This document shows, piece by piece, positions 1 through 64,000 of a stretch of DNA of 64,000 nt. Position numbers and translations under genes: made by a program. Below the pieces are notes generated by a model, which saw only the letters and a list, made by a program, of their open reading frames with translations, ran no database searches and was not told the DNA's origin. The number at the start of each line of letters is the position of its first letter. Positions within the stretch are counted from its first letter, which is position 1. Source of the DNA: Sporopachydermia quercuum (lineage: Eukaryota); contig BCGN01000002.1 of the NCBI GenBank assembly GCA_001599295.1, positions 1,240,001-1,304,000 on the forward strand. Direction: 5' to 3'.

Positions 1-1242
1 TATAGTACGGTTAAGCCATTTGAGAGTGATAGGAAGTATACGTTTGAGATCATCTCACCTATTAGCAGAAGAGTTTATCAAGCTGCTTCTAGGAAAGAAC
101 GTAACTCATGGATTCAAGTAATAAGTGATNCTATTAGTGCTGCTCTTGAACTGAGCTCTGGAAGTCGGTCAAGAAGTAGTACGTTGGAGGCAGCACCAGC
201 AGCTCAATTACCACCAACGCCTGCTGCTCATATTCAACAGATCTTTAGACCAATAAAAGGAAGAGCGAATATTGAACATGGAATTGATAATATAAGACGA
301 GTTGTATCAGGTAAAAGACCCAAGAGCGATAAATCGAGAACGCAGGCACATATTAGTGGATATAACAGCAATACTTTGACTCCTTTGAACGATCTTCACA
401 ACAAGTATTTTGAGATGGGAACAAAAGATAGTAACAATTCATATGCTTTGGTCAAAGTAGGAGATTCACAGAAATCCGCTGCATCATATCAACTGATAAA
501 TTCTGTAACTGACATTCATCCTTCTAATGCTGTATGTGCAGACTGTGGAAGTATGGAAAAAGTGGAGTGGGTTTCGATCAATTTGTTAGTTAACCTCTGC
601 ATTGATTGCAGCGGTGCTCATAGATCATTAGGGTCACATATTTCAAAAATGAGATCATTGACACTGGATAAAAAATCATTCACCAAAGAAATCATTGAAT
701 TACTTATGAAAATGAATAATGATGATGCTAATAAAATTTATGAAAGTCAATTTTATGGAGAGAATGGAGTAATAACTGAAACCTGTCGCAAATACAAAAT
801 TAATTCTAAGAGTCCACCTGGAAGCAGAATTGCTTTTGCTACAGATAAATACAGCAAGCGAATGTATATTTCGTCAAGTTTTACCAAAAACATCAAAGAA
901 TGCATAGATAACCAAGACTTATATGGAATTATGAATTGTCTGTTCCACAATCAATCTTTAACTGAGAAACTCACTTTTCATGAAATAAAATGCAATATTT
1001 TAGAGTACTCTTTAAGAATTGCTGTTGAAAATGCAGAAAAGAAAATGACTTCGACAAATACGGACAATAGAAGCATGGTGGATATAATTGAGCCAAATTT
1101 TTATGTTAGTGAGTTAATTGCTTTGAACAACTTTGACTTTTCAACTAATCTGTTCAACCCATCGTTACCAAATGTTGCTAAAGAATATTTATCAAGACGA
1201 CTGAAAAAGTCAGCATCTTCAGCTATTTATCTCCGTAACTAA
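1..1242 (+). CDS. AGE1: ArfGAP with PH domain (Age1/centaurin-beta type), 5'-truncated by the window
   Basis: Frame is open from base 1 (YTFEIISP..VYQAASRKERNSWI, end of a PH domain). ArfGAP zinc finger CADC..WVSINL..LCIDCSGAHRSLGSHISKMRSLTLD. Lies next to SPS1, as AGE1 does in S. cerevisiae. Confidence 0.8.
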   Translation, partial: YSTVKPFESDRKYTFEIISPISRRVYQAASRKERNSWIQVISDXISAALELSSGSRSRSSTLEAAPAAQLPPTPAAHIQQIFRPIKGRANIEHGIDNIRRVVSGKRPKSDKSRTQAHISGYNSNTLTPLNDLHNKYFEMGTKDSNNSYALVKVGDSQKSAASYQLINSVTDIHPSNAVCADCGSMEKVEWVSINLLVNLCIDCSGAHRSLGSHISKMRSLTLDKKSFTKEIIELLMKMNNDDANKIYESQFYGENGVITETCRKYKINSKSPPGSRIAFATDKYSKRMYISSSFTKNIKECIDNQDLYGIMNCLFHNQSLTEKLTFHEIKCNILEYSLRIAVENAEKKMTSTNTDNRSMVDIIEPNFYVSELIALNNFDFSTNLFNPSLPNVAKEYLSRRLKKSASSAIYLRN

Positions 1243-1899
1243 TGGATGTTTCAACAAGCTTCATTTATCCTATTTTATGCATTAGTTATCAATTGTAATT
1301 TTAGTAGATAGTTTATTTAATTTAATAATACCTGATTATAAGCAGTATTCTCTCTCAATTGCACACTTTCAAACATTCTTTAATAGCAGTTTCTGGTTTG
1401 CATTTCAGCATTTCCGTCTTTTTTTCAGATATTATTTCCGATATTTTCCTCGCGTCTCATCTTGTGCAGGGGCTCACAAGATTATTACTGTTATCAAATT
1501 TCCCAAACCAGGTTTTTTCTTTGTAATTCGTCCTATTTCTTCTTTTCTGCTTAGTCAACTTTGGATTTCTAGTAATCTGCATTTCTCTAGCTAAGCTAAT
1601 GGTAGAACGCCCAAGTTTAAAAAGAAACTTTGCTGAGATGTTATTATGAAGCCTCAATAGTCTAATAATAAAAGGAAGTAAAATTGGATTGCTTGTTCAT
1701 GTGCTCAATTGCTGTTTATCTGCTGTTTGCTTTGCTGTTGATCAGTTAGCCATTTACTGATACACAAGATACATTGTGTAATGATATTTGAGTAGACTGA
1801 ATAGCTATAGGAAGAATTTACTCTACCAACTGGCTTAATTATTTGTCTAATATATGAAACTTTAACTCTGGGAACCAGGTGAATTAATCGAGATCCAAA

Positions 1900-3870
1900 A
1901 TGTCATTAATCAATGGACAATATCAATACCCCATTGAACATTTTGTATTGGAAGATTGCATAGGATGTGGGAACTTTGGTGATGTATTTAAAGCGTAAAT
2001 GTGACATTTTTGATTATCTTTGATTTGAGACCAAATTCTGACTAAGTGAAATTTGAATAGAAGGACCAGAACTGATCACAAGGTGATTGCAGTGAAAGTG
2101 ATTGAATTTGAAGAAAGCGATGAGGATGTTGACGTCTTTCTTCAGGAAGTGAATTTCTTGTCTCAACTTAGACATCCCAATATCGTCGAGTATGACAGTG
2201 ACCTATTACTTTCTCTGATGATTCTCAAGATAATCTACAGTCGATCGAAAATGGCTAACAGGATGTTCGTTTCAGATACTACACAACTTATCTAAAGGGC
2301 CCTACTATGTATATTACTATGGAATACTGTGGAGCTGGCTCCTGTGCCGACTTAGTATTTACACCTTTCTATTTTGCCTTATGTATTGGAATGAGTGATT
2401 ATTCTAACCAGAGAAAAGCTGAAAATATTCAAGAAGCTTACAGAAGAACACGTAGCTTTTATTATTAGGGAAACACTGAAAGGTATAAATTATTTGCACT
2501 GTGAAAATAAGATCCATCGGGATGTTAAAGCAGCTAATATTTTCATCACTTGGAAAGGGAATATAAAATTAGGTGATTTTGGTGTGAGTGGACAAATTAG
2601 TGAAACAATTTGTAAGAAAAGAACTTTGGTTGGAACGCCATTTTGGATGGCCCCTGAGGTTGTGACAAAAAAGTCTGGTTATGATATGAAGATTGACATT
2701 TGGTCGTTGGGCATAACAGCAATTGAACTAATCACAGGGGCTCCTCCTCATTCTAATGTCAAACCAATGGAATACATATTCATGATTCCTTCTAGACCAC
2801 CACCTAATCTTGAGAACGAAAATGTCAGTGACTACATGAAGCTTTTTGTGAGAAGGTGCCTTATAAAGAATCCAGAAGAAAGGCCATCAGCAAGGCAGCT
2901 TCTAGAAAGTAAATTATTGAGGATTCCTAGATATACAAGTTTAGTACCTTTGCTTGTTCAGAAGAACAATTGGGCTCTTAAACATGGTATACCTAAGAAA
3001 CGAAGGAAACACGGGAAAGTCACCAATAAAGGAAACTGTGTTGATATTGATTGGAACTTCACCGAAAGAAAGTGTCTTCAAGATTATCGAGCGATGGAGA
3101 AATATACCAAATATGATATTCTTGATACAATTGAGATGAGAGACTTGAATGATAATGCCGAAACTCAAGAAGAAGAAGAAGAATATGAAATGTGTGTAGA
3201 AGAATCACACAGGTTTTGTAAGGAATTTGAAACTGAAGATGATGTCAAGGTGAATAAGAAGCTAGATACTGGAAGCCCTACTACAAAGATTACAGATTCT
3301 AGTACCGAGAATAACAGGAGTACCGAAACAGATCTGACTTCTCCAGATCTTAATACACCTTCTCACAAAGAAGAAACCAACGATNATTACGGATTGAATC
3401 AGAGGTTCAGTAAATTCTTTGTTGGTAATTCTGGTAACATTTCTGGACACAGATTACACCGGAAGTTCAATTATTTGAAAAACGGGATAAGAAGAAAATC
3501 TCTGGATCAAGATAAACTTACTAAAGATACTCAAGAATCGCAAGAAAAAGAAAACTTGCAGGTTTCGAAATTGTCTTTTGAACTACCAATGATCTATAAT
3601 TATGAGTCCAATGAATTACAATCTTTAAATTGTTTTGAGGATGTCACAAAATATTGTTTAAATAGAGTAAAGAAAAGAGCTTTAACAGAAGACGCAATCA
3701 AGGCTTCGGCAAGTCTAATTGACATGTTGACATGTATGGAACATGCCAATGAGGGCCTGAATCAAGTAATTATTGAGGAAATATGGTTGAGATTGTTAAA
3801 GCTCTACCAGAAACAAAACTCATTATTAGCAGAGGTGGGTAACTTACAAATAATACCAGAGGAGCAATAA
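1900..3870 (+). CDS. SPS1: Ste20/GCK-family sporulation kinase; exons 1900-1994, 2061-2189, 2276-2354, 2419-3870
   Basis: Splicing joins IGCGNFGDVFKA, VIAVKV, FLSQLRHPNIVEYY, MEYCGAGSCADLLK, HRDVKAAN, DFG and GTPFWMAPE in one frame. Sits between AGE1 and SPS2. Confidence 0.88.
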
Positions 3871-4226
3871 CAATCAAATCAAAGCAAAATATCAATTTAG
3901 CCTAAACGGTCTAGTTTATTGATTGTTCCAACTACTTTTATTTTTTATAGCCGCTACTTTAGTTGTCAATTGCCTGCTTCTTGTCAGTTAATATAAGTTA
4001 TTAGCTTTCNAAAGAAACTGCAGACGTACTAAAGTCAACCGGAAATACCATTACGCTACTATCATGAAAACTACTTATATTGTGCCTCTGGTACTCCCAT
4101 TCCTAATGCCGTATCAGCTGCACTTTCAAGGCCTTTATTTGGTTTCCAGTTGCACTTTCCTTATTAATTCCCACCTTTATCTTTGTTCTCAGTTGGTTGC
4201 TTTGCTTGCAGGGTTTGATGTTTGTG

Positions 4227-4262
4227 ATTTGTGGTTGGGTGATTCACTTTTAAACCACAAAA
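4227..4262. promoter_or_regulatory. Two candidate middle-sporulation elements (Ndt80 core CRCAAAW) upstream of SPS2
   Basis: CACAAAT on the minus strand at 4227-4233 and CACAAAA on the plus strand at 4256-4262, about 400 bp before the ATG of a sporulation gene. Confidence 0.45.
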
Positions 4263-4657
4263 CAATGTTTGGGTGCGCAATCAACCGCAGTATAATTTGT
4301 CACACACATATAAAGCTGTTTTCTTCTTTCCTTTTACTAGACACTTGAAGTATCTGGCTGATATGGTTCTATATTACTGTTTTAATGGGATTGATGTTAG
4401 AAAATAAGAAGAAATCTTATATGTTTAAATATAATTAGTTAAAAATTACGAATCTGCTTAATTACTGCTATTTAGGATTAAGAATAACTACTAATAATTC
4501 AATCAAAGCTAAGACTTTACGGAAAGGCTTTCTATCTATTCATTATATTCGCTTCATTTACAGTACTTGAGACAGAACTTACAACTTGATATCTATTAAA
4601 AATCGAAAGTTCGAGCACCTATTAGAATTACCTCCCAACTGCAAAACCAATATAAAA

Positions 4658-6016
4658 ATGTTTGTGACAACTGCTACAACTATCAAACAGTTCTCAAAAC
4701 TGCTGGTTTTATCCCTTCTTCCTGGTTTAGGCAGTAGCTTGAACACCACTTTTGGTTAGTAGAACCTTTGTTAGGAATTTTAGTGTTAAGATCATATAAC
4801 TAACAGACCTAATACTATAGAGCCAGCAAACTGTGAACTAGGAGACGTTCTTATCCAGAAAGCAGTTGATCTCTCCTATATTGAAGGATGTCATAATTTG
4901 AAGGGTAACTTACAAATCCATGAATACAGCGATGGCATTATTGATTTAGGCAGCCTGGTTTCTATTGAGGGAGACGTTGAAATTACTGGATCAACATCGT
5001 TACAAAATTTCCTTGCTAATGAGTTGAGATTAATCAAAGGCAAATTTTTGGCCAAAGAGCTATATTCTTTGAATTCAATTGTTCTCCCAAAACTTGAAGC
5101 AGTACACAGCATAGAGTTGAAAGTAGTTCCTGTACTATCTCATTTAGTGATAGAGCAAGATCTTAAAGACTGTTCCAAAGTGGTTATTTCTGACACTTCT
5201 TTAACTGAATTAAATCAATTCAACCAATACGAAATTGATGTTTTAAATGTCAACAATAATCGTTATTTGAAAGAATTTGGCTCATCAGTCGAACGAATAA
5301 TCGGAAGTTTAGAGATCTCAGGTAACGGAAAAGATTTAGAAGTCCAACTAACAGAATTAGCATCAGTGAAGAATGCAACAATAAAAGGTGTTCAATCATT
5401 AGATATGAGCCAAGTTAAATACGTTAATGCTTCGTTCTTTTTATTAAGTAACAAGTTTAACTCTCTGCAACTTCCTAATCTTAAAGCTATTGCTGGGAGT
5501 TTTGGAGTGAGTAATAATAAAAATATAGACGAATTAAGCTTGCCTAGTTTGGAAAATATCAATGGGGGATTGGTTATTGCCAACAATACAAAGCTGCTAA
5601 AAATGGACAACTTCGATGAATTAAGAGTAATTGGTGGAGGGGTTCAAGTAGAAGGAAGCTTTGATACATTTGACTTACCTCATTTAGAAAGAATCAAAGG
5701 AAGTGCAAAGTTGGTCACAGATTCTCATACATTCAATTGCGACAACTGGATTTTTGCTAAAGAAAATTCTATCATTGAAGGTGATTCATTTCAATGCAAG
5801 AATGGAACCACAGAGAAACTGATAAATGACAAGGACAAGGATAAAGATAAAGGGAACAATGATTTAAGACCATCCAAAGATAACCCTTCATCCAGATCCA
5901 AAACAAACGTGAAGAACAATGCTTCTAATCACAATTTATCACTTGATCACAATTATTATCTCAAATTATGTCTTTGTTCATGGCTTGCAATTCTTAGTAT
6001 ATCAATTATCTTTTAG
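4658..6016 (+). CDS. SPS2: Sps2/Sps22/Ecm33-family GPI-type spore or cell-wall protein; exons 4658-4754, 4821-6016
   Basis: Signal-peptide exon, then intron GTTAGT..AACTAAC..TAG (4755-4820). Receptor-L-type repeats (LPKLEAV, INGGLVIANNTKL, IGGGVQVEGSF) and a hydrophobic C-terminus. Adjacent to SPS1. Confidence 0.85.
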
Positions 6017-7037
6017 TGTTCTAGTTGACATTCGATCAAATTGAATAAATTGTTATCACACTTTTACATGAATTGTATGAAAGTTTTACGGAATCAATGA
6101 TTCCAGCGAGTGAGGCAATACGATGCATCAAAAAAATATATCAAGTATTCACCATTTGTCATAAGTTAAACCGATGCTAAACCATATGGTAGTTCTTAAC
6201 TAGAAGACTTCGTGAAATGAAATTACCAACCCATCATCCCATACGACAATAAGGTCAGCGAATGTAGAGAGCCACAGAGAATGACAAAAATGAATAGTAA
6301 AATAGTAGAATAGTAGAATTAACCCTTGACTTGTAAACAAGGATAAGAATAATTAAAACTTCAAGCAGAATGATTTATCCAGTCATTCATTCTATTCTAT
6401 TCTATCAATAATAATCCTTGCTCAATTCATATACAACATTATATCTCTAACATCGTAGAATAATGCTCTACTCAACTAGTTAGGTTTAAGTAGCTACTTT
6501 CATTTCTGAAACTTTTATTGCAGCTATCATACGCCTATTATGAGACAGCTTATCGTAACCTGAAAATAGAAACCCAATTATACGGTAGTATTTTATCTAT
6601 CTTTCAGAATAGTGATTACTGATTCTGAATCTGTTTGCAGACTATATAATGATTCAGAATAAAACGGTGTTGAATTATTTCTTGTTAGTGGAGCATAGAT
6701 TCTAATTGGATTTCTAGACGCTCTTACAGAGAAAAAGACCAAGAGCTATCTAGCGTGAACAAATTCACATATTGTGTTCTACTGTCTGTCTAAGAGGTAA
6801 CAATGATTAAGTTGATTATTGAACGGGTTATTTAACTATAGCGACTATTTAACTTATAGTTATACATTATCTTATGCTATACTAGGCGACAGCTTTATTT
6901 CAAAACCCCCCGAAGTAGGTCTCTGCTTTGAACCTAACCGAGCCTATGAAAATTGAGAAAAGCAATCTGCTCATCATCTTGGGTTGCTGAAACCTTTCTT
7001 TATCAACAGCAAATATATGAACTATAATATCTGAATC

Positions 7038-9839
7038 ATGGATTCAAAATATTCTCTGGACAATGCAGAGAAATCTTCGTCTTTCTCCAACAACCTACAC
7101 ATGATTTCAGAGGAAAGAACTCAAATTATGCCTTCAACATCAAGACTCAACTGTCGAGATAGTGACCCTCTCAGTTCGGAAACCGCATCCAGTACTATTC
7201 ATAAAGAAGGTACGACAGCCAGTACAGATAACTCAACATATAATAGAAATACAGACAAAACAAAGGAGAAAATTATGAAACCGAAATCTCATAAGACAAA
7301 ACGTCGTTCCATGTCTTGTGATAACTGTAAACGATTGAAAACAAGGTGTGATATAGATCCAAATTCAGCGAAATGTCATAGATGCGCTGTACTTAGACTT
7401 AATTGTTCTCATGAAAGGACATTTTCTGAAGAAATCTCTACTGGTTCCGCTAACTTGGCATCTCCCACCGGTAGCAATGATAAAACTATCAAAGATTTCC
7501 AAACTCAAACGTTTGAAAGGTTGAATGATCTCACTACTAGGATAACGAATGTTGAATCAACACTTAACACTATACAGCAACAATTAGGATTAATCTTAAA
7601 TCTAGTTCAACAAAACATGAATAATAGCTTGCTTGGAGAATCTAGAGAAAGTATGCCAGTTGACTCGAATGTTAGAGAAAAGTTCTATAAAGCAAGAAAG
7701 AGCTCTTCCAACTTAGTGGCCGATTCAACAACAGATTTGAAACGGAAGAGATCATCTATTTCACTACCTTCTATTACAGGAGCAANTAATAGCAACACTA
7801 ATATTATNNCTAGTACCCCCGCACCGAGTATTAACTTTGCGGATTTCTTGTTTATTGAATCAGGAAAATTTCTTGATTTACACACAGAGAAATCTCCTGT
7901 TATGGTGATACGGAAACTACAGAATAGTCTTTTTAGAACTCATGGGACTTATGACGCTCTTACTATGAGTTGCGACGGTTTCCTTCAATGGTTCGAGCGA
8001 AATGAAGAATTATCTTTAAGTCTTGTTAAATCGTTTCTAGAGATTTCGCATTTATGGATAATTCCGGGAGGTATTAAAGAAGTAGATAGAGAATATGTTC
8101 TTCAACATAGATTTATATCATGTGTGTTTGTTCTACTGGCAATGTGCTTCGATAAGAATTATAAGTACGTAGAAGAACAGAAAACGCTATATTGGATGAC
8201 CAGACAAATTCTTGGCTGTGCTGTTATTACTGCCCCTTTAACTAATCATGATATTGAAGCAATACTCTATCTAGCTATGTATGATTGTTCAAGAAAACCT
8301 TTACAGCAGTATATTGATAATTGGATCCTTAGTGCTATTGGCATAAAACATTTGATGATCTCATTCAATTTCATGGATATATATAATTCTGTTATACTCA
8401 ATAAATCATATGACGTTGATGATTTGTTCATTCTGAGAGTATGGAATTCAATGTGTGCCTGCCATTTATCATATTGTATGGGAATGGGACGTCCAGTGAT
8501 GATTTCTGATGACTATTTAGAAATATGCAAGCTGACAGCTGAATTTCCTAATGCAACAACTGGTGATTCCATTAAATTAGCAGAATTAGACTTTTATACT
8601 ACTTTTTTGAAGATTGTTGAATCAGATGACGAACATTTAAACCGATTATTGAAACAAAATTATTATAGAGCTGAGAGTTATAATCCTTCAAAGTTATTAT
8701 CATATACACAGTTGATTGAATGGCAAAACAAGTGGTCCCATATATTCACAGAGGATAGATCTAATGTTTTGATGTTTGCATATGATTTTGGTCATACAAT
8801 GCTCAGCAGAAGATTGATAAGAGTGATGGAAACAGTAAAAGAAAAAGAACCAGCATATAATGATTTAACTTCAAACTTAGGTAAGGTTTTTTTTAGGAAA
8901 CTACGGCAAGCTGTTGATACTGCTTGTTTTTATTCTTTTTCCCTTATTCAGAGACTTCTTAAAACATCTCCTTCTTTTATCAGAGGAGCACCTAATTTCC
9001 AGCTCTGTCAAATAACATATTCAGCTTTGACCTTATGGGAATATTTAGACTCTTTGAGCGAAAAGAATAAAGAGGCAAGTTTGAATATCATCGTCAGAAC
9101 ATATTGGCACTTGAATTATATTGGAGAAAAGAATAACGATGCTACTGATACTGTGGGACGAATTATCAAGAGTTTATTAGATAAATTGAATACTCAGAAT
9201 ACAACTGTGCCAGTTTCAAGCTTTTTTGATCAAGCATTTATATGGGATAAAGGTAATTCGTCCAATATGATGCAACCAACCTCTAAACTTACAAGTAGTA
9301 CAATGAGGACACGACTGAATAACATCAGTCCAATAACTGGTTTGCCATCATCATCATCAGGATTACCAGCTGTTGCAAACAATACACCCAATGAATCCTC
9401 ATATCAATACAAAGATACTCACACTGATAATCCAATAGAAAGGCCACAGCTCTCTACTAATCAGAGTCATCAGCTGTCACACAGGCATTCACCAAGCTCT
9501 AGCTTTTTACATCATTCAGAATCGTATCCAAGCCAAATATCACCTTCAATGAACGAACAACTCTCTACTGGAAGTGCCCATAGAAGCACTTCTAATAAGT
9601 TACTATACGAACCCCAAACGATAAGCCACTCAAATAGCACGAAGAGCGTCAACATGGACCCAAGAAGTTCAGCCTCTCCGTGGAATGATGTTAATATACC
9701 GCTAGTTCAGCCAGTTAATGAGATCGAACAATTTTCTGAAGATTTATCTTCTATCGACTTACCTGACCCTTCGCAGTTTGATACTTTTGAAGATTTCTTC
9801 GCTGGTATGTTTGCTATGAATGATAAGAAGGATGATTGA
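7038..9839 (+). CDS. URC2: Zn(II)2Cys6 transcription factor, Urc2-like
   Basis: Zinc cluster CDNCKRLKTRC..CHRCAVLRLNC, fungal TF middle region with WIIPGG, and an acidic FEDFF tail. Synteny with SPS2 and FPR2. Confidence 0.78.
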   Translation: MDSKYSLDNAEKSSSFSNNLHMISEERTQIMPSTSRLNCRDSDPLSSETASSTIHKEGTTASTDNSTYNRNTDKTKEKIMKPKSHKTKRRSMSCDNCKRLKTRCDIDPNSAKCHRCAVLRLNCSHERTFSEEISTGSANLASPTGSNDKTIKDFQTQTFERLNDLTTRITNVESTLNTIQQQLGLILNLVQQNMNNSLLGESRESMPVDSNVREKFYKARKSSSNLVADSTTDLKRKRSSISLPSITGAXNSNTNIXXSTPAPSINFADFLFIESGKFLDLHTEKSPVMVIRKLQNSLFRTHGTYDALTMSCDGFLQWFERNEELSLSLVKSFLEISHLWIIPGGIKEVDREYVLQHRFISCVFVLLAMCFDKNYKYVEEQKTLYWMTRQILGCAVITAPLTNHDIEAILYLAMYDCSRKPLQQYIDNWILSAIGIKHLMISFNFMDIYNSVILNKSYDVDDLFILRVWNSMCACHLSYCMGMGRPVMISDDYLEICKLTAEFPNATTGDSIKLAELDFYTTFLKIVESDDEHLNRLLKQNYYRAESYNPSKLLSYTQLIEWQNKWSHIFTEDRSNVLMFAYDFGHTMLSRRLIRVMETVKEKEPAYNDLTSNLGKVFFRKLRQAVDTACFYSFSLIQRLLKTSPSFIRGAPNFQLCQITYSALTLWEYLDSLSEKNKEASLNIIVRTYWHLNYIGEKNNDATDTVGRIIKSLLDKLNTQNTTVPVSSFFDQAFIWDKGNSSNMMQPTSKLTSSTMRTRLNNISPITGLPSSSSGLPAVANNTPNESSYQYKDTHTDNPIERPQLSTNQSHQLSHRHSPSSSFLHHSESYPSQISPSMNEQLSTGSAHRSTSNKLLYEPQTISHSNSTKSVNMDPRSSASPWNDVNIPLVQPVNEIEQFSEDLSSIDLPDPSQFDTFEDFFAGMFAMNDKKDD

Positions 9840-10075
9840 ATGATGAAGCAAACCGAGAATAATCATGAAATATGCATGAATATGATAATAGAATGTCATA
9901 GTAATAGCACAGATTATAAATGTGACCATACTGTATTTATATAATGAACAATAAACGTTTCCTAGTATGTTAATACTAGTCTAGATAAAAATTCACGTCC
10001 TAAGTCTTAGAAATCTTTTTCCTTAGCAGATTCATTTGATTTATTTGATTCATTTATCACTGTTACCTAACTCAT

Positions 10076-10930
10076 TTATTCATATAACCTTGATTTCAAA
10101 ATATAATCTTGAACTGATTGAGGTAATTCTGCCTTCCATTGAGCACCATTACCTTGCTTCACAGCTTTTCGAATACTTGATGAGCTTATATCGATACTTG
10201 TTCCGTCTCCTTCATAAAGTTGAATCCTGTTGGCCCACTCCTTTGGTATTCCATCAATTAATCCTTGTCTTATTCTTTCAACATACTTATATTGTTCTTC
10301 CAATGTATTTATCTCATCTCCTCGAGTAAGACATGATAATGAACAACTTTCCATAAATGATTCAAGTGCAACAGATATTGGGGATTCGTAGTACTTTTGA
10401 TTGAATATTCTAATCAGAGTGTCATATCCTACTAGGAAGTCTAACTGAGGAGATTCTACATAGCCATTACTATCATTACTATGTTTAGCTTGCTCAACTG
10501 ACCAAAAATGTAATATAGAATCAGCTTTATCAACAAACTTTGCATGATTAGTTAATCCAACTAGCACATCAACTGTTCCTGTGATTTGGTGTATATAGTC
10601 GGCCGTAAGACACATCATAGCCATTCTATGATCAAATGAAGCTGGCACCGGGTTAATCTTATCAGCATTTTTTACAGACAATAGTAATAACACAATCTGA
10701 GGCACTTTTGAATCATTTTTCAAAGCTTTTGTTACCAAAGAAACATGTCCATTGTGTGGAGGATTAAACGATGAATCCAGTACTTTTATGCTTTTATAGC
10801 GATTGATCGATTGAGTACTTGATTTACCACTAGTTTTCCAGTAGAAGAGATCAAACGATGATTTCTTGCAAAGAAACTCTGATAAGAATCTCTTGCATTC
10901 TGTTCTTGTCAAACAAGTCCTAGAGATCAT
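10076..10930 (-). CDS. POF1: Nicotinamide mononucleotide adenylyltransferase (cytidylyltransferase-like fold)
   Basis: VLDSSFNPPHNGH (HxGH motif), LLLSVKNADK, GYDTLIRIF, ISSSSIR. Confidence 0.88.
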   Translation of the reverse strand: MISRTCLTRTECKRFLSEFLCKKSSFDLFYWKTSGKSSTQSINRYKSIKVLDSSFNPPHNGHVSLVTKALKNDSKVPQIVLLLLSVKNADKINPVPASFDHRMAMMCLTADYIHQITGTVDVLVGLTNHAKFVDKADSILHFWSVEQAKHSNDSNGYVESPQLDFLVGYDTLIRIFNQKYYESPISVALESFMESCSLSCLTRGDEINTLEEQYKYVERIRQGLIDGIPKEWANRIQLYEGDGTSIDISSSSIRKAVKQGNGAQWKAELPQSVQDYILKSRLYE

Positions 10931-11382
10931 ATTTGCCGTTAGTTAGATGCCTTTTATGTAATATGCTTATAATAATCAGAGTCTTTTACCTGGGGTTAGC
11001 AGTAAATGAAAGATTGATAGCAGAAAGGTTGTCAATCGAGAAATCAGGGAGAGTACTGTTATCGTTGTAAATGATTACATGATCATTATTTAAATAAAAG
11101 TGAAGAATATTTCGGAAATTATGTCAAAGAGGATTCCACATCATTTCCTTAATTGATAAGGTGAAGATCGGATGAAGATAAGTCAATTCAAAACAAATGA
11201 TAAACCAGGAGAATAAATGAAGATGGATATTATAGAGATTCGTAGAAGAATATCAAGTAAAAACTTTATTGAAAATGCTTTTTTGTTCACGTTGGAAGAT
11301 AGTAGAGCATACGTGTGCTTTACAGATCATAGAAATCTGAATCAATGGTTAAAAACAGACCGAATCAATTGATATCAAATCA

Positions 11383-12288
11383 TTACAAATCAGCTTTACC
11401 GTATTCCTCAGCAGCAATATCTTCTGCATCTTTGACTTCTTCTTTCTCTTCAAACTTGGGTGGTGTATATCCTCGAATTGCTACCAATTCAGTGTCGAAA
11501 ACTATTACTCAATGTTAGTAAGAGTGTGCGGAATATGTCATCGAAAATGAAAAATGAACTTGAAAAATGAACTTGAAAAATGAGCTTAAGCATTATTTTG
11601 ATCATTAAAAGAAATTACTTACTTAAAGTAGCATCAGGTGGGATTACATTTCCAGCACCAGATTTGCCTATAATCAATAGCCGTTAGTATTGTTGACATG
11701 CAATTACCTGAATCTCAAACATATTTTGCACATGTTTGAGTTTATCTAATTCCGTCAATGTTGTTCAAATTATAATAATTCACGCAAACAAACAAATTTG
11801 AAAATCACATACCGTATCCAAGTTCAGGAGGAATCACAAGTTTTCTTTTCTCTCCAATGCACATTCTATTAAATGTTAGACGTTACTACCCAAGCGACCT
11901 ATCTATTATAATGAAACCAAACAAATATTTTAAACCTTACCCCATCAAACCTTGATCCCAGCCTTGAATTACTCTACCAGTTCCAAGAGCAAATTCGATT
12001 GGCGTTCCTCTTTCAACTGATGAGTCAAAAACTGATCCATCTTCAAGTCTACCAGTATAATGAACAGAGATGAAATCNTTTTTCTGACTCTTTCTCAAAC
12101 ATCTTGACTCTGGAATTTTCTTGGTGACGCCTGTTGATAATATTGTTAGTTTCTCACATTTACCAGTGCTAATGAAAACATCATCTTTGCATAATTAATC
12201 AATAGCTCTTACCAATCTGAAGCTTCTCAGATGCCAAACATAGGCCAACCAAGCAAAAGAGAACTGTAACTAAAGTTGAAATCCGCAT
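11383..12288 (-). CDS. FPR2: ER FKBP-type peptidyl-prolyl isomerase (FKBP13); exons 12288-12213, 12130-11941, 11865-11813, 11667-11623, 11501-11383
   Basis: Not in the ORF track. The spliced product is a signal peptide plus [67 protein letters not shown]. Four GT..CTAAC..YAG introns. Confidence 0.93.
11548..11587 (+). repeat. Short tandem repeat, about 3 copies of TGAAAAATGAACT, inside FPR2 intron 4
   Basis: tgaaaaatgaact tgaaaaatgaact tgaaaaatgagct. Confidence 0.7.
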
Positions 12289-12451
12289 TTTCGACCCTTA
12301 AGAGAAAAATAAGATCTATTTAATATAAATATTCTGTTAATTAACTTTCAGGAAGGATCTTAAGCTACCCAATTCAACAGAGTTTCGCTCTATCAGAATG
12401 ATGATTTAGTAAGAATAATCAAAAGAGGCTACTCCTAAAGGGCCTTTTCCG

Positions 12452-12513
12452 TACGTGGCCCAATTGATAGAGGAGGAGATCACGTCTCACCTCCAGGGGT
12501 TAAAATCACGTGA
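12452..12513. promoter_or_regulatory. ACGT-core cluster upstream of FPR2: candidate Hac1/UPRE site (GCCACGTA) and a Cbf1-type TCACGTGA
   Basis: TACGTGGC at 12452, TCACGTC at about 12480 and TCACGTGA at 12506, all 165-225 bp upstream of an ER foldase known to be a UPR target in S. cerevisiae. Confidence 0.45.
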
Positions 12514-12878
12514 TGGAATGATAGTTATTTCCGAAGCAATATATGAGACATAGATAAGAACAAGAAAGATTACTGACGCATCTCAACTTGTGTAATGAAT
12601 TGAGATGCATTTAGACAGATTAATTCAGATAATGATTATAGAATAATGAATGATAATAGATTCTCGTAGTTACCAGACCTGTAAAATCCTGGCTTTTAGT
12701 TATTGAATCATATGATTTGTCTTCTTTGTTTAAGTAACTGGAAACGGAAACTTTACTGCTTCTATAATTTCCGATATTATGCTCTCTTTGAAAACTGAGA
12801 AAAGCTACGAGGTTATCAATATTAATGATACCTTGATTTATTACAGTAATAGTTCTATAGGCCAAAATAAGAAAATAT

Positions 12879-15776
12879 TTAATNCCTATCAATATGCCAT
12901 CTTGAATACAACTTCCTCTTTCTAACCATTGGCTCAACTAGCACAACAGCTATCACCAAAGCAGTAATAGTTATTAATAACTTACCATAACCAAAAGTCT
13001 CTGCTAACATATCAAATTGACCTGATGGTTTGATTCTGGTAAAAAATGCGTCACCAGAACCATAAACAAACACCAGTGAAGTGGATTCAAGATTACTTGG
13101 AGTGACCACCACAGAGGCTTGTCTGAACTCCAAATTTCTATCATGAGATAGTATATCTAATGCTTGAACATTGAATAAAGGTATCATACCTTCAGATCGG
13201 AAGAGATTTTCTTTCTTTTCATCGTTGTTAGGTTCTCTTCCAACAGGTCTACGAGCATCAAGCATTTGTTTCGGTAGCAGTATCACTTGACCTGATTCTA
13301 ACACAGTAATAATACTCCTAGCTGTAACACCGAATCTAGAATAAGTCGGCTTTAAGGAAATGATTTTAGCTTCCTTTGGTACAGAAAATGATTGACTAAC
13401 CACAGATGGTGGTCTAATAACATCGAATTCTGACATTTCCTCAGAACTAAAACGAACATTAGGTGCCAGTGACTCATACAAATCGATCGAAACAAGTTTC
13501 GTAGATCTAAAAGGAAGATCACTGAAGTATGAGTAGAGGACCCAATGTTCACCAAGAACTGCACATATGCTAGAGCTGAAATCAATCTTCTCTCCAGAAT
13601 GTTGGGTGGAGTATAAAATATGTCCATTCACTGCGTCTAGTATAACAATCTTTAACTTATCTTCTTGTTCATTAGCCAAGACAGCAACAATATTATGAGG
13701 ATAGAGATATTTGTAAAGAACCGATCTATCAGCAAGAACTCTACCAATTGATGCAGATTTCTCCTCTAGCTGTTTACTGGTTATTGATATTAGTTTTTCG
13801 TTCTCACCAACAGGAAAATTCCATGTCTTTTTGATTTTATTGTAAACGGACACAAATCCAGTGATTCCATCTTCTGTTTGCGAGTAGAAGTAGATTTTAT
13901 CCGATTCGTTCCGATTATTGATAGTAACCACTTGGTTATCATCTGTTATCACAGATAGATCACTATCAGGTATAGTTACCGTTCTAATAATATCGGACTT
14001 AACATCCATATTACTCTCAGTAATAGTAAGCCCATTAGTGCCGTCATAAGTTAGTACATTTCCATCTGCATATACCAAACTAACAGTTTGACCAATAACT
14101 TTAAGAGCTACAAACTTTGATGTTTGGACGCTTGTGGACCAAAAAATTGTACCGTTGAGAGAATTAAGTCCGTATAATCCACCTGATTGAGTGAGCACAA
14201 CAATTACCTTTTGAAAACCGAACAAGGTACTCAGTCTACTTGATTCAGTCTCATCTGATCGTGAGAAAAAGTCTCCTGACAATACAAAGCTTATCAATTC
14301 AGTTAAATGTCTTGTGAATCTGCTAATATAAGCATCAAATACGTTAGCAGTTTCTTCTTCTAGGATGTATCGCTCTAGTTCATTGACCTCAGCAAGCTCA
14401 AAATCCAAGAATTCTGCAGCTAGAATTNCACTAAATTCTTCATGGTTAACCCAAGTATCACTAATAAATCTACCTCTAACGACAGTTTGAACCAATTGAC
14501 CATTTAGAGATTGGTATAACAGGTTAGTTTTATAGTAGTGATCATTTGATTCTTCGTTTGATATTTTTACGGTTGAAGCCTCAAGTAATTGTTCAGGGTG
14601 ATCAGAGATCCGAGCAACACTAACAGGAGTTAACTCGTTTGATGTTTCTTGACCATCAAGTGAAAAGATAGACAATTCATTTCCTATCAACAGAAGTATA
14701 GCTTTGTCGGTATCATCAATAATCACAACACTGGGCACTAGAATATTTTGGGTAGTAGTAAAACCTTTACCCAGGTTAGTAATTGACGCTTCTGCAATAT
14801 CAATAGTATAGAGAGATAAATGGCTAGTATATTCATTGGTGGATACTAACACCAAAGCAAGTTCTGATTCACCAATCAAGAAAAACTTTGACTCAGTAAT
14901 ATCAAATCCTTCAACTAAATTCTCATTAATTGATTTGACTAATGAACCATCAATGTCGCTGTAAAAACTAATAGTTGATGAACCACTAGACTGTGTGAGA
15001 ACAATATTGGCATAAGAAGCAACAAATGTTNCTTTTATTTCATAACCTGAATCTGAAGGTTCACCATCAAGAGTTTCATAATGGGCATACTTGTCATTAT
15101 TATAAGCAATTATGACATCAGATATACTCGGTTCAACGACATTTGCTGCAAAAACATAAGATACACCATCTAACTGTTGGGACCATAAGGTGGAGCCAGT
15201 TGTGGAATCAATCTTGAGGATCAAACCATCACTGAAAACTGCAATTATGTCGCTATCGGATAAAACTGAAAATTCAGCTAAAATCTTATCATAAACTGCT
15301 TCCCATAATAGGAATCCAGTCTTTGGATTCCAAATTTGTAATAATGATCTGTTTGAGTTCTTATTCACTATGCTTGTAGCAATACCAACACTTGAATTAG
15401 TCAGAGCGGCNTTTTTAGTATCAGCATCAACAACAAAATCAACAGATTTGATTGCAACTACATCATTGACGTGGAACTTCGATTGTGTTGTTAGTTGAGT
15501 TCTCCATTGTATTTGCCCAGAATAAACATCTATCGATGCTAAGTAGTTTTTATTTGTGGCTACAATATAAAAGGACTCTTTGGAAGACTTTTTCCCTGGT
15601 TGAAACTTTAGTTGTTCAGGTGATGAAAAGTCTCTGAAAGCAAGAAAATTGCCAGGAACAACTTGTCCTATAGTTTTATAAGCCCAATCAATAGTATGTG
15701 CATCTTCAGCAAATGCTACTGATACACATACTACTAATAGTAATAAGGACAAAATACCTGAATTGAACCACTTCAT
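12879..15776 (-). CDS. EMC1: ER membrane protein complex subunit 1
   Basis: Signal peptide, PQQ-like propeller start (IDW..TIG, GQIQWR), FGFQKVIVV, GRVLADRSVLYKYL, LESTSLV, PSGQFDML and a C-terminal TM helix. Confidence 0.93.
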   Translation of the reverse strand: MKWFNSGILSLLLLVVCVSVAFAEDAHTIDWAYKTIGQVVPGNFLAFRDFSSPEQLKFQPGKKSSKESFYIVATNKNYLASIDVYSGQIQWRTQLTTQSKFHVNDVVAIKSVDFVVDADTKXAALTNSSVGIATSIVNKNSNRSLLQIWNPKTGFLLWEAVYDKILAEFSVLSDSDIIAVFSDGLILKIDSTTGSTLWSQQLDGVSYVFAANVVEPSISDVIIAYNNDKYAHYETLDGEPSDSGYEIKXTFVASYANIVLTQSSGSSTISFYSDIDGSLVKSINENLVEGFDITESKFFLIGESELALVLVSTNEYTSHLSLYTIDIAEASITNLGKGFTTTQNILVPSVVIIDDTDKAILLLIGNELSIFSLDGQETSNELTPVSVARISDHPEQLLEASTVKISNEESNDHYYKTNLLYQSLNGQLVQTVVRGRFISDTWVNHEEFSXILAAEFLDFELAEVNELERYILEEETANVFDAYISRFTRHLTELISFVLSGDFFSRSDETESSRLSTLFGFQKVIVVLTQSGGLYGLNSLNGTIFWSTSVQTSKFVALKVIGQTVSLVYADGNVLTYDGTNGLTITESNMDVKSDIIRTVTIPDSDLSVITDDNQVVTINNRNESDKIYFYSQTEDGITGFVSVYNKIKKTWNFPVGENEKLISITSKQLEEKSASIGRVLADRSVLYKYLYPHNIVAVLANEQEDKLKIVILDAVNGHILYSTQHSGEKIDFSSSICAVLGEHWVLYSYFSDLPFRSTKLVSIDLYESLAPNVRFSSEEMSEFDVIRPPSVVSQSFSVPKEAKIISLKPTYSRFGVTARSIITVLESGQVILLPKQMLDARRPVGREPNNDEKKENLFRSEGMIPLFNVQALDILSHDRNLEFRQASVVVTPSNLESTSLVFVYGSGDAFFTRIKPSGQFDMLAETFGYGKLLITITALVIAVVLVEPMVRKRKLYSRWHIDRX

Positions 15777-16208
15777 TTTTTCAGTCCTTTCCTGGTAATG
15801 ATACGATCAAACTGACATATATCAATATCAGGCTTTGGAATAAAAAAGTTACCAGGTTTGTCTGATCTTCAGAGTGATAATCATTGATATGTTCATAGGC
15901 AAATCAATCAATTGGTAGAGATGCTGTAGTTCTTTCACGATGAATTGTTCAGTTGATAGTCTGAACATGGAGAGTACCAGTTACCTCATATAGGACAAAT
16001 TCCACGTGACCAGGTATCTCATGATCTTCTATTTAATTAGAATAAGAAAAATAGTATACTTACAATGAGATTGAGATCTGGAAGATGATATATGATATTA
16101 CAAATGCTATAGAGAAGGGTTCAAATATATGCAAAAAGTATTCTTAAACAAATTCAATGCCATTGATGAAATACAAAGTCAGCTAGATACATCGATATCA
16201 AATTTTGA

Positions 16209-17273
16209 CTATATGTCACGGTCCAGGTTTGACATTAAGTCAATGCGAGACTGTGGAGAGTTGAACTTATTGTTATCATTTTGCTTATTTTCCGGCAAAA
16301 TTATATCAGGATAGTTTATTTCAGAAGCTCTTCTGTAATGAGGAATATATCTTATTTCATAAGGGGATCTATCCATCGAATTCCATGGATTAAATATTTG
16401 CCACACTTTGCTTTGCGTTGAATGCGCCAATGATATGAATTTTGTCCCAGGAAGAACGAAACGATTTTCCTGTAGTATTTTTAAAGCATCTTTCGGAATT
16501 TCTACTTCCATATAATCATCACCAGGAGCAACAATAGATTTGCGTGATTGAATCAATTCTTTGATTTCGTCATAAATACCTTTCAAGGAAGTTAAGAAAG
16601 AAAACCCGTTCCTCCAATCCAATTGGGATGTTGATGGTATATCTGATAGCATTAGTTCATCTGGGTAGTTCTTATCGATAAATTTCTTCATTCTATCTCT
16701 ATTCAACATTACTTGTTCGTTGTATCGTATCTGAAGTAATGTTCCTGCAGTTCCGTTCAAAAAGACCGTTTCTTCTTGCATATTAAGATAAGCTGATAAT
16801 CTCAAAGCTCTTTGAACATCATTCAAAGGTCTATAGTAAGGGCCAAACCATGAAGTGTATAAAAATGCTTCTTTTTCTCTCGCTAAACGTTCTACTTTGG
16901 CCTGCTCAACAAGGGGTTCATAAGGAAACATCAAGAGAACTTGACTAGCAGTGCAAAGAATTCCACCAATAGCACCCAACCTCAAACTGTACTTTTTTAG
17001 CAAGTTTTTCCTTCGCACCCATGCTGACAATAAACTAAACTTTGATGTATCTATATACATAGATCGTCGAAACATATATACAAAAAATGATGCTTGTATT
17101 GAAAATAGCGTCACATTACAAGGAATACAATCCGGTGAAGGACCCAATGGTCCCCATAGTTTGCATATTGTGGGATTCTCGTAAGGCTCAGGTTCTTCGT
17201 CAGACGAATTGTTCCTAACTTGTTTAACAATGTTATCTTCAGGTGGCCTCTGTGGTGGATCAAATAATCCCAT
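16209..17273 (-). CDS. MGR1: Mitochondrial i-AAA protease adaptor Mgr1-like
   Basis: MGLFDPP..KLWGPLGPSPD resembles the Mgr1 N-terminus; also two TM segments, WFGP and C-terminal PW..IP. Neighbours EMC1 as in S. cerevisiae. Start placed at the first ATG. Confidence 0.75.
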   Translation of the reverse strand: MGLFDPPQRPPEDNIVKQVRNNSSDEEPEPYENPTICKLWGPLGPSPDCIPCNVTLFSIQASFFVYMFRRSMYIDTSKFSLLSAWVRRKNLLKKYSLRLGAIGGILCTASQVLLMFPYEPLVEQAKVERLAREKEAFLYTSWFGPYYRPLNDVQRALRLSAYLNMQEETVFLNGTAGTLLQIRYNEQVMLNRDRMKKFIDKNYPDELMLSDIPSTSQLDWRNGFSFLTSLKGIYDEIKELIQSRKSIVAPGDDYMEVEIPKDALKILQENRFVLPGTKFISLAHSTQSKVWQIFNPWNSMDRSPYEIRYIPHYRRASEINYPDIILPENKQNDNNKFNSPQSRIDLMSNLDRDI

Positions 17274-18074
17274 TTTCGCTTGCTTTAATTTAACCAATGA
17301 CTCAATGCCAATTCACTCACTCCTAATCTTCCTAGTATTATATTCTTATTGCCTATCCTGCCTACTTCATAAAAGTAGTAGTTTTGCAATTTATTTCTCT
17401 CCTATGATTTTCTGTTTATTTACAGCTATTGAGTCTCCTTTCAACATATATTCGTCAAACTCAACAGAATGATATGTCAGAAGTAATGCAATGGTAATCG
17501 TACCCAAATGCAAAGAGCTCTCTCCAATGTTCACTATACAATAAGATGGCAATGACCTTTGACCTTTCTTCTCTTTTCTTTCTAATCGGGAAGTCTTTCT
17601 ACATTACCCCCTCGTCTTCATTTCTAACTTGGGGGGATATGCAAGATAATTAATTGTCATGACATAATGCTTTGTATCATTACCGGGTAATCATTTTGTC
17701 CTGAATTGAAATGAAAGCAAGTGAAAATTGTCCTAGTAAATGTAAGAAATAAATGAATGTGGTAAAAGACTAAGAGAGAAATCATAAAATTGATTTATTG
17801 ATGGTTGGTTGGTTGGTTGTAGTTTAATGTACTATTGGGGTATTTGATGATAATTAATTAGTTGCTTCACTATTCAAGGTGGCAAAGAGGAAGGAGGCTG
17901 TTTGCTAATCTTATAGCGTAATATTGAGGCTGAAATCAACGTTAAGTCCGGATCAATTAGTATATTGTTAGTTGTTTGATATTTGGCTAACATTAGATCA
18001 TACAGCTGGGTTGAGAGAGGGAGAGAGTGTTTTGATAGTGGCTTATTAGAGATAGAAGTACATAGGTCAACAAT

Positions 18075-19916
18075 ATGTTGACATTAAACAAAGGAAATGG
18101 AGCTAGGGCATGCGGGGGATTGAGATCCAGTTTAGCGAAAGCTGTAACCCCAGTAGCAAATAGAAATGAGCATTTTAACAGAGATCACCAAAGGCCAATA
18201 AGTCATTCATCAAAGTCAGGTATAACGCTGGCAAATCATTCAGCTAGCAGAACATCAGGATTTAGTTCAAGATCTTGTTTCAAATTGAAAGATCTTTCCT
18301 CCTATTACAAGCTAAGGCAAAACAATACTGGTGAAGTGCAATCTTGGAGATCGAATTCAACCAATGTTCAGCAAGAGAATTCACAATCAGGAAAAGGAAA
18401 TCTTCGAGATGATATCTATGAAGGTGTGGACAAACAAAAACAAGGAGAAAACGTATCGATCGTCTTATACGATGGTTGGTCATTTACAAATGAAGAATCA
18501 TTCGAGAAAGCAATAGCGAGAGCTAACGAAAATAGATTCTGCAAGTACCCTTTCGACCTACAGACATATCAATTAAGACTGGAAAAAGAGATTTTTTCAA
18601 AGAACCAGAAAGAACAGGATTCAGAGGTAGTTTTGGAAGCGTTACGTGCTGGCAGTTGTTTATATAACATAGTGACAAATTCTGCAACATATAGAGCAAG
18701 GAAACCAGCTACAAGCCAATCAAAAGAAGCAAAAGTTACTTCCGAAGATGCACCAGATCCTGAAGAAGTCATTTTTTCAATAACTAAGAGATTGCTACTT
18801 TTGCCTAATCTTGAATTAAACCACGGTTTCTTAAGACGATATTTCATTACAGAACCTTGTCCACCAGCAGAGTGCGTGTTCATAGCAATGGAAGCTTTCT
18901 ATGTACATAATGATCGAAAATCAGGACACATGAAATCATTCAGAAAATTGAGATCTATGTTTTTGCCATCAAATCCAGTGAAAGCATCAGTGATTCCGAC
19001 TAAATTGGCAATGATTCCTTTAAGAAGGTTTCTATGGCAAACAGATCTTAAAACTTGTTTCCGAATTTTAGATCTATCTGCTGGTCATCATAATACTTTC
19101 GAGTTGATCAAACAAATTTGGTTGAAACGTTTATTTTATTATATTGGATATACGTCAGGCACACTAGCAACAGCTGATTATATATTTTATGCTTTAGTTG
19201 ATCACTATAATGTTGTTGTGACAAGAGGACCAGGAATTCTACTGACATTACTGTTTTTCTATTGTTCACATTTCACATTTATGTTTATCACCAACTCTGA
19301 TGGTATGGCCTCCAACTCAGGTAATGTGTTGAAGTGGAATCAAGGTGTTCCACCTCAATACAAGTATCTTCATGCTGAAGAAATGATGATGCTTCAAAGG
19401 ATATATGAAATGAAAACTATGGTCCAAGATTTTGGGTTAGAATTCAATGAAATACATAATGACTTGAGAGCAAGGATTGGATCTGATATCAAGTATTCTT
19501 TTGATTCTCCAACTGGTGTTCATAAAGATGTGATGAAATTTAATACCACTGGTGATGTTATGTTGAAAGTTCAGGTTGATGATAGAAGAGTTCATCCTGT
19601 TGCTCGTCAATCTGATATATTTTTGCAGCGATGGTGGTATACGAATGGTGGATGGTATGAATGGGTTGAGCCTGATCAAGATCCTGCTGAAATAGAATGG
19701 AAAAGAAGGTTTTTAGCGGTAAAGAAACTAGAACTGCCTGCTGGTGTTGAATATGGTACTGATGATTATGTGATGAAGGATGAGGATTTAGATACTCGTG
19801 AAGTTGACCCAAGATTACACGATCTATTAGATATCAGTGAAAGAAAACGAGCAGGAACATTTGATCCTGACGAGACTGCTGATTATTTTGACCCTACCAA
19901 GAAGATCGTCGGTTAG
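18075..19916 (+). CDS. Uncharacterised 613-aa protein, probably mitochondrial membrane
   Basis: Long ORF with an Arg/Ser-rich, acid-poor N-terminus, two hydrophobic segments (about aa 350-405) and a WWYTNGGWYEWVEPDQDPAE motif. Family not recognised. Confidence 0.75.
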   Translation: MLTLNKGNGARACGGLRSSLAKAVTPVANRNEHFNRDHQRPISHSSKSGITLANHSASRTSGFSSRSCFKLKDLSSYYKLRQNNTGEVQSWRSNSTNVQQENSQSGKGNLRDDIYEGVDKQKQGENVSIVLYDGWSFTNEESFEKAIARANENRFCKYPFDLQTYQLRLEKEIFSKNQKEQDSEVVLEALRAGSCLYNIVTNSATYRARKPATSQSKEAKVTSEDAPDPEEVIFSITKRLLLLPNLELNHGFLRRYFITEPCPPAECVFIAMEAFYVHNDRKSGHMKSFRKLRSMFLPSNPVKASVIPTKLAMIPLRRFLWQTDLKTCFRILDLSAGHHNTFELIKQIWLKRLFYYIGYTSGTLATADYIFYALVDHYNVVVTRGPGILLTLLFFYCSHFTFMFITNSDGMASNSGNVLKWNQGVPPQYKYLHAEEMMMLQRIYEMKTMVQDFGLEFNEIHNDLRARIGSDIKYSFDSPTGVHKDVMKFNTTGDVMLKVQVDDRRVHPVARQSDIFLQRWWYTNGGWYEWVEPDQDPAEIEWKRRFLAVKKLELPAGVEYGTDDYVMKDEDLDTREVDPRLHDLLDISERKRAGTFDPDETADYFDPTKKIVG

Positions 19917-20324
19917 TAAAGGATGAAACGTTTGAGGCCATTTATGATCTGTTTATTTATGCACGCATGAATGTTACTACTAACTGCTATTTATAAAGTA
20001 TGAGATGGAAAGCAGCCCACATTAGATATTATAGCCCTGTATATACAATGAATACAATAGAGCATTTTATTATGGTAATTAAATCCAAAAAATATTGTGA
20101 TATTTGTACGCTGAAATCTGGCCACCACTAGGTAATATGCATAAACTTTGTTCATTTAAGAATGGAAAATACTTTTCAAACAAAAGGATTGCATTGTCTG
20201 ATTTCTACTAAATTGTTATTTTATGGCAGATACTTATTCATTCATAAATTTAAATATTATTAAGATTTCATACATATATACAAGCAAATAAGTTCAATGT
20301 TGTTGATTCACATATTGTTCAACT

Positions 20325-22814
20325 TCACAAATCTCCAGGTGGTAAAGCAGCTTCTTCAGCATTTGGTTTAACAACCAATTCACCGTCTTCAACAACTATA
20401 TGAACAGTTTCATTCTCTCTAATTTGACCTTTAATCATATATTTTGCCATTGGATTGAGAATTCTCTTTTGGATCAACCTATTCAAAGGTCTCGCACCAT
20501 ATAAAGGATCGTAACCATGATCGACCAACCAAGTAGTTGCTGCCTCCGACAAATCCAAAACGATTCTTCTATCTGCAAGTCTTTCTTGAACTTCTTTAAT
20601 TCTAATAGAAACAATCTTCTTTAGGGATTGTTTAGATAATCTGTTGAAAACCATTATGTCATCCAATCTATTCAAGAACTCAGGTGGATAATAATTCTTC
20701 AAAGTATCTAAGACTTGTTTCTTTGTCTCTTTACTTACAAGACCTGACTCATTCTTAATTTCCTTATCACCTAATAATAATTCTTGACCAATATTAGATG
20801 TCATCACAATTAGAGTATTACGGAAATCAACTTTTCTACCCTGAGAATCTGTTAAAGAACCTTCATCAAGAACTTGCAAAAGAAGTTTAGATACATCAGG
20901 ATGAGCCTTCTCAAATTCATCGAATAAAACAACAGCATATGGTTTCCTTCTAATAGCTTCTGTTAATTCACCGGATTCTTCGTAACCAACATAACCTGGA
21001 GGAGAACCAATTAGACGAGAAATACTATGCTTCTCTTGGAATTCACTCATATCAAATCTGACAACAGCATTCTCATCATCAAACAAGAATTCGGCTACAG
21101 CCTTAGTCAATTCTGTCTTACCAGTACCGGTAGGACCTAGAAACATAAATGATGCAACAGGTCTTCTTTCGCTTGTTAAACCAGCACGTTGAAGTCTAAC
21201 AGCATCAGCTACAGCATGAATTGCTTCGTCTTGACCAATAACCCGCTGACAAATTGAATCTTCCATATGTAGAAGTTTATCCTTTTCACCTTTCATTAAG
21301 GATTGAACAGGAATACCAGTTGATTTTGAGACAACCCTCGCAATATCTTCAGAAGTAACAGAATCATGAAGTAACGATGATCCATTATTACTATCTTTAT
21401 CTGTAGGTACTTTCTTTTCTAATTCAGGAATCCTAGAATATTGCAATTCGGATGCTCTTCCAAAATCACCTCTTCTTCTAGCAATTTCTAATTCCTTTCT
21501 AGCTTCCTCTAAATCTTGTTTGGCATTCTTGATAGATTCAATTTCTTTTCTCTCTTCTTCCCAAACCTGAGTTAATCTATCCATTTCTTCCTTTTTGACT
21601 TGCAACTGCTTTTCTAACAAAGCTTTCCTATCCAAAGATAGAGCATCAGTTTCTTTCTTCAAAGATTCTAATTCAATCTTCAAAGTCATGATTGCACGAT
21701 CTAGTTCCTGAATAGCATCAGGCTTTGACTCATGTTGTAATCTTAAAGCTGAACAAGCTTCATCAACTAAATCAATTGCCTTATCAGGCAAAAATCGGTC
21801 AGTAATGTATCTATTAGAATAAACGGCAGCTGTTACTAAAGCAGAATCTGTAATTCTTACACCGTGATGAACTTCATATCTTTCTTTTAAACCTCTAAGA
21901 ATACTAATAGCATTCTCCACAGAAGGTTCTGATACAAGAACTGATTGGAAACGACGGGCCAATGCAGCATCTTTCTCAATGTACTTTCTATACTCGTCAA
22001 TAGTTGTTGCACCACAACATTGAAGTTGGCCTCTAGCTAAAGCTGGTTTTAATAGATTTGAAGCATCAATACTTCCTTCAGCTTTACCCAATCCTAGTAG
22101 AATATGCAATTCATCAATAAAGAGGATGACATCACCATTGGCTTGTTCGATTTCTTTCAATATGGCTTTCAATCGTTCTTCAAAATCACCACGATACTTT
22201 GCACCGGAAATCAAACTACCCAAATCTAATGAAACAACTCTTTTATGCTTAATGCTTTCAGGAACTTCTCCCCTGACAATTCTTTGAGCCAAGCCTTCCA
22301 TAATTGCTGTTTTACCAGTACCTGCTTGACCAATTAATGCTGGATTGTTTTTAGTTCGTCTTGCGAGAATTTGAATCGTTCTTTTAATTTCTTCGTCTCT
22401 TCCAATGACTGGATCCAATTTACCTTCTTCTGCTAATTTTGTCAAATCAATACCGTATTGTTCCAATGCTGACTGTTGACCACCACCGCCTAAATCCATC
22501 TTAAAATTAGGCCCTGATCCTGGTGCTGACCCACCACTTCCAAAAGATGCATAACCTCTTGCAAAAGCTAAGCTTCGTATATTAGAAATAGGGAAAACTC
22601 CATTGTTTCCTTTGCTCAAAACATTTGAAGTTTGTAAACTATTTGAAAGCTGAATTGCAGGGTTACGATACTGACTTATAAACCTGTTGGATGCCGCTTG
22701 AATAGCACTGAGATGATGGTTTGAACTGCTTAATCCATTGCTGGATAAAGCTTTCAGTTCAGAAGTTTTCAGTCCCAGTGCTTTTGATCTTAGTAATGCA
22801 TTTCTTGATAACAT
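20325..22814 (-). CDS. HSP78: Mitochondrial ClpB-type disaggregase Hsp78
   Basis: Presequence [23 protein letters not shown], two Walker A motifs ([16 protein letters not shown]), [19 protein letters not shown]. No ClpB N-domain. Confidence 0.96.
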
Positions 22815-23402
22815 AGCAATTATCTGATTGACTATATAACGCTTCAATACTATTAACGAATAGTAAATTATATCTTGATAGAAAGCTACCCTCTTGATTG
22901 AAGGGTACCACAATATCCTATACGACTTAAACGCTAGTAGTGCTCACTTAAAATAGGTGACAAATGGAAGAAATAGCTCATCAGAAATCTGACGAAGATA
23001 AATATCGACAAACTGTTATGAGGAGGAAGAAAGTAAAGAATGGCAAATCAAGTTTGTTATATATATAAAGAAATTCAGATATAAGCTAATAAAACAGTAG
23101 TTATCAAAGAATATTATGGAACTCATCGGCTAATAAATGATGAGGTAATTAAATAAGATTACACTTTCTAGTCATGGGACATATGACAAATACATAGTTC
23201 TGGAAATGACTACGAGATAGATTAAGGTGAGAAACAAGGGTAGAGCAATAGAAAATGGTTGGTTAATACGAATGAAAACATTAAAAAATCTAGTGTAAGA
23301 TATTACATGGAAATACGCTATTTTTAATTGTTTCCTATATCTTCCTAGTAAAGCCAATGAGTTTTCAAGCTGAATATGGCTATAGCTCCACTAGATGCTG
23401 CG

Positions 23403-23417
23403 AGAATATTCTAGAAA
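23403..23417. promoter_or_regulatory. Perfect heat-shock element (nGAAnnTTCnnGAAn) upstream of HSP78
   Basis: aGAAtaTTCtaGAAa about 590 bp upstream of the HSP78 ATG, with a TATA-like run at about 23058-23069. Confidence 0.75.
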
Positions 23418-23720
23418 GGGGAACTAGTAGAGTGGTCTTGTGACATAATATTGTGACACTACTTTGACAAAGTTATTTCGAGGAAGCATTAACATTTAAA
23501 TGATCACGTAATCTGTTTTCTGCCTTGTTATCTACATTTCTTAGTAATAGGGACCGATAAGAGCCAATTATCATCTAATACTTGACAGGAGAGGTAAGCA
23601 TATGTATATACTATAATAAATAATAAAAAAGTTATTCTAACCAATAATATGAAATACCAAACATTATACCTGTACTCCACATATTTGAGATGAAATGACT
23701 CTTATGTTTACTTGTGAGAT

Positions 23721-24746
23721 CTATGAAAGGTGAACTGATAGTGTAGACGGTGCTAAACCATCGTCTGTTGATTGTTCTCTTTCAAAAAGACCAGTTTCTT
23801 CCAACAGTTTTTCATTTTCCTTACCAAGACCAAGGTCAAATAAAGGGTGCGTACTTTCTATACCATAGTATATATCTGCTCCAGCAAATCCTCGATCATC
23901 TAAAAGCTCTAACTTAGAAATGATATCTTCAAGTAGGATTGCTCTTCCAGCAACTATCGTTTGACCCAATCCTGTATTTGCCATATGAACAACATGAATA
24001 TGGAAATGATAATAGCTTGGCTGATAATGAACGAAAAGTCTTAATTCATCAGGCCGCACTTGATAATTGTATGCTTGTGGTACTGCTTGTCGGATCCTTT
24101 GACCAACTGCCTTTAACCATTCATGATGTCCTTCAGCTTTAGTTAAGTCACGAACAGATGAGATATCAGTTCTATATACTAAGGCAACAAGATATAGTGC
24201 ATCCATTGTAACACCATCCCATTTCATATCAGGAAGCAAAATAAAACCATTCCTTTCATCAAGATCATTATAAACAACTCTTTCTGCTTCTGCTCCTTCA
24301 TACAAAATATTCCTTACCCATTTGATTCGATCCCCTTTCATTGTTTCAATGTACGGCTTCACTATGCGTTCATATTGCTCTGGAGTTTCTTTTATAAAAA
24401 AGTATTTCCTAGGTTGAAACTTCTTCAAATGAACCTCTGTTGCTGGCCAAATTAGATTCAATTTAGCAGAGGGAAATTCATCCAAATCAGATTTGGTAGT
24501 TATCATAGTCCAATGGTAGATATCGTTACAAGCGATTGGCTTCATATCTATGACAAGGTTATTTAACTCTGCCAACATAGTGGGTTCTGTAACAAAGTGT
24601 GATTTTTCCATCGAAACAATTGCAGGTTTATCTTGTATCTTACCCAATAATGCACATGTTTTTGTTTGAGGATCTGAGGCTAGGAGTTGTTCAAATTTGA
24701 ACGATCTCACTAAGGAGACAACATCAACTGGTTCTTCTTCTCCCAT
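23721..24746 (-). CDS. DCS1: m7GpppX scavenger decapping enzyme (HIT family)
   Basis: NDIYHW, KLNLIWPATEVH, LLPDMKWD, HYQPSYYHFHIH. Confidence 0.93.
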   Translation of the reverse strand: MGEEEPVDVVSLVRSFKFEQLLASDPQTKTCALLGKIQDKPAIVSMEKSHFVTEPTMLAELNNLVIDMKPIACNDIYHWTMITTKSDLDEFPSAKLNLIWPATEVHLKKFQPRKYFFIKETPEQYERIVKPYIETMKGDRIKWVRNILYEGAEAERVVYNDLDERNGFILLPDMKWDGVTMDALYLVALVYRTDISSVRDLTKAEGHHEWLKAVGQRIRQAVPQAYNYQVRPDELRLFVHYQPSYYHFHIHVVHMANTGLGQTIVAGRAILLEDIISKLELLDDRGFAGADIYYGIESTHPLFDLGLGKENEKLLEETGLFEREQSTDDGLAPSTLSVHLS

Positions 24747-25464
24747 TTCACCGAGTTAGCAATTGAGCAACTTTTCAGCGCTTAAAATTTATTTTCAATA
24801 GAAAGTGAGTAAGGATTATTTTCAGTACAATGCAGTATTAATTGTCCCTCAATTGTGATTTATTCGAATTTAAATGATGGAATTAATGATCATACGTTAA
24901 ATGATAAAGACAAGTAGAACAGAATGAGGTTCTAATTATTTTCGTCATGCAATTTAGCTTGATATAAAGTTAGAGTGTCCTGCAAGATAACATAGTAAGC
25001 ATCAATAGTATGTAAGTGTACATATATAGTGCATAAGAGAGCATAGCACATACATCATCACATGATCTACACAATGAATGCTACCTAAAGTTGCTTATTA
25101 TTTGGTTTATTTATGAATCAAGGATCAAATGTATCTCATTAACTCGTTGAATAAATAGACTCAATAAAGTTTAGGTTGTTCAGCTGAGTGGCTCTTTACT
25201 GACGTGGAATACCTATTGGCAGTGTGCTTGGTTCAGTGTAAACTTATAAACAGATCCTCTGGAATATTCAACTATCACTACATGAACATCCAATTTACAG
25301 ATCATATTATGTATTACAATTAAATTCGTCTCCTCTACCAAGCAAAAATGCTCACAGTAAAATACACACCTTTTGTAAAAATATATTTTACTTAATACCT
25401 AAATTTCTAACTCTTAGCTTTCTGAAAGCCAGAGTCAGAAATATCTAATTATCTTGTTCCACCT

Positions 25465-26433
25465 CTAACGAAGGAAAATCCACCAAACAAGAAAAACAAA
25501 GATCAAACCAAGAAAAATAATAGGAATATATTGTTTGATTAGAGCTTCGAGATTAATTCTCTGAGCAGATTTTCTGTATTTCTTCGACTCAGCCTTCAGG
25601 GACGAAGACAAGTTGGACATTTCTATGTCAAATGTTAGTATTATGCAAATATTTAACAATGAAACAGCTAGTCATCACTATCATTAAAATAAGGAAATAC
25701 AACATACGTTCCAAACTATCTCCGCGATAAAGTAAATCTTCGATATTTTTTGTCATAACTTTGGAAACATCCTGTAAATCAGCATTCAGTTTATCTAAAC
25801 TCTGAGTTGTTCGAACATCTTGATATAAACGTTTAGTCTTTTGCATAAATTTATCTATTATTGTTAGTCAGAAAAGGCTCACTTTGACTTTCAAGCACAA
25901 CAGACTTCTTTTAATAATTGAACATACCAAATTCATTGAAAGCATAAGGTCTTAAGTCTGGACTAAGAGCTCGCTCGCCATAACTGGTCTGGAACTCTTT
26001 GGATAATTCTGCCAAATAAGAGAATCCTAACTTCTTAGGATATGATCTATCACAAATGCAGATATATATTATTCCATTCTCCAATAAATATCTATTGATA
26101 TATTTGTTAGTATGCATATGATCATTAAAGACAACATCAAGTCTTGTGAGGTAATAATACAAAGACCACAAACTTACAATATAGCGTAATCACCAGATTC
26201 AATGGATGCTCTTGGTTCTGAATGAGGCGTAATCTTTCTGACAATCAGTTTTGTTTGTTTTTTCTGTTCAACTAATCCAAGGTCATCTTGATCATCATCG
26301 ACTGAGCTTGCTAAAGGTAATGCTGTTGTTTTGGTTAGAACTCAATGGCTATTCAACAAACAAAATCATAGTTACAATTGAACATACTTTCCCGCTTACC
26401 GTCTGCTCGGTAAATAATAGTGGATAAGACCAT
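25465..26433 (-). CDS. SEC22: R-SNARE Sec22; exons 26433-26400, 26322-26178, 26091-25928, 25854-25708, 25622-25465
   Basis: Spliced product MVLSTIIYRADALPLASSVDD..SIESG..CDRSYPKKLGFSYL..RPYAFNEFDKF..MTKNIEDLLYRGDSLE plus a C-terminal TM helix. Four canonical introns. Adjacent to DCS1 as in S. cerevisiae. Confidence 0.93.
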
Positions 26434-28342
26434 TTTGATTTCTTATATTTATTTGCTATTTGTTGTTTATTATTGTTTATGAATTTAATTGCCTCTGTCG
26501 GTTGGTCTATCTCATCCATTCGGGGTCAATTTGTTTAGGCAGCTACTTTCTTCACAATGTTGAAAAACATCAACAAGTAGAGAATGAAATGGAATACCAA
26601 AGACTAGTTGCCGCTGATGAATATCATGTAGTTTCTGTACTGATTCAAATCGTCAGCACACATATAAACATAAGGAAGCAGAATAAGTGATGATACACCT
26701 TCAAACAGAGGTCTGATTTACGACACTCTATGTCATCCATCCCCATTTCTAACACGTTATACGAATGTTGTCCCATTACTATATGACGTACTTTACTGGG
26801 GTTCCTGGAAAATGCCACTAGTCTTACACAAAACAAAAGATTAGTGATAACGTAATATTAAAATAAAAATCAACTAAAGTTCAGAAGTATACAGGTTTAT
26901 GCATCCAGGTACAGAAATCTACAAGACATATCAATTCATATAAACCCTTCGAAGGGAGTTAAGAGCGATAAAATACGGAAGGTATCAACACCACTTAATT
27001 GTTGACATAAGTCGAGATATCTTGAATTTGAGTTATCAAAGACTGGGAATTTTTTCTTTTTTCAATGTCCCAACGAAAAGATACTACTGAATTCAACCAA
27101 ATATTAGTACTTTTTCTGACGACTTAAGCGATGAGGCCCAGGAAAAGTTAGTGATGAGAGCATGGTGCGATGAGATGTAGAGCATTGGCTGAGATAGGTA
27201 GGATTCATACTCTGAGCATTACTTCATCTCTATTATTTTGAATGACTTGAGTGTCATGTTTCTTTTAATCATGTTTTCTTCTTCAGATAACTTTAGTAAT
27301 TGCTACCGTAACATTATTATCTTTTTGCTATACCTAATCCACGGAAAATGCTAGTATCTTCACAGTGTGATCATTTTTCCAGAAGTACCTTTTAGAATAA
27401 TTAAGCGACAAGGTTTGATTCTTACTATGCTTCGTATTATTGATACTTTCAGACCGCTTTTACAACAAAAAAGGATCAGCATCTTAGTTTATAGGTAAAC
27501 GTGTGACAGTGTTCTTCATTTCATAGAATATATGCTGAAATATATACTATTTAGTAAATATTTGTGCAATATAGCATTAGATCGACTAACAGTCGATCTG
27601 CAGTAGCATGCATATATGATCATTATGCTTTGACTTTAAGCACCCCGGTGCATATCAACAATACATCATAAATAAAAGGCGTTTGATAGCCACAGGATTC
27701 TATTGTTTTATATTCCATTCTGCTCTTTATAAATAAATATGTATCCAGAAAATCATATAGTAAAGATATTTGATATCCAAATGCTTCATTTCTTTCCTCT
27801 CTTCTTTTCTCATTGTTCAAGAAGCTGCAGACTATTATTGTCCATGCTGCTCTATGCCTTTCGCCTGTACCTTCTAAAGAAGTAAGTCTGTGGTATCTCT
27901 AACCAGTAGTATCAGTTGATAATTACCGCATTGGGATTATCAATAGCTATGAAAGAAATCAAAGCATTTAGACCATTGTATCATTATGAAAAAAATATTT
28001 CTATATAGGGCACCCAATATCTGAAAGGTTTCCACTGCTATTTTAGTATTTCTGATATAGAAGCCAATAGTACGGCTTTATGTTGAGTGGTGTTATTAAA
28101 TTAGATTCAATAAGTATAATAATTTAACGATAGGTTTTCGAATCAGAGAAAATCTCTAACTCAAACGGTTAAGAACTTACATAAAGAGAAGCAGTTCTCC
28201 AGGAGTCGCCGAAGGGAGATTTAAGAAAATATAGTGAATAAGGATATCAGAGAAAACCAACTCAGTTTCTTTCGTCTTTCAGCCATTGAATAACCAGATA
28301 ACTACGACAAAGTGTAATTATATCAGGGAACAATATACCAAG

Positions 28343-29203
28343 ATGGCACCTACCACTACTGTTACTGAGACCATTAAGCCAGTTCATCCCCTTGGTGAAC
28401 AAGGTGCAAAGAATATTGCTATGGGAGCTGACATTCCATACCCTATTCCAACATTTGAAGATCTATATGAGAAAAGAAAATGGATCTTAGAACACATGGC
28501 CGGAGCATTCAGAGTTTTTGGAAGAAAAGGGTTCACTGAAGGAACAGCAGGTCATATTTCAGTCAGAGACCCTGTTGATCCACATACATTTTGGATCAAT
28601 CCTTTGGGTAAACATTTCAGTTTGTTAAAAGCAAGTGACATGGTTCATGTGGATGAAAATGGCAAGGTTATCGGCGGGAACAAGGTCGCAGTAAACAGCG
28701 CTGGATTTAAGATCCATTCTCAATTACATAAAGCCAGACCTGATGTTAATGCTGCATGCCATACACATTCAACTTATGGAAAAGCCTATTCCGCGTTCGG
28801 TACTCCTTTGGAGATGATTAACCAAGATGTTTGTATATTCTACAAAGCTCACTCAGTCTATGAAGACTTTGGTGGTGTTGTACTTGAAGAGGAAGAAGGA
28901 AAAAGAGTTGCTGCTGCGATTGGTAATGGTAAAGGTGTTATCTTACAAAATCATGGTATTTTGACTGTTGGTGAAACTGTTGATGAAGCTGCTTATCTTT
29001 TTACTTTATTAGAACAGAGTTGTAAAATTCAACTTCTTGTTGATCAAGTTCCTTCTAAAAAGCCGAAGATTATCTCCGATGAAGTAGCAGCTTATACATA
29101 TCACATGACATCAGACCCCGAGACCTTATATGCAGAATTCCAACCAGACTACGAAGTTGAACTCTCAATCGACGACAATTTCCTTTTCCCTAAAGAAGAA
29201 TAA
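28343..29203 (+). CDS. Class II aldolase/adducin-domain protein (Mug14-like)
   Basis: EGTAGHISVRDP, FWINPLG, GFKIHSQLHKARPDVNAACHTHS, LQNHGILTVG. Confidence 0.88.
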   Translation: MAPTTTVTETIKPVHPLGEQGAKNIAMGADIPYPIPTFEDLYEKRKWILEHMAGAFRVFGRKGFTEGTAGHISVRDPVDPHTFWINPLGKHFSLLKASDMVHVDENGKVIGGNKVAVNSAGFKIHSQLHKARPDVNAACHTHSTYGKAYSAFGTPLEMINQDVCIFYKAHSVYEDFGGVVLEEEEGKRVAAAIGNGKGVILQNHGILTVGETVDEAAYLFTLLEQSCKIQLLVDQVPSKKPKIISDEVAAYTYHMTSDPETLYAEFQPDYEVELSIDDNFLFPKEE

Positions 29204-29661
29204 TCGGTCGATATAATGTAAAGATAGTGAATGAATAACTCTATATTATTATACGTTCAATAAAAAATCTCCAATATGAGTTGTCAATAGAGCGAGAGTA
29301 AGCCGTTCGACTTATAAAAAGCTGCAAGAATATGCAGTTTATGTACTAATATGCATATAGTGTAATTTATGCATTAATGACTATATTCATTTACTAGTGT
29401 GCAAACAAATCACATGTACACGATAACAATTTGTAATGTTTGCTTAATAATTCGTGACATTACTCTCTTCTCGTTCTCCTCCTTTGGTAGAACAGTCATG
29501 TAATATACTTGACTTCTTATTGATCAAAAGTTCTGCTGATGGGAGTAGATATATTGTATGTGAACCATAAACATACTTGCTGTTTCTGATTCGTATTGAA
29601 GTATTAACAATTATACATAACATTGAAACAAGTTTATTCTGCTACAACTATCTTGTCAACC

Positions 29662-29994
29662 ATGTCTTTTGCTATCAATACAAATGAAGGTGAAGCATGT
29701 CATCTCGACAGCAAGGTTATCAATAAATCAGACAAACAAGAATGTAAGTAAGAATATAATGGTTCTTGCCTTAGCGATTCCAAAGGTTGCGCTTCGAGGA
29801 GCTGTGATCCGTTAAAGCACTTATTTTGAGATACTAACCATATGTCAGCTCGTCCTAAGCCATGTTGCGTATGCAAGCCTGAAAAATCAGCTCGGGATGA
29901 ATGTCTTCTTTTCAATGGTCAGGAGAGCGGAAAATGCGATACCTTGATTTCTTCTTACAAGGCTTGCATGAAAGGATATGGATTTGAAATCTAA
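29662..29994 (+). CDS. COX17: Mitochondrial copper chaperone Cox17; exons 29662-29743, 29849-29994
   Basis: Not in the ORF track. Intron GTAAGT..TACTAAC..CAG. Product contains PKPCCVCKPEKSARDECLLFNG..KCDTLISSYKACMKGYGF (CCxC plus twin CX9C). Confidence 0.95.
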
Positions 29995-31236
29995 GATTGC
30001 TTGCTGTCTAATCAGAGATTTTTATTCATTGGCTGCTACTTTGATAACCTATTACTATGAACGAATCATCCTTGTATATAATCATTCGATTCGCTAGTAG
30101 TTTTTCAGGTTGAAAAATGAAGTCTTTTGTGGAAAACAGTATATAACGTGCAATGGAACCGTCTTGAGTCATTAATCTTTTTGTGATGTTGGGTTGTTTA
30201 GACAGAAAAAGGTATTAGTTGACTGATTTTGTCATTAAGTTTTTCAAAGATAGATATTTGTTTTATGGTTATAATAAAAGTTTGTTTTTTGAGTGTCATA
30301 TCTAACCTTTCACTAACCAGTATTAAACGTATTTTTTTCTTATCGTAAAGGAGGTTCAATGGCGATACTTTATTATTTGGGCTCCACCTTGGAATCTGAA
30401 GTTCAAAGAAAGAAAACATTAATTCTAGTCTGGTAACCTTGAGACACCCTAGTGATCCTATGAACAATTAACTATGCAGTTCGTCATTTGTTCTACGCTT
30501 TATAGTGACTCTAGCCGAAGAATTAACTCGTGTTATCAATTGAATTACTTAACTATTACAAGTCGAATCCTTGTTTTACCCATTGCCATAATTTGAACGA
30601 TTATTTGATTCTTAATATCATCTAAGTAATATTAGCCTTTATCATTCCTGTTGTGCAGCTTCATGCATGTTCCTGTACAATCTAACTGCACAGTTGCAAC
30701 TTGATACATTCATAGGCATTATTGACTTAACACATATGAGTTAATAATACATCAAAGCTAATTCATTGTGATATGCCATCATATTTATTTAAAACTAATA
30801 ATATCTTCACGGTTCATATATTCGAAAACTGTTTAAGAGATCCATTAATTCACTTACGTATCAACATGATATGATATTACTTCGTAAAATATAAGAAGTA
30901 TGCACTATTGACGCAATTGTACGTTAGTTCAAAAACATACCCGCGGCTTAAGAGATATTAACTTAGTCTTACCTCATAGTTTACGGTGATATAACACGGG
31001 CTATATAAATAATACAATTCCATAAAAATTCCATCTTCAATTGAGTTACCGTTCTGAAAAGACATGAGTAGTATGTTTTGTGTGTATAGCAAATTTGGTG
31101 TCGAATAATAATAGTTGAAAAGTCTTACTTGATAGCAGAAGTGTCCATCCTGATTGAGACGAGATCTATCTAATATCTCAGTAAATATCGAACTGTGTTC
31201 TCACTTTAAAAGCGGTAGTCGAAGTAATCAACCATA

Positions 31237-32193
31237 ATGTCCATTTTGTTGAATTCAGGAGCTAAGATGCCAATTATTGGTTTCGGTGCTTGGAAAGTCA
31301 ATAAATCAACCTCTGCTGATACCATTTATAATGCTATCAAAACTGGCTATCGAATGATCGATGGTGCTGCTGATTATGGCAACGAAAAGGAGTGCGGAGA
31401 AGGAGTGAATAAAGCTATCAAAGAAGGTATTGTTAAGAGAGAAGATTTGTTCATTACTTCAAAACTTTGGAATAGTTTTCACTCCAAAGAACATGTTTTT
31501 CAAGGATTTAAGAAATCATTAGACGACTGGAACTTGAAATATTTTGATCTATACTTAATTCATTTCCCAATTGCACAGACTTTTGTTGATTTTAATGAGA
31601 AGTACCCTCCAGGCTTTTACTGTGGTGATGGAGACAAGATGACATTTGAAAATGTTCCAATAGCTGAAACCTGGGCTGAAATGGAAAAGATTCATGAAAA
31701 AGGTCTTGCAAAGAGTATTGGTATTTCAAATTTCAATGGCGGTTTGATTGTTGACTTGCTGAGATATGCTAAAGTGAAACCTGCTGTTTTACAAATTGAA
31801 CATCATCCTTATCTTACTCAAGAAAATCTTGTTGAGTACATACATGACAATGGTATTGCTCTTATTGCATACTCTTCTTTTGGACCTCAATCATTTATTG
31901 AGTTAGATGTTCCAGCTGCTAAGAATGCAGTATCCTTATTATCACACAATACTATTAAGTCAATTGCCGAAGAAACCGGTAAAACTACAGCTCAAGTTCT
32001 TCTCAGATGGTCAACTCAAAGAAACATTGCAGTTATCCCTAAATCCAACCACCAAAGTAGATTAGAAGAAAATCTCAACTGTAATGACTTTGATCTTACT
32101 GAAGAGCAGATCAAGAAGATTTCCTCCTTGAACTTGAATTTGAGATTCAACAATCCTTACACTTGGCCTGGGAAGATTCCTATTTTCGAGTAA
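31237..32193 (+). CDS. XYL1: NAD(P)H-dependent xylose/aldose reductase (AKR2B; Xyl1/Gre3)
   Basis: [55 protein letters not shown]. Confidence 0.92.
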
Positions 32194-32889
32194 TTCACTT
32201 CTAAATAACCATTTATCTTTGTATTTGAGACTTATGTACTATTTTATTTCAGTAACCGTTAAATGTTGCTATAATGATTAGTTCATTAAAATCTTTTTTA
32301 CTATATCATATCGCATCGTATCATATCGTCTGTCTTATCACAATTGTTCCTTGAATATTGTAGGTGTCTATTTGTTTTTTTACTATTACGTCATAAGTAA
32401 TTATAATGCTCATCATTTATCTATTACCTCATCAAAGAGAGCCAGTAGGTCCCAGGGGCAATCCTCGAGATGGAAATACCTCATGCTCCCGCCATAGAAA
32501 AGAGATAAAATAACTGCTTCTCAGAAAGTATTTATTCCTTTCCAACTTCTGATGTTGACATTTATGGCAAATATCGTTTACAGGAAGTTAATACTTTGTT
32601 TACACGGGTAGTTGATAAACTTTTGTTATTTTACTGTATATATTATTAATAGGCGTTTTTTGGGAACAAGTTTTAAAAGAATCAGAAAAGCGGTACTAGA
32701 AGTACGGAAAACTGTGTAATAGATAACAGTGTCAACAGGAGATAAGAACTGTACACAAGGCTTGTTGATTGTTTGGGATATGCAGGTGGAAGGAAATCAA
32801 TAGTTAGTTGATTTGTATAATTAGTGGACATTGAATAAGCTCAAGAATACGATTGGTATGATTTGGTGAAAGGCTTAGAGGGAAGGAAA

Positions 32890-33790
32890 ATGTCTGATAA
32901 AGGTGGAATGACCGATGAGCAATGCAGGCTATTAGGCCCATTTGCATTGATCGTTCAAGGAGGGATGGGGATACTTGCATTATTATCGTTAGTGTGGAAA
33001 AGATACAGAGAATATCCTAATAGGAGGCCGTGGCTGGTATGGTTTTTTGATGTGTCAAAGCAAGTTCTAGGATCGTTTGGAATACATGTGCTGAATATCT
33101 TCTTTTCGGTGTTTCATCAAGACACTCCATGGATGGGTGATGATAATAATACTTTCAAGTCAGAAAGTGCTGCAGGTTCAACTAAACATATAACCCAGAA
33201 TTATTATAATCCTTTAAGTGCAAGTGAGAGGAAAGGCTTTCGAGTGTTTGGGTCAGCTGACGACAATCCTTGTAATTGGTACTTCCTAAACATTTTGTTT
33301 GATACAACATTAGGTATTCCTATACTATGGTTTTTCCTTTATGTGATATACAATTTTGCTTTAAAAGCTAAGATTCAAGGTACAATTTCTGGACAATATG
33401 GCCATCCTCCAAAGTGGTCGTACTACTGGAGGCAGCTTGTATTATACTTCGTTGGATTAGTTTGTATGAAGCTGGTGATCTACATAATACTTCAGTTGGT
33501 TCCGGGTCTAGTAGAGTTTGCAGGATTTCTGCTGAGTTGGTCCAACAATTATCCTAGATTTCAGATTGCGTTTGTTGTGCTGATATTCCCGTTATTGTGA
33601 GTATTTTCTGGTTTGAGTTTTCTAACCTTTTATTTATTAATTCTCTTCTCTAACATTTTCTAGCATGAACGCATTGCAGTACTATATCATTGACAGTATT
33701 ATTCAATCACCTGAATATAAAAATGACCATAGTCACCATCAGAGTGGTGCTTTAGGTCAGCCAGACGAAGTGGAGCATTGGTTTTACTAA
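32890..33790 (+). CDS. YPL162C-like (STIMATE family) multi-pass membrane protein; exons 32890-33596, 33664-33790
   Basis: CRLLGPFALIVQ, KRYREYPNRRP..WFFDVSKQ, NPCNWYFLNILFDTTLG. Intron GTGAGT..TCTAAC..TAG restores FPLFMNALQYYIIDSII. Confidence 0.85.
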
Positions 33791-34551
33791 CCTGTATTTT
33801 GTACTACGATCTAATGATACATATTTACCTTTGTTTAATGCATGAGTTTCTAGCAAGATATTGAACTAACGTAAGGACCAGTTTTGACATCAGCAACCAA
33901 AAGATTAAATCAGAGCCCGCGTTATGACACACTGAAAACTGCTATTTACTGATTCCTCACTCACTGATCTGCATACTCCTCATTCTATTTCTTCATTACT
34001 TACTTTCTTTTTTGAAATCCACACGTGGGTGATCATGTGATTGATGATAATATATGACTACACGTTGTTATGGTGTCTAATTGCATCATCCATGCATGTA
34101 ACTGCATATTGATTGAATTTCTATGATACTTATAGGAACATAGAATCATCTACTTATTATCTTTTATATAACCAAAAAAGCAAGATAATAGTAGTTTTCC
34201 TCCCGAAGATAACTAAGGATGTATTCGAGACTCTTGAACCCTTTATTACTGAACTTTATACCTACTATTCTCTTCTGATCCTATATTCTGTTCCCCAACC
34301 TTATTTTTATTTTGCAGCACATTACTTTGCTTTGCATACCCGTGCAGGAGAATTTTTCAGTCAATAATTTTCAAAAGTGGTTGGAGCATTCAAAGGCAAA
34401 CACAATATCTACAACCTTTACTTTAGATTTTATCAAAAGAAAAGAGAAATCTTTGATTGAATACCAATTAGCTGACCACTAGACTTCTTGGATTACTGTG
34501 AAGCTTTTGTAATACATAGACTAGCAGTATTTGCAAATATTCCTGAGAAAA

Positions 34552-35496
34552 ATGTCTGAATTACCCACTACCTTTGATGAACCAGTGACTCTTGGGGTTA
34601 TTGGCGGAACAGGTTTATATCACTTGGATTCGTTGACTCCAGTTGCAAAATTGACTATCTCAACACCTTGGGGATATCCTTCATCACCCATCACTATTTC
34701 TAGGACTAAAACTGGGTTCCCAATTGCTTTTCTAGCTCGTCACGGTGTGCATCATGACTTGACTCCTACTGAAGTCAACTCTAGAGCTAATATTGCTGCT
34801 TTGAAGCATTTAGGAGTTGAAGCAATTGTTGCCTTTTCAGCAGTTGGATCTCTCAGACAAGAAATCAAGCCAAGAGATTTTGTTATTCCTAATCAAATTA
34901 TTGATAGAACCAAAGGATTGAGACCATCTTCTTTCTTTGAAGGTGGTTTTGTTGCTCATGTTGGGTTTGGTGAACCTTTTGATGAGGATTTGGGAAGAAT
35001 CATTTCCGAGTTTGAACATGTATTAGAAGGTGATAGTATCAAACTCCACTATAAGAAGGATAAATCTGATGAAGATAAGGTCGTTATCTGTATGGAAGGA
35101 CCTGCTTTCAGTACTAGAGCTGAATCTAGATTATATCAAAGCTGGGGTGGAAGTGTTATAAACATGAGTGTTCTCCCTGAATCGAAGCTTGCTAAGGAAG
35201 CTGAAATTAGTTATCAGATGATCTGTATGAGCACTGATTATGATGCTTGGAATGATGAAGAAGAACCAGTTACCGTTGAAACTGTTGTCGGTAATTTGAG
35301 AGCTAACAGTGCCAATGCAAATACATTAGCCGAAGCTGTTCTTGAAAGATTGGAAACAGAATTGAAAGCAAAGAATATCGGACAGAAGCTAAAAGGCACA
35401 ATGAAAATGTCTGTCTCAACAAATCCGGCTGGTGTGAAGAAGGAAATGCTGCAAAAGATGCATTTCATATTCCCTGGTTATTGGCCACTTAATTGA
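34552..35496 (+). CDS. MEU1: 5'-methylthioadenosine phosphorylase
   Basis: GVIGGTGLY, TPWG, FLARHG, RANIAALK, MEGPAFSTRAES, MSTDYDAW. Confidence 0.95.
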   Translation: MSELPTTFDEPVTLGVIGGTGLYHLDSLTPVAKLTISTPWGYPSSPITISRTKTGFPIAFLARHGVHHDLTPTEVNSRANIAALKHLGVEAIVAFSAVGSLRQEIKPRDFVIPNQIIDRTKGLRPSSFFEGGFVAHVGFGEPFDEDLGRIISEFEHVLEGDSIKLHYKKDKSDEDKVVICMEGPAFSTRAESRLYQSWGGSVINMSVLPESKLAKEAEISYQMICMSTDYDAWNDEEEPVTVETVVGNLRANSANANTLAEAVLERLETELKAKNIGQKLKGTMKMSVSTNPAGVKKEMLQKMHFIFPGYWPLN

Positions 35497-35742
35497 ACAG
35501 TATAAGAATGCCAGTAAGGGAGGGTAAATGAATAGTCAAATGTTTTTTTTTTTCTGGATGAAGTATTGATTTAAAGATAAATCCTTTTCAAATGAATATA
35601 GACTAGAAACTAGAATAGAGATAAGAATGATCAATTGATCCTCAGGTTCGGTATTAAGTTTATATATTTAGACTATATATTCGTTATGCTGTATGAATCA
35701 ATGCTAACCATTGATTGTATGAAAGATCAAAACATAGTTAGC

Positions 35743-37077
35743 TCAATAATATCTATTACTTCTGGTAGCATATGCTGGTTCTTTATTTGAGAGAATAGTT
35801 TCGTTATTTTGAATTGATCGAGAAGTAGTACTACGAGTAACCCTTCTTCTTGCCTCAGTAACACTGCCAGTTAAAGGTTTCGTTTTGCTAGCAAGTCTGG
35901 AAGCATTGCTTGAAGTTTTGATAGCACCCCTTGGTTTTGGAGCAGCCGACGGAGTTCGAGAAGGTGAGTGAAGAAAAGATTCACTTTGCTTTTGAATTGA
36001 TGACAACAAATCAGCTGTCGATGGAATATTACTAGGGGTCGATAAACCAGCTTTGGGTGTTCCTGGTAATTTATCAGATTCGATTTGGTTAGGTAATGGT
36101 GGTAACCCTAAAAGCTTTCGCTGAACAGCTGTAAGTTCCTGGTTGGGTTCTGATGATCCTTTACTACTAGTTTTCTTATTATTCGAACTCTCCTTGTTGC
36201 CATTGCTATCAGCTAATGTCACAATATTGATAACAATATTAATAGTAAGAACAATATAAGTAAACCATTTAGTTTTGATAAGTATGCTGTATAGAGATAG
36301 ATTACTCCATAACCATTTCAATAATGAAATATACCCTGAAGTTTGCGATGAGTCATCATTTCCTTGATTGCCAAGAGGAATGTAGGTATTGCTGGTTAAA
36401 TAATCACTATCATCAAAGTCAAACCCATTATGATAGAAGATGTTATTGTAAAAAAAATCTGAATATGAAAGAATGCTGTATACAAAGTCCGACTCTTGTA
36501 GAATAGAGATTACCAGTTTAAACAAGAAAAGAAACAAAACGCTTGTAAGAAGTGATTTGATAGCAAAAGCCTTTGATTTCTCTTTGCTGTTGAACAGAAC
36601 CTTAGCAACTACAGGATTAATCCACCCGCTTGATTTCACAGTCTTTCCAGCATTTGGATTAACAAATAAAGGATTCTGCTTCCCTTGGGACTTAGCAGAG
36701 TTGTTTGAGGATTGAGCGTTCTCTTTATTAGAAGTATGAGCGTCAGAAGTAGAATTTTTGTATGGATCTGAGGTATTCAAATGATCATAGGTATCACCTT
36801 CACTTAAACCAAACGATGGATATGGTGAAGAATATCTATTTGGGGTTGAAACAGAGGCCAATGGAGAATCCTTTTGAAAAATATTGATAGCTGCTGTCGG
36901 TTGAGATCCAGATTGGTCATCTAGTTCATTTTTTGATTTTTCAGCAGAAAAACTGTTAGGAGTTGAACTTCTATTTGGTGCCGAGATAGTTGAGAATCTC
37001 AAAGGGGTACGTGTTGAAACATTTGACGTTGTAGGGAAGTATGGCGTGAATTTTGGTGGTTCTGCTGGTCTTGCCAT
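35743..37077 (-). CDS. POM34: Pom34-like nuclear pore membrane protein
   Basis: S/T/P-rich termini, a GWINP motif before two TM segments, and a downstream LTAVQRKLLGL motif. Convergent with MEU1, as POM34 is in S. cerevisiae. Confidence 0.6.
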   Translation of the reverse strand: MARPAEPPKFTPYFPTTSNVSTRTPLRFSTISAPNRSSTPNSFSAEKSKNELDDQSGSQPTAAINIFQKDSPLASVSTPNRYSSPYPSFGLSEGDTYDHLNTSDPYKNSTSDAHTSNKENAQSSNNSAKSQGKQNPLFVNPNAGKTVKSSGWINPVVAKVLFNSKEKSKAFAIKSLLTSVLFLFLFKLVISILQESDFVYSILSYSDFFYNNIFYHNGFDFDDSDYLTSNTYIPLGNQGNDDSSQTSGYISLLKWLWSNLSLYSILIKTKWFTYIVLTINIVINIVTLADSNGNKESSNNKKTSSKGSSEPNQELTAVQRKLLGLPPLPNQIESDKLPGTPKAGLSTPSNIPSTADLLSSIQKQSESFLHSPSRTPSAAPKPRGAIKTSSNASRLASKTKPLTGSVTEARRRVTRSTTSRSIQNNETILSNKEPAYATRSNRYY

Positions 37078-38075
37078 TGGGATTATTATTTGTTATAATA
37101 GTGATGACGCTTATAGTTTGGTGGTACTAATTGAAATAGACACTACCAAGCTATAAATGAATTTGATACAGCTCTCAGGAAGTTCAAAGTAAAATGCAAA
37201 TTCAAGCAACGTTCGAATCAAAAGTGCGTAATCGCTGATTGTTTCCTGCTGATCTGATCTAGATGATAGATTGCAATAATTTGTTTCGCCTGAATAACAG
37301 TTTTGCTTAAACTTATCATGTAATCATAAAAAGATGGCCTGTGTGTTGAATGATTATGTAATATTAGATCAATACTTCCTATTGATTATGTCATCAAATA
37401 CAAATTATTAGTAAACTATTCATAGTTCTATGTATCATTTAGCATTTACTTTAACTTAATTGAAATAATGTTGTGATAGAGCATAAGCAATGTTGGTATC
37501 AGCATCAATTTGTTCTTATTTAGTTGATTGCCCTTTCGGCAAACCAACATCAAGTTTAAATCTATTTATATATTTAGTTCATTCTTGCAAATATAGTTTA
37601 ATTGTCTTCTATGACGTCTGAATTCTTCACACAACCAACTGCCATACAAAATTTAAACGGAGCAAGGAAAAGCATCATGTGACAATGATTTCTTTATACA
37701 TCATATAGGTACGAAACACTAAAGCCCATCACATAGCCCGGCTTGAGTATTGTAAGGCATTTTATTTTGTTCATTTGATGTAATAATATATTATTGGGTT
37801 CTCTATTCTTTTTGTCTATCAATTAGCTATAATAGTTCTTGCTGTTAAGTAACTATTGAGAATATAGCACTGGTTGTTTTTGCTGAATTCCAGGAGTAAT
37901 AGAAGATCGGTTGGATGGATTGAATGAATATAGCCAATTGCAGTATGCTTTTCATTACTTTCATTTCTACTTTGTTTCCTACTGTCTATTGTTTCCTCTG
38001 AAGCTCTCAGATCAACCAATTGTTGTTTTCAATAATTGCTGAATTATTTCACTGATTATAGCTCATCTTGTCAAT

Positions 38076-40106
38076 ATGTCATCTTTCAAGCTATTCAACC
38101 TCTCGNATAATGCTACAGTTCATACCCCAGTGATAACCATTCAAGGCCAATATGGGGCATCATCATCATCAAATGGGTTCGTCACTATTTTCCATCATAT
38201 GAATTTATTTCCACCTCAAACTTTTCCTGTGAATCAATCCTACTTCAAATCTTTAGTTCATCTTGNTCCCGGTCACAATAGGCTTATATTCACATTCGGA
38301 ACAACATGGGAATCTTCCTATTATTATGACACTTCTTCCAAAGACAAAAGCTCGGTAATTGATGTGACATATATTCCCTTATTACAGAATCCTCCAATTC
38401 ATCTTTGTTTGATCCTTGGAAAAGATTCGCCAGGAACGTTCGATAGTCCTTCATGGAAAAAGGCAAAAGAACCCAATGATTTGTTTACTGCTGTCAAGAA
38501 ACTACGAATGGCTGGATATTTAATGCAAGCATTCACGAATGAGCAAATGCTCCGTAATGGCATGGGCCATAGAACTTTTAGATTTCTTGAAGAATATACA
38601 AGAGATACTATTTCTAATAGAGATATCCCAAATACTAGAAGAAGTACTATCAAGGTCCATGTTATAAGATCATCTGAAGAAACAGTAGCATCAATAAGAA
38701 ATCCTGATTATGCCCAACAGAACAAATCAGCTAAGAATCCTGGGAAACTATTCGATATTGCAATTAAAGAAGTGAGAAAATATTTTGGTCCTAGTAATTT
38801 ACCTATTCAAACTGCTTGTATTTTCTTAGATGGCCACTGGGATGCGAAAGCTAAGCTAATTACTGGTCATGCTGCTTTAGGAGGTGGTACCAATGAGGTG
38901 AAAATGGCAATATTTGGTTCTCATGGATTATATTCCTGGCCTACTTGCTTTGAAGACGTTCTAACTTGTTTCTCAGACACTACTCCTACTGATACAAGAG
39001 AAGTTGCAAATGATTGTAATGAATGTGGATCTGCATGGGAAACATTGACCGTTACCTTAGGAGCCTTCATGCATGAGATTGGTCATTTGTTAGGTTGTCC
39101 TCACCAACCAAGCGGTGTTATGCTAAGAGATTATGTAAGACTCAATAGATCTTTTTTAGTTTCTGAAGCTTACTGTACAAGAGAAAGACGTCAGGGTAAG
39201 CCTTTAACACTTAGTGAAGATGAATGCTCGTGGCACAGATTAGACATCTTAAGATTTCTTGCTCATGAGTCATTTGCTTTGCCTGATGATGATCCAAATT
39301 TGAGATTACTGCATGATAAACAAATCAGTGCAAAACCTACAGCCTTCCCTTTAAGTGGTCAAAAAGAACCAACCATAGTGTTTAAGTCAGAAACTGGAAT
39401 TTTTTTGATTGAAATAAAAGTGAATGGTACCTGCAGAGGTCATTTGGAGTTTCTACCTACTGCTTTAAAAGGACAAGGTTATCAAAAAGAAGTTATTGTT
39501 TCTGAATCAATTATTCGTAATGCTTTGAGTAAGGAGTACGCTACTACTTCTTCTACTATCTCTTTGCAAGTATTAGCATTAGGATATGAAAGCTATAATG
39601 TCCATGATTTAAGAGCATTTTTATACTCTCTAACCAAAACGGCATTTACTGATACTTTTGGTTATATTGATAATGGTAAATCATTACAAGGGCTACGAAG
39701 TTCACTTGCTGGTGGGAATAATAAATTTGAAGGCTCAGCTACAATCACTTTTAATCCTTTCATGGTGAAAGCTGTTGTTATCTATGCTGGAGCAGCTGTC
39801 GATGGTGTTGAGTTTATTCTAACAACAGGAGAAAAGACTCTATTTGGCAAACGCGGTGGACGTCCTACAACATTTGAATTGAAAGATGGTGAAATCATTG
39901 ATCAGCTCGAGATTCGTAGTGGAGCATGGCTAGATGCAGTGAGAGTCAGAACAAGTTTTGGGAGATATAGCAAGTGGTGTGGTGGTAACGGAGGAGGTGT
40001 GTGTTCGTTTACTCCGCCTGAAGGATATTTGATTGGTGGATTATATGGGCATGTTGATAGATGGTGTATTTCTATTGGAATTGTTTACTTTCAATTAAGC
40101 CAATAG
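38076..40106 (+). CDS. YIL108W-like putative zinc metallopeptidase with C-terminal jacalin-like lectin domain
   Basis: HAALGGG, HEIGHLLGCPH (HExxH), C-terminal GG..G jacalin repeats. Adjacent to PFK26. Confidence 0.88.
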   Translation: MSSFKLFNLSXNATVHTPVITIQGQYGASSSSNGFVTIFHHMNLFPPQTFPVNQSYFKSLVHLXPGHNRLIFTFGTTWESSYYYDTSSKDKSSVIDVTYIPLLQNPPIHLCLILGKDSPGTFDSPSWKKAKEPNDLFTAVKKLRMAGYLMQAFTNEQMLRNGMGHRTFRFLEEYTRDTISNRDIPNTRRSTIKVHVIRSSEETVASIRNPDYAQQNKSAKNPGKLFDIAIKEVRKYFGPSNLPIQTACIFLDGHWDAKAKLITGHAALGGGTNEVKMAIFGSHGLYSWPTCFEDVLTCFSDTTPTDTREVANDCNECGSAWETLTVTLGAFMHEIGHLLGCPHQPSGVMLRDYVRLNRSFLVSEAYCTRERRQGKPLTLSEDECSWHRLDILRFLAHESFALPDDDPNLRLLHDKQISAKPTAFPLSGQKEPTIVFKSETGIFLIEIKVNGTCRGHLEFLPTALKGQGYQKEVIVSESIIRNALSKEYATTSSTISLQVLALGYESYNVHDLRAFLYSLTKTAFTDTFGYIDNGKSLQGLRSSLAGGNNKFEGSATITFNPFMVKAVVIYAGAAVDGVEFILTTGEKTLFGKRGGRPTTFELKDGEIIDQLEIRSGAWLDAVRVRTSFGRYSKWCGGNGGGVCSFTPPEGYLIGGLYGHVDRWCISIGIVYFQLSQ

Positions 40107-40597
40107 GGAAGTTAGCCATGGCATGGGAATTTGGGAGGATGAGGCATTATAACAATGGGCTTTTAAGAAGTATATGATAAACTGTATTGATTCGATTGTT
40201 TGTTAGAATGCATTTAATCTGCATGTTAGCTGCATAAAGCAACGAATTGCCTGATCTCTTGAAGTCTAAGATATTCGATAGCATAAACAATAACAGTAAA
40301 TTGTTTGAATCCGAGGTAATTGGCCATCAACAATGTAAATCCTTAGTTTCCACTTCTATCATCCCCTCATTATGAAAACGGCTTAAGCCTCTTTAAACTG
40401 TGTACATTATGATACTATTTCTAACAGCAACTACAAAATACAATGAAAGTGAATTCCTATAACATTATCTTAGTCATTATTCATCTATTTGCCATTCTCT
40501 CAATTAGCTATGTCCCTCTTCACTATTTCGAGACCATAATTAATCATTATCAGCTATAAATCCATCGAATTTCGTAGTTCTCCAGCCACTATTCATC

Positions 40598-43168
40598 CTA
40601 TTTTCCTAGCCTTGAGAACTTATCTGCCAGAGAATCAACTCCAGGAAAATGATCTCCATGCAAATGATCTCTTACAGTATGAATATTGCTTGTAGGGATA
40701 GCACCAGGAGGCGCTCTTTGAGGTACAGGTAATGGATTCTGCTGCTGCTGTTTCTGCCGTCTCATTATTATGTGATTCATAGCACTACTACTAGGAGATT
40801 TCTTGATCAACGAAGAGTTCGGTGGAGCAGTGGGAATGATAGAATACTGCCTTTCTCTAAAGCTAGTTTCAACCATTTCAACTTTCTTTGAATTCTTCAT
40901 CTTATCAGGATCAACTTTATGGAACCAATCATCTTTCTCATTATATTCATAGATTGTCCAGTCCACACCATACGGTTTTGGCTCCAAAACATAAACTGCA
41001 TGTAAAGGAACATCTAACTCACCAATTGCAGCTCTATTCAAGTTCATGAAATAAGATAGAACAATTCTGGCAACAACTCTATGAGTAATAAGCATTACAT
41101 GATCAGTAGTTCTTTCAATTTCAACGATAACAGGTCTCAATCTGTTGATAACATCCAAGTAAGATTCACCCCCAACTCCAGGATATCTATAGGCGATTTT
41201 ATTATTAATCCGAGCCATGAACTCTTCAGGATGTTGATCTTGGATTTCTTCATAAGTCATGCCTTCATAGCTACCTGCTGACAGTTCATTCAACATACGC
41301 ATTTCTTTAATAAAGTATTTATCTTCATCAAAGTAAGCAGCGGTATCAATTGACCGTTCAAGCATACTTGTCCATATGCAAAAGTTAGGCTCTTGAGGTT
41401 CATTTACTGGTGTACTACTTACTGCGCCTGTCTTTTCATCTCTTCTTCTTAAAATCTTTGTCCTTTCCGTAAATCTTTCTAGTTGACGTTTACGGAATTC
41501 ATGCTTTTCATGATCAACAAATCTAGCTAACGCTTTAGCAAATTTCCTACCGTGTTCAGTTAAAGGTGCATCACCACCAATTCTTCCCATCACGTTATCT
41601 TCACTTTCACCATGTCTCGTTACCCAAATCTGTCTTTCAGCTAAGTTGAAGTTGAATAAGAAGAAAACAGTTTGACCAGACAAGAATCCTTGAATGTTAT
41701 AAGCAACAACTTTCTTGCCTACATCAATCATTTTAACGTACTGGAAGCTTTCTAATTGTTCTTCTTCATCAGCAATCGTTTCATAGACTTTTTCATAGTT
41801 TTTAAGTCGACCACGGAAATCTTTCAATGCCAATTCTGGATCCAATTCTCTATAATCAGGACCACTTAACTTTAAGCGGATATTTTCATCAAGAATTGCT
41901 TTATTTTCACATATTGTTTCTAAAAACAAGACTTTTAACTGTCCTTTACTTCTTTTTTGAATATGTTCATAAACCCAACGTCTTCTTGCCTTTGTTGTAT
42001 TGGTAGCATCAAATATACCAACTGATCCAGATCCATCAAGAACATAGTCNAATAACAAGTCTAATGTTTCTTTAGCCCATTGTTCACGCAAAGTCTTTGA
42101 TTCCGGGTTATTTGGTGAGAAGAAACTTGCTCTATGAGTATTAGATGCCTGAGGTTTAACGTCAACAACAGTTTCTGATTCATGTGCATTAGCTTTTGAT
42201 AATTCTTCATCTTGAAAGGCAATTGGCTTACTAGCAGGACCTAAATTACGTTTCGATGATCTTCTTGTATTCCCCACGTTGAATATTTTACACTCGTGTT
42301 GCAACCAATTGAGATATCGGCATAGTTTGTTGGTAATATATGATTTACCTCTTGCCGGTAAACCAACCATAACGATGACTAATTTACTTCCAACATCATT
42401 TGAAGAGATTGCACCATCAGGGGAAGTTTTGCTCCTTGTTAGACCAGGAACGTCTAAAGTGGTAGCTCTTCGTTTAGCTCTATGAGGTCGTGAAGCATCA
42501 TGTTCTACTACTGTGCTAGCTTTATTGATAGGACTGTTATTTGGTGAATCACTGGATGCGTCTGACTCTTCAATAACAGCTTCTTCGCTTAAAGCACTGT
42601 GTAAGTAAGACTTATCAAGGAAGCCATCATGAGGTTCCATGCTAGGAGAAGGTGCATTTGATGTGATAGGAGTATCCGTAAGAGGTCTGTTATTGAAAGA
42701 AGGAATTTTGGACATAGATGGTGCTTCAATAGTACTTGAAGGATCTTCTTGATTGGACGAAGAAGATGGAGACAGATTATGGAAGTGATCTTGTAAATGA
42801 GGTTGAGGTTGGAATGTTGATCCTTTATCTGACTCAGTGTGGTTAGTATCAGAAGGGGGATCAGTGTTGGATGGAGACCGATTATCGCTGTTAGAACTAG
42901 AAGCGCTGGTATTCTTTCTATTATTATTACTAATAGTCGTAGTAGCGTATGGTCTTGATCTAGCAGCTTGTTGAATAGTGAAATTGGCTTTAAATGTTGG
43001 TTTCTCTGTATTCGGGGCGTTATTTTGATTCTCTGATTCATCTGCTGGTTGCGAGTGAGATTGATCGTTTTGACTGCTTGTGTCGATTGATTGTGAGGGA
43101 GATATCAATGATGAGGCTGTAGATTCCACCTCAGCTAATGACAGTGATTCGTCGTCTGAGGCTGACAT
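40598..43168 (-). CDS. PFK26: 6-phosphofructo-2-kinase (bifunctional-type architecture)
   Basis: [52 protein letters not shown]. Confidence 0.93.
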
Positions 43169-44778
43169 CTTGAATAAAATGCTTGGTACAAATAATTTAG
43201 ATTAAAAAACTCAGAAAAAATAACAACTTCGCTTTTGTTCTGCTTTGGTTGGTTCTGGTTTCCTTTGTGAATAAGAAACTGGTACCAGCTGCCTGCCTAC
43301 CTTGTCGCCTATACTATAAAGCAGTAATAGGCAATTTAAACGGAAAACTAACTATTTTCGGAGATTCTGAAACTGGTAGTTATATCAAAGTTCACGTTCT
43401 TCGTTTATGCTGAGCTGATTAGACCTGATTGGATTGCAAACTAAGGTTACTTATCAACGCTTCCTAGTTAGGTCACCAATCGGTTAAATAAGCAAGAAGA
43501 AGGAATTGATTATGTACGTTTATGTGATGTTAAAGAAAGAGTGCACTTCAACGAATGAAAAGTAGAAATAATCAATAAGGACAATTCTACTAACCATGAT
43601 ATATTGGTAGATACACTTGCTAATCTAGAAGTTGTATTAACAAAATCAACTGATGCTTCGCCTTTTCTCACTAGTAAGTAAAGTAGAAGACCTGATTACT
43701 ATGAGAGATAAGAATAAATAAACAGCGAACAAAGGAAGCCGTCGAGAAGGGAGATTGTGTTTATGCGGGAATATGCCGAATTAATGTATATAAGCATGAG
43801 ATTTGTTATAGTGAGAATAAGTTGGAAGTTTAATAAGTGACATGTTAAATCATTCTCCAACATTCCGTCAGAATTCGGGGGTCTTGTATAGGGAGAAAAG
43901 GAGAGCATTAAGGAATTTATTATGAATTGAAAAGGATTATTCACTGGAATATTTTTGCATTATATAAGGCACGTATTTGCGGGTTGTTCTATTGATTGTA
44001 GATGGAAATAAGACTGAATGTGTTGGGTAGACAAAATTAGGAAGGAAAATATGCAGAGATATGCGGAAATATGCAGGGTTGGACGTAAAGTTTATATTGT
44101 AATAAACTTTAGTTGGTTATGCCAAGCATTAAACATGGCTGATACCACGTAGAAAGACTGGTTAATCGATCGTCTAATAATAGTGAAAGCTTTGTAACGA
44201 AGAGTAGAAGGTTAAATAGTCAAAATTGAGTAACCGAAGAACTTAAAATTTATAGGGATCAATGAGGTAAAGATACAAGCATAATATAAAAATTTCATCT
44301 GTTCTTCTTTGACATTACACAGTGGGCATTAGCATCTTTATAAGTGAATAAAGAGGATCATCTCTTTGCCTCCTGGCAGCTATTAAGTTCCAACAAATGA
44401 AACTAAATTGATCTTCCCATTAAGAAGTAAATATTACTGTATATTATTCGTTTACAAATTGTTTCAATATTATTTTAACACCGCCATATTCAACCATTTA
44501 TCTCCGATGCTCACCTGAAAAGGAAAGGAACATCCCTTCATTTAAGGTTCGGACCGAGTTCGGGAAATACGTACCTGCATATACTTACAGTACGATACAT
44601 GAGTGATTTCTTTGTTATATCGTATCACATTATCTTGGCTAATGGTCGTAAGTTACGATAAACAACCTAGATATAAGGGAAAAAAAAGTTAAATTAAATT
44701 GAAATCAGATCTAAATATATCACTCTATGTTACACACAAAATTTGCTCGTCTAAGCTGAACAACCAATGATTGTTACT

Positions 44779-45776
44779 CTATTGTAGTAGTCTCATAGTT
44801 AATTCCACAGTAGCAAAAGTACCGGCACTACAGGGAAGTGCTCGAAGTAATGTTGGAACGATTCCTCTCCAGAAACCAATTAAACCATCCGTTTTCCAAG
44901 TTTTAATCATGGCATCTGTTGCGTTCTTATATTTCTTACCAGCACCATCGAATCCATCAGATTGGTACTTGCTCTTTATCACATCCAATGGATAACTACT
45001 CAGCCATAGCGTTTCTCCGGCTAATGCACCAAACAGCATTAATTTCCATGTAGGAACCTCATGTCTCTGTCCTGTTGATTCAAAGTGTGCCAAATTCAAT
45101 TTCATCAAGTATTCATAAGTTAAAAACCATACGCCATAGGCTTGTGCTTCCCTTAAAGCTGTAACAACTGAGCCTCTGAAGAGTCCGCTGAGGCCATGCC
45201 TCTGGTAAATTTTTTTGACGGCATCAGTTGGACCATTGTACAATTTATCCTTTCCTGAAGGCTGTGTCTGTAATAGGATTCTGAGCTGTTCAACTGGTGA
45301 AGATACAACAGTATTAGCCAAACCAGCTATTGCTCCTGCAGCGTATAGTTGAGGGAATGTCAGTTCAGATGACTTGTTATGATCCATGAATCTTCTTTTC
45401 GCTTCATGGAAAGCGGACATTTGAATTGAAACACATGCTCCAACTCCTACTAGTGGTGCAAGTGTTCCTTTATAAAACGCTAATGGACCTTCTCTTGTTA
45501 ATGTGACCCGAAATGCTGTTAACGGTGAATTGAACTGACCTGTTTGCATTCGCACTTTCACCAGGTCAAATGGTTGGCCAACCAACACCTGAACTGCCCC
45601 ACCAACGAAGCCTGCAACCTATTCGATATACACGGTTAGTAACTGACATTAACAGCCATATGTCTCGTGCTCATGTAGAAATGTAACCTTTGTTCTTTTC
45701 ACCAAACTAAACTGAACATGACTTAACATACAGTGTCTTTCACTTTGCGTGAAACGGAATGATCAACGTCCGACAT
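44779..45776 (-). CDS. Mitochondrial carrier, Ymc1/Ymc2-like; exons 45776-45732, 45618-44779
   Basis: Three Px[DE]xx[KR] repeats (QPFDLVKVR, SPVEQLRI, YPLDVIKSK) and AFYKGTLAPLVGVGACVSIQ. Intron GTATGT..TACTAAC..TAG. Confidence 0.88.
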
Positions 45777-46716
45777 TTTGAGCAATATTGTTGCAAATGA
45801 ATATGAATTTCCGGTGACATTATTTTCTGCTAATTTATTCCTTTTAATTGTTTATCTAGCACTTCTGTTAGTTTGCAAAGAAGAACGTCTTTAACGATTG
45901 AATCGTTTCTCAGAGTCTCACATGCAATTTCTGTCAAATTTTCAGATTGCGACAAGTCACTTGATGAGTAACTACATGTGAAATGATGTGGTAATAATCT
46001 GCACTGTCTACCTAGCCATGCATTAAATGTGAAAGAGGGAGAGCAAGTTGTTCTTTGTTACAGTTCATCAGAAAAATACGCAATACATGCAGATATAAAT
46101 ATCTCATTTGTTATAGTCAATTATTACTGTTATTATTTGTAAAGTCAATTTATTTAGCAAGATTACTCGATATTCCAGAATGCGAGCCTCCTGCAACTTC
46201 CTGCATTTGCATTTTATCCGACAAAGTTCATGCACATCACGTGTAAAATGACATATAATCGTAACATCATGTCTCCCTTCATTGTATGCACCCTTATGTA
46301 TAAGTAAGCACACTTTAGACTTTATTTATAAATAGTCAGCCATTTCGATTTGTACCTTGAACGGGCGAAAAGTAAACATTTACGGTTTCAAGTTCAGTTT
46401 TCTTATTAAATGTTCTACTCATCACAGGGAATGCATTTCGTTGCTGATACTTATGATCCTATTCATACTATTAAGCAAGGGAAAAGTATTAGTTGAAGTA
46501 GAGAATTTTAAGTGTTTCTGTTGGATGACCAAGGGTACTGATAGTGGTCAGATACTTTTTTAATTGCTGCAGAGCATAGGTGACGAGAACAGAAGCGATT
46601 TCCCTACTGTCGATATCATTGATCATTTGTTCTAACGTCTCGAAGCGAATAAACAGATTCATTTTTTTTCTTTTATACAATCTTTTTAACAATCTAAGTC
46701 ATAAAACACCTTCAAA

Positions 46717-47538
46717 ATGTCATTTCTACAAAGCTTGTGAGTAATCAATGATGAATATATACAGTGGATGTAAACAGCAAGTTATGACTGTGATGATTAT
46801 CATTACTAACAGCAATACAGAAGCAATACCTACAGAACAACTAAGACCACCAGGTCTTTCAAAAGAAGTAGCACAAGTGACATCAAGCCAACTAGTGCTA
46901 ATGGATATGATGATAACGCTGGAACATCATCAGGCACTGGGAGTAATTCTGGTTTGATTGGTACATCACATAAGGATATCAGAAATTATGCTGAAGCTAT
47001 TTTAGGGTCGAGCTCTTTAGCAGCAGCAGTCAAACTTCCTGAAGGTGAAGATGAATTAGAATGGCAAGCATTACATATTGTTACATTTTATAATCATATT
47101 AATATGTTGTATTCATCGATAACAGAATTCTGCTCACCGGCAACTTGCCCAAGAATGATTGCAACTACAGAATATGAGTATTTATGGCAAGAGGCAAATT
47201 CAAGACCAGTTTCATTATCAGCACCAGAGTACTTTGAACATCTAATGAACTGGGTCCAAAATGTGATTGATGATGAGAATATTTTCCCTCAAAAGAGTGG
47301 AGTTCCTTTCCCCTATACATTCCCAACACTAGCTAAAACAATAATGAAAAGAATGTTCCGTATATATGCTCACATATACTGTCATCATTTTGATCAAATT
47401 ACAGCACTAGGGTTGCAGAAAGATCTGAATACTAGTTTGAAGCACTTCGTTTTATTTTGTAATGAATTCCAGATGATCAATCCAGTTGATTATGGTCCTT
47501 TACAAGATTTGATTCAAGTGTTATTGCAAGAACAATAA
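46717..47538 (+). CDS. MOB1: Dbf2 kinase activator Mob1; exons 46717-46736, 46821-47538
   Basis: MSFLQSL micro-exon, intron GTGAGT..TACTAAC..CAG, then VKLPEGED..EW, EFCSPATCPRM, RMFRIYAHIYCHHF, LNTSLKHF. Confidence 0.95.
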
Positions 47539-48232
47539 GGGTAATGTTAGGTTTGGTATGAAATTAATTATATTATGATAAATCAAGTGATTGTAAGAAT
47601 TGCTATGTTAGACTGTAGATAATGTAGTAATTGGCATTCAGGTATTGTAAAAAGTAAACAGGGGGAATGTTATACAGTATAGAAGGCGATTATATACATT
47701 ATCATCGCACACATATTCATTCAATGCCGATAAGGCTCATTCTCATCTCTAATGACGCGAACTAGAAATAAATATAGTTTTTTCTTGGGTTGTGTATAAA
47801 CTGATATCGATTTCTTCCATGTAGAATTGGAATACCATAGGGCACATGTATTTATAGGGAGTTGCATTCTACATTTCCTTTATTTTATGTTAAATGCGAA
47901 CAAGTGCTGATTAAGTGGGGAAATTTTTCTTTATCTGCTATCACCTTACTAACAACAATATTTAATCAATTCAATTCTTACACGAACCAACTCAATAATG
48001 AGTTACTCCATGTAAGCGTACCATCGACCACGTTCTTTGCCGATCTATTATCAGCACTTAGAACTGCCTGTTGTCCTCTTTAGCTGATTCCCTGTGATCT
48101 TTCGGCAAAAATAGGAGTCATTAAACCGTTTTTCGCACTAATTTCTCTATCTTCAGACGCTTTTATAATTTTGCTCTTTAATGCCTCTTGTTTCTCGCTG
48201 TAATCATTATTTTCCGTAAGGCTTGATTCAAC

Positions 48233-49720
48233 ACTTACAAACCGATATTAACAAACTGGTAAAAGTTTTTCCTGGGTGTTTCCCAATTAAGGGTTTAGTT
48301 TGCATTTAAGTTAAGGTGTTGATGGGCTAGAGCCTCTAGTGAAACTCAAAAGTATTCTCAAGCCCCTCGTGATGATTCATTGCGAGGAAAAATATTTACG
48401 AGCGAAACGTCATTTGAATAGAATATGATATGAGAGAAGAGCTAATAGATTTATTATTGCCTTTACAAATTTTTGGCAGAAAAGGATAGAGATAATTCAC
48501 TTGTGAGGAGAGTTCGATCTTAAGTTTGTTAGTTTGTTTGAAAGTGTGTTGAGATGATTGCCCTAAATGATTTCACTGACAGCTAAGGAGTGTTCCCCTA
48601 TTTCTCTGGTTATAACAAGCCGATTTCGAGCAATCAAAAAGTAGTATTATAATGGTTCGTGCTTGTAGTGAGATACTAGCTGATGGTATTCACAATGATC
48701 TCATTGATAACAATATATATCTATCGGATCAAATGGTTAGTGAGATTGTCCACGGAATTCTACCAAGAATTCTTGAAACTAAATAGTTCAACATTGGGTA
48801 GATTGGATAACATAGATTTTTTAGGTTGATGATGCATAGCCAAGATATGGTAAGGATTGTTTTTCATTGACTCATACAGCTTTCTATGTAGTACTACTTA
48901 TTGTTGTAAAATATTATACCTAGTTATTTAGGTTAAATGTCAATTTATTGCGATTATACCTTCTGTTGCAAAGCTATTGCATGCTGGTTACTCGAAGAAA
49001 ATTACCTGTATGATATAAAATTGATACAAATCAAAGATTTATTTATCCTATTTTACCTCATTAGTAGCTGATTGACTCATTTTGAAGGTTACTTACTGTC
49101 TCTGCTCTTTAACCGAGTTTTCTGAAAATAGTTAGACCTGGTTAGATATAGCGTATGAATCAAACATTAAATATTTTAATTACTACCGGATGATTAAGAA
49201 AGTGTTAGAATAGAAAGCTAGAGCGAGATCCTGTTAGCTTAAATTGCATTACTATCAAAACAACAATCTCGAAAAGTATTCTATATCCAAAATCTCACAA
49301 TGCAACCACATGGATGTTCTACTAATTGAACTCAAATGTCCATATATTTATCTCAATGAAATATAAAAATAGTTCTCCTTTAATAGTTCTCCTTATATTA
49401 CGTACGTGTTGTTGTCAATAACTCCTAACAAATTCATTCATTGCCTTTTTTGCTTTCATTACTATTTATTCTCTTCACTTTTACTCCTCCTTAGTAGTGG
49501 AGATTTATTCATCCATACTGCGCCAAAGGGTCTGAGGGGATTTTAACCTTTTGCAAAACCATCCCAACCCGCTCTTAGATGTTCAAACCCTAAAGTTTGT
49601 TCAAGTTTAGCTTATAACTTTAAATAAAATTCGCATCAAGTACCAAAACTTAGCTGGCAATGCAACAGCAAAAGGTTATTCCCCTCCATCGTTCTCATAT
49701 AAAACTGTTCCATTGCCGCT
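48233..49720 (-). ncRNA. Candidate long structured non-coding RNA (telomerase-RNA-like); boundaries and strand uncertain
   Basis: No credible ORF. 18-bp interrupted stem at 49534-49686, template-like CCCUCAGACCCU (49538-49527), nested long-range complementarity with 48250-48368, and an upstream TATAAA at 49813-49808. Confidence 0.3.
49368..49394 (+). repeat. Direct 13-bp duplication, AATAGTTCTCCTT x2
   Basis: aatagttctcctt t aatagttctcctt. Confidence 0.75.
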
Positions 49721-49963
49721 ACTTCAAACTAAAAATTGCTGAAACGCAAGGAAGAAAGGAAAGTTTTTCATCCTGTTGGATCACGTGTATTGGTATTGAA
49801 ATTATGGTTTATAAGAAAAGCATTCAACTATGAAGAAATAATCATTCATTTCTCTTACTCTTCGTTCGTTTCTATCATTGTATTATTGCGCGTAGAGTCA
49901 TAAAGAATTCGCATTTTTAGATTTGTTGGAAAAATAGCATCGAAGATTGGATTGTTGATCGTA

Positions 49964-51280
49964 ATGTTATCAAGAATGATAGGGAGATCAAGTGGGAAAC
50001 ACCTACGGAGTATATTGTATTTGCATCAACAACATCAATGCTATTCAACAGCTAATATTTATGCATTATTTTCATCTCAACTTCCGCAGGTGTTTAATTT
50101 TCGATCTTCAAGTGTTCAACGTGAACAAGAAAAGTTAGCTAAGAAGAAAGAGGCGAATGAACTTCGTAAAGCTGAACGAGCATCAGCAATAGCAACTGCT
50201 GCTGCTTCAAATCTACCATTTCCTTATCCTGATTCCAATATCTGGAAATGGATTCCTAATAAGGGCAAGCATGAATCATTGAAATCTGTAGATAGTAGAG
50301 CGGAACTTCATTTCACTTGTGCTACTGCTGTGCATTGTTATCATTATAACAAGAAGCAACAAGGAGAGCTTGATTTAGAGGAGTCAGGTGTAGTCCCTAC
50401 TTCGGGATCGAATTCTTGTTCTTTGATATCAAATGGCGATGATGCCATCTATACATCAAGTAATCTAATAGGAATTGCTGATGGAGTTACTGCTTGGATT
50501 AATAAAAAAAATGGTAATGCTGCTCATTGGGCGAGACTGTTCCTGAGTAGAGCTGCTGCATATATCAATAACGATCGCGATGTGCATCCAATGAATGCTT
50601 CAAGCGATTTACAAGGACTCATGCTGTCCTTCGACCTTGCATCTAAAGATTCAATCACTGAAATGGAGAAGAAACAATTGCAAGGATCTTCCACTGCCGT
50701 TTTCGCTAATTTGGTGAAGAATAATTATCTCCAAATCGGAAGTATAGGCGATTCTAGGTTATTTATATTCAGGAAGAAAAAGGAAATAGAGTTTCCATAT
50801 GATTTGGGTGAAACGGAAGAGAGAATTGATTTGCATGATAGCTCCGAGATTGCGGATGCGCTCTCAACATCTTCTGGTAGTGCGTCGTATGAGCTGATTT
50901 ACCATAATATCGAGCAATACTCCGATGCTAATCAAACATGTCCTGTACAAATTGGCACCAACTTGACTGATTCTCCTTCGAACATTGGTAATTTCTCGCT
51001 ATTCAAAGTTGAGAAGAATGATGTTTTGTTGTTGTGTTCCGATGGATTATCGGACAATTTATGGCCTGTTGAAATCACAGAGATCATAAATTCGTACATT
51101 GAAAAAGGTGTCCAAGCTGTAGCAAAGAAGCTTTTGTATGAGACAGAACAAGTAATATATGATGAGTTTGCTTATACCCCCTATTATTATAAGATGGATA
51201 ATCTTGAGAAGCAGAAAGGCCGTATGATGACAGGTGGAAAGGTTGATGATGTTAGTATATGTGTTGCTCAGTTGGTGTGA
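49964..51280 (+). CDS. PP2C phosphatase of the Ptc7/Azr1 family (possibly the Ptc8-like paralog), mitochondrial presequence
   Basis: GDDA, GIADGV..W, GSSTA, IGDS, DGLSDNL, GGKVDD, with an Arg/Ser-rich N-terminus. Confidence 0.85.
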   Translation: MLSRMIGRSSGKHLRSILYLHQQHQCYSTANIYALFSSQLPQVFNFRSSSVQREQEKLAKKKEANELRKAERASAIATAAASNLPFPYPDSNIWKWIPNKGKHESLKSVDSRAELHFTCATAVHCYHYNKKQQGELDLEESGVVPTSGSNSCSLISNGDDAIYTSSNLIGIADGVTAWINKKNGNAAHWARLFLSRAAAYINNDRDVHPMNASSDLQGLMLSFDLASKDSITEMEKKQLQGSSTAVFANLVKNNYLQIGSIGDSRLFIFRKKKEIEFPYDLGETEERIDLHDSSEIADALSTSSGSASYELIYHNIEQYSDANQTCPVQIGTNLTDSPSNIGNFSLFKVEKNDVLLLCSDGLSDNLWPVEITEIINSYIEKGVQAVAKKLLYETEQVIYDEFAYTPYYYKMDNLEKQKGRMMTGGKVDDVSICVAQLV

Positions 51281-52945
51281 TGGAGCGGGACAAGATGCAT
51301 TAATAAACATTGGGAAAAATCGGAGAGCATTGGTGTGTTTGAGTATATTCTGCTTGAGATAAGATAAGAAAGTTGTTTCAGCGGGGAATTTGATAGTGGA
51401 TATCGTGAAGAATGTGACATGTTTAAATTGCTCCATGAATAACCAGTTAATGACAAGTTGATAGATTGTACTATCGGCAAATGAACAGGTGGTACACATC
51501 GTTTTGTCTATATATGTACTGATCGTCCTCAGTTGACATGTTAACTCAGCAATAACATTTCCTCGTCGCGTTTCTACTTTTATAGAAAAACAATATTTGC
51601 AATGGATGCTGGCTGGTGGATCTTGGTTCGGAGTAAACTATTTGGCGAAGGTAGGTTTAATATAGATAATAAAGGTTTAATATGGTAAGGAGTATGCAAT
51701 GTAGTAGTGTAAAGCAATATGCCCCGCAACCGACTTAGACTTCAAGGTTATCCCAAGACTGCTTGAAACATTCCAGAATGATGTTAGGATTTCATCTTGT
51801 GCTTGCTTCTCTCTAACTGGTTCCTTTTACATAATTGACTGAAGTATTAAGTTGATTTAAATACTATTTCCATCGTTCTTTGAGGCTGTTAGTGCCATGA
51901 TGATTCTTCTCAAATTAGCACAACTCTATCCTATTGTACATAGACTGATATCTTTCGCGAGTGAATTTCTCGTGGATCACTAACTCCCGTGCGCTATATA
52001 TCTGTCACTTGAGCCAATATATTATAAGAATTTACAGATGAACCATCAATAATAGAGGTTTGGTGAGTAACCAATACTACTATAGTGTTTACTTCCAGTT
52101 GAAACATAAAGGATCTCTGTGTACATAGTAGATATGTTGTACAATTACATTAGAATCACAGTTGCAATAAGAGTAGTTGCTTAAAATTGCCCGAACTCAA
52201 TACAATCAATCAAATTTTTACAATTAAATTTATAACTGTCCAGAACTAGTTGCCATTTTTTTTTTCGACATAGAAAACTACGCAAATCAATATATTCAAG
52301 TGTAACTACTAGTTATTTGACATTAGTACTTCCTACTATTAGTACCATTTGTATAATCAAATGATTAAAGTACTAGATATTTTCCAATGTTTCTTTGAAA
52401 GCCAAAATACTTAAAAATCTGTGCAAGTCTTTTTATCTTGTCTGTCTATCTATCCCTGAAATGGCTTACTTTTCCTAGCCTATTTGATCGCTCGTTGATT
52501 ATATGTTTGAAGAGTAGTAATTGTTGTATTATTATCATAACACAACTTATGCAGGCAAAGGATTTTGGATTCAATAAGCATTGCTGAACTTTCATAGTAC
52601 TTTCTTTTCTCTTGTTTGCTTCATTCCTTCATTCAGTCTTTCTTTCTTTCTTTCTTTCTTTCTTTTTAAGATTCATTTTATCATAAAGCTTCTTATGTCA
52701 GGCTCAGTGATTAAACATCCTACAACAAACCGTGTAAACTCTAATATAAACAATTCATCATTATATACATTAGAGAAGTACGAAAAATTACCAATAATAT
52801 ATGCAAGGTATAAAAGAAAATATGCAAAGTATGCAAAGTATGCAAATGCTTAACTAAAACAAAAACAACATCAAAGCATCGGAAACAGAATATTCGCAGA
52901 TAAACGCAATAATGTATTCGGATACTTTCTTACCACTCACTAGCC

Positions 52946-55900
52946 TTAAACAGCAGCAGTCTCTGTAAAAAACTGTCGTAAGACCAATGATAAAACGTTA
53001 GGCAATTCACCAACATCCTTAACGATAACATAGAAATCAAAGGGAAAGGTATCCAAATACTTATCAATCTTTAGGGCTTGACTACCGTCGTCTCTAGTCA
53101 AATAGCGAACTTGTGACATTTCGGTGATTGATTCTCTAGATCCAATTCCGTCAATGATTATAAATATCACCATTATCTTCTCCTCTCTTGCTTTTCTCAC
53201 TAACCGCAAAAGCTGTTCGTGGTCTTCACAAAAGCCGTCGGAAAGAATTATTTGCAATTGCCACAATTCAGTACCCGAGGAAGACATATTATTCTTGGCA
53301 TCGGAAAACAAAGACACGGTTTTTTCCATGAGGTTGTTAAGATTTGTTTCCGGTTGAGTGAATGTCAGATTTCGAAGGATATTAGCTCCGTTTTCGGCAT
53401 TAACTGCTTCGGAGAACGGAATGAGTTGGTTTACATCTTTTCCAAACTTCACCACACTAATCAAACCTGCTTCTAATTGTTTCAAAGCATTAGCCACTAG
53501 CGCAACACTATCATAGGTCAAAGCCACATTTCTGGCCTCAGCCATGGATTTCGAATCGTCAATAGCAAGCATAATTTGATACTCTCGCTTACTAGGTCTA
53601 GTTCGGCGAAGCCAAATCTTATCCTTTCTATATTGAGAAGCAATATAAGGGATAATTCGCTTGAGATTGAGACGTTTACCTGTTTTATAATCACCCCTGA
53701 GTTTATTAGTTAAGGTTGGTTCTAAGATGAGACGCAGTTGCTCACAAAGTTGAGTGGAGAGTTCATTCGTTCGCCAGGAGCATTTTTGCCATAATTGATG
53801 GCTTTTCTCTACTGATTCAATTTGCATTTTGAGCTTCAAAGCTGCGTCTTCAGCACTTTCCTCACCCGAATTAGCCAGCTCAGAGTTCTCCTCTGCTTCC
53901 GAATCAGAATCAATATTAGGCTCGTCAAGTTCGACATCAGANTCCTCATTTTCAGATTTGATTTTCACTTCGACATCTGTATCAATGTCAGCATTAGGAT
54001 TTGCCGTTTCGGCTTCCTTTTCGACAGAATCGAGGTCTTTTTCATTGAGGCGAGGTCCGATTATTCCTCCTTGATCTTGTCCATCTTCGCTTACATCTTC
54101 TTCTTTGTTTTCTTTTGCTGCAGCTTCCAATTCCATTTCGGCATCTATGTCAATTTCTGTTTGTTTTAATGCTTCTAAATCGTCCATCAAACTGTCTTCT
54201 CCCGCTTCATTTTCTGTCTCGGGTTTGTCTTCCATTATTTCCTTAGACTCATCCATTTCTTGATGGAAATCTTTCTCAGCATCACCTAAAGCCTGAGTCT
54301 CTGCATCTTCTGTTCCGTCTACATGCTCAAACGCATCGGGCTTAACTCCAGCATCCTCCATTTCTTGGTCATCTTCACCATTACTTGGCTCCATAATTTC
54401 CTGTTGTCGATTGTAAAACTCTTTCAAGGCATCTCCTAACTGTCGTAACGATTTCTCTACTTCCTCTCTAGCAGGATCTTGCATAGTTTCCGGCTTCTCA
54501 GAAGCCTGTTCGGAGGCATCCGGAACGGACCCAGTNTTGGATTCATCTGATCTTTCTTCATTAGCGCTATGTTGAGTCCCGGTGCCTTCTACTCCACTTT
54601 CTTGATCTTTAGCTTTTGCTTTCGATGTCTCCTCGGAATTTTCCTCGGAATCCTCATGAGAATTCTCATCAATTCCAGTTGAAGCATCCGCTGCAGCAGG
54701 TACTGCTTCCGTTTCCTCTTCATCTTGTTCCATAGGATCCTCGTTTGTTTCTGTATCTTCTGGTACCATTTCCGTATTTTCTGCATTTTCTGGGTTTTCT
54801 TCCGGTCCATCATTTACATCTTCTTTCTCATTGCTTTCGTCATTCTCTCCAGTTTGTTCTTCTTCTTTTTCCGCTTCTGTTTTAGCATCGTCTTCTTCCT
54901 TATCTTGATCATCAACCGTTTCACCTTCTTCTTTTTCTTCCGATATATCCTCCGCTTTTCCTTCATTCTCTTCATCTTCGTCCATCATGTCCGCATCTTT
55001 CATTCCCGGTATTTCTTCCGGTTCTTCTATGTCTTCTCCTTCGTCATCTCCTTCTTTTTCTTCCGCATCACCATCTAAATTCAGATCTTCTGGTAAATCT
55101 AATTTCTCACTTTCGGGAACATTCTGTTCCATCTCCTCCTTCTCTTCATTTTGTACTTTATCTTCTTGTACACCAACATCTTCCTCTTCTTCAGCTTCCG
55201 CATCAGATATTTCTTCTTGTTTATCTTCACTCTTATCATCATCTCCGTTTTCCTTCTTTTTATCATCCTCTCCGTTTTCGCCTTCATCCTCTTCGTCTGG
55301 TCTAGCCTCTAAGTCATCTTGCATTCTATCGTTTTTCATGTCATCTCCACTTTTTTCCTTCAAATTATCTTCAGCTTCTTCGTCCCAAAGCTTCTCATCT
55401 ACTGCATTAGGATCCAAATCGTTCAAATCATCAATCTCTTCATCTAAATCTTCCGCGTCTTTCTCTTCATCTTCTCTGTCTTTATCCTCATCTTCTTTAT
55501 TTTCAGCATCTGACATGTTTTCCGTTTTACCTGCCATGTCACCTTCAATTTCAACAGCATCATCCTCCTCTTCTTCATTTTGATCTTTATCTTTCTCTTC
55601 CTTATTAGTTTCTTCCGCATATTCACTAAGATCTTCATCATCTCCGACATCTTTACTATTATTAGTTTCTCCATCTCCATCTCCGAGTCCAGTACCTTCG
55701 GTAGCATTTTCGGCTTCTTTCTCATCGGCGGGTGGTTCTGGTGAGCAGAAGCCCTTTTCAGCAAGGTTTAATAAACATCTTCCTAGTAGATATGCCGATT
55801 TACTAGTACTCTTATACTGCAAACATCTTTTGCGGAAAACAACGGAAACTAATTTCCGATATTTGGCTAAAAGCGGAGCAACAAATTTGAATAATAACGC

Positions 55901-58900
55901 CGCAGCCTGACAACTTCCTGGGTCACCTGACAACTTCTTAATAACGCCGATACTGTCTTCGATTAGCATATTGATTTGTTCATTATGCAAACATTTCTCT
56001 AATGAGAATAAGTGTTGTTCAGAAATGATGACCCAAGAATCAATTTCGGAAGAGATATCGGTTTTAATAGCATCTCGGATTTGTTGGAATACAACTAAAA
56101 TAGAGTTTGACAGCTTAGTTAAGGTTTCGTTCAATATTTCCGGTATTTCGGCTTCTCGTTCTGATCTGGATTGTTCTGAGATCAGACTAAATCCTAACCG
56201 GAGTTTTTCGGAAGCTAGAACCGGGTTTTGTTCCAATTCTGGTAACACCTTATTAATCCAAGCAATAATAGAGTTCCCAATGTATCCGGAAACCAACGCT
56301 GATCTCATTTTAGAAATAAATCCTATCACACTACGGAAATAATCAATATCTTCGTCGGTGATAATTTCAGATTGCAGTAGAATATTGGCTGATTTCAACT
56401 TAATTAAGTAGTCATTCGCCTGGTGTTTAAACTGACTGATTGACGATTTCAATTCCGAGTTTACTTTACCGAAATTACCACTTTCAGCTATTGTATCTTC
56501 CGCTAACTGTAACACATTCGGTAACCAAACAATCACATGCTTCAGTCTTGAAACTAAATCTAAATCGGGAACTCTGCCGAACCCTTGTTCGGAGTTCTCG
56601 CTTAGTTTTCCAATTTGAGCTAAATTGCTATCAAGCCGAGAAATCCCATGATAGATACCGCAAACCGAAATTCGGCTTTTAATCAACAAATGCACTAAAT
56701 GTTCGGCACTAGCCATACCTCTTTGTACATCGGTTGTAGGGACATCTTCGGAAGAGTTTATAACTGAGGAACGCAATCTCGGAATAAACTCCAATAGGCG
56801 TAAGAAGTAGCTATCAATATCCGAACTTAAATTCTGAGGGAAAGCCTTCATTATTCCGAGAATTTCCGAAACAGAGCTTTGTTCAGCCATTATTTCAGAG
56901 ACGAGTCGAGATTTCAGCCCAATTCGGTACAGTTCTTTCAAAGTTTCGCTTAAAAACAATCGTTTTTGCGTCTTCAAATTAGCTATAACTTTCTTCTCTT
57001 CCTTTTTGTACACTTTCGGAGTCTCATTCCGAAGCATTTCCATTTGTGTAATCACGTCGGAAGTTAAATCCATCAAATTCGGGAGTTCTTGGAGTTCTAG
57101 TTCACTAATAAACTTATTCATATTAATAATAATAATCTTAGGGTTCCGAAGTCTTCCTGGTTTTTCCGACCATGATTTAACACATTGAGACAAAATAGGC
57201 TCAATCTCCGAAACCTCACGAATGGTTTCCACTTCATCGGAATAATTCTCTAATGCGGAGCTAGCAATATCCCCCGAGACAGCCTCCATTATATCTCCGT
57301 CTTCTGAATTAAAAACCTTATCCAAAGTGGCTTCCGAAAGTCCTGCTTCGATAATACCTGTTACGGAAGCGGTAAGGACAGCTCGGTATTTCCGGGCAAC
57401 TTTAAATAATTTGTGATGTGATCTCCGAGCGCTTTCTTTTAAAGCTTCCATATTGACGTCTTTCCAACTTGCCAATAGCACGACTTCCCGAACATCATTT
57501 TCCAATTTCCGTTTATTCCGTAAAATCTCAGCGTCAATTTTAGGTTCAAATTGCCGGTAGAAGTGTATAACGTTATTTAAAGTTTGCGTCAATGGAAACG
57601 CCGATCCGGCTTCCTCCGCAATTAAGGCCAAATGGCGGGAAAAGGCAGATAGCAGTTGTAATCGGGGACCAAATTCTCCCACTGTGCTCTCGGAAAGAAA
57701 CACCGTTAATGCTTTGACTACCGAGGTTTTGATATCCATTCCTATATCTTCTCCGGCGTCGTTGCCACCATTATCTCCACAGTTTTCCTTATCAATTCCA
57801 TTGGCAACTAAAACTTCAAACAAATGGAAGAACCATTGTCCCGATTTCTTCCTGCACTCTTCCTCCTCGGATGAGAAAAGGTTCGGCCAAACTGACAGTT
57901 CGAGCTTCCGCCATCTGATAATCAAATCACTTAATCCGGCAAATACTCCCGCTAAGGAAACGGTTTTACTAGCGTATTTTTGCCATTCCCCAACAAAGGT
58001 ATATATCTGCTGAACCTTATGTAAAAGCCGAGCAACTGGATGTTCCGCTTGAAGGGTCAAAAACTCCCGGCAAGCTAATTCAATGTTCTGCAACGTAGCA
58101 TGTTCCGGCCATTGTTCTCGAAGAGGGATAATAGCTACTAAAGTTTGCTCTATAATTTCGATAGAGTAATTAAGTTCAGCGGGGTTAGAATCTCGGTAAA
58201 AATTAAGAGTAGGATGTTCGGAGGAAGAATTAAGTTCCGAACTATCAGCGAATATGCTAATATATTTCCCAATAGTGTTAGTAATACCAACAATGATGGA
58301 AGAGGAGACCTCTTGTAAGTAATTCTTCCCGAACAGCGATCCCGAAACCTTGTTTCTAGAATTATATTCATTCCATTCCACAGCTAAATCGGAGCCTTGT
58401 TTAACAATATCGGAAAGTTTAGGAACGGAATAAGAATCATTAAGCATTCCATAAATATATGCTTTGGCAATCTGAAAGTTGATTTCCATTTCTTCTGATT
58501 CTTTTCCTTTACCATGAGTAATTATATTTCCATTGTTCTCTCCGGTTTCTTCCTCTTCAAAGTCAGGGAACATCCTCCGTAGTTCTGCCTCTTCTTCCGA
58601 TTGCTCCGAAAACGAGAATTTGTACATTTCACCTTCAAGTCGAGCAACTTCATCCTTCCGAGCTTTTCGGATACTCCATCTTGAATATAGTAACCTTAAA
58701 CAGTGTAATAAATCATTGGAATCCGAATAACTAGGATCTTTATTCGATCTCAATAGTAGAACACTAAGGCCGAAGATTCCGAGCTTTTCCGGTAATAATG
58801 ACTCAACAGAAATTTTCCGACAGGATCGGAAGATTTCGTTGCAAAGCTCCGATGTTTCGGGATAATGAATAACTTTGTGGAAATCAGATAAATGAATTGG

Positions 58901-61900
58901 TGAGAAAGCAATAGCAGTTTCCGATAATTCTGAGTTTCGGGACCTCTCTGAAAGAAGTAATAAATCTAAACCGAATTTAACAGAAGAGATGTAAACAGTT
59001 ATCAAGTCGATAACATCCGATAGTCTCCGGAATTTGGTGTTTACCCTGTTCAAGAAACTTGAAGCATTAATCTGAATTGTTTCCGTTCTCTCGATTATGT
59101 CCGATTTGTGTGACTCTGCTAATTCTACTATCTCCGAAATGTTTGATACGGAAATCGTTGAATGAAGAACTGCCGACAACTCTCGGAACATATCGGAGTA
59201 TGAGCTATTAGCACTGCTGGTATCATTTCCGAAACTTCCTCTGAACACAGCTTCACTATTACCTAATTTCAATGATCTCCGGTCTGAAACAAAATTATTG
59301 GCTATTAATTCTTCCGCTGGAATCATTCTAGAGCCAAATTTAACTTTGCGGATCTCCCGCCATGCTCTTTCGATATCTTCCGTCAATTGCTTTTGTCCAT
59401 TATAGAAATCAATCAGCACGTGATCAAACACAGCGGGGTCGGAACATGTTTTCGGTACGAAAAGCTTTAATAAACCTAATCCGTATAACACAAACGCTTT
59501 ACCTACATTTCCTAATCTTTCCCATCTGTTTGAATCAATCCTGTCCTTCCGTTTAACTAGTAATAAAGCCGGGATTAATAGCTCTTTGCAAACATCAATG
59601 AATTCATCATCTTCTCCGTTATTGGTGATGATCTGAATTAACTCTTCCGCCTTATTTCCATCCATTGTTTCCGCTACTCTCCTCATTGTCTCCGCTAGAT
59701 CAGCATCATCTTTTCCGGTTGCTGAATTAACTACAAATATATCAATAAGCTTTTCAACAATAATATCGGAAAACTTATCAATCATATTTGCCGAGATGTT
59801 TTCTGAACTCTCGGATATACTAAAACCTAATTGCCGAATGTCTTGAACACTTTGAGCCACAAACTCTCCAGGCATTGCTGACATTGATTGCAGACTTCGG
59901 AACAAATCCATCACGGCTTTTCCTGTGAATAACTCTTCAGTATAGGAAGAATAAGATTCGTCGGATAATTTCCACATTGAGGCAAAAGTTCCAAAGTCAC
60001 CCGTGGCGAATATACCCTTTTCGGTTGCATCTTCCGCGTACAGTTTCAGTACTTCCGTATTATTGCCGATATTCCCAGTTAATTCTGACATTCTAAGCAC
60101 AAATTGAAAACTGCCTACAAATCTGTTCATTCGGGGAATGAGAAACTTGTTTGTGGCATTTTCTAATGGAATTAACGCTTCGGAAATTCCCGTGATTATC
60201 GGAACGATCTCCGAAATAGTCTTGTCATTTCCGTTTTCCTTCACAGCTAAACCACATCCAATAAGGGTTGAACGAATTGTTAGTAATGTCGGAAACGATG
60301 CCGGGAATTGCCTCCTAGATAGGTCATCTAGGCGGGCCGAAAGCGTAACTATAGTTTCTAAAGTTTCCCAACCCGATAAGGTTTTCGGATAGTTTCCTTT
60401 ATAGGCATTCCAGATTCTCATCATTGAATTAGCCGAGGTCAAACCTAGATCTTTACTGAAGGAAGAATATATAGCGGAGATATTTTGAGCGAATTGAGTA
60501 ATTTCCAATGAATTCTCGGATGTACTTCCCTTTGTAGTAAACCCTCGGCAAAATTCAGATATCAACGCATCATATACATGTAACCCAGGAACAGCCGTTC
60601 CGAGCTTTCCCTCACAATGTGATAATAAACTTTCCCATATTGATAGTAGGCTGTATAGACATCGTATGATTAGTTCATTTTGGAGAATCGAACCTTCTTT
60701 TAAGGTTGTCCGGAAAAACTCGGTTGCTGTGGTCAATAATTTGCCTAATAATTCAAACACGGGAATTCTCGGAGCATTTTTCAGTGGTCTTAGTGAATAA
60801 ACTGCGGCTGACAATTGAATTAGATTCATTGTTTCCGGTTTCAAATCCTGACATTGCGATAAAATCTCTGCTAAGTTTTCCGAACCTCGGATTAATTGAT
60901 ACACTACATGTATCAATACATGTAATACACCGGACCCAAATAACGGAAACGATGATCCATTTAATTCTGAGGATAATCCGGAAATGATGTATTCATTGAT
61001 AAGAGGGTTAATACACTCGTTATTAACATCTATTCCCGTTTTCTCGACGACTGTTCCGATATTTGAAATTAAATTTTGGCTTAATTCTACCCAAAGCGGA
61101 TTTTTGCTCAATTGGTAAATTTCTTTAACCCGAGTTGCCTCCTTTGGTAATAACGCCAAGCTTGAAATTACCCAATCCAACCGATTCATAACCTTACTTG
61201 GTAGATTCTCTAATAACACATGTCCTCCAACTTCCGATAGTTCCCGTAAATCCGCATCGGAAATAACGGAGCCAGCACTTGCCTCCGATTCCGAAACATC
61301 GATAAAACTTGCCGAACATCGGTTATTCAATACTATTGAGTCAAACTCGGAAACCCTTCCGGGTAGCTCCGAAATGAATATTTCCACTCCTCTGTTTCTC
61401 ATTGCGCGGGATAATTCGCCGTATTTGGCATCGACGGTTAAGAACAACCTAAAATCCGGATGAGGAATCACCTCCCGAGGAGATCCGTCTGAGTTACTGC
61501 ATTCGTTCACCATTAAGGTTCCGTTTGGTTCTAAAAGGGAATTTAGCCGATCTAATACGGAAGCACTGCATAGATTAGCGTTTTCCAACACAAGCCAGTT
61601 CCCGGTTTCTACAGCTTTCAGCAAGATTCCATCAAACCATTCGAACTTAATTTCTGGTTTAGTGGATCTCGGCTCAGTGAAATTTCCTAGTTCGGTTAGA
61701 AGATCTCCTAAATGAGGAAACTTGTCGCTTAAACTAGCATATTTAGTAATAAACTCGGCAACTTGAACTCTATCCACACTAGCCACCGAGCGCACAAACT
61801 TAATCGCCCGGAGTAAATCCAAATTAGACTCAATCAGTCCCATTTTTGTGTAATTCTCAGTAAATGTTTCCCGTAGTTTCTCCCATAATTCATGCATTAA

Positions 61901-64000
61901 TTCCGACATTTTCCGGACCTCATCCACTTGTTCAAATCCACCGAGCATATCCATAGAATCGACTTCGGAATTCATAGGAAACTCTATTAATTCTTTTCCA
62001 ACAACGGAAGCTAAATACCGGACGATTCCGGTTTTGCCCGAATTGCTCGGTCCGACTAAAATCACGGGCCAATTAGCATTTATGCATGTGATTGTAGTTT
62101 CTAGCACGTGATTATTACACTGAAGATACCGAAACTTTCCAGAAAACCAGCTATCAGAAAATCTACTAGATCGGGTGATTATTTCTCTCCCTATTTGCAC
62201 TTGGGTTTGGGTAATTGAATAATAATAACTATCGGCTGGAATTTCCACATTAGGTATCACTTCCTGGAAGATCCGCTTAGCGTAAAGTCTATCCTGGTTA
62301 CTTCGGAACCTTAATTTGATAACCAGGCCGAAAAATTCCCCTAATAATCCTGATCTATTTCGACTGCGCCTCAAAGTGGCTCCGCTATATAGCTTCAGCC
62401 ATCTTAAAATATCTCTTAAATTAACTTCCCAGGGTCCACCTAACGATCCGAATTTACCCTTACCGAGTTCTTCGGATATTTTGGACACAAACCTAATCAA
62501 TCCCGAAATTTCCTCTTCGGGTATTTCTGGGAACACATATTTCCCAATTAGGTCCAAATCTTCCTGTTTAAGTGTCTCTACAAACACAACACTGAACCGA
62601 TTAACAAACGATTTTGGTAACCCTTTCCGACTTCCTCCTTGAGCTTGAGGATTCTGGGCGGCAAACACTCGGAACTTCGGATCACATCGGAATGTTCGAT
62701 CAAGTTCGGGTATATAAGCTTCCGCTCGATGATCCAAACACGCATTTAAACCTTCCAAAACCGGTTGAGACGCTAAATTCATCTCATCTAGTAAAACCCA
62801 TTGCCCAGATTGCATAGCTCGAAGAAACGGAGCGTCTTTCCAGACAAATTCTCCGGCAGATCCGTTTGGAGCGGGAGAGTCGGAACCAAAAAGGTCAATT
62901 AGATCGGTTTGTTCCGAAAGGTTAATTCGAATAAGGTTTTGGCCGGCCGCAGACGCTAAAGCCGAGATCAACGTTGTTTTACCCACTCCCGGGCTTCCTT
63001 CTAATAAGATCGGTTTCCGGGATTGCATGGCTCGGATGACTCGGAAGGCGTTCTGGGCAGTTGTCGGGGCATTAAGGTTGAAGTTTTGTTCTAGAGAACC
63101 ATCCGAAGTCAAGCGGGGAATACAGAAATAGCCGGTCCGGACATATTCAGAGGTTATTTCTACAGGGAAAACCTTCTGAATCTCCGATCGGAAATCAGTG
63201 ACGGCTAATTCTCCGAGTTTTCCAACACAAATTCTTTTTTCGGACATCAACCGAGGAGAATTCTCGGCTAAATAACCCGTTTGGTTCGTCCCTAAAGCGT
63301 CAATGAAAACCATAAGTGCTCCATGTAATAAAGATACTTTGGGCTCAATCGTTTCCGTTTCAGCTTCCGTTTCTTCTTCCGACACGGAGTTAATAAAATT
63401 CACCCAAGCTAAAATATCTCGCAACGAAACTACCCCGCTTCCTAAATTACCCCCGCCGTACCGGAAACCAAACCATTCGGAAAATTTAACTATGGGATCT
63501 GTCAAACAAATCACAGGCGGTTTCAACCGAGCGGACACAATCTCTGCAACATCCGAGCTATCCTCCATGCTCGGAACCCAAATCTCGGTAAATCTGTTCC
63601 GTAATGCTGGAGATAGTTCCTTTTTACCGTAATCTCCTCCGGGATTCATAGTAGCTAAGAACTGGAATTTAGGTTCCGAGGTTACAAATGCATCGACCGA
63701 TCCTTTTTCGGCTAATAATAAAGTTCGCTCTGGTTCCAGTACCGAATTCAACCTTTCAAGCACGGAATCCTCGGCTAAGGAGATCTCATCAAATAGGAAA
63801 TAGTCCCCGCTTTTCATGGCTTGTACTAATGGTCCGTCCGTCCATTGGAATAATTGGGTCAACTTCTTTCTGTTTTGGGAAATTCTTTCCGCTATGGGAA
63901 TAATTTCGGGATTAGTAAATAAGTTTCCATGGTCAGCCCGGAGTTGATCGTATTGGGCATTAAGGTTCTCCTGTGTATTATCAATCAGAAACTCTAATTC
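52946..64000 (-). CDS. MDN1: Midasin/Rea1 AAA ATPase, 5'-truncated by the window
   Basis: Frame is open to base 64000. AAA modules (LEGSPGVGKT, LLDEMNLA, GPSNSGKT), long linker, D/E-rich tail, and a MIDAS domain (DDSKSM, SDG, YLDTFPF). Confidence 0.97.
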   Translation of the reverse strand, partial: ELEFLIDNTQENLNAQYDQLRADHGNLFTNPEIIPIAERISQNRKKLTQLFQWTDGPLVQAMKSGDYFLFDEISLAEDSVLERLNSVLEPERTLLLAEKGSVDAFVTSEPKFQFLATMNPGGDYGKKELSPALRNRFTEIWVPSMEDSSDVAEIVSARLKPPVICLTDPIVKFSEWFGFRYGGGNLGSGVVSLRDILAWVNFINSVSEEETEAETETIEPKVSLLHGALMVFIDALGTNQTGYLAENSPRLMSEKRICVGKLGELAVTDFRSEIQKVFPVEITSEYVRTGYFCIPRLTSDGSLEQNFNLNAPTTAQNAFRVIRAMQSRKPILLEGSPGVGKTTLISALASAAGQNLIRINLSEQTDLIDLFGSDSPAPNGSAGEFVWKDAPFLRAMQSGQWVLLDEMNLASQPVLEGLNACLDHRAEAYIPELDRTFRCDPKFRVFAAQNPQAQGGSRKGLPKSFVNRFSVVFVETLKQEDLDLIGKYVFPEIPEEEISGLIRFVSKISEELGKGKFGSLGGPWEVNLRDILRWLKLYSGATLRRSRNRSGLLGEFFGLVIKLRFRSNQDRLYAKRIFQEVIPNVEIPADSYYYSITQTQVQIGREIITRSSRFSDSWFSGKFRYLQCNNHVLETTITCINANWPVILVGPSNSGKTGIVRYLASVVGKELIEFPMNSEVDSMDMLGGFEQVDEVRKMSELMHELWEKLRETFTENYTKMGLIESNLDLLRAIKFVRSVASVDRVQVAEFITKYASLSDKFPHLGDLLTELGNFTEPRSTKPEIKFEWFDGILLKAVETGNWLVLENANLCSASVLDRLNSLLEPNGTLMVNECSNSDGSPREVIPHPDFRLFLTVDAKYGELSRAMRNRGVEIFISELPGRVSEFDSIVLNNRCSASFIDVSESEASAGSVISDADLRELSEVGGHVLLENLPSKVMNRLDWVISSLALLPKEATRVKEIYQLSKNPLWVELSQNLISNIGTVVEKTGIDVNNECINPLINEYIISGLSSELNGSSFPLFGSGVLHVLIHVVYQLIRGSENLAEILSQCQDLKPETMNLIQLSAAVYSLRPLKNAPRIPVFELLGKLLTTATEFFRTTLKEGSILQNELIIRCLYSLLSIWESLLSHCEGKLGTAVPGLHVYDALISEFCRGFTTKGSTSENSLEITQFAQNISAIYSSFSKDLGLTSANSMMRIWNAYKGNYPKTLSGWETLETIVTLSARLDDLSRRQFPASFPTLLTIRSTLIGCGLAVKENGNDKTISEIVPIITGISEALIPLENATNKFLIPRMNRFVGSFQFVLRMSELTGNIGNNTEVLKLYAEDATEKGIFATGDFGTFASMWKLSDESYSSYTEELFTGKAVMDLFRSLQSMSAMPGEFVAQSVQDIRQLGFSISESSENISANMIDKFSDIIVEKLIDIFVVNSATGKDDADLAETMRRVAETMDGNKAEELIQIITNNGEDDEFIDVCKELLIPALLLVKRKDRIDSNRWERLGNVGKAFVLYGLGLLKLFVPKTCSDPAVFDHVLIDFYNGQKQLTEDIERAWREIRKVKFGSRMIPAEELIANNFVSDRRSLKLGNSEAVFRGSFGNDTSSANSSYSDMFRELSAVLHSTISVSNISEIVELAESHKSDIIERTETIQINASSFLNRVNTKFRRLSDVIDLITVYISSVKFGLDLLLLSERSRNSELSETAIAFSPIHLSDFHKVIHYPETSELCNEIFRSCRKISVESLLPEKLGIFGLSVLLLRSNKDPSYSDSNDLLHCLRLLYSRWSIRKARKDEVARLEGEMYKFSFSEQSEEEAELRRMFPDFEEEETGENNGNIITHGKGKESEEMEINFQIAKAYIYGMLNDSYSVPKLSDIVKQGSDLAVEWNEYNSRNKVSGSLFGKNYLQEVSSSIIVGITNTIGKYISIFADSSELNSSSEHPTLNFYRDSNPAELNYSIEIIEQTLVAIIPLREQWPEHATLQNIELACREFLTLQAEHPVARLLHKVQQIYTFVGEWQKYASKTVSLAGVFAGLSDLIIRWRKLELSVWPNLFSSEEEECRKKSGQWFFHLFEVLVANGIDKENCGDNGGNDAGEDIGMDIKTSVVKALTVFLSESTVGEFGPRLQLLSAFSRHLALIAEEAGSAFPLTQTLNNVIHFYRQFEPKIDAEILRNKRKLENDVREVVLLASWKDVNMEALKESARRSHHKLFKVARKYRAVLTASVTGIIEAGLSEATLDKVFNSEDGDIMEAVSGDIASSALENYSDEVETIREVSEIEPILSQCVKSWSEKPGRLRNPKIIIINMNKFISELELQELPNLMDLTSDVITQMEMLRNETPKVYKKEEKKVIANLKTQKRLFLSETLKELYRIGLKSRLVSEIMAEQSSVSEILGIMKAFPQNLSSDIDSYFLRLLEFIPRLRSSVINSSEDVPTTDVQRGMASAEHLVHLLIKSRISVCGIYHGISRLDSNLAQIGKLSENSEQGFGRVPDLDLVSRLKHVIVWLPNVLQLAEDTIAESGNFGKVNSELKSSISQFKHQANDYLIKLKSANILLQSEIITDEDIDYFRSVIGFISKMRSALVSGYIGNSIIAWINKVLPELEQNPVLASEKLRLGFSLISEQSRSEREAEIPEILNETLTKLSNSILVVFQQIRDAIKTDISSEIDSWVIISEQHLFSLEKCLHNEQINMLIEDSIGVIKKLSGDPGSCQAAALLFKFVAPLLAKYRKLVSVVFRKRCLQYKSTSKSAYLLGRCLLNLAEKGFCSPEPPADEKEAENATEGTGLGDGDGETNNSKDVGDDEDLSEYAEETNKEEKDKDQNEEEEDDAVEIEGDMAGKTENMSDAENKEDEDKDREDEEKDAEDLDEEIDDLNDLDPNAVDEKLWDEEAEDNLKEKSGDDMKNDRMQDDLEARPDEEDEGENGEDDKKKENGDDDKSEDKQEEISDAEAEEEEDVGVQEDKVQNEEKEEMEQNVPESEKLDLPEDLNLDGDAEEKEGDDEGEDIEEPEEIPGMKDADMMDEDEENEGKAEDISEEKEEGETVDDQDKEEDDAKTEAEKEEEQTGENDESNEKEDVNDGPEENPENAENTEMVPEDTETNEDPMEQDEEETEAVPAAADASTGIDENSHEDSEENSEETSKAKAKDQESGVEGTGTQHSANEERSDESXTGSVPDASEQASEKPETMQDPAREEVEKSLRQLGDALKEFYNRQQEIMEPSNGEDDQEMEDAGVKPDAFEHVDGTEDAETQALGDAEKDFHQEMDESKEIMEDKPETENEAGEDSLMDDLEALKQTEIDIDAEMELEAAAKENKEEDVSEDGQDQGGIIGPRLNEKDLDSVEKEAETANPNADIDTDVEVKIKSENEXSDVELDEPNIDSDSEAEENSELANSGEESAEDAALKLKMQIESVEKSHQLWQKCSWRTNELSTQLCEQLRLILEPTLTNKLRGDYKTGKRLNLKRIIPYIASQYRKDKIWLRRTRPSKREYQIMLAIDDSKSMAEARNVALTYDSVALVANALKQLEAGLISVVKFGKDVNQLIPFSEAVNAENGANILRNLTFTQPETNLNNLMEKTVSLFSDAKNNMSSSGTELWQLQIILSDGFCEDHEQLLRLVRKAREEKIMVIFIIIDGIGSRESITEMSQVRYLTRDDGSQALKIDKYLDTFPFDFYVIVKDVGELPNVLSLVLRQFFTETAAV

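What the first reader, a model, noticed from the sequence alone, without database searches (positions are those of the whole stretch)
52946..64000. Strong CpG enrichment, mostly CCG/CGG, throughout MDN1
Seen, from hand counts of CG per 600 nt: about 36 at 62401-63000 (about 25 in CCG/CGG context) and about 23 at 52981-53580. Comparison values are about 7 in HSP78 (21301-21900), about 8 in EMC1 (14401-15000) and about 5 in MOB1 (46921-47520). TCCG, CGGA, TCGG and CCGA recur on both strands and across codon boundaries. Arg is often CGG/CGA here but mostly AGA elsewhere, and SE/PE dipeptides look frequent. MDN1 is an essential, normally vertically inherited gene, so horizontal transfer is unlikely. 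Inference: a DNA-level signal or local mutational regime overlaid on coding sequence. Options include chromatin or nucleosome cues in a very long gene, dense CGG protein-binding sites, a modification-linked pattern, or GC-biased gene conversion.
Basis: partly seen in the sequence, partly recalled or inferred. Interest (0 to 1): 0.7.

Follow-up and report, generated by a model that had tools for sequence, protein, structure and literature searches.

The report
CCG/CGG triplet overlay on yeast MDN1
At least 11 kb of the giant essential gene MDN1 in an early-branching budding yeast is packed about four times too densely with the DNA triplets CCG and CGG, in every reading frame and on both strands, while its neighbours are normal. 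No known process explains this.

Summary

**What is enriched**
- Across the MDN1 ORF (52946-64000, minus strand) CCG+CGG reach 35.9 per kb. The 17 other ORFs have 1.8-12.3 per kb.
- Given the MDN1 protein and the neighbours' codon usage, CCG is 3.7x and CGG 3.4x expectation. CpGs in any other context are 0.93x.
- The excess is in all three frames, equal on both strands, and appears only where a synonymous choice can create CCG/CGG. Codon choice in neutral contexts is unchanged: C fraction 0.31 vs 0.31.
- It is uniform at 3.9x over 8 kb, falls to 2.4x in the last 2.7 kb, and is absent from the downstream intergenic.

**What is excluded**
- Higher GC3, amino-acid composition, generic GC-biased conversion, rare-codon use, RNA folding, helical or nucleosome periodicity, and misassembly.
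- A general MDN1 property: 0 of 895 2-kb windows around 80 other eukaryotic MDN1 genes resemble it.

**Cause: open**
- In-situ fixation bias toward CCG/CGG (motif-directed repair or conversion): 0.3.
- Introgressed foreign signature: 0.25.
- Selected CGG-site array: 0.2.

The whole genome and sister species are needed to decide.

The parts
52946..64000 (-). MDN1 (midasin/Rea1) ORF, 3,684 codons plus stop. It is open at the window end; about 1,200 N-terminal codons lie beyond the window. This is the carrier of the CCG/CGG overlay: 495 CpG, 186 CCG and 211 CGG on the sense strand.
   Evidence: ORF. Translation P0001. Pfam AAA_5, MDN1_4th and AAA_lid_7. All named hits among the best 120 are budding-yeast midasins at 40-56% identity. 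Counts.
55900..64000 (.). Plateau of the overlay. CCG+CGG are 3.86x the protein-constrained native expectation, homogeneous over 27 bins of 300 bp.
   Evidence: chi-square 13.9 on 26 df. In one search the 2-kb bins over 56001-64000 give CCG/CGG o/e 2.35-2.52, other CpG o/e 0.36-0.55 and CpA+TpG o/e 0.74-0.89.
52949..55899 (.). 3' part of the ORF (acidic D/E-rich linker and MIDAS domain) with a weaker overlay, about 2.45x.
   Evidence: block ratios 2.77, 2.17, 2.34.
51281..52945 (.). Intergenic spacer downstream of MDN1 without the overlay. It holds a (CTTT)n microsatellite at about 52630-52670.
   Evidence: 12 CCG+CGG against 15.3 expected from base composition. Sequence. One assembly's contigs break at 52611-52672.
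1..51280 (.). Background: 17 ORFs of at least 250 aa and their spacers. They show CpG deficiency, TpG/CpA excess and no CCG/CGG preference.
   Evidence: CG o/e 0.53, CA 1.18, TG 1.23; 1.8-12.3 CCG+CGG per kb per ORF. CCG/CGG o/e 0.26-0.98; ratio to expectation 0.31-1.28.

Best explanation
The MDN1 DNA carries its own duplex-DNA signature, produced in place by a fixation bias defined by its product.

Wherever a synonymous change can turn a site into CCG or its complement CGG, that state has been fixed far more often than elsewhere in the genome. The main routes are CWG to CSG (W = A or T, S = C or G), WGG to CGG, CCW to CCG, and AGA to CGA/CGG next to C or T. The odds shift is about 4-10 fold. 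That is a population-scaled coefficient of roughly 1.4-2.3 per site, which is my inference.

I take the most likely agent to be non-adaptive: mismatch repair or gene conversion that resolves heteroduplexes toward CCG/CGG. This would act in a chromosomal domain that begins at the MDN1 3' end and runs past the window end.

**Shown:** the pattern is DNA-level, product-defined, symmetric, uniform along the gene, and sits on an otherwise host-like background.

**Inferred:** that it arose in situ, that it is non-adaptive, and the repair or conversion agent itself.
For: **Product-defined, not one mutation type.**
- Both transitions and transversions end in CCG/CGG.
- NCN codons before G end in C 0.29 or G 0.30, against 0.07 and 0.05 in other genes.
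- Non-NCN Y-ending codons are C-ending 0.48 vs 0.18 before GG and 0.59 vs 0.33 before CG.
- Arg is CGA 0.39 after C and CGG 0.37 after T, against AGA of about 0.6 in every context elsewhere (all).
- CAG and CTG are depleted equally, 0.65 and 0.62. CCG and CGG rise equally, 3.69x and 3.43x.

**Duplex-level.**
- All three frames are enriched, 3.0-8.2x.

**Overlay on a native background.**
- Neutral-context C-ending fraction is 0.31 vs 0.31.
- Two-fold codon usage is nearly the same.
- TA o/e is 0.70 vs 0.72.
- CpGs in other contexts are 0.93x expectation.

**Independent of protein constraint.**
- Density is alike in invariant, variable and lineage-specific columns: 31, 33 and 26 per kb.
- CGA, CGG and CCG sit at invariant Arg and Pro columns.

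**Spatial pattern.**
- A stationary plateau with a graded 3' decline. The plateau bins are homogeneous, so there is no mosaic of patches there.

**Physical and phylogenetic context.**
- Same copy number and physical continuity with the neighbours.
- The protein branches beside the one early-diverging yeast in the tree, outside the crown clades. HSP78 likewise has its best named matches in early-diverging yeasts.

**Precedent.**
- Intragenomic variation of non-adaptive nucleotide bias, physically clustered, is documented in budding yeasts (PMC9246145, abstract and section 8 read).
Against: - I know of no eukaryotic repair or conversion system with trinucleotide-product specificity. My four literature searches found none.
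- Generic W-to-S conversion bias, the known form, is absent here.
- Why such a bias should act over this stretch and not on 17 neighbouring genes is unexplained.
- Only one boundary is visible, and the genome is not held. I cannot say whether the domain is one gene or larger, or whether other such domains exist.
- No sister-species or population data exist here to polarise changes.
- CCGG is rarer than independent flanks predict (ratio 0.58, against 0.82±0.08 in shuffles). This fits a three-base unit but does not separate repair from selection.
- The same facts fit an imported signature or a selected motif array nearly as well.
Confidence: 0.3

Rival explanations
1. Introgressed or xenologous segment. 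MDN1, perhaps with DNA beyond the window, was replaced by homologous recombination with the allele of a related AT-rich yeast lineage. That lineage's whole genome would carry a CCG/CGG-rich signature, so the overlay is the donor's genomic signature.
For: - A strand-symmetric, frame-independent shift in di- and trinucleotide use confined to one segment is the classical mark of foreign DNA.
- The plateau is uniform, as a genome signature would be.
- A genome-wide bias in a donor is easier to imagine than a bias confined to one locus.
- The segment lies about 6.7 kb from a point where the contigs of all three runs end. That could be a repeat or a chromosome end, and from recall introgressed blocks in yeasts often lie near chromosome ends.
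- Lineages do differ in this respect. One AT-rich yeast-like metagenome locus (L002) keeps CCG/CGG CpGs at o/e 0.87 in its flanks against 0.31 for other CpGs.
- Precedent from recall: the GC-rich left arm of Lachancea kluyveri chromosome C.
Against: - No sampled lineage has the signature. The maximum CCG/CGG o/e is 1.47 in 895 windows of 80 loci, against 1.78-2.52 here.
- Everything except CCG/CGG is host-like, so the donor would have to match the host in all else.
- Read depth equals that of the flanks.
- At coarse level the protein sits where the host should, with a long branch.
- All named hits among the best 120 are budding yeasts, so there is no cross-class transfer.
- The enrichment fades gradually over the last 2.7 kb rather than stepping down.
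- The hypothesis only moves the question of what makes CCG/CGG to another genome.
Confidence: 0.25
2. Selected array of CGG half-sites. The gene body of the longest essential gene has been selected to hold a CGG triplet about every 31 bp on either strand. The reader would be a CGG-recognising protein (fungal Zn2Cys6 zinc-cluster type, from recall) or another duplex-level cue that helps a 15-kb transcription unit.
For: - Product-defined enrichment reached by several mutational routes is what selection on a motif gives.
- Three-base specificity with weak flank effects suits a single recognition module. After normalising for the protein, CGGA is 4.4x, CCGG 4.5x, CCCG 4.8x and ACCG 2.1x.
- One flank per CpG suffices: CCGG is under-represented (ratio 0.58, against 0.82±0.08 in shuffles).
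- The overlay ends near the stop codon, and the downstream spacer is at background.
- 33% of the attainable gain is realised (397 observed, about 112 native, 981 maximum).
- There are other signs of nucleotide-level tuning on the sense strand. TCTTG is 3 vs 9-12 expected, T5 is 9 vs 18-22 and A5 is 23 vs 40.
Against: - I know of no precedent for hundreds of selected half-sites inside an ORF.
- Per-site selection in a gene not known to be highly expressed (recalled from S. cerevisiae MDN1, not tested here) would be minute.
- No preferred spacing or orientation typical of zinc-cluster dimers was found. Only a lag-10 excess appears (23 pairs against a mean of 11.6 and sd 3.8, the best of 117 lags), with no periodicity.
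- MDN1 of 52 other eukaryotes shows nothing of the kind (inside/outside ratio median 0.87, maximum 1.17).
Confidence: 0.2
3. Translation-level or mRNA-level selection: rare CGN/CCG/NCG codons for slow translation, or extra mRNA structure from pairing of CCG with CGG.
For: - The codons involved are rare elsewhere in the window.
- CCG and CGG are complementary, so equal enrichment on one strand could serve RNA pairing.
- The pattern is seen only in the ORF.
Against: - All three frames are enriched 3.0-8.2x.
- The cross-boundary excess is 9 sd above the codon shuffle.
- Folding z-scores do not differ from those of other ORFs (-0.55 vs -0.27, p 0.11).
- The real sequence folds no better than generic GC-matched recodings (-29.27 vs -28.95±0.52 kcal/mol per 150 nt).
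Confidence: 0.05
4. Artefact: a chimeric or contaminant contig, or an assembly or polishing error.
For: An abrupt compositional change near a gene end; 16 single N in the window.
Against: - Contigs rebuilt from the reads of three runs (two studies) match the 20 kb with no differences. Two span 44001-64000 in one piece.
- The third breaks only at a (CTTT)n tract, with depth 34 vs 31 on the two sides. Caveat: these runs may include the source of the window.
- The ORF is intact over 3,684 codons.
Confidence: 0.02

Closest known systems
Mutational clusters of genes with different non-adaptive nucleotide bias in Saccharomycotina (Cope and Shah 2022, PMC9246145; abstract and section 8 read)
   Same: [quoted passage not shown] Biased gene conversion is a proposed cause.
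   Different: Those clusters are GC3-rich or GC3-poor regions that can span hundreds of genes. Here general GC3 in neutral contexts is unchanged, only the CCG/CGG product is favoured, and the visible domain is a single gene of at least 11 kb.
GC-rich left arm of Lachancea kluyveri chromosome C (recalled; a related paper, PMC10962940, was seen only in a search listing)
   Same: A sharply bounded chromosomal segment whose composition differs from the rest of a yeast genome. It has been discussed as an introgression.
   Different: That segment is about 1 Mb with a global GC rise in all codon families. Here the segment is at least 11 kb, GC rises only from 0.36 to 0.41, and the change is trinucleotide-specific.
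Very-short-patch repair and the over-representation of CCWGG-type words in E. coli (recalled, not tested)
   Same: Works like it in principle: a motif-directed mismatch repair drives the sequence toward its own recognition word, whatever the reading frame.
   Different: That system is bacterial, genome-wide, tied to a Dcm methylase and corrects T:G only. Here the host is a eukaryote, the effect is local, it has no known enzyme, and it includes transversion routes.
Vertebrate CpG islands
   Same: A local domain where CpG is not depleted against a CpG-poor, TpG/CpA-rich background.
   Different: Islands retain CpG in all contexts, are GC-rich and sit at promoters. Here only CCG/CGG CpGs are in excess, at 2.4x base-composition expectation. 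Other CpGs stay depleted, GC is 0.41, the domain is a gene body, and the subphylum is reported to lack 5mC (PMC13297926, passages).
CGG half-sites of fungal Zn2Cys6 (Gal4-type) transcription factors (recalled)
   Same: The enriched word is exactly the half-site these fungal-specific proteins read, on either strand.
   Different: Known sites are pairs with fixed spacing in promoters. Here about 350 dispersed single triplets lie inside an ORF without preferred spacing.

Membership tests
Midasin / MDN1 / Rea1 gene | Dynein-type AAA_5 modules, midasin lid domains, a D/E-rich linker, a C-terminal MIDAS domain, and full-length similarity to yeast midasins. | tested here: met
   Pfam AAA_5 (2.3e-48), MDN1_4th and AAA_lid_7. 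37-40% identity to 12 budding-yeast midasin homologues (11 named, one unnamed), with invariant blocks through the AAA and MIDAS parts. Hits named midasin.
GC-biased gene conversion tract / GC3-rich domain | W-to-S enrichment at synonymous sites of all codon families, whatever the neighbouring bases. | tested here: not met
   C-ending fraction of non-NCN codons in neutral context is 0.31 vs 0.31. Two-fold codon usage is nearly equal.
CpG island / CpG-retaining domain | CpG at or near expectation in all flanking contexts. | tested here: not met
   CpGs outside CCG/CGG have o/e 0.36-0.55 inside and 0.30-0.83 outside, and are 0.93x the protein-constrained expectation. ACGT is 0.5x the rest of the window.
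Horizontally transferred or introgressed segment | Atypical composition relative to the host. | tested here: met
   CG o/e 1.11 vs 0.53, CA 0.77 vs 1.18, CC 1.30 vs 0.99. The difference is restricted to CCG/CGG-linked words.
Horizontally transferred or introgressed segment | Gene tree incongruent with the species tree or with flanking genes. | tested here: inconclusive
   - In a 13-taxon tree MDN1 falls beside Geotrichum, outside the crown clades, on a long branch (2.16 vs median 0.57).
- HSP78 also matches early-diverging yeasts best.
- No close relative is available: the best EMC1 hits are 25-28% identical.
Zn2Cys6 binding-site cluster | CGG triplets in pairs of fixed orientation and spacing. 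| tested here: not met
   A scatter of gaps exceeds the shuffles at z of 3.1-5.3; the strongest ones give a CpG-to-CpG distance of 10 bp. Lag 10 holds 23 pairs against a mean of 11.6 and sd 3.8, the best of 117 lags. No periodicity appears. Protein binding itself is not testable here.
Rare-codon (translation pausing) cluster | Enrichment confined to the reading frame. | tested here: not met
   CCG is 3.3x, 5.8x and 6.8x, and CGG 6.8x, 8.2x and 3.0x, in frames 0, 1 and 2.
Trinucleotide (CGG)n repeat | Head-to-tail tandem copies. | tested here: not met
   351 dispersed sites with a mean gap of 31 bp and CV 0.91. Only 3 pairs lie at lag 3. Tandem Repeats Finder was not run.
RIP-like or deaminase hypermutation | C-to-T changes with a TpA gain. 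| tested here: not met
   TA o/e is 0.70 vs 0.72. The change runs W to S, not S to W.

The most novel reading that the evidence does not exclude
A budding yeast has a mechanism that writes or maintains one three-base word, CCG/CGG, across a defined chromosomal unit. One reading is a motif-directed repair or conversion drive, a eukaryotic analogue of bacterial very-short-patch repair. The other is a selected array of about one CGG half-site per 31 bp through the body of its longest essential gene, read by a zinc-cluster-type or other CGG-binding protein as a gene-body signal.
Probability: 0.3. Interest if true: 0.85.

Novelty: new variant of a known kind. Interest (0 to 1): 0.62.

Why it matters
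Compositional domains in yeast genomes are known as broad GC3 shifts. A sharply bounded, single-word overlay that leaves every other feature of codon usage untouched is not something I could find described.

- If it is a repair or conversion drive, it would show that sequence-specific biased fixation can reshape eukaryotic coding DNA.
- If it is an import, it points to an unsampled yeast lineage with a very odd genome signature and to replacement of an essential 15-kb gene.
- If it is selected, it would be a new kind of gene-body signal.

In practice, such a gene would mislead codon-bias, HGT-detection and dN/dS analyses.

Tried and rejected
**Whole-genome test.**
- The comparison with other long genes and chromosome position could not be run. 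No genome is held for this window.

**Earlier notes of this scan.**
- Five look-ups brought nothing relevant.

**Sequencing runs.**
- No RNA holder is listed.
- Two further runs held next to none of the words.

**Spacing and periodicity.**
- CGG/CCG pairs: only a lag-10 excess, the best of 117 lags. I treat it as marginal.
- Periodogram: nothing beyond 3 bp. The best other power is 3.8, against a null median of 6.2.

**RNA structure.**
- Rejected.

**Close relatives for polarising substitutions.**
- None found. Best identities are 40-56% for MDN1 (the higher values cover only 61-63% of the query), 25-28% for EMC1 and 65-80% for HSP78.
- The metagenome scan gave 80 MDN1 loci, none close.
- L002, the highest by best segment, is 53% identical only in the MIDAS domain.

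**Hypotheses considered and set aside.**
- Altered genetic code: CGA, CGG and CCG sit at invariant Arg and Pro columns.
- Methylation-linked explanations are disfavoured by the reported loss of 5mC enzymes in the subphylum (passages only). They were not tested on this genome.
- Avoidance of a CWG transposon target site and neighbour-templated (dislocation) mutagenesis were considered from recall. AA/TT are below expectation rather than above it, and per-site selection would be negligible.

**Literature.**
- Searches found no description of a CCG/CGG-specific gene-level enrichment in yeast.
- Supplements were not consulted.
Full report
**What is there**

The window (GC about 0.35) holds a run of ordinary yeast genes. 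From 52946 to the window end, on the minus strand, lie 3,684 codons of an ORF that stays open at the window end.
- The ORF is midasin/MDN1. It has AAA_5, MDN1_4th and AAA_lid_7 domains.
- It is 37-40% identical to 12 budding-yeast midasin homologues (11 named, one unnamed), with invariant AAA and MIDAS blocks.
- Every named protein among the best 120 hits is a budding-yeast midasin.
- About 1,200 N-terminal codons lie beyond the window.
- The neighbours include EMC1, HSP78, DcpS, a 6-phosphofructo-2-kinase, a mitochondrial carrier, MOB1 and a PP2C-like gene.

The organism has no close relative in the protein collection. The best EMC1 hits are 25-28% identical (3 hits at E<=1e-30). HSP78 matches early-diverging yeasts best: Nadsonia 76%, Trichomonascus 77%, Lipomyces 70-77%.

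**Checking the observation**

| Measure (per kb) | 1-53000 | 53001-64000 |
|---|---|---|
| CpG o/e | 0.28-0.95 | 0.91-1.27 |
| CCG+CGG | 1-13 | 18-53 |

- Per gene, the 17 other ORFs of at least 250 aa have 1.8-12.3 CCG+CGG per kb, and MDN1 has 35.9. I left out the two overlapping 5'-open ORFs at 1-1242 and all shorter ORFs.
- The excess is not a general CpG excess. In 2-kb bins, CCG/CGG o/e is 0.26-0.98 outside and 1.78-2.52 over 54-64 kb. CpGs in any other context are 0.30-0.83 outside and 0.36-0.55 inside.
- CpA+TpG falls from 1.03-1.30 to 0.74-0.89 over 56-64 kb.

**Controls**

| Word (sense strand) | Observed | Expected (300 recodings) | Ratio |
|---|---|---|---|
| CCG | 186 | 50.5±6.7 | 3.69 |
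| CGG | 211 | 61.4±6.6 | 3.43 |
| Other CpG | 144 | 154.9±11.9 | 0.93 |
| CAG | 126 | 194.8±11.0 | 0.65 |
| CTG | 110 | 176.8±10.7 | 0.62 |

The expectation keeps the MDN1 protein and draws codons from the neighbours' usage.
- Shuffling synonymous codons within MDN1 leaves CpG at 495 but gives 304±10 CCG/CGG against 397 observed. The motif therefore depends on neighbours across codon boundaries.
- NCN codons end in C (0.29) or G (0.30) when the next base is G, against 0.07 and 0.05 in other genes. When the next base is A they are nearly unchanged: 0.16 and 0.14, against 0.13 and 0.08.
- Other C/T-ending codons are C-ending 0.31 vs 0.31 in neutral context, but 0.48 vs 0.18 before GG and 0.59 vs 0.33 before CG.
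- Arg is CGA 0.39 after C and CGG 0.37 after T, while other genes use AGA at about 0.6 in every context.
- All three frames are enriched, 3.0-8.2x.
- Two-fold codon usage is nearly the same, and TA o/e is the same, 0.70 vs 0.72.

**Misassembly or contamination**

- Contigs rebuilt from three runs of one organism (two studies) match window 44001-64000 with no differences.
- Two of them span the whole 20 kb in one piece.
- The third breaks only at 52611-52672, a (CTTT)n tract, with depth 34 and 31 on the two sides.
- Caveat: these runs may include the source of the window.
- All three contigs end about 6.74 kb past the window end. Some repeat or a chromosome end therefore lies roughly 3 kb upstream of MDN1.

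**Anatomy of the overlay**

- There are 351 CpGs in CCG/CGG context, with a mean gap of 31 bp and CV 0.91.
- Normalised for the protein, the enrichment is 3.86x and homogeneous over 64000-55900 (27 bins; chi-square 13.9 on 26 df). It is 2.45x over the last 2.7 kb of the ORF.
- The downstream spacer 51281-52945 is at background, 12 against 15.3 from base composition. The next genes give ratios of 1.09, 1.10 and 0.87, within the range of the others, 0.31-1.28.
- 397 of a possible 981 CCG/CGG are realised. That is a third of the attainable gain over the native expectation of about 112.
- Flanks matter little once the protein is accounted for: CGGA 4.4x, CCGA 3.8x, CCGG 4.5x, CCCG 4.8x, ACGG 2.6x, ACCG 2.1x.
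- CCGG is rarer than independent flanks predict (ratio 0.58, against 0.82±0.08 in shuffles and 0.90 in the rest of the window). The unit is therefore the three-base word.
- Density is alike in invariant, variable and lineage-specific protein columns: 31, 33 and 26 per kb.
- CGA, CGG and CCG occupy invariant Arg and Pro columns, so decoding is standard.
- Amino-acid use leans slightly the same way relative to orthologues: G 5.6 vs 4.5%, R 4.8 vs 4.0%, P 3.3 vs 2.9%, Q 3.3 vs 4.3%. I have no proteome-wide control for this.

**Is it a property of MDN1 in general? No.**

- The metagenome scan returned 80 eukaryotic MDN1 loci.
- In the 52 with at least 4 kb of flank (28 dropped for short flanks), the inside/outside ratio of CCG/CGG o/e has a median of 0.87 and a maximum of 1.17. 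Here it is about 4.
- None of 895 2-kb windows in those loci reaches o/e 1.75 (maximum 1.47). Five consecutive windows here have 1.78-2.52.

**What it is not**

- *Generic GC-biased conversion:* neutral contexts are unchanged.
- *Rare-codon pausing:* the enrichment is frame-independent.
- *RNA structure:* 150-nt folding z-scores are -0.55 (71 windows) against -0.27 (160 windows of other ORFs), p 0.11. The real sequence folds no better than GC-matched generic recodings, -29.27 vs -28.95±0.52 kcal/mol; native recodings give -27.02.
- *Helical or nucleosomal phasing:* the only period is 3 bp. The best other power is 3.8, below the null median of 6.2. The excess of pairs at lag 10 (23 against a mean of 11.6, the best of 117 lags) is marginal.
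- *Tandem repeat, RIP-like decay, CpG island:* defining features are not met (see the membership rows).
- *Cytosine methylation:* disfavoured, because a review states that Saccharomycotina have lost all 5mC methyltransferases (PMC13297926, passages). This genome was not tested. Its background does show a classical CpG-deficit with TpG/CpA-excess pattern.

**How it most likely works**

The facts point to a bias defined by its product. Transitions and transversions from several starting words all end in CCG/CGG, symmetrically on both strands, on a background that is otherwise the host's own. That is either selection for the word or a fixation bias toward it, not one mutational signature. The odds shift at usable sites is about 4-10 fold. 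By my inference that corresponds to a scaled coefficient near 1.4-2.3.

| Explanation | Confidence | Main point for | Main point against |
|---|---|---|---|
| In-situ, non-adaptive fixation bias (motif-directed mismatch repair or conversion) in a domain starting at the MDN1 3' end | 0.3 | Host-like background and the graded 3' decline | No known eukaryotic mechanism; unexplained locality |
| Introgressed allele carrying a donor genome's signature | 0.25 | The usual reading of a single compositional outlier, and it explains locality | An unsampled donor identical to the host in all else |
| Selected gene-body array of CGG half-sites | 0.2 | Explains the word, the one-flank rule and the ORF-end boundary | No precedent and no preferred spacing |
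| RNA or translation-level selection | 0.05 | See rival explanations | See rival explanations |
| Artefact | 0.02 | See rival explanations | See rival explanations |

A coarse tree places the protein beside Geotrichum, outside the crown clades. That fits the host's apparent position, but the branch is very long (2.16 vs a median of 0.57). Vertical descent is therefore compatible but not proven.

**Comparison with what is known**

[quoted passage not shown] Those are GC3 domains that can span hundreds of genes, not a single-word overlay.
- Very-short-patch repair in E. coli (recalled) is the closest working analogue of a motif-directed drive.
- The CGG half-site of fungal zinc-cluster factors (recalled) is the closest reader of the word.
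- Searches found no report of such a pattern.

**Verdict**

This is a real, strong and very specific anomaly whose cause cannot be settled from one window. The whole assembly, sister species and polymorphism data would settle it.

Noticed in passing
window 52949-64000 (sense = minus strand): Sense-strand depletion of TCTTG (3 vs 9-12 expected) and CTTG (18 vs 32-36). Their complements are much less so (CAAGA 18 vs 19.5-24.7; CAAG 41 vs 43-51). T5 (9 vs 18-22) and A5 (23 vs 40) runs are also scarce. From recall, UCUUG is the Nab3 termination motif of S. cerevisiae, so this may be avoidance of premature termination in a very long gene.
   Followed up: partly
beyond window end (about 64001-70740, not visible): Contigs rebuilt from all three runs end about 6.74 kb past the window end (records of 18,102, 130,129 and 91,149 letters). 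A repeat or a chromosome end therefore lies roughly 3 kb upstream of the MDN1 start.
   Followed up: no
window 1-52000: The background shows a classical CpG deficit with TpG/CpA excess (CG 0.53, CA 1.18, TG 1.23 in ORFs). CpG is also avoided at codon boundaries (218 vs 324 in shuffles). Yet the subphylum is reported to lack cytosine methylation.
   Followed up: no
L002 (metagenome locus, GC 0.32), whole locus: In this AT-rich yeast-like genome, CCG/CGG CpGs are much less depleted than other CpGs (flanks 0.87 vs 0.31; 2-kb windows with ratios up to 5.8). This is a weak, genome-wide form of the same skew in another lineage.
   Followed up: partly
window 52630-52670: A (CTTT)n microsatellite in the spacer downstream of MDN1. 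One run's contigs break here.
   Followed up: yes
window, 15 places (e.g. 130, 3385, 7808-7809, 53942, 54536): Sixteen N, all single except one pair, scattered through the window. Two fall in the acidic linker of MDN1. Their origin (ambiguity codes or masking) is not known.
   Followed up: no
P0001 (window 52949-64000): The MDN1 protein sits on a very long branch (2.16 changes per column against a median of 0.57; Geotrichum 1.42) in a 13-taxon tree. Whether this is a lineage effect or specific to this gene was not tested.
   Followed up: no
window 52949-64000: CpG-to-CpG distance of exactly 10 bp among CCG/CGG sites occurs 23 times, against a mean of 11.6 (sd 3.8) for lags 4-120. There is no 20 or 30 bp harmonic and no periodogram peak.
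   Followed up: yes
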